56,311 nucleotides of DNA from a virus. Its lineage: Duplodnaviria; Caudoviricetes. How positions within the stretch are numbered: the stretch's first letter is position 1; each line of letters opens with the position of its first letter. Shown piece after piece: positions 1 to 56,311 of the stretch. The notes below the pieces were generated by a model, which was not told where the DNA came from, ran no database searches, and saw nothing but the letters and a program-made list of their open reading frames with translations. Location: the IMG/VR virus record IMGVR_UViG_3300036833_000194, positions 1 through 56,311 of that record; one strand, given 5' to 3'. The translations under genes were made by a program, and so were the position numbers.

Positions 1-74
1 GACGCCTTGCCCAAGGGCTTGTCGATCACCGTGACCGGGAGCGGCGCAGGGCGCGTGCCAACTCCAATTCGAGA

Positions 75-698
75 TTAAGTGGCTCCGACGCCTACTCCGT
101 AGAGCCTGGCCGTGATCACTGCGCCGGCCGACGCAGATGCCTCGATTGCCTCGCCGAACGCACGCCCGCTGGTTCCAGTGGCCCAAGGGACGGCTACTCC
201 AGCAAGCGTCGATGAGTTCATGAGGACACTACCACCGACGATCGAGCTCGATCCGCTAACGATCTTCGTGATACCCGCGAATGCGATGTCAGACGCTTGC
301 CCGCCAGCCGGCTTATTCTGGAGCACGCCGTAAATCGTGGTATTGGCGGTGGAGAGGTTCTGGAACGTCGTCGAGCAGAACGTGACGATGCGCGCCGAGC
401 TCAGCGTAACAAGCAGGAACTGCCCGCTACCGCTGGGCCCTGCAAGCGTTGTCCCGGTGATGGTCGAGTTGCGGGCGTCTGTCGTTGTGGACAGCGTACA
501 CTGCGCGCCGTCCTTGAGCCAGACACCCTCCGTGGCCATCTTGATCTTGTCGAGCACCGCCGCGAGGGATCTCAGAGATTTCGAGCTCGGCACGAACCGC
601 TCGGCGACGCGTGGCCTGCGGAGAATCGCATTGCGGCGACCCTCGTCGAGCCCCAGCAACGCCAAGGCTTGATCGATTTTTTCTCTAGTGACGGCCAT
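75..698 (-). CDS. Capsid decoration/cement-like protein (DUF2190-like)
   Basis: Small G/T/S/A-rich protein with the YGVLQNKP...G.A.EA pattern, directly downstream of the scaffold gene. An internal start (MATEG) is possible. Confidence 0.6.
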   Translation of the reverse strand: MAVTREKIDQALALLGLDEGRRNAILRRPRVAERFVPSSKSLRSLAAVLDKIKMATEGVWLKDGAQCTLSTTTDARNSTITGTTLAGPSGSGQFLLVTLSSARIVTFCSTTFQNLSTANTTIYGVLQNKPAGGQASDIAFAGITKIVSGSSSIVGGSVLMNSSTLAGVAVPWATGTSGRAFGEAIEASASAGAVITARLYGVGVGAT

Positions 699-724
699 GG
701 CTATCCCACTTTCCCCTTTAGAGG

Positions 725-2143
725 TCAGGCTGCGCGGTGAATCTTGGCCATGCGCTCATCGCGCTCGCGCGCCGCAAGCTCGCGGTTGGCCGGATCCGAC
801 ATGACCTTGTCGAACGCCTGGGCCTCGGTGAGGTCCGGCTTGGTCTTGCGCAGCTCGGAAGCCTTCGCGGTGAGTTCCGCCATGGCGCTGCCGTCGCTTC
901 CCGCCGCCGTGCCTTGGGACGTGCCGAACTCGGCGAACACCTTGCCGGTCTTCTCCATCTCCTTCGCGGCCTTGGCGATCTGCTTGCACTGGTCTTCCCA
1001 GGCTTTCATGGCATCGCGGTCGCCGCGCCGCGCCTTCATCAAGACCTCGCCCGCGTTCGACGCGGTCATCCCGAGTTCCTTGGCGTCCTTCTTGGCGACA
1101 TCGAGCGCCCGCTCGTCCTCGATCGCCTGAAGCCGCTTCTGCAGCGCCTCGTTGTCGGACCGCATCTGCTTGTAGATCGGGTCTTCCTCGTAACGCTTTT
1201 TCGTCTTGTCCATCTCGCCGTCGCGCTCGTCGGGCGACATCGCCTCAAACTTCTTCTTGTCGGTGTCGGACAGGCCGTCGTGGAATGCCTTGTGCTTGGC
1301 CGACATCTTGGCAATGACGTTCTCGCGCTGGAGCTTGGCGATCTCCTCGTCGGCCTTCGTCTTCACCTCGCCGACCGCTTTCGCGACAGCTTCATCGATG
1401 ATCTTCTGTACCGCGGGAGAGACGGTCGTGTTCGTGGTCATGATCTTCCCCATTTCGTCATCGTCATCATCGTCCGCCTCTGGGTCGATGTTTTGGAGGT
1501 ACTCGCAGAATTGCTCATAGCTGTCCGCTATGGCCTTGGCCTTGTCGCCAGCGTCGGCATCGTCGTCCTGGACGATCGAGCGGACCGAGCACTCGAACGC
1601 GTACAGCGCTTGGCGCACGCAGGACAGCAGGTCTTCCGCGTCCTCGCTCGCTTCGACGACACCCTGCGCATCCTCGAAGTCCATCGCGCCTTTGGCGATG
1701 CGGTCTGCGACGAGCGCGAGCACCTTGCCGATGGTGCCGCTGCGCTTGCTCCAAGATTCCGGGAGCACGTCGGTGGCGCCGAGCGTCTTGGCCCGCGCCT
1801 TGATGTGGGCCTTGGCCTTCGCCGGGTCTTTGGCACGACCGATGGCCTGGATGGCGTTCTTGAGGTCAGACTTGTTGTGGATAGGAAAACTGCCATCAGG
1901 CAATGCAGCCCCGCTCTCGGCGGCGGAATCGCGCTCGGCCTGCGTGAACTCGCGCTTAAGGTAGGCCAGCGCCGCATCGGGAAGGTCAGCGCCGAACGAG
2001 ATGGGCTTGTTGTAGATGCCCGGAACGCCGTCGCGGTGCTTGCCGGCATCGCGCTTGGTCAGCACGACCCTCACGCCGCGGCCCGCGCCGGAATCAACGC
2101 TGCTGACATCGTCAATGCGCAGATTTCTCAAAATCTTCGCCAT
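725..2143 (-). CDS. Capsid scaffold-like protein with DUF6582-like domain
   Basis: Begins MAKILRNLRIDDVSSVD..A..G.RVVL.KR, a motif seen at the end of XkdF-type head proteases. Contains ALPDGSFPIHNKSDLKNAIQAIGRAKDP and a long helical A/K/E-rich C-terminus. Start moved from 2272 to ATG 2143. Confidence 0.7.
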   Translation of the reverse strand: MAKILRNLRIDDVSSVDSGAGRGVRVVLTKRDAGKHRDGVPGIYNKPISFGADLPDAALAYLKREFTQAERDSAAESGAALPDGSFPIHNKSDLKNAIQAIGRAKDPAKAKAHIKARAKTLGATDVLPESWSKRSGTIGKVLALVADRIAKGAMDFEDAQGVVEASEDAEDLLSCVRQALYAFECSVRSIVQDDDADAGDKAKAIADSYEQFCEYLQNIDPEADDDDDDEMGKIMTTNTTVSPAVQKIIDEAVAKAVGEVKTKADEEIAKLQRENVIAKMSAKHKAFHDGLSDTDKKKFEAMSPDERDGEMDKTKKRYEEDPIYKQMRSDNEALQKRLQAIEDERALDVAKKDAKELGMTASNAGEVLMKARRGDRDAMKAWEDQCKQIAKAAKEMEKTGKVFAEFGTSQGTAAGSDGSAMAELTAKASELRKTKPDLTEAQAFDKVMSDPANRELAARERDERMAKIHRAA

Positions 2144-2225
2144 GCCAATGCCTATTACGGCTGGCACTTTTCGGTGTATATTCCCCGTTGTCGGGTGCCA
2201 ATCATTCGCCGAGATGAACCAATCG

Positions 2226-2516
2226 ATGCCAAACGGACCGCAAGTAACGTTGCTCTCGCTCAAAATCGGCAAGTTGTTCGTTGCCGAGCCGCACCGCCGC
2301 CGATGGAACTACCAGATCGCCAAGGACGTCGGCACCGACCCCGCGAACAGCCACGGCATCCTGGCAGACATGGAACGCCGAGGCTGGATCAGAGGCGTGA
2401 AGGAATATGACAACGGCAGCATGGGCCGGGCGGCGCGCAAATTATACGGATTGACAGGCACCGGAGCCGAGGCAATAGGAGCGCTGCTTAAGCCCCTTCA
2501 GTTGGCGTCGTCATAG
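2226..2516 (+). CDS. PadR-family winged-helix regulator
   Basis: YQIAKDVG...HGILADMERRGWI...ARKLYGLTGTG matches the PadR pattern. Confidence 0.75.
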   Translation: MPNGPQVTLLSLKIGKLFVAEPHRRRWNYQIAKDVGTDPANSHGILADMERRGWIRGVKEYDNGSMGRAARKLYGLTGTGAEAIGALLKPLQLASS

Positions 2517-2607
2517 ATGATTGCGGCGGCCCGTTAGATTGGAGGTCTCTGCCTACATGGAGAGATTGAGCCAAGGGTGACTTTGGCTTACCAACGGGCC
2601 ACCGGAG

Positions 2608-3051
2608 TCATCCGTCTGCCGTCCGCTTGTAGCAGCGGATTTTCGGCACACCGCCCCTCTCAACATAGTACCAAACCACCGGATTCCCCGTCGGGTTCTG
2701 TCCGCCGCGGATGATGACATCCTCTGGCACATCCATCCATTCGGTGCGCGCTTGAATGCGGTTCGCCGTCTCGCCGACTTGATGGGCGTAGTCGTAATAA
2801 AAATAAGTGAACCGCGTTTGCAGATGGCCCGTTTCTGGGTCGCGCTGCTCATCGGCCTGGGTGCCATCGGCGTCATCGCAGCACGGAACCCCGCCTGGAG
2901 AGCGCTGGGCCTTGAACCACTCGCTGATTGCAGGATCAACTTGCGCATACTGACCCGGGTAGAGTTCTCGGGCATAGGCAAGTGTTGCCACCGTGAGCAG
3001 AACCAGCGCGATGGCCACGATGATGAGCGCGTTGATGATGCGGTCGATCAT
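2608..3051 (-). CDS. Secreted/membrane-anchored hypothetical protein
   Basis: Signal peptide, then PCCDDADG...WMDVPEDVI...NPTGNPVVW...IRC. I recall this family from Rhizobiales and their phages. Confidence 0.7.
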   Translation of the reverse strand: MIDRIINALIIVAIALVLLTVATLAYARELYPGQYAQVDPAISEWFKAQRSPGGVPCCDDADGTQADEQRDPETGHLQTRFTYFYYDYAHQVGETANRIQARTEWMDVPEDVIIRGGQNPTGNPVVWYYVERGGVPKIRCYKRTADG

Positions 3052-3299
3052 CGTGTCGGTTCCTTTGTGACGCGTTCAATGGCCGCAAGATAGAGTGCGG
3101 CGTCTTCTAGAATCTCATTCACGAACGTCGGAACATCCTTCTTCTTTTCATCGAAAAACTTGCGCATCACAGGAATGCAGGAAGGCTCTTTCGAGAACTT
3201 CTGCTCGGCTCCAACCAATCCTCCACGGATGCAATGCTGGCGCCACATCACGGCCGCCAAATAGATGATCCGATCCTCGTCGCTGTATTCAGGCATCAA
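3048..3299 (-). CDS. Hypothetical protein
   Basis: Overlaps both neighbours (coupled) and has a GGGAGG RBS. Confidence 0.6.
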   Translation of the reverse strand: MMPEYSDEDRIIYLAAVMWRQHCIRGGLVGAEQKFSKEPSCIPVMRKFFDEKKKDVPTFVNEILEDAALYLAAIERVTKEPTR

Positions 3300-4122
3300 T
3301 AGCCTCCCTCATGGTCAGCGCGCGATCTACCGCACGAACAGCATCAGCGATGATCTCGGCGCCAAGAAGACGAATGACGCGGAAACCTTGGCCTCTGTGA
3401 AATGCATCTCGCTGCGCATCATGCTCAGCAGCTCCCGGCCTTGAATGCCAATATTCTCCGTCGCATTCAATGATGGTCTTTTGTTCTGGCAAGAAAAAAT
3501 CCACGCGGTAAGGACCGATAAATTTTTGCTGCGAGAATGCGACGCCTCGACGCCTCAATTCACTGGCTACTGATCGTTCGAGGCTTGAAATTGTGATGTC
3601 CGCTGAAGCGGCGTGACCGGCAGCTATCCATCCGCGCAAATGTTCAGCTTTTCTGACCGGAGATACCGACTTCCAGTAGCGCAGCAAGCCTTCGCTCGTT
3701 CGTTGCGCATGAAGCTGCTTAAATGCTGGATCAGAATGCCTCTGCCGAGACAGACCTGAGAGTTTCACTTTCATTTCTGGGCGAGCATGGGCCGTGCGAA
3801 TTGATGCATTTCTTCGCGCTATGATCGACTGATCTCTTAGCGATTCAAGCGCCGCCGTTGGGCGTCTTCCTTTGAGAGATGCATATGGTTCGGCAGTGGG
3901 ATCACCGCGTTTTTTCCACCGCTGCCAATGCAGATAACACCAGCCTCTAGCGCGAGCGCGCCTGCCACAGCCATCGATAGAGCATATTTTTAAAGGCTTT
4001 CTTTGTCCACCTCCGGGCAACACGATCGAACAATCTCCGTGTTTCCTATGTCTCTCGTAATGCATCGAACACCAGCCTCGCGATCTGGCCGGCTTCTCAC
4101 ACCCATCTATTTGACAAATCAT
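3289..4122 (-). CDS. Free-standing putative homing endonuclease (two Zn ribbons + DUF559/Vsr-like domain)
   Basis: Two C.IDGC...ARxRGWC..H repeats. C-terminal SSLE...Q.FIGPYRVDF.....IIECDGEYWH...D..RD. Start overlaps the protease stop (ATGA). Confidence 0.8.
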   Translation of the reverse strand: MICQIDGCEKPARSRGWCSMHYERHRKHGDCSIVLPGGGQRKPLKICSIDGCGRRARARGWCYLHWQRWKKRGDPTAEPYASLKGRRPTAALESLRDQSIIARRNASIRTAHARPEMKVKLSGLSRQRHSDPAFKQLHAQRTSEGLLRYWKSVSPVRKAEHLRGWIAAGHAASADITISSLERSVASELRRRGVAFSQQKFIGPYRVDFFLPEQKTIIECDGEYWHSRPGAAEHDAQRDAFHRGQGFRVIRLLGAEIIADAVRAVDRALTMREAIDA

Positions 4123-6110
4123 ACTTCTTCTCGAATTGCCTTGCCGCCTATACTGAATTCTGGAAGCGTTCCTGATTTCACTTTGGCCCATGTTTCCGGA
4201 CAATCCACGCGAAAACCGACGAACCATCCTACCATCCCCAGGTCAACGTTGAGAACGGCCTGCTTCTGCAGCGTGAAAACCATCGATTCGACGAGGCGCC
4301 CGACGCCGGCCCGCTCGTGCATATCGCCCTGCTGGCGGCAGTAGAGCACGTAGTCATAGGCCGCCTTCTCTAGCTCGTCCTCCGGGATGATATCCCCCTG
4401 CTTGTCCACGACGTCTTCCCCGCCGACGGAAGCGATCGAGGCCCAACCGAAGACGAGTTGCTGATCGTCGACCTTCGCAACAACATCGAACGGGATGGAC
4501 CAGTCCTCTTCTTGGCCCTTGCGCATCCCCTCGACGTCACCGAGCACGTGGCCGCTGCAGCCAACCTTGTGCCATTGCCCCATCTCGACGCCACACTCCG
4601 GGCACTTGACGACGGCGCGGAACCTCTTGTCGACCTCGACGGCATTGTCCTGCACCGTCAGGTCGGCGAACCTCACCGGCGCAGTCTTCCGCCCGGTGAG
4701 CAGATGCGCCGCGAGGCGGTGGTGGCCGTCCGCGATGATGTTTCTGCCGTTGAACCTGACGACCACTGGGAGCTTGTCAGGCTCATTGTCGGCCATGCTC
4801 TGAACCTTGTCGGGGTCGACGCGGTTCTGGATGGCTACTAGCGAGTTCAAGCTGATCGTTTTGACCGGCAGATCATCCTGGTCGGTGAGCGCGGCGAGGA
4901 ACCGCGGCGCCTGATCGGAACGCAAGTCCGCGAGCGCATCCTGGGCCCACGGGAAAGGCGTCTTGGCCATGCTGCTGTCGCCGTCCAGCGGGTAGAGATG
5001 CAACGCGACGTTGATGCCGTCGTCGTCGCCCTGCTTCGCGACCGCGTTCTCGTCGTCCTGCTTGCCGGCGAGAGCGTCGACGTCGACGTCGAGCTCCATC
5101 ACCGCGCCTGGCGGTTCGCCCTTCTTTGTGAACTCCTTGAGGTCGATCGAGTGGTCGCTCGGCTGGCCAGCCTCGTCCCATGCGTTGAACAGCCGCTCGT
5201 TGCGGTGGTGGGTCACGATGACGAGCTTGTTACCGCCGGCCTTGCGGATCGCCTCCGCCAACCCGGAGAAAGCGCGCTTCCTGAAATCGTTGAAGCTTTC
5301 TCCTTCTGGTACCGGTTCATCTGGCTTGTTCTCGATGTACTCGGCGATCTTTGGCATGGCATCCTTGGTGCTCTTACCCGTGAACTTGCCGAGGTCCCAC
5401 GGCCGCAGCTTTGCGCTGAACGTCGGCTTGACGCCAATGATGTCGCCGATGATGCCGGCGGTCTCCTTGGCCCTCTCCAGGTCTGACGAGACGATGGCCT
5501 CCACGCCGCCGATCTTATCGAGTTTGTCGCCGGTCCGGCGCGCCTCATCGCGCCCTTCCTCGACGAGCGGAACGTCCAGCCACGACCTGATGCGGTCCTG
5601 GGACGTGTCCACCTCATTGTTCATCTTGGTCTTGCCATGGCGGACGACGAGGACGGTGACGATCTTGCCAGTTTTCGTCTTCTTCTTGCCAACGGCATCA
5701 CCATCGTCTGCGGGCTCAACGATGCGAGCGCCGCCCTTGATCTCGGCGATCGTTGTCAGGAAATCCTTGCGGCGGCGCCGACGCCCCTCGTTGCCGAGCG
5801 CTGTCGTGGCATGAACGTCGCCGGCGGACGGCTGCTGTTTAGCCACGGCATCCGCGGCCGTGTCATCGGGGTTGAACATGTCCCTCAGACGCTGAGACAG
5901 GTCGGACCGCTCATAGAGCTGGCAATAACCGCTTGGTTGGATGTCTTCAACATCAGTGCACTCGGACGGAGGAACGAACATGCTACAGGACGAGCACTGC
6001 TTGTCGCCGAGCGGGTGGTCCTGGTAGCCAGCCTTGACGTGGTTCTTCAGCTTGGCGATGCGAGTCTCGGTCTTGCCAACCTCGGTGATCGCCTCTGTGA
6101 ACGTGAGCAT
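4119..6110 (-). CDS. Multi-domain prohead protease: HiPIP-like + histidine phosphatase + ParB/Srx-like + Zn finger + XkdF-like serine protease
   Basis: YQDHP...CSSCSMF...C...I.PSGYC; VRHG...SSDLERAKETA...GES...IVTH; PVVV..NGR.IIADGHHR; CPECG...H..GC; QQLVFGWA...VVDKQGDII..ELEKAAY...MH...FSIGG. Confidence 0.85.
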   Translation of the reverse strand: MLTFTEAITEVGKTETRIAKLKNHVKAGYQDHPLGDKQCSSCSMFVPPSECTDVEDIQPSGYCQLYERSDLSQRLRDMFNPDDTAADAVAKQQPSAGDVHATTALGNEGRRRRRKDFLTTIAEIKGGARIVEPADDGDAVGKKKTKTGKIVTVLVVRHGKTKMNNEVDTSQDRIRSWLDVPLVEEGRDEARRTGDKLDKIGGVEAIVSSDLERAKETAGIIGDIIGVKPTFSAKLRPWDLGKFTGKSTKDAMPKIAEYIENKPDEPVPEGESFNDFRKRAFSGLAEAIRKAGGNKLVIVTHHRNERLFNAWDEAGQPSDHSIDLKEFTKKGEPPGAVMELDVDVDALAGKQDDENAVAKQGDDDGINVALHLYPLDGDSSMAKTPFPWAQDALADLRSDQAPRFLAALTDQDDLPVKTISLNSLVAIQNRVDPDKVQSMADNEPDKLPVVVRFNGRNIIADGHHRLAAHLLTGRKTAPVRFADLTVQDNAVEVDKRFRAVVKCPECGVEMGQWHKVGCSGHVLGDVEGMRKGQEEDWSIPFDVVAKVDDQQLVFGWASIASVGGEDVVDKQGDIIPEDELEKAAYDYVLYCRQQGDMHERAGVGRLVESMVFTLQKQAVLNVDLGMVGWFVGFRVDCPETWAKVKSGTLPEFSIGGKAIREEV

Positions 6111-6237
6111 CTCGCTTGCCTCCCATGGCGGGGAGGATTGCTCTACACCGAAAAGCCGCTCTCGTCGAGGTATCAGGGCCTAAAACACGTCTCGGGCCGA
6201 CAAAATACCGCCATGGCTAACAGAATTAACGTCGTCA

Positions 6238-7122
6238 TCACGCACCTCCCTGCCACGAGAATCCAGACGGCCCGGTGCCTGTCGTGAACAAAGTCGTGCG
6301 TCCTGTTCCATCAATATTGATGGTTCCCACACCAGTAACCTCTGGTGGGGTGAAGCTGTATATCGGCAGCGTCGGTCTCAAAATTTTGCTGCTGTCCGGC
6401 GACCAAGCGGGGTCATCTCCGGGTACGAGCAATCGCTGATTGCTGCCATTGCTATCCATGAGCCATATGTTCCAAGTGGCAAAAATCTCAAGGTCGGTCG
6501 ATGTCGGCCCGCTGGTTCCATTCCGCAAACCTGCACTCAAATTATTGTCGCCAACACCCTGAAAATACGCAATGGTCCTGAAATCCGGAGACCACACAGG
6601 GGCTTTCTGCTCAATAGGGAAACCTGTGGTCGGATCGGTCGTCGTATGTGTCATCTGAGTCATGATGGTGCCGTCTGCACTCATCACCCAGAGATTGAAG
6701 GTTCCGCTTCTATTGGACGAAAACGCAATGTGCTGGCCATCTGGTGCGTAGGTCGGCGCGAGGTCGATGAAATTTCCAGATGTAATTTGCTTTTTCCCGG
6801 TCCCATCCACCTTCATGGTCCAGATATGATCACCAGACACATACGCCAATGATTGAGTGTCGGGTGACCAACGTGGAATCATATTAATCGGCGGATCATT
6901 GGAGTTAGTCAGCGGATGATCTCCACTCCCGTCTGCTGCCATGAGTCGAATCGAACTGCTTTGGTCAGAAGCCCGATCCACATACACTATGGCGTCTCCG
7001 CCTGGAGACCAGCACGGGTACATTGCTTTGTTCGCGCTGTGCGTCAATTGCGTTCTCTGTGTGCCGTCTTGGCTAACTTTTAATATCTGGTTGCTGTACG
7101 AAACAGCGATAAGACCACTCAT
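6238..7122 (-). CDS. TolB-like beta-propeller (PD40 repeats)
   Basis: Repeated P.WSPDG..IA(F/Y)...IW.M..DG motifs. Start at MSGLIAV with RBS AGGAGGGAG. Confidence 0.85.
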   Translation of the reverse strand: MSGLIAVSYSNQILKVSQDGTQRTQLTHSANKAMYPCWSPGGDAIVYVDRASDQSSSIRLMAADGSGDHPLTNSNDPPINMIPRWSPDTQSLAYVSGDHIWTMKVDGTGKKQITSGNFIDLAPTYAPDGQHIAFSSNRSGTFNLWVMSADGTIMTQMTHTTTDPTTGFPIEQKAPVWSPDFRTIAYFQGVGDNNLSAGLRNGTSGPTSTDLEIFATWNIWLMDSNGSNQRLLVPGDDPAWSPDSSKILRPTLPIYSFTPPEVTGVGTINIDGTGRTTLFTTGTGPSGFSWQGGA

Positions 7123-7150
7123 GCTCTCCCTCCTTCTGTCGGTATTTGCG

Positions 7151-7459
7151 TCACGCCGCCCCACGCTGCGCCTCCGCCGGATCGATGCGCATCTTGCGCT
7201 CGAGCAGCAGTGCCGCGTCATAGGCCAGCCGCGAGGCTTGGACGGCCCGCGCCGCCTCCGCCGTCCGGCTCTGCGCGTCTTTGAGCGCCTGCCTAGCTTT
7301 GTTCTCGGCGACCTGCGCTGCATCCCGCTCAAGTTCAGCGCGGGACATATCCAGAAGCGCCTTCTCCACATGGAGCGGACGCGGCGTAGACGCGACGCTG
7401 ACGGCGACTGAGCCGGCCAATCGCTTCAGGCTCGTGTCATCGACAGAGCGATCCATCAT
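7151..7459 (-). CDS. Hypothetical coiled-coil protein
   Basis: A/E/R-rich helical ORF coupled to the upstream ORF. Confidence 0.55.
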   Translation of the reverse strand: MMDRSVDDTSLKRLAGSVAVSVASTPRPLHVEKALLDMSRAELERDAAQVAENKARQALKDAQSRTAEAARAVQASRLAYDAALLLERKMRIDPAEAQRGAA

Positions 7460-7653
7460 AATTTTCTTTCCTGCAAAACGGCGTCAATCTTCCGCCTAAC
7501 AAGATCATAAGCGTTTTCATTCTCCACATCTACCGGGAACCCAATGGCCGCTTCTGGGATGCTGATCTTGCCTCCCATCACTTGGCTGGTAGGTTTAGCG
7601 ACCGCCAGACTAAGCAGGCCAATGATAGCTTGCATCAATGCCCGGCGGTTCAT
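7456..7653 (-). CDS. Small hypothetical protein with twin-Arg-like N-terminus
   Basis: MNRRALMQAIIGLLSLAVA. Confidence 0.5.
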   Translation of the reverse strand: MNRRALMQAIIGLLSLAVAKPTSQVMGGKISIPEAAIGFPVDVENENAYDLVRRKIDAVLQERKL

Positions 7654-7654
7654 T

Positions 7655-7843
7655 TCAGTTGAACCTGTTCGCGAGCGCCCTCTTAGCCACGTCCATCGCC
7701 GGGCCAGGGATGGTGGCAATCACCATGAGCGCGTTCCGATAGCGGTCCACCTCAGCATAGATCCGCGCCAACTCCTCGTGGAGCTCGGAATTCTCCTTGC
7801 CGACGGCGATCAGCGCTTGGATCGGATCTTCCAGGATATTCAT
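7655..7843 (-). CDS. Hypothetical protein
   Basis: 62-aa ORF with GGGGA RBS, abutting the next ORF. Confidence 0.5.
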   Translation of the reverse strand: MNILEDPIQALIAVGKENSELHEELARIYAEVDRYRNALMVIATIPGPAMDVAKRALANRFN

Positions 7844-8055
7844 AGGCTATCCCCCGTAAAGGAAAAGGGCGCCGTCACTAGGCGGCGCCAAGATTTGGGA
7901 GGAATACCATCATGGACCGAAGTCCACGACCAAAAAACCTTGCCATAGTCTACTCCGCTGCGTCAACCTTTTCTTCTTATACTTTCCTCGCCGCAGCCGT
8001 ACCCGCCAGTCTGCTTTGCCAAGCATTGCCGCCAATAAGCCTAGTCAACAAGAAC

Positions 8056-8130
8056 CCTGCCCTGCCGCGCCGTACCTCGCTGCGCCTCGCCATACCGCAC
8101 CACGCCCAGCCGTGCCCAGCCGCGCCTCGC
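8056..8130. repeat. Degenerate pentanucleotide tandem array (15 x CNNRC)
   Basis: cctgc cctgc cgcgc cgtac ctcgc tgcgc ctcgc catac cgcac cacgc ccagc cgtgc ccagc cgcgc ctcgc; one unit starts with T. Confidence 0.85.
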
Positions 8131-8271
8131 CCCGCCGCGGTTAGCCTTCATCTGGACCAATCGTCTTGCCGCCGCGAAGCAACTCCTCGATCTTATTCAT
8201 GCGGTTGTCGAAGTGTTGATGCATAGTGAGGATAGCCTGCATCGTAATGAGTTAGCCTTACATCAGCTATA

Positions 8272-9903
8272 TTATTCTTCATCAGGAACTTTATCAAGGT
8301 CTGTCACAATTTCGAGGCTACATCGACACGACGGATGCGGATCAGGCGGCGCGTCCATCTGACCATCGATACTCTCGAACGAGTCGTCGATGCCAATTCC
8401 GTCCGGATTCATATCGGGAATCGATAGACATACCTCGCATGTTTTCTCATCAAGAGCGACCTGCCAGAATTGCTTCACGGAATCACTCGTCAGCGCACCG
8501 CGATCGATCGCCTGCGCGTAAGCATCCTGCAGTCCCGCGTTCACAGCCCTAGTCGATTCTGTCTCAGCAATCATCTGCGCTCTAAAATCAAGATAATTTT
8601 CAGCATAATCCGCCACCATCGACGAAATGGCCACATCCGTGAGGTCTTCGCCGGCATCGATCGCAGCCTGGACCTCCTCATCATAGGCTGTGTTTCGCAG
8701 CCGGCGCACCAGCGCGTCTGGATCGAGGTCGTAGAGCATGTTCTGGTAATTCATGACCGCCTGCGACTGACGGTCGGTGAGCCCGATCAGCGAGCGGATG
8801 TCCTCGACGATCTCATCTGGTCCGAGTCCAGATTGCGCGCCTGCGAGGATGATCGAATCGATGCTATCGCGGGCCTGCTGTTCAAGTTCGGCAATGAGAT
8901 CATCATCTTGCGCTTGACGGATGCGATCCTGAGTTTTCTGATCATAAAGATCAAAATTGAAACGGCCGCCGATGTCCTTGACGACCGTTTCAGCGCGGTA
9001 TGGATCGGTATGGTTCAGTAGGGCTGGGCTGACGATGGCAGGGTTCGGGTCGGCTGGGCGCGACTGAACGAGATTATTCGCCTTAGATATTTTGTCAACA
9101 TATCCATACTTGATGCCGTTCGCGATCGATTCCTTGTCCATCGCCACTGGCATGCGCGCAACGCCGCTGTCGCGCAGAACCGCGAAACGATGGCGCCCGT
9201 TGTCGAAGCCGACTCGGCCATCCGCTTGGATGCCGACGTCAGAAGCCTGCATGCTATCATGGCTGGCTAGGTACTCTTGGAATCGTCCATAGCGCCCGCT
9301 GACTTCTCCCCCGACTTGGCCAGACACTTTGCCGCCGTGGCCGACGTAAAAGTTTTTGTCCCTGGACCACGCTTCGTCGAAACGCGCGACGTTCACCTCG
9401 ACGAGCTGCTGGCCCAACGCTCTGGACGTCGGGGAAAGCTCGACAGTCACCGTGCGACCACCGACATGCACTGACTGGCTGGATGTCTCGCCACCGCCAC
9501 CGCCCGTCCATCGCCCATGTTCATCCCGTGGCTGATCAGGGCTGTATTTCAGAAGGTCGATGACAACGCCTTCTTTGCGGAACCGCACCGCGCGCCGCTT
9601 GGCCGCGAACACGCCGTTGATCTTGCGCGCGCCGAGTTGCGCTCCCTCCTCGCGCACCTTGCCGATACGAGCGAACGCTCCCTTCAGAACCTCGCGGAAA
9701 TGGCCCCATGCGATCTCGCGCTTGAGCCCGTGCCAATCTCCGGCACGCGCATGCTGGAGCGCAGTGTCTGGCACGAGCGTGCCCAAGTGCATCAGCGCCT
9801 GCTTCACGGCGCGCTTGATGCCGGCAACACCAGCATCGGCTATGCGGCGGACGGGGTGGTCGCGGTCTTGGTAGTGGCGGGCAGCTCTAACGACCTTGGC
9901 CAT
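8272..9903 (-). CDS. Head morphogenesis (MuF/SPP1 gp7-like) protein with inserted ParB-like domain
   Basis: C-terminal RAQMIAETE...W...DEKTCEVC...PPDPHPSCRC. Internal KYSPDQPRDEHGRWT and FDNGRHR motifs. Alternative GTG start at 9936. Confidence 0.85.
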   Translation of the reverse strand: MAKVVRAARHYQDRDHPVRRIADAGVAGIKRAVKQALMHLGTLVPDTALQHARAGDWHGLKREIAWGHFREVLKGAFARIGKVREEGAQLGARKINGVFAAKRRAVRFRKEGVVIDLLKYSPDQPRDEHGRWTGGGGGETSSQSVHVGGRTVTVELSPTSRALGQQLVEVNVARFDEAWSRDKNFYVGHGGKVSGQVGGEVSGRYGRFQEYLASHDSMQASDVGIQADGRVGFDNGRHRFAVLRDSGVARMPVAMDKESIANGIKYGYVDKISKANNLVQSRPADPNPAIVSPALLNHTDPYRAETVVKDIGGRFNFDLYDQKTQDRIRQAQDDDLIAELEQQARDSIDSIILAGAQSGLGPDEIVEDIRSLIGLTDRQSQAVMNYQNMLYDLDPDALVRRLRNTAYDEEVQAAIDAGEDLTDVAISSMVADYAENYLDFRAQMIAETESTRAVNAGLQDAYAQAIDRGALTSDSVKQFWQVALDEKTCEVCLSIPDMNPDGIGIDDSFESIDGQMDAPPDPHPSCRCSLEIVTDLDKVPDEE

Positions 9904-12583
9904 GACGGTGGATTGCCCGCTTCTTGGTCGAGACACCGAACCGCGGCCCCGACAACCTGATCTGTCGACGAGCGGCCGACGCCAGGATCATCTTTTCCAA
10001 GTTCGTCTGCCCGGCCGCGGGCGGCTTGCCGGGTTGCGGCGGCTGCGGCTGCGGCTGCGGCTGCGGCTGCGGCTGCGGCGGATTCTGTATTCGGTCAAGC
10101 GATGCTTGAGCCTTCTGATCTTCGAGCTCAAGCTGATCGTCCGTCAACCCGGCCGCCTGCAGCGCCCGGTCATCCTGGATGTCCGGGAGGCCCCCGGCAT
10201 CGAGGATGTAGCTCTGCAAGTCCTCGTTGGGAAACATCGGCATCCCGGCCTGGCTAAGCCTCAGAACGAAATTCGAGAGCACGTCGAGGTCCACCCGCTG
10301 CGCCATGTCCGGCTCAATGGTCGGCTTGCTGTCCGCATCCCAGCCGTTGAGTTTCCACAGGCGCGCCACAGCATATTTGTTGAGAACGGCAGCGATGGCG
10401 TTCAGGTAAGCCTCGACCGCCTGGAAGAACAAATCAATCTTGCTGACGGCAAGAGACTGAGTGCCGCGGGCTTCATGCCCCAGCGTCAGGAAGTCCGCCA
10501 AGACCGACGTCATGATGCTTAAATTGTAGCGCGTGATAGTCGTGTTGAAGTCGAGCCCGGCGGTGCGCATGTTCGGCGTGATCAACTCGAACTTGTACTG
10601 CGGCGCCGCACTGGGTCCGTTCGCTCCTGGCTGCATGTCCGATGGCAGCACGAGCCCCATCTGCTCGTCGATGCGCAGGTTCACGACGATCTTCTTGTAC
10701 ATGTTGAGCGCAGCGGTCGCAGCGGCGTCGCCAGCCTGCGCAGCCTCCATCAGTTGGCCTGGCACATACAGCACCGGGATGCCGGCCAAGCGCTCAGAAA
10801 GGATAGCTTCCTGCTCTCCAAGACGCTTGGAATAATAATAGGGCAAATAACTATTTCTTAGAATAGAACGACCTTCCGGATTCGCCTTGTAGTGAATGGG
10901 ACGAAATAAAAGCATTTTTTCAATGGGTAGATCAATCAACGGACCAACCCATGGCTGCTGCGTCATTCCCTTGGTGATCCCATTCTCATCGAAAAACCAC
11001 TTGATGACCGTGTCTTGTCCTCTCAACGGAAGGCGGCGCCAGCCGATCTTGCCGTCGTCGTACTCGCTCGTCGGCAAATCATGGCCAGGTCTGTCTGGAT
11101 CTGGTCCCGGTTCGCGGCCGAGCCGCCGCTTGTAAACGATCTCCATCGGAGCAAACCCGAATGGCAGCATCGACAGCGCCTCGCCGACAAAATCGGGCCA
11201 CGTGTGCGAGTTGCCGCACCACACCGGTTTTCCGTTGCGCCTGACGAGAACAATACCAGATGGCACAGACACGCAGTACACCTTGCCCTGGTAAGGTCGT
11301 TTGTACCAGCCGCGTCCGTTTCTTAGGTACGGCGATCCATGATCCTTGACATCGGACCAAAGCGAAACGCGATAGCGCATGGCTCCGATAGCAAATCCAG
11401 TCGTCTGTGTACTGGATAAGATATTCGCCACGTACCCGGCTTTCAGGGCGATCTCTTGCAGATCATCCGCTAATTGCTGCGATGATGTAAACAAAGCTAT
11501 TAGACCGGTCTCGGCCGCCCATCCATCACCTTCTGAGAACCCACGCAAGAAAGCACGCAGTTCTTCCGGGGGCGCTTCCTTTAGCCACTCCGGCAACCGT
11601 TTGAATCTTGACGTTGCGCCAAATTCTTCACGCAACAGCGTTGCGAATTTCTTATCTGACCAAATCCATTGCGTAGAGTCGTTGACTTGGCGTGTGCTCA
11701 TTTTTCCGCGAAGGCCAACGCGGTTTACCAATTCTTCGACGTATTCCGTTTCTTTCTGGATGAGATAGATTTGACCACGCTCAGTCGCATGACCATCGGC
11801 TACAAAGAATCCAAGAAATTCAAGCCAGTCCAGATCACGTCCGGACCGATTGCCAATCCATTGCACTTTCTTCGAGACCCAACCGCATTTATTGTAGATG
11901 TCCTCGCATTTGTAAATTTTCAGATCGTGCTTTTGCGATGCGTCGTGCTTACGTCCACTCCGCATGGCGAACAGCATGCGATGACTAGGTGTGACCAGAA
12001 AATCGACGGCATCGCCAGCATTGCCCATCAACTCGCCATCAAAATCATAGTCATGTCGAGCGGTAGGTTTCACAAATTCTAAGAATCCTTCGGCTGTCCT
12101 TTGCGCAACCTCATCATCATCTTCTAATTCCTCAAACCTATGCCAGCCTCTCTTGGTCAGAATTTCTGTTTCGTCGTCATAGCACATGTCGTCCATGCAG
12201 GATTCTAGGAAGTCGGCGCCCTCTTGGCTCGCTCCTTTATTTTCGCTCGGGTTGACCCGCCATTCGACCTTGCGCATCAGCGACTGGATCGCGAACAGCA
12301 GCGCCCCGATCGTCGGCGAATTGTCCATCATCTCGCGGTACTTCTGAGCGCCTTGCCTCCCACGCAATACTTGAAGGAACTCCTCGAAGGGCCAGCCCCC
12401 AAAAAATCTAAGGCCCGAGCTGCCAACTTCGCGGAACGTCATCCCGCTACTCATCAGGGGAATGGCGCCCCATGAATTGTAGTTTGGCTTGTCAGCGACG
12501 GGTGGGCTAGCAACTTGGCTTCCTACGTTGACCAACTTCGGATCGATGTTGGGCATCGGAGGCAATTCGTCATTAGGTGGCAT
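9887..12583 (-). CDS. Portal protein (DUF935/Mu gp29-like) containing an intein
   Basis: Follows TerL; NPEGRSILR..Y..YY.K, ER..GIP, I.RY...I...VLA.FL.LG....G..SL motifs. Confidence 0.9.
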   Translation of the reverse strand: MPPNDELPPMPNIDPKLVNVGSQVASPPVADKPNYNSWGAIPLMSSGMTFREVGSSGLRFFGGWPFEEFLQVLRGRQGAQKYREMMDNSPTIGALLFAIQSLMRKVEWRVNPSENKGASQEGADFLESCMDDMCYDDETEILTKRGWHRFEELEDDDEVAQRTAEGFLEFVKPTARHDYDFDGELMGNAGDAVDFLVTPSHRMLFAMRSGRKHDASQKHDLKIYKCEDIYNKCGWVSKKVQWIGNRSGRDLDWLEFLGFFVADGHATERGQIYLIQKETEYVEELVNRVGLRGKMSTRQVNDSTQWIWSDKKFATLLREEFGATSRFKRLPEWLKEAPPEELRAFLRGFSEGDGWAAETGLIALFTSSQQLADDLQEIALKAGYVANILSSTQTTGFAIGAMRYRVSLWSDVKDHGSPYLRNGRGWYKRPYQGKVYCVSVPSGIVLVRRNGKPVWCGNSHTWPDFVGEALSMLPFGFAPMEIVYKRRLGREPGPDPDRPGHDLPTSEYDDGKIGWRRLPLRGQDTVIKWFFDENGITKGMTQQPWVGPLIDLPIEKMLLFRPIHYKANPEGRSILRNSYLPYYYSKRLGEQEAILSERLAGIPVLYVPGQLMEAAQAGDAAATAALNMYKKIVVNLRIDEQMGLVLPSDMQPGANGPSAAPQYKFELITPNMRTAGLDFNTTITRYNLSIMTSVLADFLTLGHEARGTQSLAVSKIDLFFQAVEAYLNAIAAVLNKYAVARLWKLNGWDADSKPTIEPDMAQRVDLDVLSNFVLRLSQAGMPMFPNEDLQSYILDAGGLPDIQDDRALQAAGLTDDQLELEDQKAQASLDRIQNPPQPQPQPQPQPQPPQPGKPPAAGQTNLEKMILASAARRQIRLSGPRFGVSTKKRAIHRHGQGR
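10041..10076. repeat. (GGCTGC)6 microsatellite encoding a Pro-Gln run in the portal C-terminus
   Basis: Six perfect in-frame hexamers (PQPQPQ...). Confidence 0.9.
11210..12184 (-). mobile_element. Intein (325 aa) with LAGLIDADG endonuclease in portal
   Basis: DDM|CYDDETEILTKRGW...VTPSHRM...FLGFFVADG...FLRGFSEGDG...VYCVSVPSG...RRNGKPVWCGN|S. Confidence 0.93.
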
Positions 12584-12836
12584 CGCCGCGCTCCGTCAAT
12601 GCACGAAGGGCGGCGTTACGAGCTTTCAGCGTCGCCGATATCCTTCGTCGAACTTCTTCTGTGGGACTGTATGATGGTCTCAACAACTGGATCGAACGCA
12701 TATGTTCGGCGCGCCGAATTTTTTCTTCTTGGCCGACGATGACGTCGCCGTTCTCGAGGACGACGACGGTGTTCGCCACGATCTGGTGCTTGATCTTGAT
12801 CGGCGCTGTTGGAGGAGTGTTGGTGGGAAGCTTCAT
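12573..12836 (-). CDS. Hypothetical protein
   Basis: 87-aa ORF with AAGGAGG-like RBS (GAAGAAGG), overlapping the portal start. Confidence 0.55.
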   Translation of the reverse strand: MKLPTNTPPTAPIKIKHQIVANTVVVLENGDVIVGQEEKIRRAEHMRSIQLLRPSYSPTEEVRRRISATLKARNAALRALTERGDAT

Positions 12837-12976
12837 GCCTTCTTCTCACAAATTGATAGTGCCACATCGCCACATGTTCAGCCCTCGCCACCATCCGCAA
12901 TACCACCATAGGCCACCCGTCCTGCGGAATCCTGTGTTCTTGGGAAGAAACAAGACCACATCGAAATCGAAAAGCA

Positions 12977-15442
12977 TCATTCCTCGAAGCTCCCGTGGAT
13001 CATGAGCGGCTGCGTGACGATGATCGGGGCGATGATGCGCGTGTTGGGCGTAAGCACGAACCGCGAGAACGCTCGCGACATAGCATCGACCTGGTCCTTG
13101 TAGGCTCCAGACGGGAAACAATTATGCACGAGCACACCATTGGCGACGTACTCTGGCATCTCATTGACCTGCAAGTTGTAGACTCTGTGTACGCCTGACA
13201 GCATGCGAATTGAAGATACCACAACGTCTGCTGCAAAATTGTTGGTGTCGAATTTTAGGCTTGAACTCTTCCCCGCACCAGTCGCACCGTTTCGATTCGA
13301 GGCGCTTATGCTTGTTGTTAGCAACGTCTTGCCAGTGAGCAGTCTTAGCACAAGAGATGCTGCAGAATTTGGCATTCCAATGATTGGTTCTGAACAGTTT
13401 GCCGCATTGCTCGCATTTGTGCCTACGCAATCGAAAATTTGGGTGAGCATCCCGCCAGCAGCGCGGCGAACAATATTCGTTGCGTGAACTTGCCGCATCG
13501 AAGGGTTCACCGCATTCGACGCACCTTCGTTCAAATCGATGACGCCCAAGCTTCCGATGTTCGGAAGCGGTGAGACATTGAAGGTTCTCGACGCGATTGT
13601 TTGTCGGATCGCCGTCTCGATGGTGGATATGACATCCTGAAGGAATAGAACCAACTTCGTTTTCGTAAACGGTACGATGTAGGAGAAGCCGCGTACCTCC
13701 GCCAGCGCAGCGGCTGGAAAAGTACGGTCTACTGCCTTCGATCCAACGATAGATGATGTTCCTGTAAACCGTAGTAACGACTCTCCTTCCCTGAGCATCT
13801 CGGCTTTCTTGAAACCGTAGCCCGGACGAAAGATTTGGTGATCGAAAGTAGTTCTCAGCCGTCGCCCATTGGAAAAACCGATTTCGCATATGCGTTTTGT
13901 TCCTGTGCAGCCGGATTGAAGTACGCGACGCCAACCGAGACGAGTCATGACCCAATCATCAGTAGTCACTTGAGCAATCGGCTTGTCTCCTTGCGCTGTA
14001 GTCACAATAGCCGTTTCATCTAAGCACGCAAGCTCATTAAGGAACGCTTCGTTCCATGGCCCATCGACGACGGCAACGTTGCCAGCCTCAGCCTGCGACT
14101 GGACGGGGATCGCGCGGTCGGCCTTCTCCCCGCTCTCGGGCGTCGCCGTCACCCGGTAACCGACGAGCGCTGCGACAAGAGAGCGCGCCTGGATCGCGCC
14201 GGCAGCCCCAGGGTCCTGCGGCAGGGATATCTCGACCGACTTGCCGTCCGCCGACGCCGTGTTGACGATCATCGCCTGCGGGTTTTCCACGCGATCGCGG
14301 GCGACGTGAGCGATGTAGAACTTGCTATCGGCTCGGCAGAATCCGACCTTGACGCCAGCCGTGTAAGCCGAGGTCCTCTTGACGCTGCCGGCGAGGTCCC
14401 AGCCGCGCACCCAGCGGCAGTCGGCCGGGGCGGCGGGGACGACCTTGAACCAATGCCGCTTGAACATGAGGCCGCCTCGAGGCGAAGGACGCTGCTGGTG
14501 CTGGCCGCTCACTGCATGGGTTCCCATGGTTGCCTCGTCGCGGTCGACGGCCGCCTCCGGGAACCGCTCGGGGAACAGAAGCTCGCCATCGGCCGTGCGT
14601 AGGTCGCGCCCGAACGGCGTGACGCACGCCCGTTCCGGCTCGAACCGCATCGGCAGCATCACGTGAACATAGCGCAGCTTCATCGCGAGGATGACCCCGG
14701 ACACGTCCCGCTCGTGGAGCCGCTGCATGATGACCAGGATGGCGGACCTGACCGGGTCGTTCAGCCGCGTCGTGGCCGATTCCCGGAACCGCATCGTGGT
14801 GCGGTCTCGGTCCGCGTCGGATTCAGCCGTGTCGATTGAGTGCGGGTCATCTATCAGGAGGCGGTCGGCCCGGCTGGCCGTCAGCGACCCGAACGGTATC
14901 GTCATGCGCCATCCTGACGCAGCGCACTCGATGTGGCCCTCTCCCGTCTTCGTGAGCTTGACCCTGTCGCCCCACAGCCTCTGATACCATTCCGACGACA
15001 CCAGCGTCCGGAACCGGCGGGCGTCGCGGTAGCAGTTGTCCTCGCGGTATGAGGTCGCGATGTACTGCAGGTGCGACAGGCCGCACGGGCCCCATTCAAA
15101 CGCAGGAAAAAAGACACCGAGCAGGAGCGATTTTCCGGTACCGGGCGGGATGTTGATCAGCAGCCGATTATCAAGGCCCTTCGCCAGAAACTCGTCCCTC
15201 GTGACCGCCTCTAGGTGCCGGCACAGCATCTCGATGTGCCATCCATGCACGTAGGGCGTCTCTGGGAGCACGACCGGCCACGCCTCCCGGACGAACCCCG
15301 CCAGCGATGAGCACCTCGCCCTGACCGCGTCGATGTCACCGGACCGCTGCTGATCAATGCTGCGTCGGGCCATCTCCGCCCGGATCGCTTCCTGGGACGG
15401 CAAGCGCTGCAATAATCCCATCGAGCGTGCATAGCTGGGCAT
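12977..15442 (-). CDS. terL: Terminase large subunit containing an intein
   Basis: Walker A NIPPGTGKS, Walker B LLIDDPH, IMQRLH, QQ.P, nuclease GWDLA and FP.G..KDQVDA. Confidence 0.95.
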   Translation of the reverse strand: MPSYARSMGLLQRLPSQEAIRAEMARRSIDQQRSGDIDAVRARCSSLAGFVREAWPVVLPETPYVHGWHIEMLCRHLEAVTRDEFLAKGLDNRLLINIPPGTGKSLLLGVFFPAFEWGPCGLSHLQYIATSYREDNCYRDARRFRTLVSSEWYQRLWGDRVKLTKTGEGHIECAASGWRMTIPFGSLTASRADRLLIDDPHSIDTAESDADRDRTTMRFRESATTRLNDPVRSAILVIMQRLHERDVSGVILAMKLRYVHVMLPMRFEPERACVTPFGRDLRTADGELLFPERFPEAAVDRDEATMGTHAVSGQHQQRPSPRGGLMFKRHWFKVVPAAPADCRWVRGWDLAGSVKRTSAYTAGVKVGFCRADSKFYIAHVARDRVENPQAMIVNTASADGKSVEISLPQDPGAAGAIQARSLVAALVGYRVTATPESGEKADRAIPVQSQAEAGNVAVVDGPWNEAFLNELACLDETAIVTTAQGDKPIAQVTTDDWVMTRLGWRRVLQSGCTGTKRICEIGFSNGRRLRTTFDHQIFRPGYGFKKAEMLREGESLLRFTGTSSIVGSKAVDRTFPAAALAEVRGFSYIVPFTKTKLVLFLQDVISTIETAIRQTIASRTFNVSPLPNIGSLGVIDLNEGASNAVNPSMRQVHATNIVRRAAGGMLTQIFDCVGTNASNAANCSEPIIGMPNSAASLVLRLLTGKTLLTTSISASNRNGATGAGKSSSLKFDTNNFAADVVVSSIRMLSGVHRVYNLQVNEMPEYVANGVLVHNCFPSGAYKDQVDAMSRAFSRFVLTPNTRIIAPIIVTQPLMIHGSFEE
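13121..14026 (-). mobile_element. Intein (302 aa) in the TerL nuclease domain
   Basis: ELA|CLDETAIVTTAQGDKPI...LRTTFDHQIF...VYNLQV...YVANGVLVHN|CFPSG. The in-frame middle has no recognisable endonuclease. Confidence 0.93.
13161..13889 (-). CDS. HNH homing endonuclease with Zn-finger repeats, nested out of frame inside the TerL intein
   Basis: LLHRTVYE...IPSGCHIHHRDGDPTNNRVENLQCL...H followed by three CxxCGxxF...(F/Y)CSxxC repeats. Start uncertain (ATG 13889 or TTG 13955). Confidence 0.88.
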   Translation of the reverse strand: MRNRFFQWATAENYFRSPNLSSGLRFQESRDAQGRRVVTTVYRNIIYRWIEGSRPYFSSRCAGGGTRLLLHRTVYENEVGSIPSGCHIHHRDGDPTNNRVENLQCLTASEHRKLGRHRFERRCVECGEPFDAASSRNEYCSPRCWRDAHPNFRLRRHKCEQCGKLFRTNHWNAKFCSISCAKTAHWQDVANNKHKRLESKRCDWCGEEFKPKIRHQQFCSRRCGIFNSHAVRRTQSLQLAGQ

Positions 15443-15839
15443 CGGTCATCTTCGAAGGGTCGAGCTGCGGGAACTTGTGGTCGACCGAGCCGAGGCGCGG
15501 CCGGAGGTATGGCGCTATCTTCTCGCACATCTTGGCAGCGTTCAGCAACGCCTCGTTGAACACGCCCATGTTGCCGGTGGGCCGGCCTTCCGCATCGACC
15601 TTGCGCTGCTCGACCATGGCTTGATTTAAGAACTGCTTGGCGATGACGATCAATTGGTCGACCGGGTCGAATTCAAGCGGTACTGCCGATCTTGCCAACT
15701 CTTGGTTCATCGGTTGCCGCGGCTTCGGTCTAGGCGGCGGGATAGGTTCACCGCGCCTTTTGGCGATCGTCCGCTTGTTCGGCGTCCCCTTCTGACGGCC
15801 GCCGTAGCGCACTCCAGGTGGTGGTCCTCGCCTTCCCAT
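15354..15839 (-). CDS. terS: Terminase small subunit (putative)
   Basis: GGRQKGTPNKRT and AA...APY..PRL motifs; overlaps the TerL start. Confidence 0.75.
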   Translation of the reverse strand: MGRRGPPPGVRYGGRQKGTPNKRTIAKRRGEPIPPPRPKPRQPMNQELARSAVPLEFDPVDQLIVIAKQFLNQAMVEQRKVDAEGRPTGNMGVFNEALLNAAKMCEKIAPYLRPRLGSVDHKFPQLDPSKMTDAQLCTLDGIIAALAVPGSDPGGDGPTQH

Positions 15840-15903
15840 AAGCTATTTATAACCTATTTGATGTACCTAGTCTTGATGCAGCCGATTAATCTCGTACGAG
15901 CTC

Positions 15904-16536
15904 TCACATCCGCGTCGCCAACGCAGCCCGTTCGACCTCCGTTAAGTCCCAAGCTGCCACGACCAGCCAAAGATCGGCCTTGCCGATGCGCCGAAGCAAC
16001 CAGGGATCGGCTGGGGGCACACGCTTCCATTCGGCCTCCCAAAGAACGTGATAGTTCTCGAGGCCGCGCTTGGGCCGAAGATGGAGGGGGATGATCGGAA
16101 GAATAGCCTCGTGGTTGCTCGTGTTGAGGCGGAAAGGCTTTTCACTAGGTCCCCATTGCCGTAACGGAAAGCTATCCGGCGGGAACGCGAACGTTTCTTC
16201 GCCAAATCGCAGTTGATTCTTGCGCTTCTGCCAAAAATCCGCGGTCGGCGACATGATCATTGACCCGTTTCGGTCACGGCGCAGATGGCAACTCTTCGCC
16301 GACGCTGGCGCCAGTGCGAGCTTCGGCAGAAACTCCGCATTCAGGCCCGCGATCTTGATGCTCTCGATGGCACGGATCACGACCTTGCCGGTGGCCAGGA
16401 GGTGGTACGTCCGCTGAATTTCCCAATCGATCGGCTCCGAATAGGCGCGGTGCTCTTTGTACTTTCGATATAGCGCGAGCGCCTGGAGGCGGTCGACTTT
16501 GATGATCTGGGGCTGCATGATGTTTTCTCCTTTCAT
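15904..16536 (-). CDS. Conserved phage hypothetical protein
   Basis: LWEAEW...P.DP.LL.RI....W.V.AAWDLTEVERA motif. Confidence 0.7.
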   Translation of the reverse strand: MKGENIMQPQIIKVDRLQALALYRKYKEHRAYSEPIDWEIQRTYHLLATGKVVIRAIESIKIAGLNAEFLPKLALAPASAKSCHLRRDRNGSMIMSPTADFWQKRKNQLRFGEETFAFPPDSFPLRQWGPSEKPFRLNTSNHEAILPIIPLHLRPKRGLENYHVLWEAEWKRVPPADPWLLRRIGKADLWLVVAAWDLTEVERAALATRM

Positions 16537-17351
16537 CGGAATGTCGCTGCGATGTGGCGCGCAAGCGGCATTGGTATCTTGGCGATCATAGCGGACGCGG
16601 CCTTGCGGTGTAGCGATGAACTCGGGAGCGATGCTGGTCCTGTGTCGAACCAGACAGCGCCAGAGGCGTGGTGCTCGGTCGGGTTTGTCATGTGTGGCGT
16701 GTGCGCGATGGCGTCACCGCGTGAGTGAGGTACGTTGTTGTGCGATACGCGGAACCACGAACCGCCGGCGTTCTTGACCGCCTCTTTCCCAGCCAACCGC
16801 GTGAAATCCTGACCTCGTTTTTCTTGATTGCTCCAATTCATGCCGGGAGCCTTGATCCCGTTGAAGGTGACCGGCATCAGCGCCGGCACATCGCCCCAAA
16901 GATGGAATGATCCGAAATTCCAACGGCTTCGGCCAACCCACGGCTGCGCGCCTTTGACGTTCTCGACGATCATCGGAACGTGCCGCATGGCTGCGATGCT
17001 GGCCTCTTTCTGAATGCGAAAGCAGGCATTGAACAAGCGATTGAGCCGTTCCAGTTCCGCGCCTGTCGCATCGGCTCTGATCGCCGCAGCCTTGGCTTTG
17101 GCGCGCCTCCAAGGCATTGCCATGTAGCTGTATTCTTGACATGGCGGCGACGCGACAATCAGCGTGGCGTTACGGAATTGCTTGCCGTGCAGCTTCAGCA
17201 CGTCTTGCACAACAAGCTGCCCCGGATAGCGGTGTTCACCGTATTCATGCCGCTCAATGTCGAAGCCGACGACGTAGTAGCCTTCGGCTAAAAGTCCTTC
17301 TGCCCATCCACCTAGGCCGGCGAACAAATCAATCGCGAGCGGGCGGCTCAT
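16533..17351 (-). CDS. Compact DNA cytosine-C5 methyltransferase-like protein
   Basis: Motif I IDLFAGLGG, motif IV ASPPCQEYS, motif VI IVENV; short C-terminus. Confidence 0.8.
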   Translation of the reverse strand: MSRPLAIDLFAGLGGWAEGLLAEGYYVVGFDIERHEYGEHRYPGQLVVQDVLKLHGKQFRNATLIVASPPCQEYSYMAMPWRRAKAKAAAIRADATGAELERLNRLFNACFRIQKEASIAAMRHVPMIVENVKGAQPWVGRSRWNFGSFHLWGDVPALMPVTFNGIKAPGMNWSNQEKRGQDFTRLAGKEAVKNAGGSWFRVSHNNVPHSRGDAIAHTPHMTNPTEHHASGAVWFDTGPASLPSSSLHRKAASAMIAKIPMPLARHIAATFR

Positions 17352-17399
17352 GCCAAGCATCTCCGAGTAAGCGCCGCCGACGCCGGCGCCGCCGCGCTA

Positions 17400-17524
17400 T
17401 CGGCATGGCTCGCATTGCTGCGCGACTGAGCCAGCCGACAGCACCTAAAGCGGCGATCCTGGGGACAGGTTTCGACCAGGTACTCCCCGTGCGTGGAAGT
17501 CCACAGGCGGCCGCTTTAAGCTCA
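17400..17524. ncRNA. Candidate structured RNA
   Basis: Hairpin at 17400-17438. Stem taaagcggc/gccgcttta (17446-17454/17510-17518) encloses further helices. Confidence 0.4.
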
Positions 17525-17534
17525 AGTTTCTTCG

Positions 17535-17566
17535 CCCGCCTCGGCTTCGGCCGGGGCGGGTTTTTT
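17535..17566 (+). terminator. Rho-independent terminator (antisense to the surrounding genes)
   Basis: cccgcctcggc-TTCG-gccggggcggg-TTTTTT. Confidence 0.85.
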
Positions 17567-17665
17567 GTGCCCGCGCGAGAAGCTCGTAGGGCAGCACGTT
17601 GATGAGGTAGCAGCCGATGCAGTCCAATACACAGACCCCAACGTCGTGCAAGATGACCATGACCA

Positions 17666-17959
17666 TCAGTCGTCAACCAATCTGTAGATCGTCAGGAAGA
17701 TAATCGGCGCCACCGTGTAGAAGATAGCGCCCTCGATCGGCACAGGGCCGAGCCAAATTCCAGTGACGGCCGACGATGGAAGATATTGCCAGTAACCGAG
17801 CAGCACACCGCCGGCGTCCCACACATAGCCGAGAGATAGCCACAGAGCCATAATCATCCATGGCTTAGATCTGGATGAGAACAATGTCACGCCTCGGTAG
17901 CGCAGAAGCGCAATCGATCCCGCCAGTAAGCCGAAAGAAAATGCGACGTGCAACATCAC
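17666..17959 (-). CDS. Lycopene cyclase domain membrane protein (CrtYc/Yd-like)
   Basis: Three TM segments; VWD.GG...GYWQY.....TGIWLGPVPIEG.IFY. Confidence 0.75.
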   Translation of the reverse strand: MMLHVAFSFGLLAGSIALLRYRGVTLFSSRSKPWMIMALWLSLGYVWDAGGVLLGYWQYLPSSAVTGIWLGPVPIEGAIFYTVAPIIFLTIYRLVDD

Positions 17960-18247
17960 CTACCTCCATATGTGATACAGGACTAGGAAGGCGTACGGCC
18001 CGATGGTGTAGAACGTGGTCCCTTCGATCGGGATGATCCACAGCTTGATGCCGGTCCGGTTGTCGCTGGGGTAGTAGTGCCAATAATCGTTGTGGACGCC
18101 GATGCAATCCCAGACGAAGCAGATCGCGAAGAATAGGGCGAAGACCCTAAGAAACCTTCCCCAGGAGTCGAACAGCTCGACGCGGTAGTACCACTGACCG
18201 GCGAGCCCACCGACCAGCAGCAGCGCAGAGAACGCTAGATGCCACAT
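17960..18247 (-). CDS. Lycopene cyclase domain membrane protein (CrtYc/Yd-like)
   Basis: VWD.IGV....WHY.....TGIKLWIIPIEG.TFY. Confidence 0.75.
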   Translation of the reverse strand: MWHLAFSALLLVGGLAGQWYYRVELFDSWGRFLRVFALFFAICFVWDCIGVHNDYWHYYPSDNRTGIKLWIIPIEGTTFYTIGPYAFLVLYHIWR

Positions 18248-18251
18248 GTCA

Positions 18252-18854
18252 TCACTCTTTCTGCGCCTCGATCACGAGATGATCAATGTCCAGGCCGCGG
18301 TCGGTGTGCCGGTAAGACTCGACGGTTTTGCATCCCCGGAACGGCAAGGGTTCGTTCAGCACGATAGGGCGCGTCGGCATGTCGCCAAAGGCTCCGAGAG
18401 AATGATTATCGGTAGCCATCATCGAGAACAACCAGCCGCCTGACTTGAGTACGCGATAGGCCTCGTTGATGGCCTTCTCCTGGCCGTCAACGACGTGCTG
18501 GAGCGTGCAGACGTCGACCACCGCGTCGAACAGGCCGTCATGGAACGGCAAGCCGCGGGCGTCGGCCGCATGGAACGTCACGGACGTGTAGGGCGCCCAG
18601 CGGGTGACCCACTTCTCGGCCCGCGCCACGGCGGCTGCGGATGAGTCGACGGCATCGACGACGAAGCCATGCATCGCCAACCACAGCGTTTGGGCGCCGG
18701 CACCGCAGCCGAGGTCAAGCACCCATTTGGGCGACGTCGTTGCGCCGAACCGCCGCATCATGAACCGAGCCATGGCGGGCTCCGGACAGGTGCCCCATTG
18801 GCGCTCGCGGTGGATCTTCTCCCATACTTCGATCTCATCAATCTCGCCGATCAT
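18252..18854 (-). CDS. Class I SAM-dependent methyltransferase
   Basis: VLDLGCGAG, D.S..A, LPF.D..FD.V.D, RVLK.GG. Confidence 0.9.
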   Translation of the reverse strand: MIGEIDEIEVWEKIHRERQWGTCPEPAMARFMMRRFGATTSPKWVLDLGCGAGAQTLWLAMHGFVVDAVDSSAAAVARAEKWVTRWAPYTSVTFHAADARGLPFHDGLFDAVVDVCTLQHVVDGQEKAINEAYRVLKSGGWLFSMMATDNHSLGAFGDMPTRPIVLNEPLPFRGCKTVESYRHTDRGLDIDHLVIEAQKE

Positions 18855-18939
18855 GTTCCCCTCTTTGGATTGGTGCATGCATTGCGCGTTGACGGAGAGG
18901 CAGCGTTTTTTGTCATCTATTTGGATGACAAAAATTCCC

Positions 18940-20061
18940 TCAACGATCGATCAGACATGCTTTCATCCCTCGGCAGCTCTGGAATCGCTTCCTCAGCAGC
19001 GCCTTTGGGTCTTCGATCCCGCCGATGATCTTGGCGATCCGCTCAGCGGCGTGGCCGTCGCCATAAAGATTCATGCTTGGATGCTTGGGCTTGCCGACAT
19101 CAAGGCATCGTTCAATGCACTCGATAATCTGACCGGCGACCGGTTCACAGTTGACGATCGGCGAGCATTGTGGACGACCTCGTTGCCGATCACCAATGTT
19201 GACGAACGGAAGCTTGAATAACGGCGCCTCGATGAGCCCGGCCGACGAATTCCCCACCATCACGTCGCACCAGCGCATCAGCGACAGGTAGACCTGGGCC
19301 GGCAAGTCCTCGTGATAGACTACATCCAGTTGCGTTCCGGCCAAAGACTGCCATTCGGCGCGAATCATGTCGTTTCCGGCATCCGCGTTGGGTCCGATCA
19401 GAACCATGGCCGTTCCGGCTGGCCGTGCGCGTAGGGCGGTCGCCAGTGCGTCCAATTCCGGCCCAATGTCAGACAGCGTGTTGCTGTGAAAGCTCACCAG
19501 CAGGATCCGCACGGGCGTGGCGAGACCAACCGCGGCGAACGTCTCGTCATGGCCCAGGAGCGGCGTCTGCATGACGCGGTCGATCCCAGAGTCGCCGACC
19601 ACGTGGACGCGGTCCGGCTGCTCGCCCATCTGGATGATCCGGTCGGCGGCGTCCTGGTTCGTCGGGAAGTGCAGGTGTGATAATTTTGTCACAGCGTGGC
19701 GGAAACAATCGTCCTGGCTGCCTTCTGTGATGTCACCGCCGCCGATGTGAGCGATCGGAATGCCCATGATGTTCGCGCCCATAGCGGCGCCAAGAATTTC
19801 GTAACGATCGCCATGCAAGATAACCATTTCCTTGTCTGAGAACTGTTCCGCTAGTTCAGACGCAATATGACAAGCGGCCACGGTAGCCCCCGTCACGGCA
19901 TCTTCCGGCGACAAAACTTCATATGGCCGACCATCATCACCAAGGTCTTCAGGATCAACGCTAATCCAATGGCAGCCGCCTCGCATACCGCCGAGCGCTT
20001 TGTCGACCATCTCCAGCGCCCCGCGATCCGCTCTGCTCCCGGTCACGATTGCGATCCTCAT
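18940..20061 (-). CDS. neuC: Hydrolysing NDP-sugar 2-epimerase (NeuC/LegG family)
   Basis: VTGSRAD, GDRYE, IAHIGGGD.TEG..DD.FRHA.TKLSHLHF, GNSS.G.IEAP, NIGDRQ.GR, YGDG.A. Confidence 0.93.
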   Translation of the reverse strand: MRIAIVTGSRADRGALEMVDKALGGMRGGCHWISVDPEDLGDDGRPYEVLSPEDAVTGATVAACHIASELAEQFSDKEMVILHGDRYEILGAAMGANIMGIPIAHIGGGDITEGSQDDCFRHAVTKLSHLHFPTNQDAADRIIQMGEQPDRVHVVGDSGIDRVMQTPLLGHDETFAAVGLATPVRILLVSFHSNTLSDIGPELDALATALRARPAGTAMVLIGPNADAGNDMIRAEWQSLAGTQLDVVYHEDLPAQVYLSLMRWCDVMVGNSSAGLIEAPLFKLPFVNIGDRQRGRPQCSPIVNCEPVAGQIIECIERCLDVGKPKHPSMNLYGDGHAAERIAKIIGGIEDPKALLRKRFQSCRGMKACLIDR

Positions 20062-20170
20062 TGTTTCGTCCCCTTCCCCTTCTTTCGCTTCGCCGCAGCC
20101 GCCAGCTTGCGGACGCGCCATGCCTTCTTCGACGCAGCAGAACTAGCGGCCACCGACCTGCGCTTTTGCC

Positions 20171-20356
20171 TCATCCCCTCCAAGACCGACGCCAGATCAG
20201 GTCGAGCTTGTGCTCCATCGCGAGTTTGATCCCAGCCAACATCAAAGAAAGCCCCATAGCAACGAGGCCCCCCTTGGCACCGTAGATTCCCCAGCACCCA
20301 ACAAACAGTACCAGGGCACCAACGGAGAAAAGAACGCCAGCTATTATGTGATCCAT
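20171..20356 (-). CDS. Small two-TM membrane protein
   Basis: Hydrophobic 61-aa ORF coupled to the aminotransferase stop. Confidence 0.5.
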   Translation of the reverse strand: MDHIIAGVLFSVGALVLFVGCWGIYGAKGGLVAMGLSLMLAGIKLAMEHKLDLIWRRSWRG

Positions 20357-21528
20357 CACAAAAACTTCTCCCCCAGCTTGGCGCCGCTCGGCAGGCAGAC
20401 CGTGCGTGCCCACAGATCCTCCGCGCAGCTCAGGTCGCCACCTCTCGTGCTGTCCCGATATGGCGCGAGCATGTGAAGCGGCGTGAACAGCGCTCGCGCC
20501 ATCAACCCCCTTCCGTGAAGCGCCGTCAACACCGCGTCCCGCTGCTCGCGATTCCTGGTGATGATAGGGACGAGCCAGCGGTTGCTGGTAATACCAGGAT
20601 GTTCCGCGTGAAACATTAGGTCGAAACCATCAAGTACTCGTTCATATGCCGAGGCCAACGCCCTCTTGCATCTCAAGAAATGCGGCAGCTTGGCGAGCTG
20701 AGCGCCGATGACGGCAGCGCACATGGTGGGCATTCTGAAATTCCATGCCACGGCATCATGGGCGACCTCCCACGGATGATGGACGCGGGCAGTGGTCGCT
20801 AGCCTCCTGACAAGGATGGCGAGGTCGTCGTCCTCGGTCAGAACGGCACCGCCCGTCCCGGTGACTATCTTGTTGTAATTGAAGCTGAGGATCGAAGCAT
20901 AACCATATGATCCGCACGGCCTATTTCCCTTAATTAAGGAGAATGGAGGCAAAGGAACATCCCGGACAAATGATCCAAGAGCCTCGGCCGCATCTTCAAT
21001 GAGTGGAATGCCGTGATCTGACGCGATTGCGCACAAATTTTCTATATCGCACGGTTGTCCGATGACATGCACGGCGATGACGGCCGCGAGACGCTGACGC
21101 GTTCGCCGAAGGATGGTCGGGCCTCTACGATGGTAGGTGAACGTCTCCTGTTCGATGAAACGCGAGAGATGATCAGGACATAGGCCGAAGTGCGAACGCC
21201 TTGCATCAATGAACACAGGCGTCGCACCAAGGTGGACAACCGCGTTCGCCGCGGCGACGAACGACAGCGCCGGAACGATCACCGCATCGCCGTGCCCAAC
21301 GCCGACCGCAGATAGGGCGAGTTCCAAGGCGGCCGATCCGCTCGACGTTGCCACCGCGTGGCGCACGTCGCACGCCGCCTCAAGCGCGCGCTCCAGGTCG
21401 TTGATCGGCTTGTGGTTCGCGATGTCCCTGAGGCAGGATGCGACCGCCGCTGCCTCCTCCTCACCAAGCCACGCATCGTGGTGACCGACAGGACCGCCCG
21501 TGACCTCCAAGACAGCGTCGGCGATCAT
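20356..21528 (-). CDS. PLP-dependent sugar aminotransferase (DegT/LegC family)
   Basis: SSGSAALELAL, FVAAANAV, IEDAAEALGS, SFNYNKIVT, NFRM, LPSG. Confidence 0.92.
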   Translation of the reverse strand: MIADAVLEVTGGPVGHHDAWLGEEEAAAVASCLRDIANHKPINDLERALEAACDVRHAVATSSGSAALELALSAVGVGHGDAVIVPALSFVAAANAVVHLGATPVFIDARRSHFGLCPDHLSRFIEQETFTYHRRGPTILRRTRQRLAAVIAVHVIGQPCDIENLCAIASDHGIPLIEDAAEALGSFVRDVPLPPFSLIKGNRPCGSYGYASILSFNYNKIVTGTGGAVLTEDDDLAILVRRLATTARVHHPWEVAHDAVAWNFRMPTMCAAVIGAQLAKLPHFLRCKRALASAYERVLDGFDLMFHAEHPGITSNRWLVPIITRNREQRDAVLTALHGRGLMARALFTPLHMLAPYRDSTRGGDLSCAEDLWARTVCLPSGAKLGEKFL

Positions 21529-21535
21529 ACCAGCA

Positions 21536-22216
21536 TCAAAGGGATGTGACGGCCATGACCTGACCGTTGAGCATGGCGCGGGCGGCGTCGATGTCAGCAT
21601 GGGTGTCGATGTCCAGGGATCGTTCCGGAGGCATGACGTAGCCGTAAGCGTAGGGACCGTACAAGTCGCCACCGCGTAGCAGATGCTCCATGCCAATCAG
21701 ATACACGGCGCCGTTGGGCATATAGATCGTCTCCGTCGTCCATGCGCCGTTTTCCGCCGGCCTCATCCTCGAGGCGAGGCCAAGCTTGAACAGCGCATCC
21801 TCTTTCGGGTACCTGACCAACGAGATCACCGAGTCGGCATGGTTTCTCTCGAATAGGTCGATAGTCGCCCGCACGTCGTCAGCAGTCCGGAATGGAGATG
21901 TTGGTTGCAACACAAGAACCGCATCCCAATGAGCGAAATGATGCTCCCTCACGAACCGCGTCGCGTGCAGAACAACGGACATGGATGTCGCATCGTCAGT
22001 CGCGAGCTCGCGCGGCCGGTCGATAACCTTGACACCGAGCGATCTGGACACGCCAGCGATGGTTTGCTCATCCGTTGACACGAACAGTTCGGCGCACGTC
22101 GCTAACCCAACCTCGATCGACCACGCGATCAGCGGCTTCCCGCCGAGGTCGGCGATGTTCTTGTTCGGCAGGCGCTTCGAACCACCGCGGGCCGGAATGA
22201 CACCGAGGATCCTCAT
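21536..22216 (-). CDS. neuA: Acylneuraminate cytidylyltransferase (NeuA/LegF family)
   Basis: IPARGGSKRLPNKNI, VSTD, RP.ELA.D, LQPTSPFR, NGAVY, SLDIDT..D. Confidence 0.93.
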   Translation of the reverse strand: MRILGVIPARGGSKRLPNKNIADLGGKPLIAWSIEVGLATCAELFVSTDEQTIAGVSRSLGVKVIDRPRELATDDATSMSVVLHATRFVREHHFAHWDAVLVLQPTSPFRTADDVRATIDLFERNHADSVISLVRYPKEDALFKLGLASRMRPAENGAWTTETIYMPNGAVYLIGMEHLLRGGDLYGPYAYGYVMPPERSLDIDTHADIDAARAMLNGQVMAVTSL

Positions 22217-22226
22217 GTTCGCTCCA

Positions 22227-23150
22227 TCAATGCGGCAAGTCGTTAGTGTCGAGCCTCGGCAGCTCAAAGGCTGAATGCTGGCTCAGGTCGGCCTTGCCGA
22301 TGTTGGCCGTCAGGCCATAGGCGGCGCCGCATTCTTTCACCCTCATAAGGAGGGCTTCGTCGTACATGTTCGACGGGTAGCACATTCCCCACCCCAGCGT
22401 CGGGGCGCCTATCGTCGCCAGAAGGTCGATCCCCCCCTGCACATCGACCCGACGATCTTCCTCCGACAGAGACGTCAGCCATTCGTGGCTCGTGCCGTGG
22501 TTGCCGAAATGATGGCCCATGCGGACCATCATCCGCATCTGCTCCGCCGTCATGTATAGTTCAGCGGCGAATGATCGCTCATCGCACGTCACGAAGTTGG
22601 CGAACAACTTCCCTACTAGGTCGCTCCGGTATGGCTGAGGCAGGACGGTCTGTAGCATAGTCTTCACGAACACAGTCTCAGCGTCATCGAGATAGTTCGC
22701 GGCCGCGTACTTAACCCAACACACTTCGAACACCATGTCACACCCGGACTGGTTGTCTTCGACATAGTCCCTGATCGCCGCGACGATCCTTGTCGCTGAG
22801 GCCTCGGCCAGCACAAAATGGATCTTGTGCACATCGAGCACCTTGCCGGTGAACACTGCGGCGGGCACGTAGAAGGACCCCTGCCATCCCCGTTCATGCA
22901 GACGAGGCAGCACGGTCGCATAATGATCCGCGAACCCATCGTCGAACGTGAGCCAAAGAGCCCGACCTGGAAGCTCGTACCGCGCTTGCATGGCCCAGGT
23001 CACATGCTGCGCAGACACGACATCGTAATTATTCGCGATATGATTGAGCTGTCGGTCGAACTCCTCGACCGTCCTGGCCTTGATCCTCGAGAACCGGGAT
23101 CGGGCGAGATCCCTGACATAGTGGTACATCACGATGGTGAGTTTGCTCAT
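22227..23150 (-). CDS. Polysaccharide deacetylase (NodB/CE4)
   Basis: MYHYVR, LTFDDG..DHY, GNHG..H, CYP, LPRLDTND. Confidence 0.9.
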   Translation of the reverse strand: MSKLTIVMYHYVRDLARSRFSRIKARTVEEFDRQLNHIANNYDVVSAQHVTWAMQARYELPGRALWLTFDDGFADHYATVLPRLHERGWQGSFYVPAAVFTGKVLDVHKIHFVLAEASATRIVAAIRDYVEDNQSGCDMVFEVCWVKYAAANYLDDAETVFVKTMLQTVLPQPYRSDLVGKLFANFVTCDERSFAAELYMTAEQMRMMVRMGHHFGNHGTSHEWLTSLSEEDRRVDVQGGIDLLATIGAPTLGWGMCYPSNMYDEALLMRVKECGAAYGLTANIGKADLSQHSAFELPRLDTNDLPH

Positions 23151-24184
23151 GCCGCAGCCTCCTTCTGGGAGACTTGGTTCGGACGATCCTGGTCGCTGTC
23201 GCCCTTGAATATTCGATAGGAGGGACCGACCGGAACGCTGGTCATCACGTCGATCTCGACGTTAGTCCGAGAAAAAGGTTCGAAGTAGTTAGGCACGATG
23301 GCCCCGAGCGATTTGGGCTCGCGCCTCATGAACCCGGCCCGGTACAAAACGCCCCAGCTGAGGCCAGCCGAATAGAGGTCGACGTATTCGGCGTCGGTCA
23401 CCCCTAGCCATCGATCCCAGGACACCCCGATGAACGATTCTGCTGGCCCGAGGACATCCACGATCCGCAGAGCGCGCGCGCCAGCATGCTCGCATTGTCT
23501 GACGACGAGCAGCCCGATGGTGCGCGCGCCGTCCCTGATCCGCATGGGCCAATAGTCATATGATGGATGACGAAAGTACCTGTTGTCATAATAGCGCGGA
23601 CTCTTGCGCGGCTCGCCCATCCAGTTCGCGGCGGCCATCACAAACTTCTCGGCGTCGATCTTCTCGATGGTGCGGGTCGGGGTCGGCCGCGACGGCAGCG
23701 CGTCCCTCTGGTCGCGAGTCATGTCGAGAAGCGAAAAATCCCTCTTGTTCGGATTGACGACGTAGTGATGCGCGAGGCGCCCGAGTACATATCCTGCCGA
23801 CCGGTAACGATGCGCCGCGCTATCGCTTATCGCGTTGGCGCCGATGATCTTCGGCTGGATCATCTCGATCAGGTGGTCGAGCAGAGATTTCCCGAGCCTC
23901 AGCCCGGCGAACGCATCGGTCACCCTCCAGATTGCGAGCCACACGAGGCGCCCCAACTCGATGTCCGGGTCGAACTGGCAAAGCGGGATGAACCCAAGGA
24001 TCGCCTGGATTTCGCCAGCATCGTCGGTCGCCGTGATGAAGTTGTAACGGCCGCGGCGCTGGTCGAAGTATTGCCAATCGAACAGAACGCGGTCGATGGC
24101 CAGGACATGCCCTTTGCGCCAATGACTGTCGATGAAACCCATCAACGCGGGCCCTTGATCGGCCGACGCGAAATCTATCTTCAT
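23147..24184 (-). CDS. GNAT-like hypothetical protein of glycan loci
   Basis: FI..HW..GHVL......FDWQY, WLAIW, PNYFEPF...N, FKGDSDQDRPN. Confidence 0.65.
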   Translation of the reverse strand: MKIDFASADQGPALMGFIDSHWRKGHVLAIDRVLFDWQYFDQRRGRYNFITATDDAGEIQAILGFIPLCQFDPDIELGRLVWLAIWRVTDAFAGLRLGKSLLDHLIEMIQPKIIGANAISDSAAHRYRSAGYVLGRLAHHYVVNPNKRDFSLLDMTRDQRDALPSRPTPTRTIEKIDAEKFVMAAANWMGEPRKSPRYYDNRYFRHPSYDYWPMRIRDGARTIGLLVVRQCEHAGARALRIVDVLGPAESFIGVSWDRWLGVTDAEYVDLYSAGLSWGVLYRAGFMRREPKSLGAIVPNYFEPFSRTNVEIDVMTSVPVGPSYRIFKGDSDQDRPNQVSQKEAAA

Positions 24185-24492
24185 GAATGGCTTCCCTTTA
24201 GCGCTGAAATTTCTGCCTGCAATTCTCGGTTCCGTTTGATGTAACGGACAACACTTTTGCGCGCCGCGTCGCTGCCTAGCCATTTGCGGCGCATCTCAAC
24301 TATCTCCCAATTCTGGCGATTGGCTAAACGCTGATTATGGATGCGGCGATCAAGGCAGAGGCGTTCCGCCATCATGCGCTCGATCTTGTCCGCGCTCGCG
24401 CGCAGATCCTGGTTGACGAAGTCGCCAGACGGAACGTCGAGCACGTCAGCCCATTTCCGGAGCAGCCTCACCAATTCCGCCGCGTGGCTCAC
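24181..24492 (-). CDS. Hypothetical phage protein
   Basis: GTG start overlaps the neuB stop; GGAGGAG RBS. Confidence 0.55.
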   Translation of the reverse strand: MSHAAELVRLLRKWADVLDVPSGDFVNQDLRASADKIERMMAERLCLDRRIHNQRLANRQNWEIVEMRRKWLGSDAARKSVVRYIKRNRELQAEISALKGSHS

Positions 24493-25337
24493 GCAATCTC
24501 CTCCGTCGGCTGCCTGCCGTCCGCGCTTTTGCGCAGCAGCGGGATCTTGGCTGCCTCTTCCGGGCTGGGCGCCTTGACACCGTCGCCGAGCGCAAGCTCC
24601 GCCTCGCGAATGGCTCTGACCATCGCACCGAACTGCTGGGGATCGAGCGAACACTCGTAATCAATGCCCTGGTCGGGGGGGGGGAGCGACAGATGCTTCT
24701 CGATCACGGTCGCGCCGAGCGCCACCGCTGCGCACGGGATCGCGGCAACGCTGGTCGTGTGGTCGGACCAGCCGACGCTGAGGCCGGTCTCCTTGGCCAT
24801 AGTTTGGATGGCCGTCAGGTTCGCCAGATGCGCTGGACACGGATAGAGCGATACGCAATGCATCAACGCGGATTCATCGCTGATGGCGGGATACATTCCC
24901 ACTTGCGGAAACCATGACAGAACACGCCAAATATCGTCCATCGTCGCCATGCCAGTACTGAGGAGGACCGGCAATCCTGGTTTCACCGCGGCCGAGATCA
25001 GCGGCCGGTGGAGCAGCGATCCGCTTCCAATCTTAATACGGCGAACCCCGCATTCATGAACGAGGAACCACAGCGATTCCACGTCGTCGGGCGTCGAGCA
25101 GAACTCGATGCCGACCTCCTCGCAATGGTGGGCAATCTTGCGGAATTCCCCGAAGCTGAGCGCGAGTTGCGCAAGCATGTCATAGCGCGGACCGCGGTGC
25201 AGACACTCCTCCGGCAAAAATGTTTGGAACTTGACGACGTCGGCGCCGGCCTTCTTTGCCTCGTCGCAGAGCCTCAACGCATTGTCGAGAACGCCGCAAT
25301 GGGCCACACCTGCTTCTGCGATGATGAGCACGCTCAT
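24489..25337 (-). CDS. neuB: Nonulosonic acid synthase (NeuB/LegI family), lacking the C-terminal SAF domain
   Basis: IIAEAGVAH.G, ADVVKFQ, KIGSG, LSTGMAT, MHCVS.YP, G.SDHT, IEKH; 282 aa. Confidence 0.93.
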   Translation of the reverse strand: MSVLIIAEAGVAHCGVLDNALRLCDEAKKAGADVVKFQTFLPEECLHRGPRYDMLAQLALSFGEFRKIAHHCEEVGIEFCSTPDDVESLWFLVHECGVRRIKIGSGSLLHRPLISAAVKPGLPVLLSTGMATMDDIWRVLSWFPQVGMYPAISDESALMHCVSLYPCPAHLANLTAIQTMAKETGLSVGWSDHTTSVAAIPCAAVALGATVIEKHLSLPPPDQGIDYECSLDPQQFGAMVRAIREAELALGDGVKAPSPEEAAKIPLLRKSADGRQPTEEIA

Positions 25338-25531
25338 ACATGATGCCTCGACTGCATCGGCGTCTTCGCCTCGCCGTGGACGAGGACCTCGGCCAGGCGC
25401 TTCATGCAACGCACGATCGCCCGTCCCTCTTCGGTCTTGAGGAGCCGCCCCTCCTCGAGCTCATCCAAGCTGAGGATGACCGCCTCCAGCTCGCCGCGCT
25501 GCTTCTTTTGCCATTTTTCCTCGTCCATCAC
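25334..25531 (-). CDS. Hypothetical protein
   Basis: AAGGAGG RBS; coupled to neuB. Confidence 0.55.
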   Translation of the reverse strand: MMDEEKWQKKQRGELEAVILSLDELEEGRLLKTEEGRAIVRCMKRLAEVLVHGEAKTPMQSRHHV

Positions 25532-25550
25532 CGCCTCCTTTAGCTTTGGT

Positions 25551-25964
25551 TCAGGGAAGTGACCGGGGTGGCGACCCGTCGACTATCGGCGTCGGTTCGC
25601 GAGCCGCCATCGCCCGCGATTGAGCGGTGTCGCGCTCGACCCTGCGGATGTCCTCGATGAGGGCGCTCAATTGGCCGTCAGTCATCTCCCAAGGTTCGCC
25701 GGCGCGCCAAAACGGATCGCCGGGACGAGGAATGTTCAGCCGGTGCTTCAGCCGCATCTTCAAGCGGATGCCCTCGTTCTTGTCGCCGAGTACGTCAACG
25801 ATGAGCGCCATGGCCAAATCCGTCGCGCCGATCGAGCCGTCGCCCCATGCGAACGGCCGTACCAAGTCCGGCGCAGCCAGAGATGCAAGCATCCGGACCA
25901 AGCCGTTTTCCTCGACGGTGACCTTCGGCGGATCGCCAGGAGTGCCGCGAAAAGTCTTTGTCAT
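25551..25964 (-). CDS. DUF6166-like phage protein
   Basis: FAWGDGSIGATDLAMALIVDVLGD. Confidence 0.6.
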   Translation of the reverse strand: MTKTFRGTPGDPPKVTVEENGLVRMLASLAAPDLVRPFAWGDGSIGATDLAMALIVDVLGDKNEGIRLKMRLKHRLNIPRPGDPFWRAGEPWEMTDGQLSALIEDIRRVERDTAQSRAMAAREPTPIVDGSPPRSLP

Positions 25965-26176
25965 TCGTCGTCACTCTCGACCATGGTCGGCCACCGCACA
26001 CTCCTCGCAAACCAATTCTGTCTTTGAAAACAGCTCCCACCATCGCCGCTTATGAACAATCGCATGCGTCGCCTTATTATTTTGATGACGGGCTAAGCAC
26101 CGCTGACAAAGCCGATAGCCATGAATAACCCCGATACGAGAACCGAACTGTAGTTGTAGGATTTCGCTCTGTCTCG

Positions 26177-27253
26177 TCATGAAGCTTCCCTCCGATACAT
26201 CGGCAGGAACGCGCTCGCGAATTCGACACCAGTCTCGGCGATCTCCTGCACGCGCTTGGCTACACACAAATCGTCATAAGCCTCTCGGTCAATGATGCGG
26301 AAGTAGGTCGTCGTCATGAGCCTGTCGTCCGAGAACCCCGCCTTGTAGAACAACACCGGATCGTCCGGCACCGACGTGACACCTCCACCGAGGTGAAAGC
26401 GCCTCATTCCTATGTCGCGCGCGTGGTTCGCCATCTCGTGCACCAGGAGATCGTTCGCCCCGTTGGAATGACCGGCGGCGCTCGCCGCGAAATGGTAGTA
26501 GGCATCACCCGACCGGCTCGTCAACAGCAGCCCGGCCGATTCCACCTCGCCACCAATCTCGGCGACGAACAATGTTCCGATGCGACAAAGATCCTTGAGA
26601 TATGCAACTGGGAAGAACCAGCGTGATCCAGCGCATTTGCGATGCATGGTCAAATCATAGAGATAGATAAAATCGTTGATCCTACGATCATCATCGGCCG
26701 TCTGCCCCGGAGTTGGCGAGACGCGGACGCCGGCGTTGAGCGCCGCCTTGATACCGGCGCGCCGACGATCACGGTAACCCTGGCCTGGCGGATGCAGCAG
26801 GTTAACCACCACCACCGGCTTGCGCTCGACGAGCTCGACCTTGGCCTTGACGAGCTTGCGCTGGCGGTCGCCCAGCATCGGGTTGAGCGCGCAGAACTCG
26901 CTGACGATGTCCTGGTCAGCGAACCATCCCATCAGCGCCTCGTGGAACCAAGCGTAGAGCTGCCACGAATGGTCTGAGGCGGGGCCGCCGTAGCCGTATA
27001 GGTTGGCAACGTCGGTGGCGTCTATTCCGCCGATTGAGATCTTGCGCAGCGCGAAAGGCTGGACGACGCGGTAGTCGTGGGCCTCGTAGACGGCGAGCAT
27101 GGGCTCAACGCCCAGGTGCACTTGCGCGGCCGCATAGCCCGCCGACAAATGGACATCCTGCCACGCGACCGGCAGTGCTGCGATGACATCGGCCCATTGC
27201 CGGAAGCCGTCGGCGTCAGCGAGTCTGATGATGCGGAAGCCGATCGCGCCCAT
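26177..27253 (-). CDS. GNAT/FemAB-like acyltransferase
   Basis: YGYGGP, YYHFAAS....GANDLL, FHLGGG, FYKAGFS. Confidence 0.85.
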   Translation of the reverse strand: MGAIGFRIIRLADADGFRQWADVIAALPVAWQDVHLSAGYAAAQVHLGVEPMLAVYEAHDYRVVQPFALRKISIGGIDATDVANLYGYGGPASDHSWQLYAWFHEALMGWFADQDIVSEFCALNPMLGDRQRKLVKAKVELVERKPVVVVNLLHPPGQGYRDRRRAGIKAALNAGVRVSPTPGQTADDDRRINDFIYLYDLTMHRKCAGSRWFFPVAYLKDLCRIGTLFVAEIGGEVESAGLLLTSRSGDAYYHFAASAAGHSNGANDLLVHEMANHARDIGMRRFHLGGGVTSVPDDPVLFYKAGFSDDRLMTTTYFRIIDREAYDDLCVAKRVQEIAETGVEFASAFLPMYRREAS

Positions 27254-27257
27254 CGCA

Positions 27258-27764
27258 TCACATCGGGATGATTAGCTTCGTGCTGATCAGCTTCGTGCTG
27301 GGTGACGACGATGAGCTTCTTACCACCGGTTCCCCGAGCCGCTTGGCGCGCTGCTGGGGCGTCATCCGGGACAGCACGTTGTCGCGGATCGCGTCGGCGA
27401 ACGGCAACGCGTCGTCGTCCCTCAGGGCGATGGCAACCTCACTGGCCGTATCCTTGTCGAACATCAGATAGACCGTGCCGCGGTCTTGGTCGCTGTGGCC
27501 GACGAACGAGGCCCGCGGCCGGCGCAGCGGGACGTTCGCCATCCCGACGTTGCGCTGGGCCGCGGCGACGATGAGATCCTGGACCATGGTGGCCATGACC
27601 TTGATGGCCTGAGCCGGGAACGTGACCTCGACGTCTTCCCCGTTATCGGCGCGGAACCGCATCAGCGCCGTCGAGCCGTCGGTCGAGACGGACGTGGCGA
27701 GGCCCTGGGTGACGTGGACGCGCGCCGTCCGAGACGTCGAGCCGTTCGCTTTGCTTTGCTCCAT
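27258..27764 (-). CDS. Hypothetical protein
   Basis: First ORF of the leftward sugar operon; phage-like codon usage. Confidence 0.6.
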   Translation of the reverse strand: MEQSKANGSTSRTARVHVTQGLATSVSTDGSTALMRFRADNGEDVEVTFPAQAIKVMATMVQDLIVAAAQRNVGMANVPLRRPRASFVGHSDQDRGTVYLMFDKDTASEVAIALRDDDALPFADAIRDNVLSRMTPQQRAKRLGEPVVRSSSSSPSTKLISTKLIIPM

Positions 27765-27812
27765 GAACGGGGAAACTATACTCGGCGGAGCGCCCGCACA
27801 ATGGGGGCAATG

Positions 27813-27842
27813 TTGACGCGTGGATAAAACCGTCGGTAACTT
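27813..27842 (+). promoter_or_regulatory. Sigma70-like promoter with a DnaA-box-like site in the spacer
   Basis: TTGACG-N18-TAACTT; CGTGGATAA (27819-27827) is one mismatch from TGTGGATAA. Confidence 0.5.
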
Positions 27843-27868
27843 TCGCTGATCTTGATAGGAGGGTTTCA

Positions 27869-28396
27869 ATGCAAATCACCGAGATGATCAACGGCTATCG
27901 CGATATCAGAAAACGGCTGATGGGCCAGCCGACGAAGCAGAAACCAAAGCCAGAACCGACGCCGGAACGGTCAGAACTAACGCCGCCGACACCGAAAGCT
28001 CCCCCCCCCAGCACCAGCAAGGATGATTTCGCCGAAAAGCTCCCACTTGACGACAAGACAGAACAGCCTCACCTCATCGTGAGCAGCGACATCCCAAGGG
28101 TGACGATCCGCGAGATACAGCAGTACGTGTGCCGCCGGTGGAACATTAGCCGGGTGGATTTGCTCTCACACCGCCAAAGGGCGCGCGAGGTCTTCCCCCG
28201 GCACGTCGCGATCTACCTCGCCAGGATGTTGACGCTGGCTTCTTGCCCAATGATCGGCCGGCAGTTCGGCGGCCGAGACCACACCACTGTCCTGCATGCC
28301 GTCAAGAAAATCGAGCAGCGCATGGCTGTGGATCCCGATGTTGCCGCCGAAATCGCTTCGTGCCGAGCCATGTTCGAAAGCCGCACCGCACATTAG
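27869..28396 (+). CDS. DnaA C-terminal HTH domain protein
   Basis: I...VC....IS..DLLS..R......PR.VA.YLAR.LT..S...IGR.FGGRDHTTVLHAV.KI. Confidence 0.9.
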   Translation: MQITEMINGYRDIRKRLMGQPTKQKPKPEPTPERSELTPPTPKAPPPSTSKDDFAEKLPLDDKTEQPHLIVSSDIPRVTIREIQQYVCRRWNISRVDLLSHRQRAREVFPRHVAIYLARMLTLASCPMIGRQFGGRDHTTVLHAVKKIEQRMAVDPDVAAEIASCRAMFESRTAH

Positions 28397-28489
28397 CTTT
28401 TTATCTAGACTTGAGCCTCCCGATATGATAGATGATTGCCTAGCCTCGCCGATTCCGGCGGGGCGGGAATCGGAACGGGAGAACGCAAA

Positions 28490-29350
28490 ATGCTCGACAT
28501 CACGGCAGCCAACACGGCCAACTTGCCGACGGTCGCAAGACCAGCGGCGCCAAAGACTTACCGGCTCCGCAAGGAGGCCCAGTGCGCAGCGGTGGCGGCG
28601 ATCGGGCCACACGCCCGGGAAGGGTTCGAGTTCACCACCGAGAAATGCGACGGCCGGTGGGGGTGGCGGGAGACCGACGAGGTCAGGCCGCCGACCGGAG
28701 CGGAACTCAAGGCCATGGGGGGGCGCAAGGGTCTCCTGAGCCTTACAATGGCCGCCAACGCGCTAGGAGGCTCGCTGGCGAGCCATGTCGCGGGGGCGCT
28801 GGTGGACAGCGCATCGCCAGCGAAACGCACCAGCGAAGCCCCTGCGGGCGTGGCGGAGCCATCTAGCGAGGACGAGGCTGTCCAACAGGCTGGCGAGGCG
28901 GTGACAGCCGCAGCCTTGGCGCTCCACGAGGAGCGCGGGCGCGAACGGGCCGCGGGGGAGGGAAGGCTCCGGGAACCAGAGGACGACCCGTCCGGCGTGC
29001 CGGGGTTCCTGCGGCGAGAAAACACGCCCGAGGTCAAGAAACGCGTCGCAAAGATCGTCACGGAGACGAACCCGCGGACGCGCAAGATCAAGAGCCCGCC
29101 GGACGCCAAGATGGCGAAGGCGAAGGCCGACGCGCAGAAGAAGACCAGCATCGCCTTCGTGGCACGCTCGGCCATCCTCGCCGGCAAGACGAACGAACAG
29201 GCGCTGGCGGAGGTCGTCGTCGTGTTCCCGAAATGCCCTTACAAGCCGAGCGACATGCAGTGGCAGCGCCGCAAGCTTGTCAAGGACGGCCTCATCAACA
29301 AAGACGGCTCGGCTAGCGCGGCCGGCAAGAAATGGCTGGCCGGCAAGTGA
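28490..29350 (+). CDS. Hypothetical protein
   Basis: Long ORF with GGGAG RBS, coupled to the UDG-like gene. Confidence 0.65.
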   Translation: MLDITAANTANLPTVARPAAPKTYRLRKEAQCAAVAAIGPHAREGFEFTTEKCDGRWGWRETDEVRPPTGAELKAMGGRKGLLSLTMAANALGGSLASHVAGALVDSASPAKRTSEAPAGVAEPSSEDEAVQQAGEAVTAAALALHEERGRERAAGEGRLREPEDDPSGVPGFLRRENTPEVKKRVAKIVTETNPRTRKIKSPPDAKMAKAKADAQKKTSIAFVARSAILAGKTNEQALAEVVVVFPKCPYKPSDMQWQRRKLVKDGLINKDGSASAAGKKWLAGK

Positions 29351-29805
29351 CCAAGCTCGTCATCATCGGGCAGGCCCCGTCCCAGCACGGGACGGGCGAG
29401 CCCATGGCCGGGCGCTGCGGTGCCCGGCTCGCCGCGCTCGCGGGAGTGTCCCTCGACGAGTTCCTCCGCCGCACTGACCGGCTCAACCTGTTCGACATCT
29501 TCACCGGCAAGAACGGGCGCGGCGACGTCTTCTGCATCCACGATGCGCGGCCGATCGCCGATCAACTCTGTGCGGGTCTCACTGGGCGAACTGTGGTGAT
29601 GCTCGGGAACGGCGTCAGCGCGGCGTTCGGTCTAAAAGCGCCGGCGTTCTCGTTCGCCGAGCACCGCGGGATGATGGCAGCATGGGCGCCGCATCCTTCC
29701 GGGATCAACCGATGGTGGAACGATCCTCAGAACGTCGAGCGGGCTCAGTCGTTTTGGCGCCCTTTGCTTGGTCCACGGTCTTCAACCTCATCCCATAATT
29801 GTTGA
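29347..29805 (+). CDS. Uracil-DNA glycosylase superfamily protein
   Basis: LVIIGQAP, G.CG.RL..L, VVMLG, PHPSG.NRWWN. Confidence 0.8.
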   Translation: MTKLVIIGQAPSQHGTGEPMAGRCGARLAALAGVSLDEFLRRTDRLNLFDIFTGKNGRGDVFCIHDARPIADQLCAGLTGRTVVMLGNGVSAAFGLKAPAFSFAEHRGMMAAWAPHPSGINRWWNDPQNVERAQSFWRPLLGPRSSTSSHNC

Positions 29806-30658
29806 TGCCTGTCGATTGCTCCATACCACTCCTCAGGATGAGCTTGTTCGCCTTGAACGACCGATAATCCACATGGTGGTGCCAGCGCCCGAACCTCTTG
29901 ACGACGCGGCTGACGTCAGGATGAGCCGCGGTGATCATCTTCGACTTGGCCAAGTTCGCCAGTCCGCCCTCGTAAAGCTCGTCCGTGTTCCCGCCCTTTA
30001 CCGACAGGGTGACCATCTTCTCCTGCAAGAACGCGTTGAACAGGACGGTGCACCAGCCGTCCTTAAGCATGCGCAGCGATAGGTCGGTGTCCTCGTTGTA
30101 GCGGCAGCGCCAACGGTAGGGCCCATCCGTCCTGATCAGATTGCACGAGTAGATGCGGGTGTTGAGCGTAACCGGAGGCATCTTCGATTTCCGCGACGCG
30201 AACATGAAATAGTTAGGTCCCGCCATCGCGATGTTCACGTAGCGCTCGCAGAAATCCTCCATGCATCGGAATATCGACCCATCAGCGACCGGAACCTTAA
30301 GATTGCGGTTGAAGCGGTAGAACGCCTTGATGTTGTCATCGATGACCCAATGTCGCGGGTGACCTAAGGCCTGCGCGTGATCCCAGATGAAGTTTCGCGC
30401 CGGACCCGAACCCTTGGTCTTGGCGTCACCGAGGTGATCAAACGCATCGTAGTCGCGTTGGTAAGCTGGATCGAGCACCAGCAAGCGCTTCGGGTCGATC
30501 ACCGCCTCGTAAGCCTTCAACTCCTGGGCTTCGACCACAACAACATAGGGAACGCCGAGCCGGTCGAGCGCCCTCATAGTGTGGCGCGTCTCATGCCGAC
30601 CCTTCGACGGGATATAGATCGGAAACCTAGGGTTCACTCGCGTAAACCTTGTCGGCAT
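29705..30658 (-). CDS. TET-associated-type (TAGT/GREB1-like) glycosyltransferase
   Basis: PIYIPSKGR, VVE.QE...Y, ARNF.WDH, W..DDNI, YSC.L, W...YNEDTDL.L, GGNT..LY. Start at 30658 or GTG 30637. Confidence 0.85.
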   Translation of the reverse strand: MPTRFTRVNPRFPIYIPSKGRHETRHTMRALDRLGVPYVVVVEAQELKAYEAVIDPKRLLVLDPAYQRDYDAFDHLGDAKTKGSGPARNFIWDHAQALGHPRHWVIDDNIKAFYRFNRNLKVPVADGSIFRCMEDFCERYVNIAMAGPNYFMFASRKSKMPPVTLNTRIYSCNLIRTDGPYRWRCRYNEDTDLSLRMLKDGWCTVLFNAFLQEKMVTLSVKGGNTDELYEGGLANLAKSKMITAAHPDVSRVVKRFGRWHHHVDYRSFKANKLILRSGMEQSTGINNYGMRLKTVDQAKGAKTTEPARRSEDRSTIG

Positions 30659-31289
30659 AAGTTTCGATCTCGACCTCTGGGAACCACAAGAATCTCGTCT
30701 TGGGCGTGATCTTCTGCCCGACGAGTTCCGTGAACTCATCCAAGGCTTGCTGATCTTTGAAATGCACGACCAGTGACCGAAAGGCCGTCTTGTCTCCGTT
30801 CACGTACTCCGGCATTCCCGCCCACAGCGCTGCTGGATCGGCTGCTTGTCCGTCGAGACCGAACACATCGAGCATCTGCGGAGCGAAACCGGTCAAGCTC
30901 AGATCGTAGCCCGCCAACTGAAGCTCTTGCATGTCGATCGACAGCAGCTCGATGTTCCACGTCGAGCGCTCCGCGCTCGCGTTGTCCATCAGACGGAAGG
31001 CAGCCACTTGTTCGGCGGTCAGATGATCGACGAGGATGGTCGGCACCTGATCCAGGCCGAGCTTGGAGGCTGCGGCAGTCCTGCAATGGCCCGCCACGAT
31101 GGTGCCAGAGGCATCAACGATGATGGGGTTTAGGAAGCCGAATTCCTTTATCGACCTCGCAACGAGATCAATCTGTTCCGGCGAATGGACCCTGGCGTTG
31201 CGTTCGTAGCGCACGAGCCGGGCCGTCTCCATCATAACGATTTCAGGGACGGATTTGACTCCGTTGATCGGCTTGGCTTTCTTCGCCAT
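30627..31289 (-). CDS. ParB N-terminal domain protein
   Basis: Y.RNAR.HS..QI.....SI.EFGF.NPI.VD....IVAGH.R, A.RL.DN. Confidence 0.9.
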   Translation of the reverse strand: MAKKAKPINGVKSVPEIVMMETARLVRYERNARVHSPEQIDLVARSIKEFGFLNPIIVDASGTIVAGHCRTAAASKLGLDQVPTILVDHLTAEQVAAFRLMDNASAERSTWNIELLSIDMQELQLAGYDLSLTGFAPQMLDVFGLDGQAADPAALWAGMPEYVNGDKTAFRSLVVHFKDQQALDEFTELVGQKITPKTRFLWFPEVEIETYADKVYASEP

Positions 31290-31348
31290 GGAACTTTCCC
31301 TAGATAGGACCGTTCCCTTATCGCTCGCTGGCGGAGGAACCGCAAGCC

Positions 31349-31555
31349 ATGGCCGTCATCATCCAGCTCATCGCTGGGTTCGTGCTTTGGGCGGGCAGGG
31401 CGCTGGCCTCCGTGATCCCGATGGACCCGCTCATCGCCCGGGTCGTGGACATCGTCATCACGATCCTGGCCGTGGCCATCATCCTGTTCATGGTCGTGAT
31501 CCCGCTGCTCAACATGCTGGCGGGCATCCATATTTCGCTGCCAACGTTCCACTAG
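31349..31555 (+). CDS. Small membrane protein
   Basis: Two hydrophobic segments; GGAGG RBS. Confidence 0.55.
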   Translation: MAVIIQLIAGFVLWAGRALASVIPMDPLIARVVDIVITILAVAIILFMVVIPLLNMLAGIHISLPTFH

Positions 31556-31609
31556 GCGCGGTTCCAAAGCGTTAGGGTACGCAGCCCGTCCCGGCGGCTT
31601 GCGGAGTGT

Positions 31610-31975
31610 CTAGTGCATCCCAATGGCCGTGAGCGGGACCGGCCCAAGACACTCGCTGCGATTGGCGCGAACCTCACTGACGCTAGGCGCCAGCGCTTTG
31701 GTCGACAGCAGAGCGCGGGCGCGCATCAGGGCGGCGCCGTAGGTCCAGGGGCGTACTCTTGCGACCGCGTAGTAAGCCTCGAGCGAATCAAATACATCGC
31801 TCAGCATCCCACGCTTACGCAAGCCAGGGGCTACCGCCATCAGGTAGTTGTGCGCGAGGCATCGACGTATGTCTCGCCATTTATACCGAGTCGCAGGGGG
31901 CTGAGTCTCCAGCCACCTCACCAAACCGCGCAGCGACAGCACTTCGTCTCGGCTCCACCTCGGATTGTACAGCAT
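31610..31975 (-). CDS. Conserved phage hypothetical protein
   Basis: MLYNP.W....SL..L..WLE.QP....Y motif; AGGAG RBS. Confidence 0.6.
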   Translation of the reverse strand: MLYNPRWSRDEVLSLRGLVRWLETQPPATRYKWRDIRRCLAHNYLMAVAPGLRKRGMLSDVFDSLEAYYAVARVRPWTYGAALMRARALLSTKALAPSVSEVRANRSECLGPVPLTAIGMH

Positions 31976-32013
31976 GATTGTTCTCCTGATTGATTGACAG
32001 AATTACCGATCCG

Positions 32014-32337
32014 CTAGGAACGGCGCAAGTCGCGGACCCGGCCGATGCGAGGCAAGCCGTGGCGGTTCTCGTCCCCATATTGGCGATGGCGGCCGGCGGC
32101 AATCTCGCGCCGAAGCTTGACCTCGACGTCACGGCGCGCGTCACGCCTGTCTGTCCACGGCGTCCGGGTAGACAGGCGAAACAGCAAGATGGTCGAGGCG
32201 CCATAGACGGCGCCCCGATCGGTCTCGGTGATCTGGCAGCAGGCGCACTCGGCCTTGTCGTCGATGCGCTCGATCCACGTCTTGACGCCGACGTCAGACA
32301 CGGCGATTCCAATGGTCACAGCCGTCGTCCAGGCCAT
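32014..32337 (-). CDS. Hypothetical protein
   Basis: ORF in the leftward cluster of small early genes. Confidence 0.4.
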   Translation of the reverse strand: MAWTTAVTIGIAVSDVGVKTWIERIDDKAECACCQITETDRGAVYGASTILLFRLSTRTPWTDRRDARRDVEVKLRREIAAGRHRQYGDENRHGLPRIGRVRDLRRS

Positions 32338-32466
32338 AGGGATGCATGTGCTTCATGCATTCCAGCCCGAACCATCGCAGGCGAGCGAATCGACAGTCTC
32401 GGCAGTATCCCATCTGGTCGATCACGACCATGATCTTCTCGGCCAGCAGCGGATCACCGCATGGCC

Positions 32467-32688
32467 TCACGTTCGGTTCCATCTTCTGGATTCCTTCTTG
32501 AGCAGAGCAAGCGCGCGGGCCTCGGCCTGGATGGGCAAGCAGTCCAGGCACTCGAGGCGGCGCACCTGCAGCGAGATGTTGCGGCGCGGACCTTGGTAGC
32601 CGAGCGCCGCGCCGAAGTCCGCCACCCCGAGGCCGAGGCGGCGGCGCATCGTCTTGAGTTGGTGGCCTGTCATGGCCGTCACTGCCAT
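32467..32688 (-). CDS. XRE-like HTH protein
   Basis: MTGHQLKTMRRRLGLG...FG.ALGY.......VRRLE. Confidence 0.65.
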   Translation of the reverse strand: MAVTAMTGHQLKTMRRRLGLGVADFGAALGYQGPRRNISLQVRRLECLDCLPIQAEARALALLKKESRRWNRT

Positions 32689-33523
32689 CTCCCTACGACG
32701 TGGGACACGCCTTCGGGATTGTCCACGACGACCGCCACCGGACCGAAGCGAAGCAGGAACGCCGCAGCCTTGTTCAGAGCATCGGCTAGGCCGTCGATGC
32801 AGACATCCGGCGGGAACGGGAACGTCGCGATGACGCGGTGGTTCGAGAGGACGCGGAGCGTGAACTCGCTCATGCCACCACCAACTCCTTTGCCGTGTGG
32901 ATGTTGAGCTTTGCCCGGAGCGCCATCATACGCTCCGCTTTGACGCGGTGGTCGCGCTCGGCGGGAGTTGGAATGATCCTTTTCGCCTCCACCCACTTGG
33001 CTTGTGATTCGTGCCGCATCGCGGCCATCTTCAACGCCTCGCGGAGAAGCAGGACGTCGCAAACTGTCAACCTCGTCATCTCACAAATCCTCCCACCATT
33101 CGCGGTCACTTACCGCATCATCGCGGTCCCGCTGGATTTCGTTTCGAAACTCGCGCTCGGCATTGGCCTGCCAGTGGGCGAGCCAATACTCGTCGTGCGC
33201 GCGTTGCTGCTCGGGAGTCGCCGCGTCATACTCGGCGACCGTGCACATCGGGCTGAGGCCAAGCGCGACATGGGCTGCGGTCATTTGTCTGCCTTAACCC
33301 ATTCGGCCATGAGGGCCCGCTCATCGCCGTTGTTCTTGCAGTTCTCGCAAAAACCGGTTGCCCATCCGTTGCACTTGATGCCGAGCCATTTCGCGAGCTT
33401 TCCGCATTCGTGTCCGTAAGTTCCAAAATTCGCGTTGTGGCATTTGCCGTCGAGCGCATATGAGTTGCGACCATGTTGGGCTGCCCAGATGGCCCAGTCG
33501 GTCGTCGTGTCTATGGTGTTCAT
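32679..33523 (-). other. Four short coupled hypothetical ORFs (32679-32873, 32870-33109, 33081-33284, 33281-33523)
   Basis: Abutting or overlapping stop/start codons with GGAGG-type RBSs. Confidence 0.55.
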
Positions 33524-33608
33524 TTGGTCCTCCGTGGTCTCGTCAGGCGCGGTGTCGGCGGTGATCGCCGTTCGTGCGGCCCCCGAAGGGCCGCACGGGC
33601 TGCAACCA

Positions 33609-34082
33609 CTATGCCCTGCTGAGATATGCCGTCGTCGCAGCCCGCGTGATCAGGTAGATCAGCGCGGGGATGACCGCGCCGAGCACCGCGGCCGGGTAGA
33701 GCATCCAACCCGCCGCCTGCGCGGCGAACGCCAAGGCGTTCATCACCGCCGAGCCGGCGAGCGTCCCGATGATCGCCGGACGGGCGTGCCGGCTGATCTT
33801 CTTCCTGATCACTTCGGTCACCGCCGTGACGAGCAGGAGCTCCAAGGTGATGAACCCGAGGTCGATGCCGACCGCCATCGCCCAGGATTCCCACATTGGG
33901 CATTCCGTCATCAACTTGATGCCGGTGGCGAGGTGATGGAGCGACAGAGCCGTCAGCGTCGCGGCGACGAGGCCGGCGGCGCTGGCCATGGTCGCCTGCC
34001 GCCTAGCCGCCTTGGTGGCGCGGTGGCTGCGGGCCTTCTTAGTGCTGATCGAGGTCGGGCGCGGGAGGGCTACTACGTTCAT
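33609..34082 (-). CDS. Four-TM membrane protein
   Basis: Four hydrophobic segments; GGAG RBS. Confidence 0.65.
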   Translation of the reverse strand: MNVVALPRPTSISTKKARSHRATKAARRQATMASAAGLVAATLTALSLHHLATGIKLMTECPMWESWAMAVGIDLGFITLELLLVTAVTEVIRKKISRHARPAIIGTLAGSAVMNALAFAAQAAGWMLYPAAVLGAVIPALIYLITRAATTAYLSRA

Positions 34083-34172
34083 TTTCAGTTTCTCCACTGC
34101 TGGCGAGGCAGAGCCTCATCGGAGCTGATCGCTCCCCGCTGCGCCGGCTGACCGGCGCAGAAGGCAACGAGT

Positions 34173-34385
34173 TCAGTTCAGGCCGACATTCCGCTCGATC
34201 CAGTCATTGTGCCGCTGGACCCGCATCGCGCATTCGGCGCCGCGGTCGTAGGCTTGGCCCTCGACGCCTTCCGAAGGCGTGGCCATGCGGCCGGCTTGGT
34301 AGTCGAGCCACCCGCGGTGGAAGCCGGCCATCTTGTGGTAAGGCGCGTATTCGTGGGCGATATCTTGGATGGTGATGTGCAGCAT
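34173..34385 (-). CDS. Hypothetical protein
   Basis: First ORF after the hammerhead; GGGAG RBS. Confidence 0.6.
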   Translation of the reverse strand: MLHITIQDIAHEYAPYHKMAGFHRGWLDYQAGRMATPSEGVEGQAYDRGAECAMRVQRHNDWIERNVGLN

Positions 34386-34397
34386 TGGTTCGCTCCC

Positions 34398-34453
34398 AGG
34401 TCTCATCAGCGCTGGCCCAACCAGCGGACGGCACCGAAGCGCCGTTTCGACCT
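34398..34453 (-). ncRNA. Type II hammerhead ribozyme
   Basis: aggtc-GAAAC-ggcgc(ttcg)gtgcc-GTC^-cgctgg(ttggg)ccagcg-CTGATGA-gacct: complete core and three stems. Confidence 0.92.
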
Positions 34454-34573
34454 TTCCATCTTTGCTGCCTACATGTCCCGGTCACGGCTCTTGCCTTTCT
34501 TCCGGGGTTCGGCTGATCGGGGCCTACAAGTCTCTGCGAGGTCTATGACGCTCGGCCCGTCCGTGATGAGACG

Positions 34574-34602
34574 AATATAGGCCAAGACTAGATAATCGTC
34601 TA
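34574..34602 (-). promoter_or_regulatory. Leftward promoter overlapped by a 14-bp palindromic operator
   Basis: TAGACG-N17-TATATT on the minus strand; TAGATAATCGTCTA at 34589-34602. Confidence 0.6.
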
Positions 34603-34662
34603 GCCTGAAAATCAGGTTTGTTCACGGTTTAGTCAAAAATCTTTACAAGGAAAGACGATTTT

Positions 34663-35004
34663 TCAGCGCCTCTCCACGGTCCCGTCGAACCGCTTCCGCC
34701 AACCTGACGCTATGGTCCCAGGCATCGGACGCCGCTGCCGCCTCTTGACCCCGAGGTACTTGGCGCGCATCCGGTAGACCTTCTTTCGCACCCCCGCTTC
34801 AGCCCGCGTCTTCTTCCTGGCGCAGTCCTCATGAGCCGGTCCCAGGTTCGACTCGTCGTCTGCCCCGCCGAGCCAAAGCGGCACGATGTGCTCGCCGATC
34901 CAACGCTTCATGCCGATCGGAGCTTGGCACAGACAGCAGACGCCGCCGGTAGAATCAAAGATGCGGACGCGGGCTAGCTTAGAATGGCGGCGACGACGTT
35001 TCAT
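34663..35004 (-). CDS. HNH endonuclease
   Basis: C.LC..PI....W..EH..PL.LGG.D...NL.PAH..C...KT. Confidence 0.8.
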   Translation of the reverse strand: MKRRRRHSKLARVRIFDSTGGVCCLCQAPIGMKRWIGEHIVPLWLGGADDESNLGPAHEDCARKKTRAEAGVRKKVYRMRAKYLGVKRRQRRPMPGTIASGWRKRFDGTVERR

Positions 35005-35297
35005 TCCGCAGCCTCGGCCTTGGCAGACTCTTCCTCGTTCGGCTTGGGCTCGTTCCACTCGCCGCCCTGAGCCGGCGGCAACGCGCGCGTCGCATAAAGC
35101 ACGTATTCCTTGAACATGTCCGCATGACGGACCAGATACGCGATCGTGTTGATGGCAGCCGCGAGGCGCTCGATCTTGATCTCGCCAACCTCGAAACGTT
35201 GCTCGCCGCACGCCTCCAGCATCGGATATTCCCGGTTGCGGCGAACGAACTCGGTCTCAAGTTCCTCAAGCTGCTCCTGTAGGGATATCTTAGGCAT
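35001..35297 (-). CDS. Hypothetical protein
   Basis: MPKISL.EQ..E...E...R...YP; coupled to neighbours. Confidence 0.6.
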   Translation of the reverse strand: MPKISLQEQLEELETEFVRRNREYPMLEACGEQRFEVGEIKIERLAAAINTIAYLVRHADMFKEYVLYATRALPPAQGGEWNEPKPNEEESAKAEAAE

Positions 35298-35982
35298 TAT
35301 TTGCTTCCTCCGGCCGATGCTCGCGGCAGTACCATTCGCCAAGAATTCCAAGACGCAAGCTGACGCCATAACCAAATGACGCGTCAACGCCGCAGATCGC
35401 ACAACTGTGCATGAAATGCCCATTCACCAGATACGTGCCAACGATAAGCAATCTGCAATCCTTCACCATCGGATGGTCCATGCGAAAGATGTGTCCGGGA
35501 TCAGGGATCGCGCCATCCGAATTTCGCCTCCCGCCTGTCTTTGTTATTTCCCTGATCTCTCTGCCCCAAGCCCATCCATTGAAACGATAGAGAGGATGAT
35601 CATCTGCATTCGCGAAAACATACACATGATCATCTGACAAGCTCCTTTTCCTAACGATGAATTCCATCGCGTTCCAATTGGCCGGCTTTGACTTCACATC
35701 GATCTTGTAGTCACGAAAATAAACATCGATGCCTTCCGCAAGCTGCTTTGCTGTGGCGTTTTTTATGAATCCTCCCCACCTCGCAATGCTCTTTCCTCCC
35801 AACCACAAATAGAACGCGCACTGTGCCCGATAGCCTCTGACATAGCTGTGTTGAATATTGCCGCCTGTTCCATGCCCGATCCGATCTCGTTTGTTGAACA
35901 CAGCATCGTTGTAGGTGTCGCTGGCGACTTTGTCGGCAAAATCAATTTGATCTTGCGTCAATAAAAACTCATGTGAACTCAT
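35290..35982 (-). CDS. PD-(D/E)XK-like protein with C-terminal Zn finger
   Basis: GID......IDVKS; C..CG..ASFG.G.....G..G.WYC.EH. Confidence 0.55.
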   Translation of the reverse strand: MSSHEFLLTQDQIDFADKVASDTYNDAVFNKRDRIGHGTGGNIQHSYVRGYRAQCAFYLWLGGKSIARWGGFIKNATAKQLAEGIDVYFRDYKIDVKSKPANWNAMEFIVRKRSLSDDHVYVFANADDHPLYRFNGWAWGREIREITKTGGRRNSDGAIPDPGHIFRMDHPMVKDCRLLIVGTYLVNGHFMHSCAICGVDASFGYGVSLRLGILGEWYCREHRPEEANNA

Positions 35983-37094
35983 TCTGCTGCCTCGACCGAC
36001 GCATGTCCTCCATCCACGATGTCAGCCCCAATCCATCGCCGTCCCATGGATACGGCTATCCTCCCCCACGTAGCGGTCCCTGCAAATGGATCAAGAATCG
36101 TTTCCCCAGGCTCCGTCAAATGCTCAAACAGATTGGTAACTCCACCTTCCCCCTGTCCCCAATCGTGGGCATCCTTATCGCGGCTAGGCGGCAACAGAAC
36201 GTCAGGAATGAGCGACTTACCACGCCTGAATTCTTTCACATACCAAAGAACGGGCTTGAACTCGGCGATGATGAACTTTCCAGGCAACCGTCGCGACTGA
36301 TCATGCATCATCGCCATGATCCACCAATAGCGCAGGTGTTTATCAAAGATGGCGCAATCGCGGTTGATCGACCAATGACCGGTGTAACATATGAGCGACC
36401 CACCTGGGATCAGAACGCGGGCCGACCATTCGGCCAACCATCTATAGAGCGGCTCTGCTTCCGCAGGGTAGGGCGGATCGGTAAGAACCAATGGCACGGA
36501 ATTGTCCGGAACATCGGCAAAAACCTTGCGGCAATCGCCGATGCGCAATTCCATCCCATCTATGATCGGCAATGCCGCGCGCGAATCCTGCCGACGCTGT
36601 TCCGCTGTCTGTTGAGATGCAATCTGTTTTTCCTGACGTTGCACCAGCTTAGCTGACGCAGAACCGAGAAGAGGCGGCGGTGGGACATTTGTCCCGCCAT
36701 CGACTTTTGCCTTATTGTTTTTGTTGTGTTTTTCTAACTCCGGTGGGACATTTGTCCCAAGATCGCGATTCACCGTCTTGTTGCTTACGCCCAGCCCCTT
36801 CGCGATCGCCCTGTTGCTGGCTTTCGGCTGGAGGGCCTTGATCATCTTTGCGATATCCTTGCGCTCCTCGGCCGTTTTCTGCAATTTGTCGAACCCGATA
36901 CTTGCGACAAACGCATTGACATCGACAAACCGCCCACAATGTTCCCAGCGGTCACCTTGCAACAACCATTTGAGGGTCGGCATTGCCCGCTCAAATGTGA
37001 AACCGCTAATAAAAACATCTTCTTTCAGTTTTCCGTATGCTTCAGACTCAACAGATGGAACCGTGGCGACATCAGTCTTTTTCTTTCCAGCCAT
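35979..37094 (-). CDS. HTH-fused N6A/N4C DNA methyltransferase (beta class)
   Basis: SNRAIAKGLGVS.KTV.RD, GDC, LTDPPY, ILDPFAG. Confidence 0.85.
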   Translation of the reverse strand: MAGKKKTDVATVPSVESEAYGKLKEDVFISGFTFERAMPTLKWLLQGDRWEHCGRFVDVNAFVASIGFDKLQKTAEERKDIAKMIKALQPKASNRAIAKGLGVSNKTVNRDLGTNVPPELEKHNKNNKAKVDGGTNVPPPPLLGSASAKLVQRQEKQIASQQTAEQRRQDSRAALPIIDGMELRIGDCRKVFADVPDNSVPLVLTDPPYPAEAEPLYRWLAEWSARVLIPGGSLICYTGHWSINRDCAIFDKHLRYWWIMAMMHDQSRRLPGKFIIAEFKPVLWYVKEFRRGKSLIPDVLLPPSRDKDAHDWGQGEGGVTNLFEHLTEPGETILDPFAGTATWGRIAVSMGRRWIGADIVDGGHASVEAAE

Positions 37095-37101
37095 TTGATC
37101 C

Positions 37102-38607
37102 TCACTCCGCCGCCTGCCTCATCGGATTATTCTTCGATTTCGCCCAAGCGATGTTACGCGATCTGATCCACTGCGCAACCTCGAACGACGGTTCCTCCGC
37201 CATCACGTGGCGCATCCCGTTGGGCCAGACGCCGAACTTCTCGCGGTACTTGTGCGATATCCATCCTTCCTTGTAGCCGTGCTCGCGCGCGTAGCCGAGC
37301 AGCTCGCCGTAGAACTGCTCCTTCTCCAGGACAGTGTACTGCCGCTTCGCGCCGCTGCCCACGAAACTTTGCCCCGGCACGTACTCGACGAGCACGCCGT
37401 CCCGCTCGACCACGTCGCTCATCAGCGGCAGCGTGTGACCGCACTCGACGCACGTGCGGTTGAGGCGCGGAACGATGGCCGAGCATTGAGGGCATGGGCG
37501 AGGCAGCGGCTTCTTGCGCGGCGCTGCGTTGGCATTCTTCTGCGCATTGCCGTCGTCCAGGTGATCGTGATGAATGTCCGTCACCAACCCGAGCTCCAGC
37601 GTCGAGTTGGAGTGGTCGAGAATCACCGCATGGTCTTTGTTGGTCGCCGTTCGCAATGCTCGACCCAGAATCTGAGTGTACAAGATTTCACTCTTCGTTG
37701 GGCGAGCCAAGACCAAACATCTGACATCCCAGTCCACGCCTTGGCACAGCGTCCCGATATTACAGACCACGTCATATGTGCCGTTGTGGAACCCACGCTT
37801 GATGGCCTGGCGTTCGGCCGGCGGCGTCTCGCCGTCCTGATAGGCTGATCGAACACCGATCTCCTCGAACCGGTAGTGGATGGTCTCGGCGTGCCTCCTG
37901 TCCACCCCGAACACGAGCGTGTTGGGCTTTCCCCATAGCTGCTGCCACGTCCTCACGATGTCGGCCGTCAGCGTCCCCTGCTGCATGGCGTCCGCCAACT
38001 GGTCTTGGACATATTCGCCAGCAACAATCTTCACGCCCGAGAGATCGGGCTGCCCAGTGCAATAGACCTTGAATTTCGAGAGAAACCCCTTGTCGATGAG
38101 CTCTTGCGTTGTCGAGACCACGAGCAGCGAATGGAAATATTTTCCGAGCCCCTTCGACCACGGCGTCGCACTCAACCCGATGAACGGCACGTTCTCCCAT
38201 CCCGGTGCCGACAGCCACTGCTTGTGAAAGTCATGCAGCGAATGACACTCATCGAACACCACCACCTTGGCTTCGGGATATGACTGCCGGCTCCGCAGCG
38301 TCTGGATCGAACAGACCTGCACCGGCTTCGACCAATCTGTCATTCCGTGATTGGCTTGGATCACCCCGATTTCCCTGATCCCCTCGCTGTAGAAAGCCTC
38401 GACGGTCTGATCGATGAGCCCGATCGCGTTCACAACGAATGCCAAGCGGTTCCCTTTCCGAATCGCCCCGTCCGCTATCGCTGCGGCCATCAGAGTTTTT
38501 CCCGACCCCGTCGGTGCTTGCAGCACGATGCGCCTCACCCCCTGTGCTATCGACTGTCGCAACGCTGTCATTCCTTCCGATTGATGTTGCCACAGCTCGC
38601 GATTCAT
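37102..38607 (-). CDS. SF2 DEAD/DEAH helicase with Zn ribbon
   Basis: APTGSGKT, DECH, GLSATP, Q..GR.LR, CPQC...C.ECG. Confidence 0.92.
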   Translation of the reverse strand: MNRELWQHQSEGMTALRQSIAQGVRRIVLQAPTGSGKTLMAAAIADGAIRKGNRLAFVVNAIGLIDQTVEAFYSEGIREIGVIQANHGMTDWSKPVQVCSIQTLRSRQSYPEAKVVVFDECHSLHDFHKQWLSAPGWENVPFIGLSATPWSKGLGKYFHSLLVVSTTQELIDKGFLSKFKVYCTGQPDLSGVKIVAGEYVQDQLADAMQQGTLTADIVRTWQQLWGKPNTLVFGVDRRHAETIHYRFEEIGVRSAYQDGETPPAERQAIKRGFHNGTYDVVCNIGTLCQGVDWDVRCLVLARPTKSEILYTQILGRALRTATNKDHAVILDHSNSTLELGLVTDIHHDHLDDGNAQKNANAAPRKKPLPRPCPQCSAIVPRLNRTCVECGHTLPLMSDVVERDGVLVEYVPGQSFVGSGAKRQYTVLEKEQFYGELLGYAREHGYKEGWISHKYREKFGVWPNGMRHVMAEEPSFEVAQWIRSRNIAWAKSKNNPMRQAAE

Positions 38608-38820
38608 CGCTCGGCCTCCTGCTTCGCGCGAACCTTCTTTGCCCAGTTGGCGGCATTATCAGCATTCCGCGCGGCGTTCCGCGCATCGCGACGCGTCTGA
38701 TGCTTCTTGGCCAATGTTGCCCTCCTTTTTTTCAGCTTTTCTTCTCGTCTTCGTCGGCCTTCCCACCAGCTCGTGTCTGTCATGAAAAACTCCCTGTTTT
38801 CTCAGGATTTTGGGCGCAAT

Positions 38821-39225
38821 ACGGCCTTCCGTTAACACCTACCTACCCCTCCCATCCCTCAGCGGAGGGACGCGAAATGAAGGTGTGCGTGGCGTCCTCT
38901 AACTCTGTTTTGCATCCTGTTCGCCGGACCGCTCCGGCCACCTACGAAGCTCTCCGCAAAGGGCTTCGTAAGTGGGGGGATTTACCCCCCAAGGCCCGCC
39001 TCGCCTTTACGCGGTGGGCGGTAGTTGCCCGGATCATGAAAAACCCGGCAACCATGTGTGTTACCTCGGTCCGCCAAGACCTTCGGAAGCGTCGACACAC
39101 GGATTCCGCCGTGAAGCCCCGCCAGAGTGTTGGGGACATGTGGCCGCCCCCTGGGCATTGGCGCTGGTTCGCGACGCCCACGCGTATGCTCCGGCATGTC
39201 GCGGCCGGCCGCGCACTTGCGACGT
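38821..39225 (+). ncRNA. Candidate large structured RNA/ssDNA element (hairpin array)
   Basis: At least seven consecutive stems; G-U pairs favour the + strand. Confidence 0.5.
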
Positions 39226-39228
39226 CTC

Positions 39229-39582
39229 TCAATCGGATGATGTTTCCGGGATGCTGGGCCGTTTGGCAGGGCGCCCAGCTAAGGTCGGCCCAAGTTCGAA
39301 CTCGTTCAACGCGGCACGCATCAATTTGATGCGGCGCCACGCTTCTTTCTGGGAACATTCAAGAAGCAGATAACGGAAGCTGTCATTGACGCTCGCGGCC
39401 AGCATGCGGTCATCTGCAACAGTGCCGCGCGCTGGTTCTCTCCTTACATAACGCAGCCGCCAGCACCATTCGGCCGTTGGTACTGTCATTGAGGCACCGC
39501 CAATATCGACGGTGATGACACGATCAAACCCACGTAAGGGGTTGCGCAGACGTATTCCATCGTCTATGTGATTGTCTTCCAT
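39229..39582 (-). CDS. Hypothetical protein
   Basis: AAGGAGG RBS. Confidence 0.6.
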   Translation of the reverse strand: MEDNHIDDGIRLRNPLRGFDRVITVDIGGASMTVPTAEWCWRLRYVRREPARGTVADDRMLAASVNDSFRYLLLECSQKEAWRRIKLMRAALNEFELGPTLAGRPAKRPSIPETSSD

Positions 39583-39852
39583 GGTGCCTCCTTCTCAGGC
39601 AGCATCGGCAGCGCCGGATTGGTCCTCCGGCCCATTAGCGGGGTCGCCAGTTCATCGCTGGCGACCCTTCTAGCTTAGCCTAACTTTCGACATTTGCAAA
39701 TCTGTCATTTTTGGCCGTCCCGGTGCGGCGTCACGGGCGACTCGTCCAGTTCGACATTTGCAGCGCCGTTCTGGCCCTGAAATGCCACGGCGGATCGCAG
39801 GCGATGCAAGCGAAGTGACGCGCTAGTAATTCTTCGAACGGCGGCGGCGCTT

Positions 39853-40344
39853 TCACAGCATCGTCCCCAGCGCCGTCACGAACACCTCCATCCGCAGCCG
39901 CGGCCGCTCGTCGTAGTGCTTCTCGATCAGAAGCTTGACTATCCTGGCGTCGTCAACCCAGACGATCCGGTTGCAGGCGTCGAGGATGGCCTTGAGGATG
40001 TTGTCCGCGTCCGGCCTGCCGCTGGGCCTGCGGGCGCCTTGGAGCGCCAGCCGCTTCTGTCGGTCGCTCCAACTGTCGGGGACCGGCATGAACGCCGTCA
40101 CGCGGACGTTGAGCGGGTGCTCGTAGGGAGGCCGCCCAGCCATGGCCTGCTGCGCCGCATAGCGCAGCATCGCCTCGTAGGACCGCGATTCGGCGTCCTT
40201 GTAGACCGCGACGAACTGGTCGCCGCCCTTCTTGGTAGCGATGCGGGAGCGCGGTCGGCCTTGGCCACGGGGAGGCCCGGGAAGCTCGACCACGACGACC
40301 GGCTTACGCTTCTGCGGGAGGGGACAATCGGTGATCGCGTCCAT
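39853..40344 (-). CDS. rusA: RusA-family Holliday junction resolvase
   Basis: P.G.GRPR, RPDADNILKAILDACN.IVW.DD..IV.L...K.Y. Confidence 0.9.
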   Translation of the reverse strand: MDAITDCPLPQKRKPVVVVELPGPPRGQGRPRSRIATKKGGDQFVAVYKDAESRSYEAMLRYAAQQAMAGRPPYEHPLNVRVTAFMPVPDSWSDRQKRLALQGARRPSGRPDADNILKAILDACNRIVWVDDARIVKLLIEKHYDERPRLRMEVFVTALGTML

Positions 40345-40356
40345 CGTCAGAATTCT

Positions 40357-41031
40357 TCAGCCTCTTCCTTCGACGGCCGGCGGCAGGCGCGACGGGCCGA
40401 ACCCAGCGGCTGGCTTGTCCTCGGCCTCGCCGTGGGTTTCCGCGGCACCGTTCGCATTGGCATCGAGCGGCTTGAAGCCCTTGGCAAGCTTGCCTTGGTG
40501 CTCGTGGTAGCCGGCCATGTACTGGCGAAATTGTTCGCTGTTCGGGTCATATGGAGGCTTCGCCGGCTCGTTGTTCATCGATGCCATCTTTCCGGCGTCG
40601 AAAGCAACGTCCACGCTCGGCGTCCGGTCCGGCTGGGCGAACAGATCAAGCTGTGCCCCCATCGGGTGACCGATCCAACGCGCCACCTTCAGCCGGTCCT
40701 CGACCGCCGCGCGGACCTTCTGCTCCTGCTTGGGCGATCCGGACAGGTTGTCCGCGATCTGGAACTGCAGCACCTTGAAGCCGTCCGCCTTGAGCGCAGC
40801 CTTCAGGTCCCGCTCGACTTCGGCGAGCGCCTTGACCTTAGCCATCCAGCCGTTCCATGTGCGCCGGTGGCTGAGGAACAACTCCCGCATGTCGTCGTCG
40901 GCGGCCCTGCGGTTGTCCGCCGTCGTGAGCGGGCGCCCGTTTCCGCCGCTGCCGGCCGCCTTGGGCTCGCGCTTCTTCGCCGTCCGCTTCGGTGCGGTCA
41001 CTTTCGCCGCCGCCTTCTTCCTCTTGGCCAT
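40357..41031 (-). CDS. Conserved phage hypothetical protein
   Basis: GGAGG RBS; Q.DLF...A..AG......PPY motif. Confidence 0.7.
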   Translation of the reverse strand: MAKRKKAAAKVTAPKRTAKKREPKAAGSGGNGRPLTTADNRRAADDDMRELFLSHRRTWNGWMAKVKALAEVERDLKAALKADGFKVLQFQIADNLSGSPKQEQKVRAAVEDRLKVARWIGHPMGAQLDLFAQPDRTPSVDVAFDAGKMASMNNEPAKPPYDPNSEQFRQYMAGYHEHQGKLAKGFKPLDANANGAAETHGEAEDKPAAGFGPSRLPPAVEGRG

Positions 41032-41047
41032 CTCTCATGTCCTCCGT

Positions 41048-41503
41048 TCAGATGTGCGCCCGGGCGTGATGCTCCGGGCAATACGGTTTCTCTTCGTTGC
41101 ACTGGCCGCCGCAGAAGTGGAAGCCCGGATCGCGCGGGTCACCAAATGGCCACTTACACATGCCAACGCGCAGGTCCAGCAGCCCGCACGCGGCCTTGGC
41201 TTTCGTCTCCATCATCGGCTTCATCGGCAATGCTGGCGCTGGTGCGGCGGGATGATTGGCATGATGGCGCCTGCGTTTCTGCGCGCGCTTCACCTTGTGC
41301 GCAGCCTCCGCGGCCGAGGCCCTGTCGGTCTTGCGGACGAGCTTTGGTGCTGGCAGTTTCCTTTCCGGCGCGATGCCGAGGCGGTGGACCTTTCCAACTA
41401 TGGCGTTACGCGACACGTTGAGGCGTTCCGCTATGAGGCTGTAGCGGCAGCCCTGGCTGAGCATGGTCTTCAAGACTGTAAGTGCTTCGTCATCCCAGTT
41501 CAT
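41048..41503 (-). CDS. gcrA: GcrA-family cell-cycle regulator
   Basis: W.D.....L......G.....IA..L.VSRNAIVGKVHRLG...CKWP.GDP....F.FCG.......PYC..H. Confidence 0.92.
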   Translation of the reverse strand: MNWDDEALTVLKTMLSQGCRYSLIAERLNVSRNAIVGKVHRLGIAPERKLPAPKLVRKTDRASAAEAAHKVKRAQKRRRHHANHPAAPAPALPMKPMMETKAKAACGLLDLRVGMCKWPFGDPRDPGFHFCGGQCNEEKPYCPEHHARAHI

Positions 41504-41787
41504 GTCGAGACTCCGTGTGACGGCCGCTGGATTCCCGCCGGCCACCGCGCGCCTTTCGGCCAGTTCCTGTCGAACCAATCGATGGTCGAATCATAGGCCG
41601 CGACCGTGAACGCGAAGCGCTGCACCTTGTCAGTGAAGAACCGCTGGTCGTTCCTGACGTGGACGCCCACCACCGACAGCTTGATGCCCTTGGCGGAGCC
41701 ATACGCGGTGGCGAGCCTGGTCAGGTTGTCGGCGAGGTTGATCGCAACGCCATTGCGCACCGGTCGGTCTTTCGGTTGGGCTTTCAT
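41500..41787 (-). CDS. Cro-like regulator (alphaproteobacterial phage type)
   Basis: L..LA.AY......LS.V......D..FF...T...Y.....WF..NWP....WP..I.RP; first leftward gene at the divergence point. Confidence 0.65.
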   Translation of the reverse strand: MKAQPKDRPVRNGVAINLADNLTRLATAYGSAKGIKLSVVGVHVRNDQRFFTDKVQRFAFTVAAYDSTIDWFDRNWPKGARWPAGIQRPSHGVST

Positions 41788-41844
41788 GGGCGGGCACTCA
41801 ACCCCGGAACCGGTGCCGCCGTCAACAATGACGCCGCGGCGGTG

Positions 41845-41882
41845 TTGACGGCATCGAAACTCTATGCCTAGATTATTGCCTA
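41845..41882 (+). promoter_or_regulatory. Rightward early promoter with operator over the -10
   Basis: TTGACG-N18-TAGATT; TAGATTATTGCCTA at 41869-41882. Confidence 0.6.
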
Positions 41883-42006
41883 TCCAGGCTGCTAGCTGGA
41901 TCGAGGACGCGACACCATATCAGCGAACTCCTTCGCGCCCGGTGTCGCACACAGTGTGACCCCAAACGCGTCCGGGCTTAGCAGGCCGGGCGCGGAGGAG
42001 ACTGCA

Positions 42007-42636
42007 ATGAGCATAAAATTCAATGTTCTTAACCGTTGGTCTGATGAAATACAGTTCACCGCCGAGATTGATTGCGATGAGGATGCTCTGCCATCAATCA
42101 AAATCGGCCTATCAGTAAAATGGGCGATTAAAAGCAACGCGTCCCTGCGCGGCGCGGACCTGCGCGGCGCGGACCTGGGCGGCGCGGACCTGCGCGGCGC
42201 GTACCTGGGCGGCGCGGACCTGGGCGGCGCGGACCTGCGCGGCGCGGACCTGCGCGGCGCGTACCTGGGCGGCGCGGACCTGCGCGGCGCGGACCTGCGC
42301 GGCGCGTACCTGCGCGGCGCGTACCTGGGCGGCGCGGACCTGCGCGGCGCGTACCTGCGCGGCGCGTACCTGGGCGGCGCGGACCTGGGCGGTCGCAAAA
42401 TAAAAGATGCCGTCACGCTAGGCTACCCAGACAGATGGTCTGCCCTGACCTATGTGACAGAGGAGGGGGAACAACGAATCATCGTCGGTTGCCGGGACAA
42501 AACTCTCGCCGAGGGCCGCGCATATTGGGCTGGCAAGGATAACCGCCGCGAAGTGCTGGCAGTCATCGATTACGCCGAGGCGATCGGCCGAATACGCGAG
42601 TGGAATCGAAAAGACAAAGAAACAGTGGGAGACTAA
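42007..42636 (+). CDS. Pentapeptide-repeat protein
   Basis: 17 A(D/Y)L(R/G)G repeats, followed by a ...I.VGC... C-terminal domain. Confidence 0.9.
   Translation: MSIKFNVLNRWSDEIQFTAEIDCDEDALPSIKIGLSVKWAIKSNASLRGADLRGADLGGADLRGAYLGGADLGGADLRGADLRGAYLGGADLRGADLRGAYLRGAYLGGADLRGAYLRGAYLGGADLGGRKIKDAVTLGYPDRWSALTYVTEEGEQRIIVGCRDKTLAEGRAYWAGKDNRREVLAVIDYAEAIGRIREWNRKDKETVGD
42139..42393 (+). repeat. 17 x 15-bp coding tandem repeat
   Basis: gcg(g/t)acctg(c/g)gcggc; first and last units deviate slightly. Confidence 0.95.
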
Positions 42637-42639
42637 ATC

Positions 42640-42993
42640 ATGGCAGACATCGAGGGATATTCGGGCTGGGCACTCGTCGAGCAGATGGGTTTCCGCAAGA
42701 CCGTCGGTCGAGTCCAGGAGATCGAGCAATACGGTGCGAAGATGCTGAGGCTCGACATTCCGGTGTTCGGCGCTGACGGCAAGCCGAACGGCGAGTACGT
42801 GACGCGCTTCTGCGGCGGACCATCGCTGTATCAAGTGAGCCCGCTCGACGAGCAATTGGCTCTCGATTATGCGGTGCGGCAGTCCGATCCGCGGCCAGTG
42901 CGTCCGACCTCATACCAAGTCGAGGACAAGCGCGGCGACGCCGTTCATCACGACGAACTTATCGACGAAGCAGAATTGGAGTTTGAGCCATGA
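42640..42993 (+). CDS. Conserved phage hypothetical protein
   Basis: WA.VE.MG.R...GRV.E.E..G...LR.DIP. Confidence 0.7.
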   Translation: MADIEGYSGWALVEQMGFRKTVGRVQEIEQYGAKMLRLDIPVFGADGKPNGEYVTRFCGGPSLYQVSPLDEQLALDYAVRQSDPRPVRPTSYQVEDKRGDAVHHDELIDEAELEFEP

Positions 42994-44255
42994 AAATTTT
43001 GGAGCTCAGAGCCGAGAATTTCCGTCGTCTAAAGGCGGTATCAATCAGGCCGAACGGCGACTTGGTGCAGATCACCGGGAGAAATGGCAGCGGCAAGACC
43101 AGCACTTTGGACGCCATCTGGGTGGCCGTCCGCGGTCGCGCCGCAGCGCCGCCGGAGCCCATCCGCCGCGGCGAGGAAGAGGCGCGCATCACGCTCGACC
43201 TCGGCGAACTCGTCATCCAGCGCGGGTTCAAGCGCGACAAGGCCGGCGATGTCACCCAGTCCCTCAAGGTGACGCGGGCGGATGGCTCGGCGATCACCAA
43301 GTCGCCGCAGGCGGTGCTGGACTCGTTCGTCGGGGCACTGTCGTTCGACCCGCTGGCGTTCGCCCGGGCGAAGCCGTCCGAGCAGTTCGACCATCTCAAG
43401 GTGTTAGTGCCAGGCTTCGACTTCGACGCCAACGCGGCCGAGCGCAAGCGGCTGTTCGATGAGCGGACCGACACGAACAGGTTGTCCAAGCGCGACCGCG
43501 CGTCGGCGCAGAACATCGCCCTGCCGGCGGGGCCGAAGCCCGCGCCTGTGAACGTGACCGGGCTCCTCGACGAACTGACGAGGATAGGTGACCACAACGC
43601 GCAGGCCGAACGCATCGACATCAAGCGCAACGCCATCCGCGACGAGGCCGAGCGGAAGCGCGACGAGGCCGAGCGGCTGCGCGCCAGAGCGACAAGCCTC
43701 GAGAAGGAGGCCGACGCGCTGGACGAAAAGCTCGCGAGCGTCGAACTGGCCCAGAAGCCTCGGGAAGATGCCGGGCCGATCCGCGCCAAACTTGGTCAAG
43801 CTGAGACGACGAAAGGGATCATCTCGCTGTTCGATGCGCGCGAGTCGCTCGAGAATAAGGCCGCGGCGCAGGAGGCAAAGGCCCGTGATCTAACGCAAAA
43901 GATCGACGACCTCGACGCCGTGAAGGCGATCGCGATCGAGAAGGCCAAGATGCCGGTCGACGGCCTCGGGCTCGGCGACGGACTGGTCACGCTCAACGGC
44001 CTGCCATTCCAGCAGGCGAGCGACGCCGAGCAGCTCAGAACCTCGGTGGCGATCGCGATGGCGCTGAATCCGCAGCTCCGCGTCATCCGGGTGCATGAGG
44101 GCTCGCTGCTCGACAGCAAGTCGCTGGGCATGCTGGCAGCGATGGCCGGTAGCCGGGACATGCAGATCTGGATCGAGGCTGTTGACGAGAGCGGCGAGGT
44201 CGGATTCTACCTGGAAGACGGCGCGCTCGCAGCCGTGGACGGGGAGAAGGTCTGA
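42990..44255 (+). CDS. SMC/SbcC-like ATPase
   Basis: ENFRRL, ITG.NGSGKTS.LDAI, coiled coil, QAS..EQL, EGSLLD. Confidence 0.88.
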   Translation: MKILELRAENFRRLKAVSIRPNGDLVQITGRNGSGKTSTLDAIWVAVRGRAAAPPEPIRRGEEEARITLDLGELVIQRGFKRDKAGDVTQSLKVTRADGSAITKSPQAVLDSFVGALSFDPLAFARAKPSEQFDHLKVLVPGFDFDANAAERKRLFDERTDTNRLSKRDRASAQNIALPAGPKPAPVNVTGLLDELTRIGDHNAQAERIDIKRNAIRDEAERKRDEAERLRARATSLEKEADALDEKLASVELAQKPREDAGPIRAKLGQAETTKGIISLFDARESLENKAAAQEAKARDLTQKIDDLDAVKAIAIEKAKMPVDGLGLGDGLVTLNGLPFQQASDAEQLRTSVAIAMALNPQLRVIRVHEGSLLDSKSLGMLAAMAGSRDMQIWIEAVDESGEVGFYLEDGALAAVDGEKV

Positions 44256-44289
44256 TGGACTGGAAGATTGAAAAAAGGGAGGAAAGCAA

Positions 44290-45294
44290 ATGAACACCGT
44301 CACGGTTACGCACGGAACCGAAACGAAGCTGCTGCCTCTCGGGCTGCATTTCGGGCTGCCGGCTGACGTTTATCATCGCGACGCCGCCCTCGGATCGAGC
44401 GATCTGCGTTTGCTGGCACGCAATCCGTTTAATTTTTGGTGGCAATCATCATTGAATCCCGGCTGGAAGCCGAACGAGAAAGAGACCGAATCGCTCATCA
44501 ATGGTCGCGCGCTGCATAAGCTCGTGTATGAAGGCAACGAGGCTTTCAAGCGCGAGTTCGAGATCGGCCCGGACCAGACGGGGTTGTCGTCCGGCGAGAA
44601 GGGTGCGTCGACGCGCAAGGCGAACGAGGCCGCAGCCAAGATCGGCAAGACGTGCATCCGCTTGGAGGTGTGGGAGCGCATCGCCGTGACGGCTGCGATG
44701 ATCACCCGCAACCCAGACCTCGCCACGGTGTTCCAGGGCGGCCGATCTGAGGTTAGTTTTTTCTTCCTGATCAACGGCATACGGTGCAAGTGCCGGTGGG
44801 ATTACCTCAAGACGAGCATGCCGAAGGCCGGCCCGAACGCTGGCAAGCGGATCACCGGCATAGGAGATCTGAAGGGCATCGCGAACCAGTATGAGATGGA
44901 TCTGGAACAAGCCTGCTACAACGCTATCGCGACGTACCGCTACGACGCCCAGATCGCGCACTACCTCGACGCGCTGTCGCTCCTTGGGGCCGCGGTCAGC
45001 GACGGCCTGATCTACGGCGGCCATGATTCGGAATGGGTCAAGCGGGCAGCGTCGTGGGACCTGCGCGCGTTCCAGCTCATATTTCATCAGACCGAGGGTG
45101 CGCCGATCACGCACAGCATGATTTTCTCGCCCAACAACCCGATCGTCGAATCCGGCCGGGCGGTGATCCACAAAGGACTCGAGCGGTACGCTTACTGCAT
45201 GGAGAAGTTCGGCTCCGACAACGCGTGGCTCCTTCTGGATCCAGCGCGTGAGGCCGAGGTCGAGCGCATGCCGATGTTTTGGGGCAGAAGTTGA
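44290..45294 (+). CDS. RecE/ExoVIII-like PD-(D/E)XK exonuclease
   Basis: YH...ALGSSDL, G.ALH..V, E.S.F......CK.R.D, DLK, Y.YD.Q.A.Y. Confidence 0.85.
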   Translation: MNTVTVTHGTETKLLPLGLHFGLPADVYHRDAALGSSDLRLLARNPFNFWWQSSLNPGWKPNEKETESLINGRALHKLVYEGNEAFKREFEIGPDQTGLSSGEKGASTRKANEAAAKIGKTCIRLEVWERIAVTAAMITRNPDLATVFQGGRSEVSFFFLINGIRCKCRWDYLKTSMPKAGPNAGKRITGIGDLKGIANQYEMDLEQACYNAIATYRYDAQIAHYLDALSLLGAAVSDGLIYGGHDSEWVKRAASWDLRAFQLIFHQTEGAPITHSMIFSPNNPIVESGRAVIHKGLERYAYCMEKFGSDNAWLLLDPAREAEVERMPMFWGRS

Positions 45295-45328
45295 AAAGCA
45301 GCATCCGCAAACAGAGGGAACTGGAACC

Positions 45329-45625
45329 ATGCTTGTGACCGTCGAAGAAACCAGGAACATGACATGCCCGCTCACGGTAGCTAGGCAAGCTGTCGGGCCG
45401 TGCGTCGGACCGAATTGCATGGCCTGGCGCTATAAGGACCACGCGACGGACGAGCGCTGGACCGCGGCCGTCAAGAAGGCGGCCGCGGAACTCAACGACA
45501 CGAGCCCGTCGCGCACCAGGGCGGCGCAGGCCGTGATGGCAAACCGCGCGAAGTACGGCCTGCCCATCATCCCCGAGCGCGGCTGGTGTGGGCTCGCCGG
45601 CAAGCCGGAATGGTGGCCGAAATGA
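45329..45625 (+). CDS. Cys-rich hypothetical protein
   Basis: CP....C.G..CMAWR...G.CGLAG.P. Confidence 0.6.
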   Translation: MLVTVEETRNMTCPLTVARQAVGPCVGPNCMAWRYKDHATDERWTAAVKKAAAELNDTSPSRTRAAQAVMANRAKYGLPIIPERGWCGLAGKPEWWPK

Positions 45626-46161
45626 TGCTGTTCAGATCAATTGATGCGCTGGTTCTAGTCGCAAAAACGCGCGCGCGGCGTGGGCTATACGATGGCACCG
45701 TAAACGACCGCAACATGAGGCTGATAATGCTGTGCAGCCATCTCATCTCGGTAACGCTGATCGAGAGCGCACGACTCATCTTCACGCGGGACGTCGGCCA
45801 TCATTCCAGCGGATGGTGGAAGAACCCGGATTATGAGCGCTGCTACCATCTGTCCGTAAGCTTTTGCGTCACCCCCACCGATGAACCGCTTCCGTTCCGC
45901 AAGCCATTCGCCGAGAAACTGGCGCGCGCATTCTTCGGCGATGATGCGCGGCTGTGCTGGGTCGAGAAGTCTTATTCGCCCGAAGGCAAGATTTGCGATG
46001 TTCATCACTATCGTTTGTTCTGCGATCCGTCATGGTCGCCGATCTTGCCGCGCGGCGAGGTCTATTCGAAAGAGGATACGCCGCCGAACTGGCTTTCCTT
46101 CTCAGAACTGCATGGCGCAATCGATGTGGACGCACCGTTTCTGACGGCAGCATCACAATGA
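45622..46161 (+). CDS. Hypothetical protein
   Basis: FTRD.GHHSSGWWKNPDYERC.HLS.SF; ATGA-coupled. Confidence 0.65.
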   Translation: MMLFRSIDALVLVAKTRARRGLYDGTVNDRNMRLIMLCSHLISVTLIESARLIFTRDVGHHSSGWWKNPDYERCYHLSVSFCVTPTDEPLPFRKPFAEKLARAFFGDDARLCWVEKSYSPEGKICDVHHYRLFCDPSWSPILPRGEVYSKEDTPPNWLSFSELHGAIDVDAPFLTAASQ

Positions 46162-46200
46162 GCAGCGCAAGGGCCGAGCACAGAATGGGAGAATGACGAC

Positions 46201-47541
46201 ATGGACCAGCACCCGAACGCGCCAGGAAACACCGAGATGGAAACCGCCGTGACGGTCGCCAAGCCCGCCGCCGGCCAAGAGGTCCTCGGGCCAACCGATT
46301 CGCTAGGCAAGTCCGGGCTGGACCTCGGCCTGCTCCGAATGGAACTTGAGACGGCCATGGAGCACGCGCTGCGCCACCGCCGGAACATCAGCGTCGTGAT
46401 CGAGCAGATCAGGGCGATGGCGCTCTATAATGACGCCGCGGCGAACCGATGCGTCTATGCCTTGCCGCGGTCGGACAAAGCAATCATCGGGCCCTCGGTC
46501 GGGCTGGCGACCATCATCGCCACGTCATGGGGCAACTGCGTCGATTCCGGGTGGTGGGTACGCACCGACCGCGAAAACAAGATCGTGGTCTGCGCCGGGT
46601 CGTTCATCGACCTTCAGACCAACCGCCGGAGCGGCGCCACCGTGACGCGCCGCATCGAGGGCAAGGAGGGCCGCATCTACAACAGCGACATGATCGCGGT
46701 GACGATCCAGGCGGCGACGAGCATCGCTCAACGCAACGCCATCCTGAAGGGCGTCCCGGCCCCGATCTGGTGGCCGATCTACGAGGAGGCGCTCGTCGTT
46801 GTGCGGGGCACGATGGAAACACTGCCCGAGCGCCGGACGAAGATGATCGCCGCTTTTGCGCAATTCGGGGTCGAGGCGCGAAAGATATTCGGCGCGCTCG
46901 GCGTCAAGGACGAGCGGTGCATCACCCTCGATCACATGGTGATGCTGCGCGGCATGTACGAGCAACTCCGGGATGAGACGGTTACGGCCGAGGAGCTGTT
47001 CGATCCCCGCCGGATGACAAGCGAGGGTTTCGACCGCGTCCACCGGCCGCTCGGAGATGATGGCGACGAGGTATCCCCGCCTAGTGATCGCCCAGGTCGG
47101 GCGGGGAACGGAGCGGCCGGGCCAATCAAGGCACCAACATCTGGCCCGGCCGCTGCCAACACGAATGTTGTTGCAAAAGAGCAACAGCCGTCAGGTGCGC
47201 ATAAGAAGGCCGCTGGTGCGGGTGCTAACCCCCCTATGCCAGACAGCGCTGACGCGGGCAAGGCTTCTCCTGAGCCATCTGGCAAGACTGGCGCAGCATT
47301 CAAGACGAGCGGGGGAGCGGCCGCCGCCATACCATGGGCGCGCAAGACTGGCGCCGACTATGTGGAGTGGGCTGCGTCGTGGATGACAACCGCGGCGAGC
47401 GCCGACGAAATAAACGGCCGCTATACGGCGGAGCGGTCGATCCGGAATTCTCTAGGAACGCCGCTCGACGAGAAGGAACTCGCCGAACTCATGCGCATCA
47501 AGAAGGCGGCGCTTGATAGGTGCGGCGGACCATCGCAATGA
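46201..47541 (+). CDS. Putative recombination/annealing-associated protein
   Basis: YALPR..K.I.GPSV.LA......WGN...SIA.RNAI...P. Function inferred only from context next to the RecE-like and ATPase genes. Confidence 0.5.
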   Translation: MDQHPNAPGNTEMETAVTVAKPAAGQEVLGPTDSLGKSGLDLGLLRMELETAMEHALRHRRNISVVIEQIRAMALYNDAAANRCVYALPRSDKAIIGPSVGLATIIATSWGNCVDSGWWVRTDRENKIVVCAGSFIDLQTNRRSGATVTRRIEGKEGRIYNSDMIAVTIQAATSIAQRNAILKGVPAPIWWPIYEEALVVVRGTMETLPERRTKMIAAFAQFGVEARKIFGALGVKDERCITLDHMVMLRGMYEQLRDETVTAEELFDPRRMTSEGFDRVHRPLGDDGDEVSPPSDRPGRAGNGAAGPIKAPTSGPAAANTNVVAKEQQPSGAHKKAAGAGANPPMPDSADAGKASPEPSGKTGAAFKTSGGAAAAIPWARKTGADYVEWAASWMTTAASADEINGRYTAERSIRNSLGTPLDEKELAELMRIKKAALDRCGGPSQ

Positions 47542-47829
47542 GCAAGACGCCAAAGACTGACGCGCTCCGCGCGATGCGTGAGCAACGATGGGCCAGCGAC
47601 AAACGCAAGGCTGACAAACGCAGGATCGTTAGGCATCCATCCATGGCCGCCGCGATCAAGAAGAAGCGAAAGAAATAATAGGAGAGTGCAGTCCACCCCA
47701 AGGAGAACAACCTATGGCAAGCACCGACAAACTTGGATCAGTATTACTCGCGCTCGTGATCATGGGCCTGATAGTTTCTATGCTCGTCATGATCGCCATC
47801 TACATTTTGTTGTGAGGAGGAGGAGAGCC

Positions 47830-48192
47830 ATGACCTTTGTTACGGGCACACCGGAATTCCTGCGAAAGGCGGAGACCGCGGACCTCGGCAGGCCATCCAG
47901 AATCGAATGGAATGAGCCAGAACTCGACCGGCCTCATCAACTCGGTCCGGACGATTATGGTTTGCCGGCCAAACGGCCACTTTTTCCGGCAGTAGACCTC
48001 GACGGCCTGGCCAATGCGATCCGGCGCGACCCGCTCCGCGAGATCGCGGTCAAGACCCGGGCGCTGACCTACGGCGAGATGATGGACTATGCGGCGGCGA
48101 TCATGGGCCCGGAGTACAAAGCCCCGACGACGGCCCATGAGTTCGCGGCAATGCTCGACGGATGGACCAAGCGCGCTCTTGCCAGCGAATGA
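47830..48192 (+). CDS. Hypothetical protein
   Basis: Strong GGAGGAG RBS; last rightward gene. Confidence 0.6.
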   Translation: MTFVTGTPEFLRKAETADLGRPSRIEWNEPELDRPHQLGPDDYGLPAKRPLFPAVDLDGLANAIRRDPLREIAVKTRALTYGEMMDYAAAIMGPEYKAPTTAHEFAAMLDGWTKRALASE

Positions 48193-48270
48193 TCCGCGCG
48201 CCGCGCGCGGTTTCCATTCCTATGCCATTGATCGTCATCACGATCACCAGCCAGGAAGATCATGATTGCC

Positions 48271-48825
48271 TCATTTAGGCTGCTGAGGAGCTAGAGGAAT
48301 TACTCCTTGGTGCGAAATCTGATCTAGACGGTTCTGCACGGCTTCTATCCGAGTCTCCATTGCCTTCAGCCGGTCGGCCGGAGGAGCAATAGCGAGGACA
48401 TCCTTTCGCACTTCAGCAATTGCTTCGCGCACGACGCCGACGCGATCAACCACCTCTGTCCGTACGCCTTTGATATCTTCGCGGAACACAGAAGCTTGAT
48501 CTGTCATCCGGTCCGCAAATTCCTTGTGCTGTGCGAGCGTCTCCCGTTCGCCCATGTCGTGCTTAATCTGGGAGATTTCTCCGAGGATGGTGCCCTTCAG
48601 AACCCCTACCTGCTTGTCGGCGGTTTCTTCACTGTGGCGCAGGTCCTCCCGAACCCTGGCCTCCAGCGCCGTGAGGTCCGCCTTGCCGGCCGTCTGATTG
48701 ATCTGAGACCACATGAACCCCGCCACCCCCAGCGCAGCAACGACCCAAGGCGCAACGGTAGACGAAACGCCGTTCTTGTAGCTGCCGTTCATGGTAGATC
48801 GTGCTCTCGGGTTTGGAAGAGACAT
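48271..48825 (-). CDS. Membrane-anchored coiled-coil protein (lysis region)
   Basis: One N-terminal TM segment followed by a coiled coil. Confidence 0.6.
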   Translation of the reverse strand: MSLPNPRARSTMNGSYKNGVSSTVAPWVVAALGVAGFMWSQINQTAGKADLTALEARVREDLRHSEETADKQVGVLKGTILGEISQIKHDMGERETLAQHKEFADRMTDQASVFREDIKGVRTEVVDRVGVVREAIAEVRKDVLAIAPPADRLKAMETRIEAVQNRLDQISHQGVIPLAPQQPK

Positions 48826-48969
48826 CGCAGTCTTCCGTTACTTATTCTACCCGAATCAATGGTTCAAACGTAGCGTCACCTCATACGTTAGAACTAAGCT
48901 GGAGTGGGCCAGGGCGATCCTGGTGGCACGGGGCCACCATGGCCAGGGCCACCAGAGCGTCATTTCCCC

Positions 48970-49290
48970 TCACGGTACCTGCACGGTGGCAATGGCGGTT
49001 TGCTCGGCATCAGGTGTCATTTTGTGCGATCCCGACACGAGTTGCGCCAGGACTTCGAGGGCGCGGGCGATCGGCACGCCAGGGAATACGATTCCAGCGA
49101 CCTTTTCAAAAAGAGGCAGTTCATCCACCAGATCACCGCGCAGAGCCGAGAGCGCGTCTCCGTACTTGCCGGTTGCGAGCAATTCGGCCAGTGTCATGCC
49201 GTCCTTGATCACGTTCTCGATGTCGTTGATCGTGAGGCCGCTTGTGAAAACGGCCTGGAAGAGGGTTCCAAAGATACCGAATGGAAGCAT
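48970..49290 (-). CDS. Hypothetical protein
   Basis: AAGGAG RBS, MLPFGIFG start. Confidence 0.6.
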   Translation of the reverse strand: MLPFGIFGTLFQAVFTSGLTINDIENVIKDGMTLAELLATGKYGDALSALRGDLVDELPLFEKVAGIVFPGVPIARALEVLAQLVSGSHKMTPDAEQTAIATVQVP

Positions 49291-49405
49291 AGTGTTCTCC
49301 TTTTTTAGGTGGAAGAGATAACGATAGCGAGTGGGATAGCGACGCGGTTGCCTACCACAGCCAGATGGCAATTGCCAGAAATGTGGCGGCGATGCCGACA
49401 ATCTC

Positions 49406-50764
49406 TTATGCCTCACCAGCGTACTCCATGTGCATTCCGTCCGTGTCGGACGCGGGCGGACCGTCGAGCGACGAGCGCCCGAACCACGCTCCCCACGCGA
49501 AGCCGTGGCGCTCGAATATCGGGGCGAGGCGCCAGCAGCTACCCTTGGCTCCGGGCGCCGCCGGGCGCCCCCCGTAGGGGTTCCACTCGGCGTTGAGGTC
49601 GAGCGCCAAGCCGCGACTGTGCCGGGAGATGCCCCGACGCGGGTCAGAGCCGATGTGGCGGGGCACCCACAAGCCGTCGAACGTGAGAACATCGCCCATC
49701 AGCCCGGCGGCCTCGACCTCGGCAAACACCGCCTTGAGCGGATCAGCGGCGCGCTTGTGGCACTCGATCGTTCCGTTGTGGACTAGGTGCGATAGCTGAG
49801 GGATCGTGATGGTGATGATGTTCGCCGCGACCCACGCTTGGTCCGGGATGACCGTGCCGTGCGGCCCCTCCGTGTAGGGGAACGGCCCGAACTTGGCGTC
49901 GAGCTGCGCGCCGGTCAGCACCTTGAGGTGCGGGATGGCGTCGGTCTCCGATGGTGCCTCGGGCGGCGCCCCTGGCGGCAGCTCGATCTCGACCGTGGCA
50001 ACATCGTCGGTCGTGAGATGGAAGGCGCCCATGAGGCCCGGCGACATGTCGATGGCGCGACCAGTGTCCTCGTTCGGGCCCCAGTCGATCGGCTGGGCCA
50101 GGATCGACAGCCCGTTGGCGCTGACGCGCGCCAGCGTCTTCTGCAACCACGACTTCGGCGTGCGCTTGTAGTTCCATCGGCAGGCCAAATAGAACGCATG
50201 CGGGTTGAGGCGGCGGGCCAACCCGGTCGTGCCGGCCGGCTGCGCGTCGAGGAACAGGTGCTCCCCGACGACGACCGCGAACTTGTCCTTTTCCCCCGGC
50301 TCGCAGAGCGCGAGCCCTTCGTCCGGGCCAACGCCGCTGTCGTCCGGCCCGCCGAACTCGCTCACCCGCCCGGCGAAGGTCATGACGTTACGGGCGGAAG
50401 GGGTCGCCGGGTGCGCTGGAGGCTCCGTGGGAGGCTTTGGCGGGGGGGTGGCTGGAGGAGCAGGCGGCGTCGGGACGCTCGTCGGCGGCCTCGGCTTAGG
50501 CGCGGTGGGCACGGCGGGCGGCGAGGGTGCTTGGCCCGCGATGATGGCGTCCTTGCTCCGGCTGCCGACGCTCGAGCCAAGCTCGAAGGATATGGCCACT
50601 ATGAATGCGGCCGTGAGAACCCCGAACACGGCCCCGACCAAGGTCAGGGCGACGTCCCCGGACACCTCGGGCTTGATCCGGCCCGTGAGCAGCAGATAGC
50701 CGAAGCAGAGGTACCCAGCGATAATCACCAGCGAGACGACCGCGGTCCGCATCTTATCGTTCAT
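49406..50764 (-). CDS. Lysin: holin-like two-TM N-terminus + Pro linker + DPBB-like domain + M15 peptidase
   Basis: SFELGSSVGSRSKD; S.FGGPDD...GLARRL.P...Y.ACRW...DWGP...TGR.ID.SPG; SRHSRG.A.D.N...GF.WG...DGMH.E. Confidence 0.8.
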   Translation of the reverse strand: MNDKMRTAVVSLVIIAGYLCFGYLLLTGRIKPEVSGDVALTLVGAVFGVLTAAFIVAISFELGSSVGSRSKDAIIAGQAPSPPAVPTAPKPRPPTSVPTPPAPPATPPPKPPTEPPAHPATPSARNVMTFAGRVSEFGGPDDSGVGPDEGLALCEPGEKDKFAVVVGEHLFLDAQPAGTTGLARRLNPHAFYLACRWNYKRTPKSWLQKTLARVSANGLSILAQPIDWGPNEDTGRAIDMSPGLMGAFHLTTDDVATVEIELPPGAPPEAPSETDAIPHLKVLTGAQLDAKFGPFPYTEGPHGTVIPDQAWVAANIITITIPQLSHLVHNGTIECHKRAADPLKAVFAEVEAAGLMGDVLTFDGLWVPRHIGSDPRRGISRHSRGLALDLNAEWNPYGGRPAAPGAKGSCWRLAPIFERHGFAWGAWFGRSSLDGPPASDTDGMHMEYAGEA

Positions 50765-50779
50765 CGATGTTTCTTTCGT

Positions 50780-51181
50780 TCAGGCGCGGTCGTCGGGAAC
50801 ATGGTGGATGTTTCTTTCGTTCAAGGCGCGGTCGAGCCCATCGGTGACCGCCGTGAGGACTTCATATTGACCTCGGCTGTAACGGCCGGCGATGCGCGCC
50901 AGCATGTCGTGGCGGTCTCGGTCCTCGCAGAACCAGTTACTCTTGGTCGTCGGGAACATGGTGCGCTGGGCGTCTACCCGCACCGGCGCGCGCAGGCAGC
51001 AGTTCCCCTGCAGCACGAACCTGCCGTCTGCCGACCGCTCGTGTTGGATCGCGCCGTCCTTGGTGATCGGCCGGCCGTCGCTGTCCAGCATCGGGCACAG
51101 TATCTCGCGGCCGTCATAGTCGACGTGCTTCGCGAACGCCGGGCAGTGTTCGCAGCTATCCTTCGGGTCTCGGGCCATCAT
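50780..51181 (-). CDS. Cys-rich tail-associated hypothetical protein
   Basis: Located after the tail-fibre genes; ATGA-coupled. Confidence 0.55.
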   Translation of the reverse strand: MMARDPKDSCEHCPAFAKHVDYDGREILCPMLDSDGRPITKDGAIQHERSADGRFVLQGNCCLRAPVRVDAQRTMFPTTKSNWFCEDRDRHDMLARIAGRYSRGQYEVLTAVTDGLDRALNERNIHHVPDDRA

Positions 51182-51735
51182 GCCGCCTCTTTCGCTGCTT
51201 GATCGGCCTCGCCTTGGGCGGACGCGATCTCTTCGGGGTTGGTCAACCGGCGATTGATGCCGTTGATGGTGTCCTCCAGATTTTTCTGGCTCCTGACGAC
51301 AACATCTATCTGGGCCTGCACAGACGCTCGCCGATCAGCCGAAGCCGCGTCCAGCTCGATGTGGAGGTCGGCGATCTGCTGCGCGAGCACCGTCTTCACG
51401 TTCACAAGGGCATCGATCTGCTCCAGCTCGATGCTCCGTTTGCGGACTAGGTCGTCGGCGCGGGCCTGCTTTGCCCGCGCGCGCGATGCCAGCCACGGCG
51501 AGAGGTAGGGCTCGACCTGGGCGCGGTCGGCGACGCCTTCGAGCGGACCGTGGCCCTCGACGTGGCCGTGCCCGTGTCGGCCGTGCCAATGGATGGCGAG
51601 GATGGCCGTGCCCGGGATGAGCCGGGTCGCCCCTTGCACGTCGACGACCGCGAACGGGTCGCAATGGTATCCCTCCCCGTCCACGGACACGAAGAACGTG
51701 CCCGGGATGACGGTCATGTCGGTGAACTCGCGCAT
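51178..51735 (-). CDS. Putative tail-fibre assembly protein
   Basis: T.IP....V.VDG......AI.W....G.VE pattern; follows the fibre gene. Confidence 0.55.
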   Translation of the reverse strand: MREFTDMTVIPGTFFVSVDGEGYHCDPFAVVDVQGATRLIPGTAILAIHWHGRHGHGHVEGHGPLEGVADRAQVEPYLSPWLASRARAKQARADDLVRKRSIELEQIDALVNVKTVLAQQIADLHIELDAASADRRASVQAQIDVVVRSQKNLEDTINGINRRLTNPEEIASAQGEADQAAKEAA

Positions 51736-51738
51736 TTT

Positions 51739-53001
51739 TCATATCCCCGCGTCGGCGATCAGATGCACCCCGAGCGTCCCGCCGACCGCGGTGCTCGCGT
51801 TGCCGGTGGCCGTTAATGAAACGGTCTCGGTGGTCAGGTTGGCGGTGGCTGTCGCGCTGCAATCGCCGGCCGCGGTCTCGTCCCTGACCTGGGCGTTCGC
51901 GGCGGATGGGTTGTAGGTGGTGATTCCAGGCGTGGCCCTCATCGACACTGGATGGCGAGCCACGACCAACTCGGCGGCAGTGCCGGCCTTGCCCGCGATC
52001 ACTTGGATCTCACCGGTGTTGGCGCCGGCGCTCTGTGCCGGGGCCGTCCCATAGAGGAACGTTTTCCAGAAGTGCCGCTTGCATCCGAGCAGCATCTTCT
52101 CGATCGGCACACGCTCGAACGTACTAGCGAACACCCCAGATTCAAGCTGCACATCATCGATAGTGATGGAATCGTCCGCGCCAGCGGTGCCTACGGGGGT
52201 CCAGGTGAATTGAATTTCAGCCTGGGTGGAGGTAGTCGGCACGATGGCGGCGCTGGTGCCAGACAGCGTTCCCTGCACGCTCACCGCCAGATTTGTCGAA
52301 GCCGCCACGACGTTCGTCTCACCGGTGAAGCCTCCACCTCGTTTGCCGACGGAGCCGGTGCCAACGTAGAGCGTGGCCGTGATCGTGCCGCTCGCCGGCG
52401 ACCAATTCGCGCCGGCCTTCACCACGGCACTGATCGTCACCTTGTTGCCGCGCAGCCTGACGACCTCGTCGGTGTCCAGCGGGAATCCGAACGTGTAGGC
52501 GCCCACGCCCGTCTGGGCGTTGTTGCGGGTCACCTTGCCGGCGAGGTTCGAGTTGTTCGTGAGGCCGGCGACCGCAGCGACGACGGATGCCTGGTTCGCC
52601 CCGGTCGTGACGTACCAGCGGTCGGCCGTGTACGCGGTCGTGGAAGCGGCAACGGCTATCGAGGAGCTTGATCCGGCCCCGCGCTGCCACACCTCGAAGC
52701 CACCGTTGTCGCCGAGGATGTTCCGCCATTGTCCCGGATCCGTGGCCGTGTGGGCGACGCTGTCAATGGTGATGAATGGGCACCAGTTCGTGCCGTCGTA
52801 GATGTTGAGGACGTATTGCGAAACCGTGGTATTCATCCACGTTTGACCCGCAACGGGCGAGTTCGACACGCTAGGCCCGAGGGTTGGCGCGGTGGTGCCG
52901 GAAAACTGGGATATCTGAGCGGCCCAGGCCGCGTTGATGTCCGCGGCCATGGCCGCGCCCGTGAGCGGGGAGCCAGGAAGAATAACTGCTGCTTGCGACA
53001 T
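51739..53001 (-). CDS. Tail fibre/receptor-binding protein, paralog A
   Basis: RN.L..NGGFEVWQRG...YTADRW...VQLE.G..A..FE...L..C.R.F. Confidence 0.8.
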   Translation of the reverse strand: MSQAAVILPGSPLTGAAMAADINAAWAAQISQFSGTTAPTLGPSVSNSPVAGQTWMNTTVSQYVLNIYDGTNWCPFITIDSVAHTATDPGQWRNILGDNGGFEVWQRGAGSSSSIAVAASTTAYTADRWYVTTGANQASVVAAVAGLTNNSNLAGKVTRNNAQTGVGAYTFGFPLDTDEVVRLRGNKVTISAVVKAGANWSPASGTITATLYVGTGSVGKRGGGFTGETNVVAASTNLAVSVQGTLSGTSAAIVPTTSTQAEIQFTWTPVGTAGADDSITIDDVQLESGVFASTFERVPIEKMLLGCKRHFWKTFLYGTAPAQSAGANTGEIQVIAGKAGTAAELVVARHPVSMRATPGITTYNPSAANAQVRDETAAGDCSATATANLTTETVSLTATGNASTAVGGTLGVHLIADAGI

Positions 53002-53034
53002 GGCATTTTGCCTTTCATAAACAGTGATTTGATC

Positions 53035-54297
53035 TCATATCCCCGCGTCCGCGATCAGGTGCACGCCCAACGTGTTACCAACCACCGTGCTGAAGTTGCC
53101 GGTGGCGGTCAATGAGACTGATTCCGTGGTCACGTTCGCGGTGGCCACGGCGCTGCAATCGGCCGAAGCCGTCTGATCCCTGACCTGGGCGTTCGTGTTG
53201 TTCGTGTTGTATGTCGTGATCGTCGGAGTACCCCGCATCGAGACTGGATGGCGAGCCACGACCAGCTCGGCGGCAGTGCCGGCGTTGCCGGCGATCACCT
53301 GAATTTCGCCAGTGTTGGCGCCCGATGGCGCAGCCGGGGCCGTCCCGTAACGGAATGACTTCCAAAAATGTCTCTTACATTCCAGCAGCATCTTCTCGAT
53401 CGGCACACGCTCGAACATGCTCGCGAAGATGCCTACCTCAAGCTGCACGTCGTCGATCGTGATCGAGTCATCGGCGCCGGCGGTCCCGACCGGCGTCCAT
53501 GTGAATTGTAACTCGCCTTGCGTCGCGTTGGTCGGCACGGTCGCGGCGCTCGTCGCCGACATCGGCGCCGGCGTGCTCACGGCGGGGTTGGCCGTGGCCG
53601 CCACGACGTTCGTTTCTCCGGTGAATCCGCCGCCGCGCTTCGCCACGGCGCCGGTGCCGACGTAGAGCGTCGCCGTGATCGTGCCGCTTGCCGGCGACCA
53701 ATTCGCGCCGGCCTTCACGACGGCGCTGATCGTCACCTTGTTGCCGCGCAGCCTGACGACCTCGTCGGTGTCCAGCGGGAATCCGAACGTGTAGGCGGTC
53801 GTGCCGGTATTGGCATTATTGCGCTGCACTTTAGCGGCGAGGTTCGAGTTGTTCGTGAGGCCGGCGACCGCGGCGATGGTCGATGCCTGGTTCGCCCCGG
53901 TCGTGACGTACCAGCGATCAGCGGTGTATTTTGTCGTGGAGGCAGCAACGGCTATCGAAGCGCTCGACCCCGCGCCGCGCTGCCACACCTCAAACCCGCC
54001 ATTGTCGGAGAGGATGTTCCGCCATGGTCCTGGGACGGTGACCGCGTGCGCGACCGTGTCGAGGCTCAGCAGCGGGCAGAAGTTTGCCCCGTCATAGATG
54101 TTCCATACATATTGGGAAACGGTCGTGTTCAGCCAATCCTGCCCGGCGACGAGCGCACTCGACGCGCCCGGGCCGAGGGTCGGTGCAGCGCTGCCGGAAA
54201 ACTTGCTGACCTGCGCTGCCCAAGCGCCATTGATGACCGCGGCGGCAGCACCCAGGGTGAGCGGGGAGCCAGGGAGAATGACTGCGGCTTGCGACAT
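53035..54297 (-). CDS. Tail fibre/receptor-binding protein, paralog B
   Basis: Same length (420 aa) and near-identical to 51739-53001. Confidence 0.8.
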   Translation of the reverse strand: MSQAAVILPGSPLTLGAAAAVINGAWAAQVSKFSGSAAPTLGPGASSALVAGQDWLNTTVSQYVWNIYDGANFCPLLSLDTVAHAVTVPGPWRNILSDNGGFEVWQRGAGSSASIAVAASTTKYTADRWYVTTGANQASTIAAVAGLTNNSNLAAKVQRNNANTGTTAYTFGFPLDTDEVVRLRGNKVTISAVVKAGANWSPASGTITATLYVGTGAVAKRGGGFTGETNVVAATANPAVSTPAPMSATSAATVPTNATQGELQFTWTPVGTAGADDSITIDDVQLEVGIFASMFERVPIEKMLLECKRHFWKSFRYGTAPAAPSGANTGEIQVIAGNAGTAAELVVARHPVSMRGTPTITTYNTNNTNAQVRDQTASADCSAVATANVTTESVSLTATGNFSTVVGNTLGVHLIADAGI

Positions 54298-54311
54298 TTT
54301 AATGCTTCATG

Positions 54312-55508
54312 TCATAGGCACAAATAAATCGTTCCCAAAGCGGTCGGCTGCATCACGTTCACCGCCGTGGACGACCCGCCGGACGCCACGGTGATGCCGG
54401 TCACGCTATTTCCCGTAGTGGCGCCGCCAGTGCCCGCGTTTTGTGTGCCGCCCGTTTGCGCCACGGTGCCTTGCGGAGAGTTATAGGAATGATTGTGCCC
54501 GGTGCCGCTGTTGGGCTCGGTGATGGTCCAGTTGACGCTGGGCAGGTTGCCCTGGACCAGCGTCACGGTCTGGCCGCCTCCGGTCGCCATCGCCGAGACG
54601 CCGTCCGGCGACATCGTCAGGCTGGTCAGCCGGGAAGCGGCCGAATTGCCCATGTCGTCGAGCCCGGCCATCACCCTGCCGCGGAGGTCGGGAAGACCGA
54701 TCGCCTTGTTGGCGTTCCAATCGGCGACCGCGGACGCGCCGCGACCACCACCGACCGGGCAGATGGTGTTCGACAAGTTGTTCCACAGATAGGCGAACAG
54801 GTTGAACGCCGTGCCGCTCGCCAGCTCCGTCGCTCCGGATGACGCAGAGCCGATCGTCAGCGCGTTGGCCCGGACCGCCCCGGTAATGGAGAGGTTCTTC
54901 GTCGGCATCCAGAATGCGGCGCCCGTCGGCAGCGTGAATCCCGGCAGGTTGAGACCGCGCACGTAGCCCCAGATGACCCAAATGTTGCCGCCCTGATATA
55001 CGGCCGTGCAACTGTCCCCTGGCTGGGTCACGACGTTGGCCAGCCCTGGCGTGATGATGAGCGCGGCGTTGTAGGTGAGCGTCAACGTCCCGGAGAATTG
55101 GAGCTTTCGCTCCTCGCCGACCGTGGCGGCGGTGCCGAAGCTCGTGATGGCCGTGGTGCCGCTGATCGTGATGAACGTCTGCGGACTCGCCCCGATGTTC
55201 ACCGTCGCCGCCGACGCCAGCGTCGCCATACCGCCGCCCATCTTGGGCAGCCAGTTCGAGTTCGCGACATCGAGCGTGCCGGCCTTGTCCCAATTCACGC
55301 CGTCATAGAAGTTCAATACCGGGAAATTGACATTCGTGGTGTTGAACCAAGTCTGGAATTCCTGAGCCACATTGCCGGGACCGTTCGCCGGCATCGATGC
55401 CCCGGCGCTCTGCGTGGCCAAAGCATTGTAGGCACCGTTCATCAGACCAGCGAACGTCACCATCGAGAACGAGCCGCCGGTCGGGACGTTGTAAGATGCT
55501 TGTGACAT
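54312..55508 (-). CDS. Tail fibre with collar domain
   Basis: P.G......G.V.ANG-like, LF..LW, LPDLRGR..AG.D.MG, H.H, N.MQP. Confidence 0.85.
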   Translation of the reverse strand: MSQASYNVPTGGSFSMVTFAGLMNGAYNALATQSAGASMPANGPGNVAQEFQTWFNTTNVNFPVLNFYDGVNWDKAGTLDVANSNWLPKMGGGMATLASAATVNIGASPQTFITISGTTAITSFGTAATVGEERKLQFSGTLTLTYNAALIITPGLANVVTQPGDSCTAVYQGGNIWVIWGYVRGLNLPGFTLPTGAAFWMPTKNLSITGAVRANALTIGSASSGATELASGTAFNLFAYLWNNLSNTICPVGGGRGASAVADWNANKAIGLPDLRGRVMAGLDDMGNSAASRLTSLTMSPDGVSAMATGGGQTVTLVQGNLPSVNWTITEPNSGTGHNHSYNSPQGTVAQTGGTQNAGTGGATTGNSVTGITVASGGSSTAVNVMQPTALGTIYLCL

Positions 55509-55520
55509 CTGGTTCCTCTG

Positions 55521-56311
55521 CTAGTAGCCCGCGAACTCGATGTTGATCGTGCGCGCGACCGGAGAGCCGCCGTTTGTAACCTTCACGACCGCTCCGGACA
55601 AGGTGAGGCTCGTCACCGTGAGAAGGTCGCCGCTCGCCTCGTTGAGGATGCTAGCCTGCCAGGTCGGCAGGCCAGGGACCGCTTGGCCCCCGCCCGGACC
55701 GCCGTTGAACGCCGCCGGCGCGCTGGCCCCGTCCGGCTGAAACATCACCGTTAGGCCGCCCGAAGTCCCGGGCACGGACACGCCGATGAGATGGTCGATC
55801 CGGGACGGGATATGCACCGCGTAGGTGAACGCGGACGCCGCGGCGGCCGTGAGAGGATCCACAGACTGCAGATACATCTGCATCGCGAACGCCTGACCGA
55901 CGTAGAATCCGGCGCGGTAGCGCTGCCAGCCGGTCGATGTCGAGCTGTAATAGTGATAGATGTCGAGCACGACCGCAGCGTACATGTCCGGGATCAAGTA
56001 TAGATCCCCGGTGAACACTCCATCCGACGAAATGTTGATATTGGGGAAGGCCGTGGCGAACTTGTTGGCCGTCGAGCCGAAAATGTCGGTCAAGCTGAAG
56101 ACGTCGGTGATCGTGAATATGTTTTGGCCGACGATGATGCCGCTCGATGTCCAAGAGCAGTCCACGAGGCACCCCACGCTCCGCCCAACATCGATGATAT
56201 GAGAGCTCGGGATGGTGTACGTTCCGGACACAACCATGTTGAGGTCGATGAAGTAGAAGTCGATCACCGCGTAGATATCGGGGATCACGTAGACGTTGCT
56301 CGGGTCTGACC
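55521..56311 (-). CDS. Tail tip/host-specificity protein C-terminus (5' truncated by window edge)
   Basis: Open to the window end; W..Y..G.Y....F...., ends in N....GY. Confidence 0.65.
   Translation of the reverse strand, partial: SDPSNVYVIPDIYAVIDFYFIDLNMVVSGTYTIPSSHIIDVGRSVGCLVDCSWTSSGIIVGQNIFTITDVFSLTDIFGSTANKFATAFPNINISSDGVFTGDLYLIPDMYAAVVLDIYHYYSSTSTGWQRYRAGFYVGQAFAMQMYLQSVDPLTAAAASAFTYAVHIPSRIDHLIGVSVPGTSGGLTVMFQPDGASAPAAFNGGPGGGQAVPGLPTWQASILNEASGDLLTVTSLTLSGAVVKVTNGGSPVARTINIEFAGY

Follow-up and report, generated by a model that had tools for sequence, protein, structure and literature searches.

The window analysed here, a stretch of 56,311 nucleotides from a member of the Caudoviricetes, encodes a 663-aa protein in which HiPIP-type iron-sulfur, histidine phosphatase and ParB/Srx domains precede a C-terminal protease. 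We favour, at a probability of about 0.55, the reading that this protein is a polyvalent chain of passengers ending in XkdF, which is docked to the scaffold, cleaved and delivered together with the DNA. The kind of protein is known; its iron-sulfur and phosphatase cargo is new.

The original prediction placed a single 663-aa ORF at positions 4119..6110 and named five domains in it (HiPIP, histidine phosphatase, ParB/Srx, finger and XkdF protease). The ORF is indeed a single one, located on the minus strand, and all five domains proved to be real. A plus-strand reading of 4119-6110 was rejected, as it contains stops throughout. Both sequence and fold support the HiPIP, phosphatase and ParB/Srx parts, while Pfam and PHROG matches point to the XkdF protease and the motif suggests the identity of the finger. 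The features of the ORF and of its surroundings are as follows.

4119..6110, minus strand: 663-aa polyvalent head protein, whole ORF including the stop codon, ATG start
5910..6056, minus strand: HiPIP-type domain, residues 19-67, ligands C39, C42, C51 and C63 (PioC match, AF2, Foldseek)
5682..5837, minus strand: DVH linker module, residues 92-143 (QPSAGDVHATTALGN...KDFLTTIAEIKGGARIV), recognised by conservation in relatives
5061..5663, minus strand: His_Phos_1 domain, about residues 150-350 (Pfam and fold match)
4647..4997, minus strand: ParB/Srx-fold domain, about residues 372-488, DGHHR at 461-465 (fold, phrog_1033)
4521..4625, minus strand: putative optional Cys/His finger, residues 496-530 (C503, C506, H514, C518, H521), from its motif
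4122..4481, minus strand: predicted XkdF-type (Peptidase_S78_2) protease domain, residues 544-663 (PF14550, PHROGs)
725..2143, minus strand: scaffold-like protein, 472 aa, ATG at 2143 (N-terminal conservation, complex prediction)
75-698: cement-like protein (gene order; homologues in L001 and L003 match PF09956)
8272-9936, minus strand: MuF-like head morphogenesis protein, upstream head-module gene
9887-12583, minus strand: portal with LAGLIDADG insert, upstream head-module gene
12977-15442: TerL, head module

The 663-aa ORF occupies the protease slot of the head module, after the portal and MuF genes and before the scaffold-like and cement-like genes. The homologues of the cement-like protein at two related loci match PF09956 at E 0.0022 (L001) and 0.00073 (L003). 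An HNH/DUF559 endonuclease gene and a 147-aa ORF take up the approximately 1.97 kb between the 663-aa ORF and the scaffold gene. No other head protease was found among the 62 window ORFs scanned, the window representing about 29% of the genome (CheckV), so that another protease could lie outside it. The window does not include the major capsid gene. A circular wrap-around to a capsid gene at the far end of the window was rejected because no similarity was found, and nothing in the record matches the capsid-like ORF of L003. DNA nearly identical to the window was not found in the phage collection.

Passenger domains of the 663-aa protein

From the N-terminus onwards the order of domains is HiPIP, DVH module, His_Phos_1, ParB/Srx, Cys/His finger and XkdF. 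A HiPIP-type pattern had been predicted at C39, C42, C51 and C63, and the four residues are found at exactly these positions. Residues 19-67 match the HiPIP PioC (6xyv) at E 4.5e-10 and 44% identity with all four Cys residues in register, and the NCBIfam model Iro (NF041615) at E 1.2e-6 with 28.8 bits, which is below its cut-off of 100. Pfam HIPIP (PF01355) gave no match to the 663-aa protein at E up to 1; it is matched by 11 of 33 related hits at E up to 0.01. Across 129 aligned sequences Y29, C39, C42 and C63 do not vary and C51 is present in at least 90%, and the nine carriers in the 27-row alignment of relatives all retain the four Cys residues and Y29.

AF2 prediction of the whole protein from 27 sequences yielded pLDDT values below 50 for the HiPIP region, the finger and the linkers. 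The deeper HiPIP alignment alone gave a resolved HiPIP domain, with pLDDT 96-98 across residues 21-70 in a model of residues 1-103. The top three PDB matches of this model in Foldseek were 1isu, 6xyv and 3h31 (rmsd 1.4-2.3 A), with rmsd 1.5 A over 55 columns for 1isu and 1.4 A over 48 columns for 6xyv. With HiPIPs as its best PDB matches, the segment is predicted to fold as the domain it had been named for and to hold, most likely, an oxygen-tolerant [4Fe-4S] cluster.

The small HiPIPs of the PioC/Iro type (6xyv; NF041615) and the phage domain share the four Cys residues in register, the conserved Tyr and the fold. Unlike PioC and Iro, the phage domain has no recognisable Tat signal and lies at residues 19-67 of a 663-aa cytoplasmic phage protein, preceded by a short conserved segment. 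Cellular HiPIPs are free electron carriers of the periplasm. A Tat-like leader was detected by a crude test in 42 of the 145 related hits, and the phage domain may derive from a periplasmic host HiPIP whose Tat signal has since been lost. In a tree of HiPIP domains (FastTree, 54 columns) 4 label changes were counted versus an average of 20.9 in shuffles, which is consistent with clustering only, the number of captures not being readable from the tree.

Signal-less HiPIP domains are also joined to portal, MuF, InPase, ParB and metallopeptidase-like proteins, which is a new observation. Independent fusions were found to MuF (P0044), to a portal together with an HExxH motif (P0165), to InPase (P0129 and P0147), to ParB (P0130) and to a metallopeptidase-like protein with an HExxH motif (P0079). 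Since HiPIP recurs on portal, MuF, InPase and protease proteins, it may represent a general, overlooked class of polyvalent-protein domain. P0023 is another protein combining His_Phos and HiPIP, encoded between terminase-like genes. In IMG/VR no locus with a P0165-like portal-HiPIP protein was confirmed. A further candidate (P0051, 581 aa, six stretches) was dropped, as it is a tandem repeat with scattered Cys residues and gave no match to the HiPIP model.

The phosphatase domain matches His_Phos_1 (PF00300) at E 1.4e-30 with 106.9 bits (cut-off 21.7). Its fold aligns with that of PhoE (1h2e) at Z 19.8 and rmsd 3.1 A over 186 residues, and a PDB profile search with the 27-member alignment returned only phosphatases among the best 60 of 83 matches. 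The domain had been described as an intact RHG phosphatase, which applies to one part of the active site: RHG (157-159), R213 and H301 are present and aligned to PhoE, but the general-acid Glu is replaced by P237, the lrEihlG of PhoE aligning to lrPwdlG. We take the RHG His to be the nucleophile, R157, R213 and H301 to be its partners and the Glu to be the general acid. Retention is 20 of 27 for R157 and for H158, and 23 of 27 for R213 and for H301, most exceptions being gaps. Of the 27 rows, 22 have P237; position 239 may be D, N or K. One relative (P0016) has lost the RHG Arg and His too. The phage domain and the PhoE-type broad-specificity phosphatase (1h2e) have the fold, the RHG motif, the second Arg and the second His in common. 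The phage domain differs by a Pro in place of the general-acid Glu, within the clade-wide motif LRPW(D/N)LG, and by an extra conserved His or Tyr (H302) following the second His. Without the general-acid Glu, and with the RHG Arg and His missing from P0016, the cargo may not be catalytic.

For the ParB/Srx domain both the expected DGHHR motif and a sulfiredoxin-like fold were confirmed. The fold matches sulfiredoxin 6ky4 with Z 8.4 (VIA) and rmsd 3.3 A over 75 residues; further ParB/Srx structures match residues 410-488 with Z scores of 7.5 (5x0b), 7.0 (5ujd), 6.7 (1yzs) and 6.3 (2hwj). The ParB part is also matched by phrog_1033 (E 0.0025), and G462 is conserved in 27 of 27 rows and H463 in 26. 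No ParB family (PF02195 or PF08857) was listed in the Pfam scan of the 663-aa protein; among the 27 relatives PF08857 matches three, and PF02195 is annotated on P0011 and P0020.

The DVH module is bordered by VAK and VGK motifs and has low pLDDT. It gave no family match in Pfam, PHROG or NCBIfam, and a search for short stand-alone DVH relatives found none. A CxxC..H...C finger had been predicted; the residues C503, C506, H514, C518 and H521 are present and form the pattern CxxC..H..C..H. The module occurs in 5 of 27 aligned relatives, and these five carriers retain all five residues. Its fold was not confidently predicted, with pLDDT below 50.

Relatives, variable cargo and domain boundaries

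Full-length relatives with 42-74% identity were found in independent metagenomes. Two of them (P0002, 74% identity; P0006, 51% over 100% of the query) have the domain order of the window protein, and a single-protein locus search yielded three loci (L001-L003) with the same order. Among 17 full-length relatives, HiPIP is present in 10, the RHG phosphatase in 14 and the finger in 6, and the DVH module, ParB and the Ser motif of XkdF are each present in all 17. ChaB was found in 11 of the 27 members of the relatives alignment. The variable parts are HiPIP, phosphatase, ChaB, finger and coiled-coil/'RDxxGRW' inserts. Thus homologues do differ in their cargo, as anticipated: the cargo is shuffled, and DVH, ParB and XkdF remain constant.

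The ParB-XkdF core (residues 372-656) is also found in cultured phages, with 31.7% identity and E 6e-29. It is shared by a 245-aa 'DNA methyltransferase/prohead protease protein' of the Rhizobium phage RHph_TM3_3_9 and by gp55 (229 aa) of the Roseobacter phage CRP-6, both of which lack the HiPIP, DVH, phosphatase and finger modules. The gene order in these phages (ParB-XkdF, scaffold, small protein, major capsid protein) is like that of the window. Nevertheless, their scaffold gene abuts the protease gene with a stop/start overlap, whereas the gap of about 1.97 kb separates the two in the window.

A short motif, [VIL][GAD]K, marks the domain boundaries and could be a cleavage site, which is new. 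In the form [AVIL][GADSN]K it is located upstream of RHG in 14 of 14 cases and immediately ahead of ChaB in 7 of 7; it precedes DVH in 11 of 17 cases, ParB in 12 of 17 and XkdF in 9 of 15, counts that come from related sequences and are hence not independent. [VIL][GAD]K accounts for 17 of the 98 lysines in the ORF and the scaffold versus 13 of 249 in 16 other window proteins, a set that excludes MuF and the cement-like protein. Of the ten sites in the ORF, three fall within folded domains, namely those at 197 and 240 (phosphatase) and at 568 (protease). The active protease would cut after [V/I/L]-[G/A/D]-K, both in the scaffold and in the linkers between the domains, and products of approximately 8 kDa (HiPIP), 24 kDa (phosphatase) and 15 kDa (ParB), as estimated from residue counts, would be released. 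A literature search on XkdF found no description of cleavage sites of XkdF-type proteases in the passages it returned. The motif represents a concrete specificity prediction for these proteases.

Protease domain and predicted scaffold docking

The protease had been expected at the C-terminal end of the ORF, and this is where PF14550 matches (residues 544-661, E 1e-17, 64.7 bits versus a cut-off of 24, covering positions 6-125 of the 126 in the model). The domain is also matched by four 'head maturation protease' PHROGs. H598 and S653, presumably the catalytic pair by analogy with HK97-type proteases, are each present in 21 of 27 rows, the other rows being mostly gaps or partial proteins. In two fold searches with the whole model, no solved prohead protease was among the best 50 matches of the one, nor among those listed from the best 50 of at least 500 in the other, both lists being filled by the phosphatase. 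We regard XkdF as probably assemblin-like because of weak S78 matches.

The scaffold-like protein is highly charged (pTM 0.23 in the Atlas predicted model). In 4 of 4 relatives, which are themselves 55% identical overall, its first 31 residues are almost unchanged. In the cultured phages the scaffold N-terminus matches Peptidase_S78 at positions 126-160 of 165 (RHph_TM3_3_9, E 0.002) and 131-160 of 165 (CRP-6, E 0.007); that of the window gave no match to Pfam, Peptidase_S78 included. The XkdF domain would stop just past the catalytic Ser motif, without the last strands of the HK97-type (S78) fold, and these strands may be supplied by the start of the scaffold gene. The scaffold N-terminus appears to resemble the missing last strands and is predicted to dock on XkdF, which is new.

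Complex prediction with XkdF residues 536-663 and scaffold residues 1-60 gave a score of 0.71, the best of three controls reaching 0.00. Of 80 solved complexes 58 reach this mark, as do 2 of 110 mismatched pairs. A split fold tends to pass such a prediction because its halves resemble intact solved folds, and the scaffold alignment used here had collapsed to 2 rows. At least 62% of the contacts were common to the runs, with partner pLDDT of at least 45. The predicted contacts connect scaffold residues 1-21 with protease residues 648-663 and 594-598; alternatively, the same contacts could represent a scaffold peptide bound in the active site as substrate. If the scaffold N-terminus encodes the last S78 strands, the protease domain would dock there and be co-assembled into the prohead, and the docked protease would carry the passengers with it. 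A split protease-scaffold fold suggests a simple rule for targeting arbitrary cargo into the capsid, with a possible use in loading proteins into phage heads.

Precedents and fate of the passengers

According to the original prediction a [4Fe-4S]-like domain on a head protease could not be placed in a described system. This does not apply to the architecture, since cargo chains ending in an assemblin-like peptidase have been known since 2017 (Iyer, Burroughs, Anand, de Souza and Aravind; PMC5512222), the C-terminal peptidases being expected in that text to process polyvalent proteins during virion assembly. It does apply to the cargo: in the main text of this paper (PMC5512222) HiPIP and histidine phosphatase are absent, the terms 'HiPIP', 'iron', 'ChaB', 'histidine phosphatase' and 'XkdF' having 0 occurrences. 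The polyvalent proteins as presented there and the window ORF have in common several unrelated effector-type domains in one polypeptide, a late virion-gene context, a C-terminal peptidase, ParB-superfamily cargo and a content that varies among orthologues. At least two unrelated effector-type domains, a variable architecture and the C-terminal peptidase (residues 544-663) were found here. The proposed scaffold docking and the [VIL][GAD]K boundary motif have no counterpart in the passages of Iyer et al. 2017 on such proteins. In large myoviruses, for example SPN3US (PMC10052503), head-internal proteins enter the capsid along with the genome, are cut by the prohead protease and are ejected into the host, and we propose the same here. 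The cargo of those phages consists of separate gene products cleaved in trans, whereas the cargo of the 663-aa protein is covalently joined to the protease.

The earlier proposal that cargo is loaded into the prohead as a polyprotein agrees with the place of the gene in the head module, the variable cargo, the boundary motif and the predicted docking; packaging, cleavage and delivery with the DNA are what we infer beyond this. The freed domains would remain in the head and exit with the DNA at the next infection. Our best guess for their action in the host is early interference with phosphate-ester or redox signalling, and for ParB a nucleotide-dependent DNA activity. It is a tentative and rather doubtful extension that signal-less HiPIP [4Fe-4S] domains were recruited into several head-internal proteins, among them protease polyproteins, portal, MuF and fusions with InPase and ParB, and are injected as an oxygen-stable redox effector, loaded by the split protease-scaffold fold. 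An injected HiPIP may short-circuit or sense the electron-transport state of the host, or, together with the phosphatase or ParB to which it is linked, may act on DNA or on signalling molecules. Should the cargo indeed be packaged and injected, an iron-sulfur electron-transfer domain would be a virion-delivered effector, of which our literature searches found no description. To our knowledge tail-tip proteins are the only Fe-S components of virions.

That the passengers act only in the producing cell or in the prohead and are never delivered appears unlikely to us. ParB would then handle DNA or nucleotides in packaging, the phosphatase and HiPIP would sense the metabolic or redox state and thereby time maturation, and the fragments would be lost by degradation, or by expulsion on DNA entry. 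Prohead proteases and scaffolds usually exit the head, which counts for such a role. Furthermore, ParB-XkdF is the invariant core and occurs without other cargo in the cultured-phage proteins of 229-245 aa, which suggests an assembly-linked role of ParB, and the gene of the His_Phos-HiPIP protein P0023 is not among ejection genes. Nevertheless, folded domains of 8-24 kDa would hardly pass the capsid pores, and relatives gain and lose cargo in a manner that resembles conflict-driven effectors. HiPIP is also found on portal and MuF and together with InPase, which the main text of Iyer et al. 2017 (PMC5512222) regards as a packaged and injected domain.

It is quite improbable that the passengers are non-catalytic filler or structural modules, with pseudo-enzymes serving as inert cargo, docking knobs or spacers and the HiPIP fold merely as a very stable small metal-bound knot. 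The clade-wide exchange of the general-acid Glu for Pro, the missing nucleophile His of P0016 and the lack of an enzymatic signature in the finger and DVH modules would fit such a role, but the retention of the phosphatase residues R157, H158, R213 and H301 in 20 to 23 of the 27 rows, of the four HiPIP Cys residues and Y29 in the nine aligned carriers and the wider family, and of DGHHR (G462 27/27, H463 26/27) argues against it. There is hardly any chance that the long ORF is an artefact of assembly or gene calling which fuses separate genes. Although the record consists of one metagenome contig, the reading frame runs through without interruption and its GC3 of 0.80 is typical of the real genes of this genome, and the same domain order recurs in P0002, P0006 and L001-L003, which come from other sources.

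Domain composition of the polyprotein

The 663-aa polyprotein is encoded by a single ORF with an ATG start at window positions 4119-6110 on the minus strand, and its GC content by codon position (0.65/0.40/0.80) matches that of real genes in this genome. A plus-strand reading of the same interval is full of stops and was rejected. The record itself is a whole, linear IMG/VR virus of 56,311 bases with 60.6% GC and a CheckV completeness of about 29%. Five domains had been predicted on this one ORF, and all five were recovered, four by sequence, family or fold matches and the finger by its motif, the coding strand being the minus strand.

Segments of the polyprotein (window 4119-6110, minus strand)
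Residues 19-67, minus strand: HiPIP domain (PioC alignment, AlphaFold2, Foldseek)
Residues 92-143: DVH module, conserved stretch QPSAGDVHATTALGN...KDFLTTIAEIKGGARIV
Residues ~150-350: histidine phosphatase (His_Phos_1, E 1.4e-30; fold match PhoE 1h2e, Z 19.8)
Residues ~372-488: ParB/Srx domain, DGHHR at 461-465 with G462 invariant (fold matches)
Residues 496-530: finger with C503, C506, H514, C518 and H521 (motif)
Residues 544-661: XkdF (Peptidase_S78_2, E 1e-17, above cut-off)

In a comparison with known HiPIPs, residues 19-67 aligned with the 54-residue PioC (6xyv) at E 4.5e-10, placing C39, C42, C51 and C63 on the PioC cysteines; two further HiPIPs followed at E 0.0084 and 0.039. The NCBIfam Iro model reached E 1.2e-6, far below its cut-off, and Pfam HIPIP gave no match to the polyprotein. 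When HMMER was run exhaustively with residues 1-103 as query, 206 proteins matched at E 0.001 or lower; 129 of these were aligned, and the alignment shows no variation at Y29, C39, C42 or C63 and retains C51 in at least 90% of its sequences. AlphaFold2, supplied with this alignment, returned a pLDDT of 96-98 over residues 21-70, and a Foldseek search with the model placed HiPIPs on top (1isu, rmsd 1.5 Å over 55 columns; 6xyv, 1.4 Å over 48 columns with 44% identity; 3h31 next). The HiPIP-type Cys pattern of the original prediction is thus upheld by register and by fold, the latter through the structure prediction that had been proposed as a check. This is the one HiPIP domain in the window.

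The DVH module had no match in the family databases, and the homologue search yielded no short stand-alone relatives of it. In the phosphatase domain RHG (157-159), R213 and H301 align to the corresponding PhoE residues. Nevertheless, the phosphatase is not intact in every respect as had been claimed: 'lrEihlG' of PhoE is aligned with 'lrPwdlG' of the polyprotein, which puts a Pro where the general-acid Glu normally stands; Pro occupies this position in 22 of the 27 family rows. In the relative P0016 the Arg-His pair is missing from the phosphatase domain. The ParB/Srx assignment stood, with fold matches to sulfiredoxin 6ky4 (Z 8.4), a serine kinase (5x0b, 7.5), SbnI (5ujd, 7.0), human Srx (1yzs, 6.7) and Atu1540 (2hwj, 6.3). 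For the CxxC..H...C finger the Cys and His residues are in place, but no confident fold was predicted and the DUF5795 match is weak. The predicted XkdF-like protease at the C-terminus was recovered as such; four 'head maturation protease' PHROGs match this domain, and its H598 and S653 are conserved.

Variable passengers and HiPIPs in other phage proteins

The search yielded 30 relatives of the polyprotein. Comparison of the full-length, XkdF-ending ones, which had been suggested for detecting variable N-terminal cargo, did reveal such variation: the DVH module, ParB and the XkdF Ser motif each occur in 17/17, whereas HiPIP is found in 10, the RHG phosphatase in 14 and the finger in 6 of these 17. 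In the 27-member set of relatives, 11 carry ChaB. Coiled-coil and 'RDxxGRW' inserts are likewise variably present. The motif (D/E)(E/Q)(P/A)RD(D/E)xG(R/M/K)W(T/A) is repeated in variable inserts of head proteins, with up to four copies in P0032; its carriers are P0031, P0032, P0034-P0036, P0038, P0003, P0009, P0011, P0013, P0014, P0017 and P0019.

Our own HMM of the polyprotein HiPIP domain was used for finding this domain in other phage proteins.

HiPIP domains in other phage proteins (own HMM)
P0044: HiPIP with a MuF protein
P0165: C-terminal HiPIP in a portal with an additional HExxH motif
P0129, P0147: HiPIP at the N-terminus of InPase proteins
P0130: HiPIP with a small ParB protein
P0079: HiPIP with an HExxH motif protein
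P0080: HiPIP with an 899-aa DUF7178 protein

A low-resolution tree unites the HiPIPs from protease polyproteins with those from P0021-P0023 in one 26-row set (SH-like support 95), with those of the portal, MuF, InPase and ParB fusions outside. The phage/Tat label required 4 changes on the HiPIP tree; shuffled labels required 20.9 on average, and none of the 500 shuffles needed so few as 4. P0021-P0023 form a second group with a phosphatase followed by HiPIP, without the protease, and one of them is located between terminase-like genes. At a locus of another phage (L007, 6001-6972) phosphatase and HiPIP lie in separate or frame-shifted ORFs; the open frame with HiPIP comprises 108 codons (6649-6972), and the phosphatase match ends within it.

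Siphophage tail-tip proteins are known Fe–S components of virions. Full-text literature queries (HiPIP/bacteriophage, high potential iron-sulfur/phage, Fe-S/virion) returned no phage HiPIP, as judged by titles and abstract openings; one of the papers they returned deals with these tail-tip proteins. The original prediction could not place the protein in a described system. As to architecture this does not hold, since the definition of polyvalent proteins by Iyer et al. 2017 (PMC5512222) makes it a known kind, and InPase is one of the packaged polyvalent-protein domains of that study. As to cargo it does: the main text of that paper mentions neither HiPIP nor histidine phosphatase, and the terms 'iron', 'Fe-S', 'ChaB', 'phosphoglycerate mutase' and 'XkdF' are also absent there. 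The HiPIP and histidine phosphatase cargo, ChaB in the relatives, and the candidate loading and cleavage details are new.

Head-gene context and a candidate loading route

On the minus strand the head genes run from a large terminase with intein through a LAGLIDADG-bearing portal, a MuF-like protein and a PD40 beta-propeller protein to the polyprotein, and beyond it to an HNH/DUF559 endonuclease, a 147-aa ORF whose N-terminal stretch is hydrophobic, a highly charged 472-aa scaffold-like protein and a 207-aa protein, whose homologues in related loci have a weak 'phage cement protein' match. The window does not include the major capsid gene. In two cultured relatives, Rhizobium phage RHph_TM3_3_9 and Roseobacter phage CRP-6, the same slot holds ParB-XkdF proteins of 245 and 229 aa, respectively, and immediately after them come genes for a scaffold-like protein, a small protein and the major capsid protein.

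Further features of the head genes
12977-15442, minus strand: large terminase, intein-splicing domain match at residues 508-774
9887-12583, minus strand: portal, LAGLIDADG and endonuclease-like matches within the first 460 residues
6238-7371, minus strand: PD40/WD40-like beta-propeller between MuF and polyprotein, unusual codon-position GC (0.47/0.58/0.61)
3289-4227, minus strand: HNH and DUF559/Vsr-like endonuclease, foreign GC3 of 0.47 versus ~0.8 for its neighbours

By their domain matches, the terminase and portal genes, both essential, seem to host mobile inserts. The endonuclease gene as called overlaps the polyprotein end by 109 bases; it probably encodes a homing endonuclease and begins further in than called. 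Upstream of the polyprotein in a related phage (L001), the scanned ORFs include a di-haem peroxidase-like protein and an intein-bearing B12/radical-SAM protein instead.

A motif [V/I/L]-[G/A/D]-K stands at most domain boundaries of the polyprotein (AVAK|QQPS, AVGK|KKTK, AVAK|QGDD, EVDK|RFRA) and reads V(G/D)K|VW before ChaB in relatives. Cleavage of the polyprotein would be expected after K13 or K20, K91, K142, K359, K495 and about K534. A looser pattern, [AVIL][GADSN]K, occurs in the relatives upstream of RHG in 14/14, directly before ChaB in 7/7, before DVH in 11/17, before ParB in 12/17 and before XkdF in 9/15 cases, counts that come from related sequences and are hence not independent. With MuF and the cement-like protein excluded, 17 of the 98 lysines in polyprotein plus scaffold belong to a [VIL][GAD]K motif, versus 13 of 249 in 16 other window proteins; 3 of the 10 sites in the polyprotein fall inside folded domains.

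The XkdF domain ends a few residues past its Ser motif, and residues 1-31 of the scaffold are near-invariant across four relatives with 55% identity overall. The scaffold N-termini of RHph_TM3_3_9 and CRP-6 match the end of Pfam Peptidase_S78 (positions 126-160 of 165; E 0.002 and 0.007, neither reaching the gathering score); the corresponding peptide of the window's own scaffold had no Pfam match. Complex prediction for XkdF 536-663 with scaffold 1-60 scored 0.71, whereas none of three controls rose above 0.00. The mark was attained in 58 of 80 solved complexes and in 2 of 110 mismatched pairs. At least 62% of contacts were common to the runs, with a partner pLDDT of at least 45, and scaffold residues 1-21 were predicted against protease residues 648-663 and 594-598. 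Since the halves of a split fold tend to pass such predictions by likeness to intact folds, the score indicates likeness, not binding. The predicted contacts would fit just as well if the scaffold peptide were bound as a substrate in the protease active site. Taken together, the results are best read as a protease domain that would dock on the scaffold, take its passengers into the prohead and then cleave at the boundary motif. Loading of enzymatic cargo, as originally proposed, is a reasonable hypothesis for the polyprotein.

Other genes of the window

A run of sugar-modification genes at 18252-27253 (minus strand), encoding a NeuB-family synthase, a UDP-GlcNAc 2-epimerase, a DegT-type aminotransferase, a polysaccharide deacetylase, a GNAT protein and a SAM methyltransferase, looks like a phage-carried nonulosonic (sialic-acid-like) sugar pathway. 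A second, stand-alone ParB-like gene (30627-31289, minus strand; phrog_620, E 8e-44) adjoins a glucosyltransferase-like gene (phrog_842). Two adjacent 420-aa ORFs at 51739-53001 and 53035-54297 (both minus strand) match one common tail-fibre PHROG over residues 93-418 and are probably tandem paralogues.
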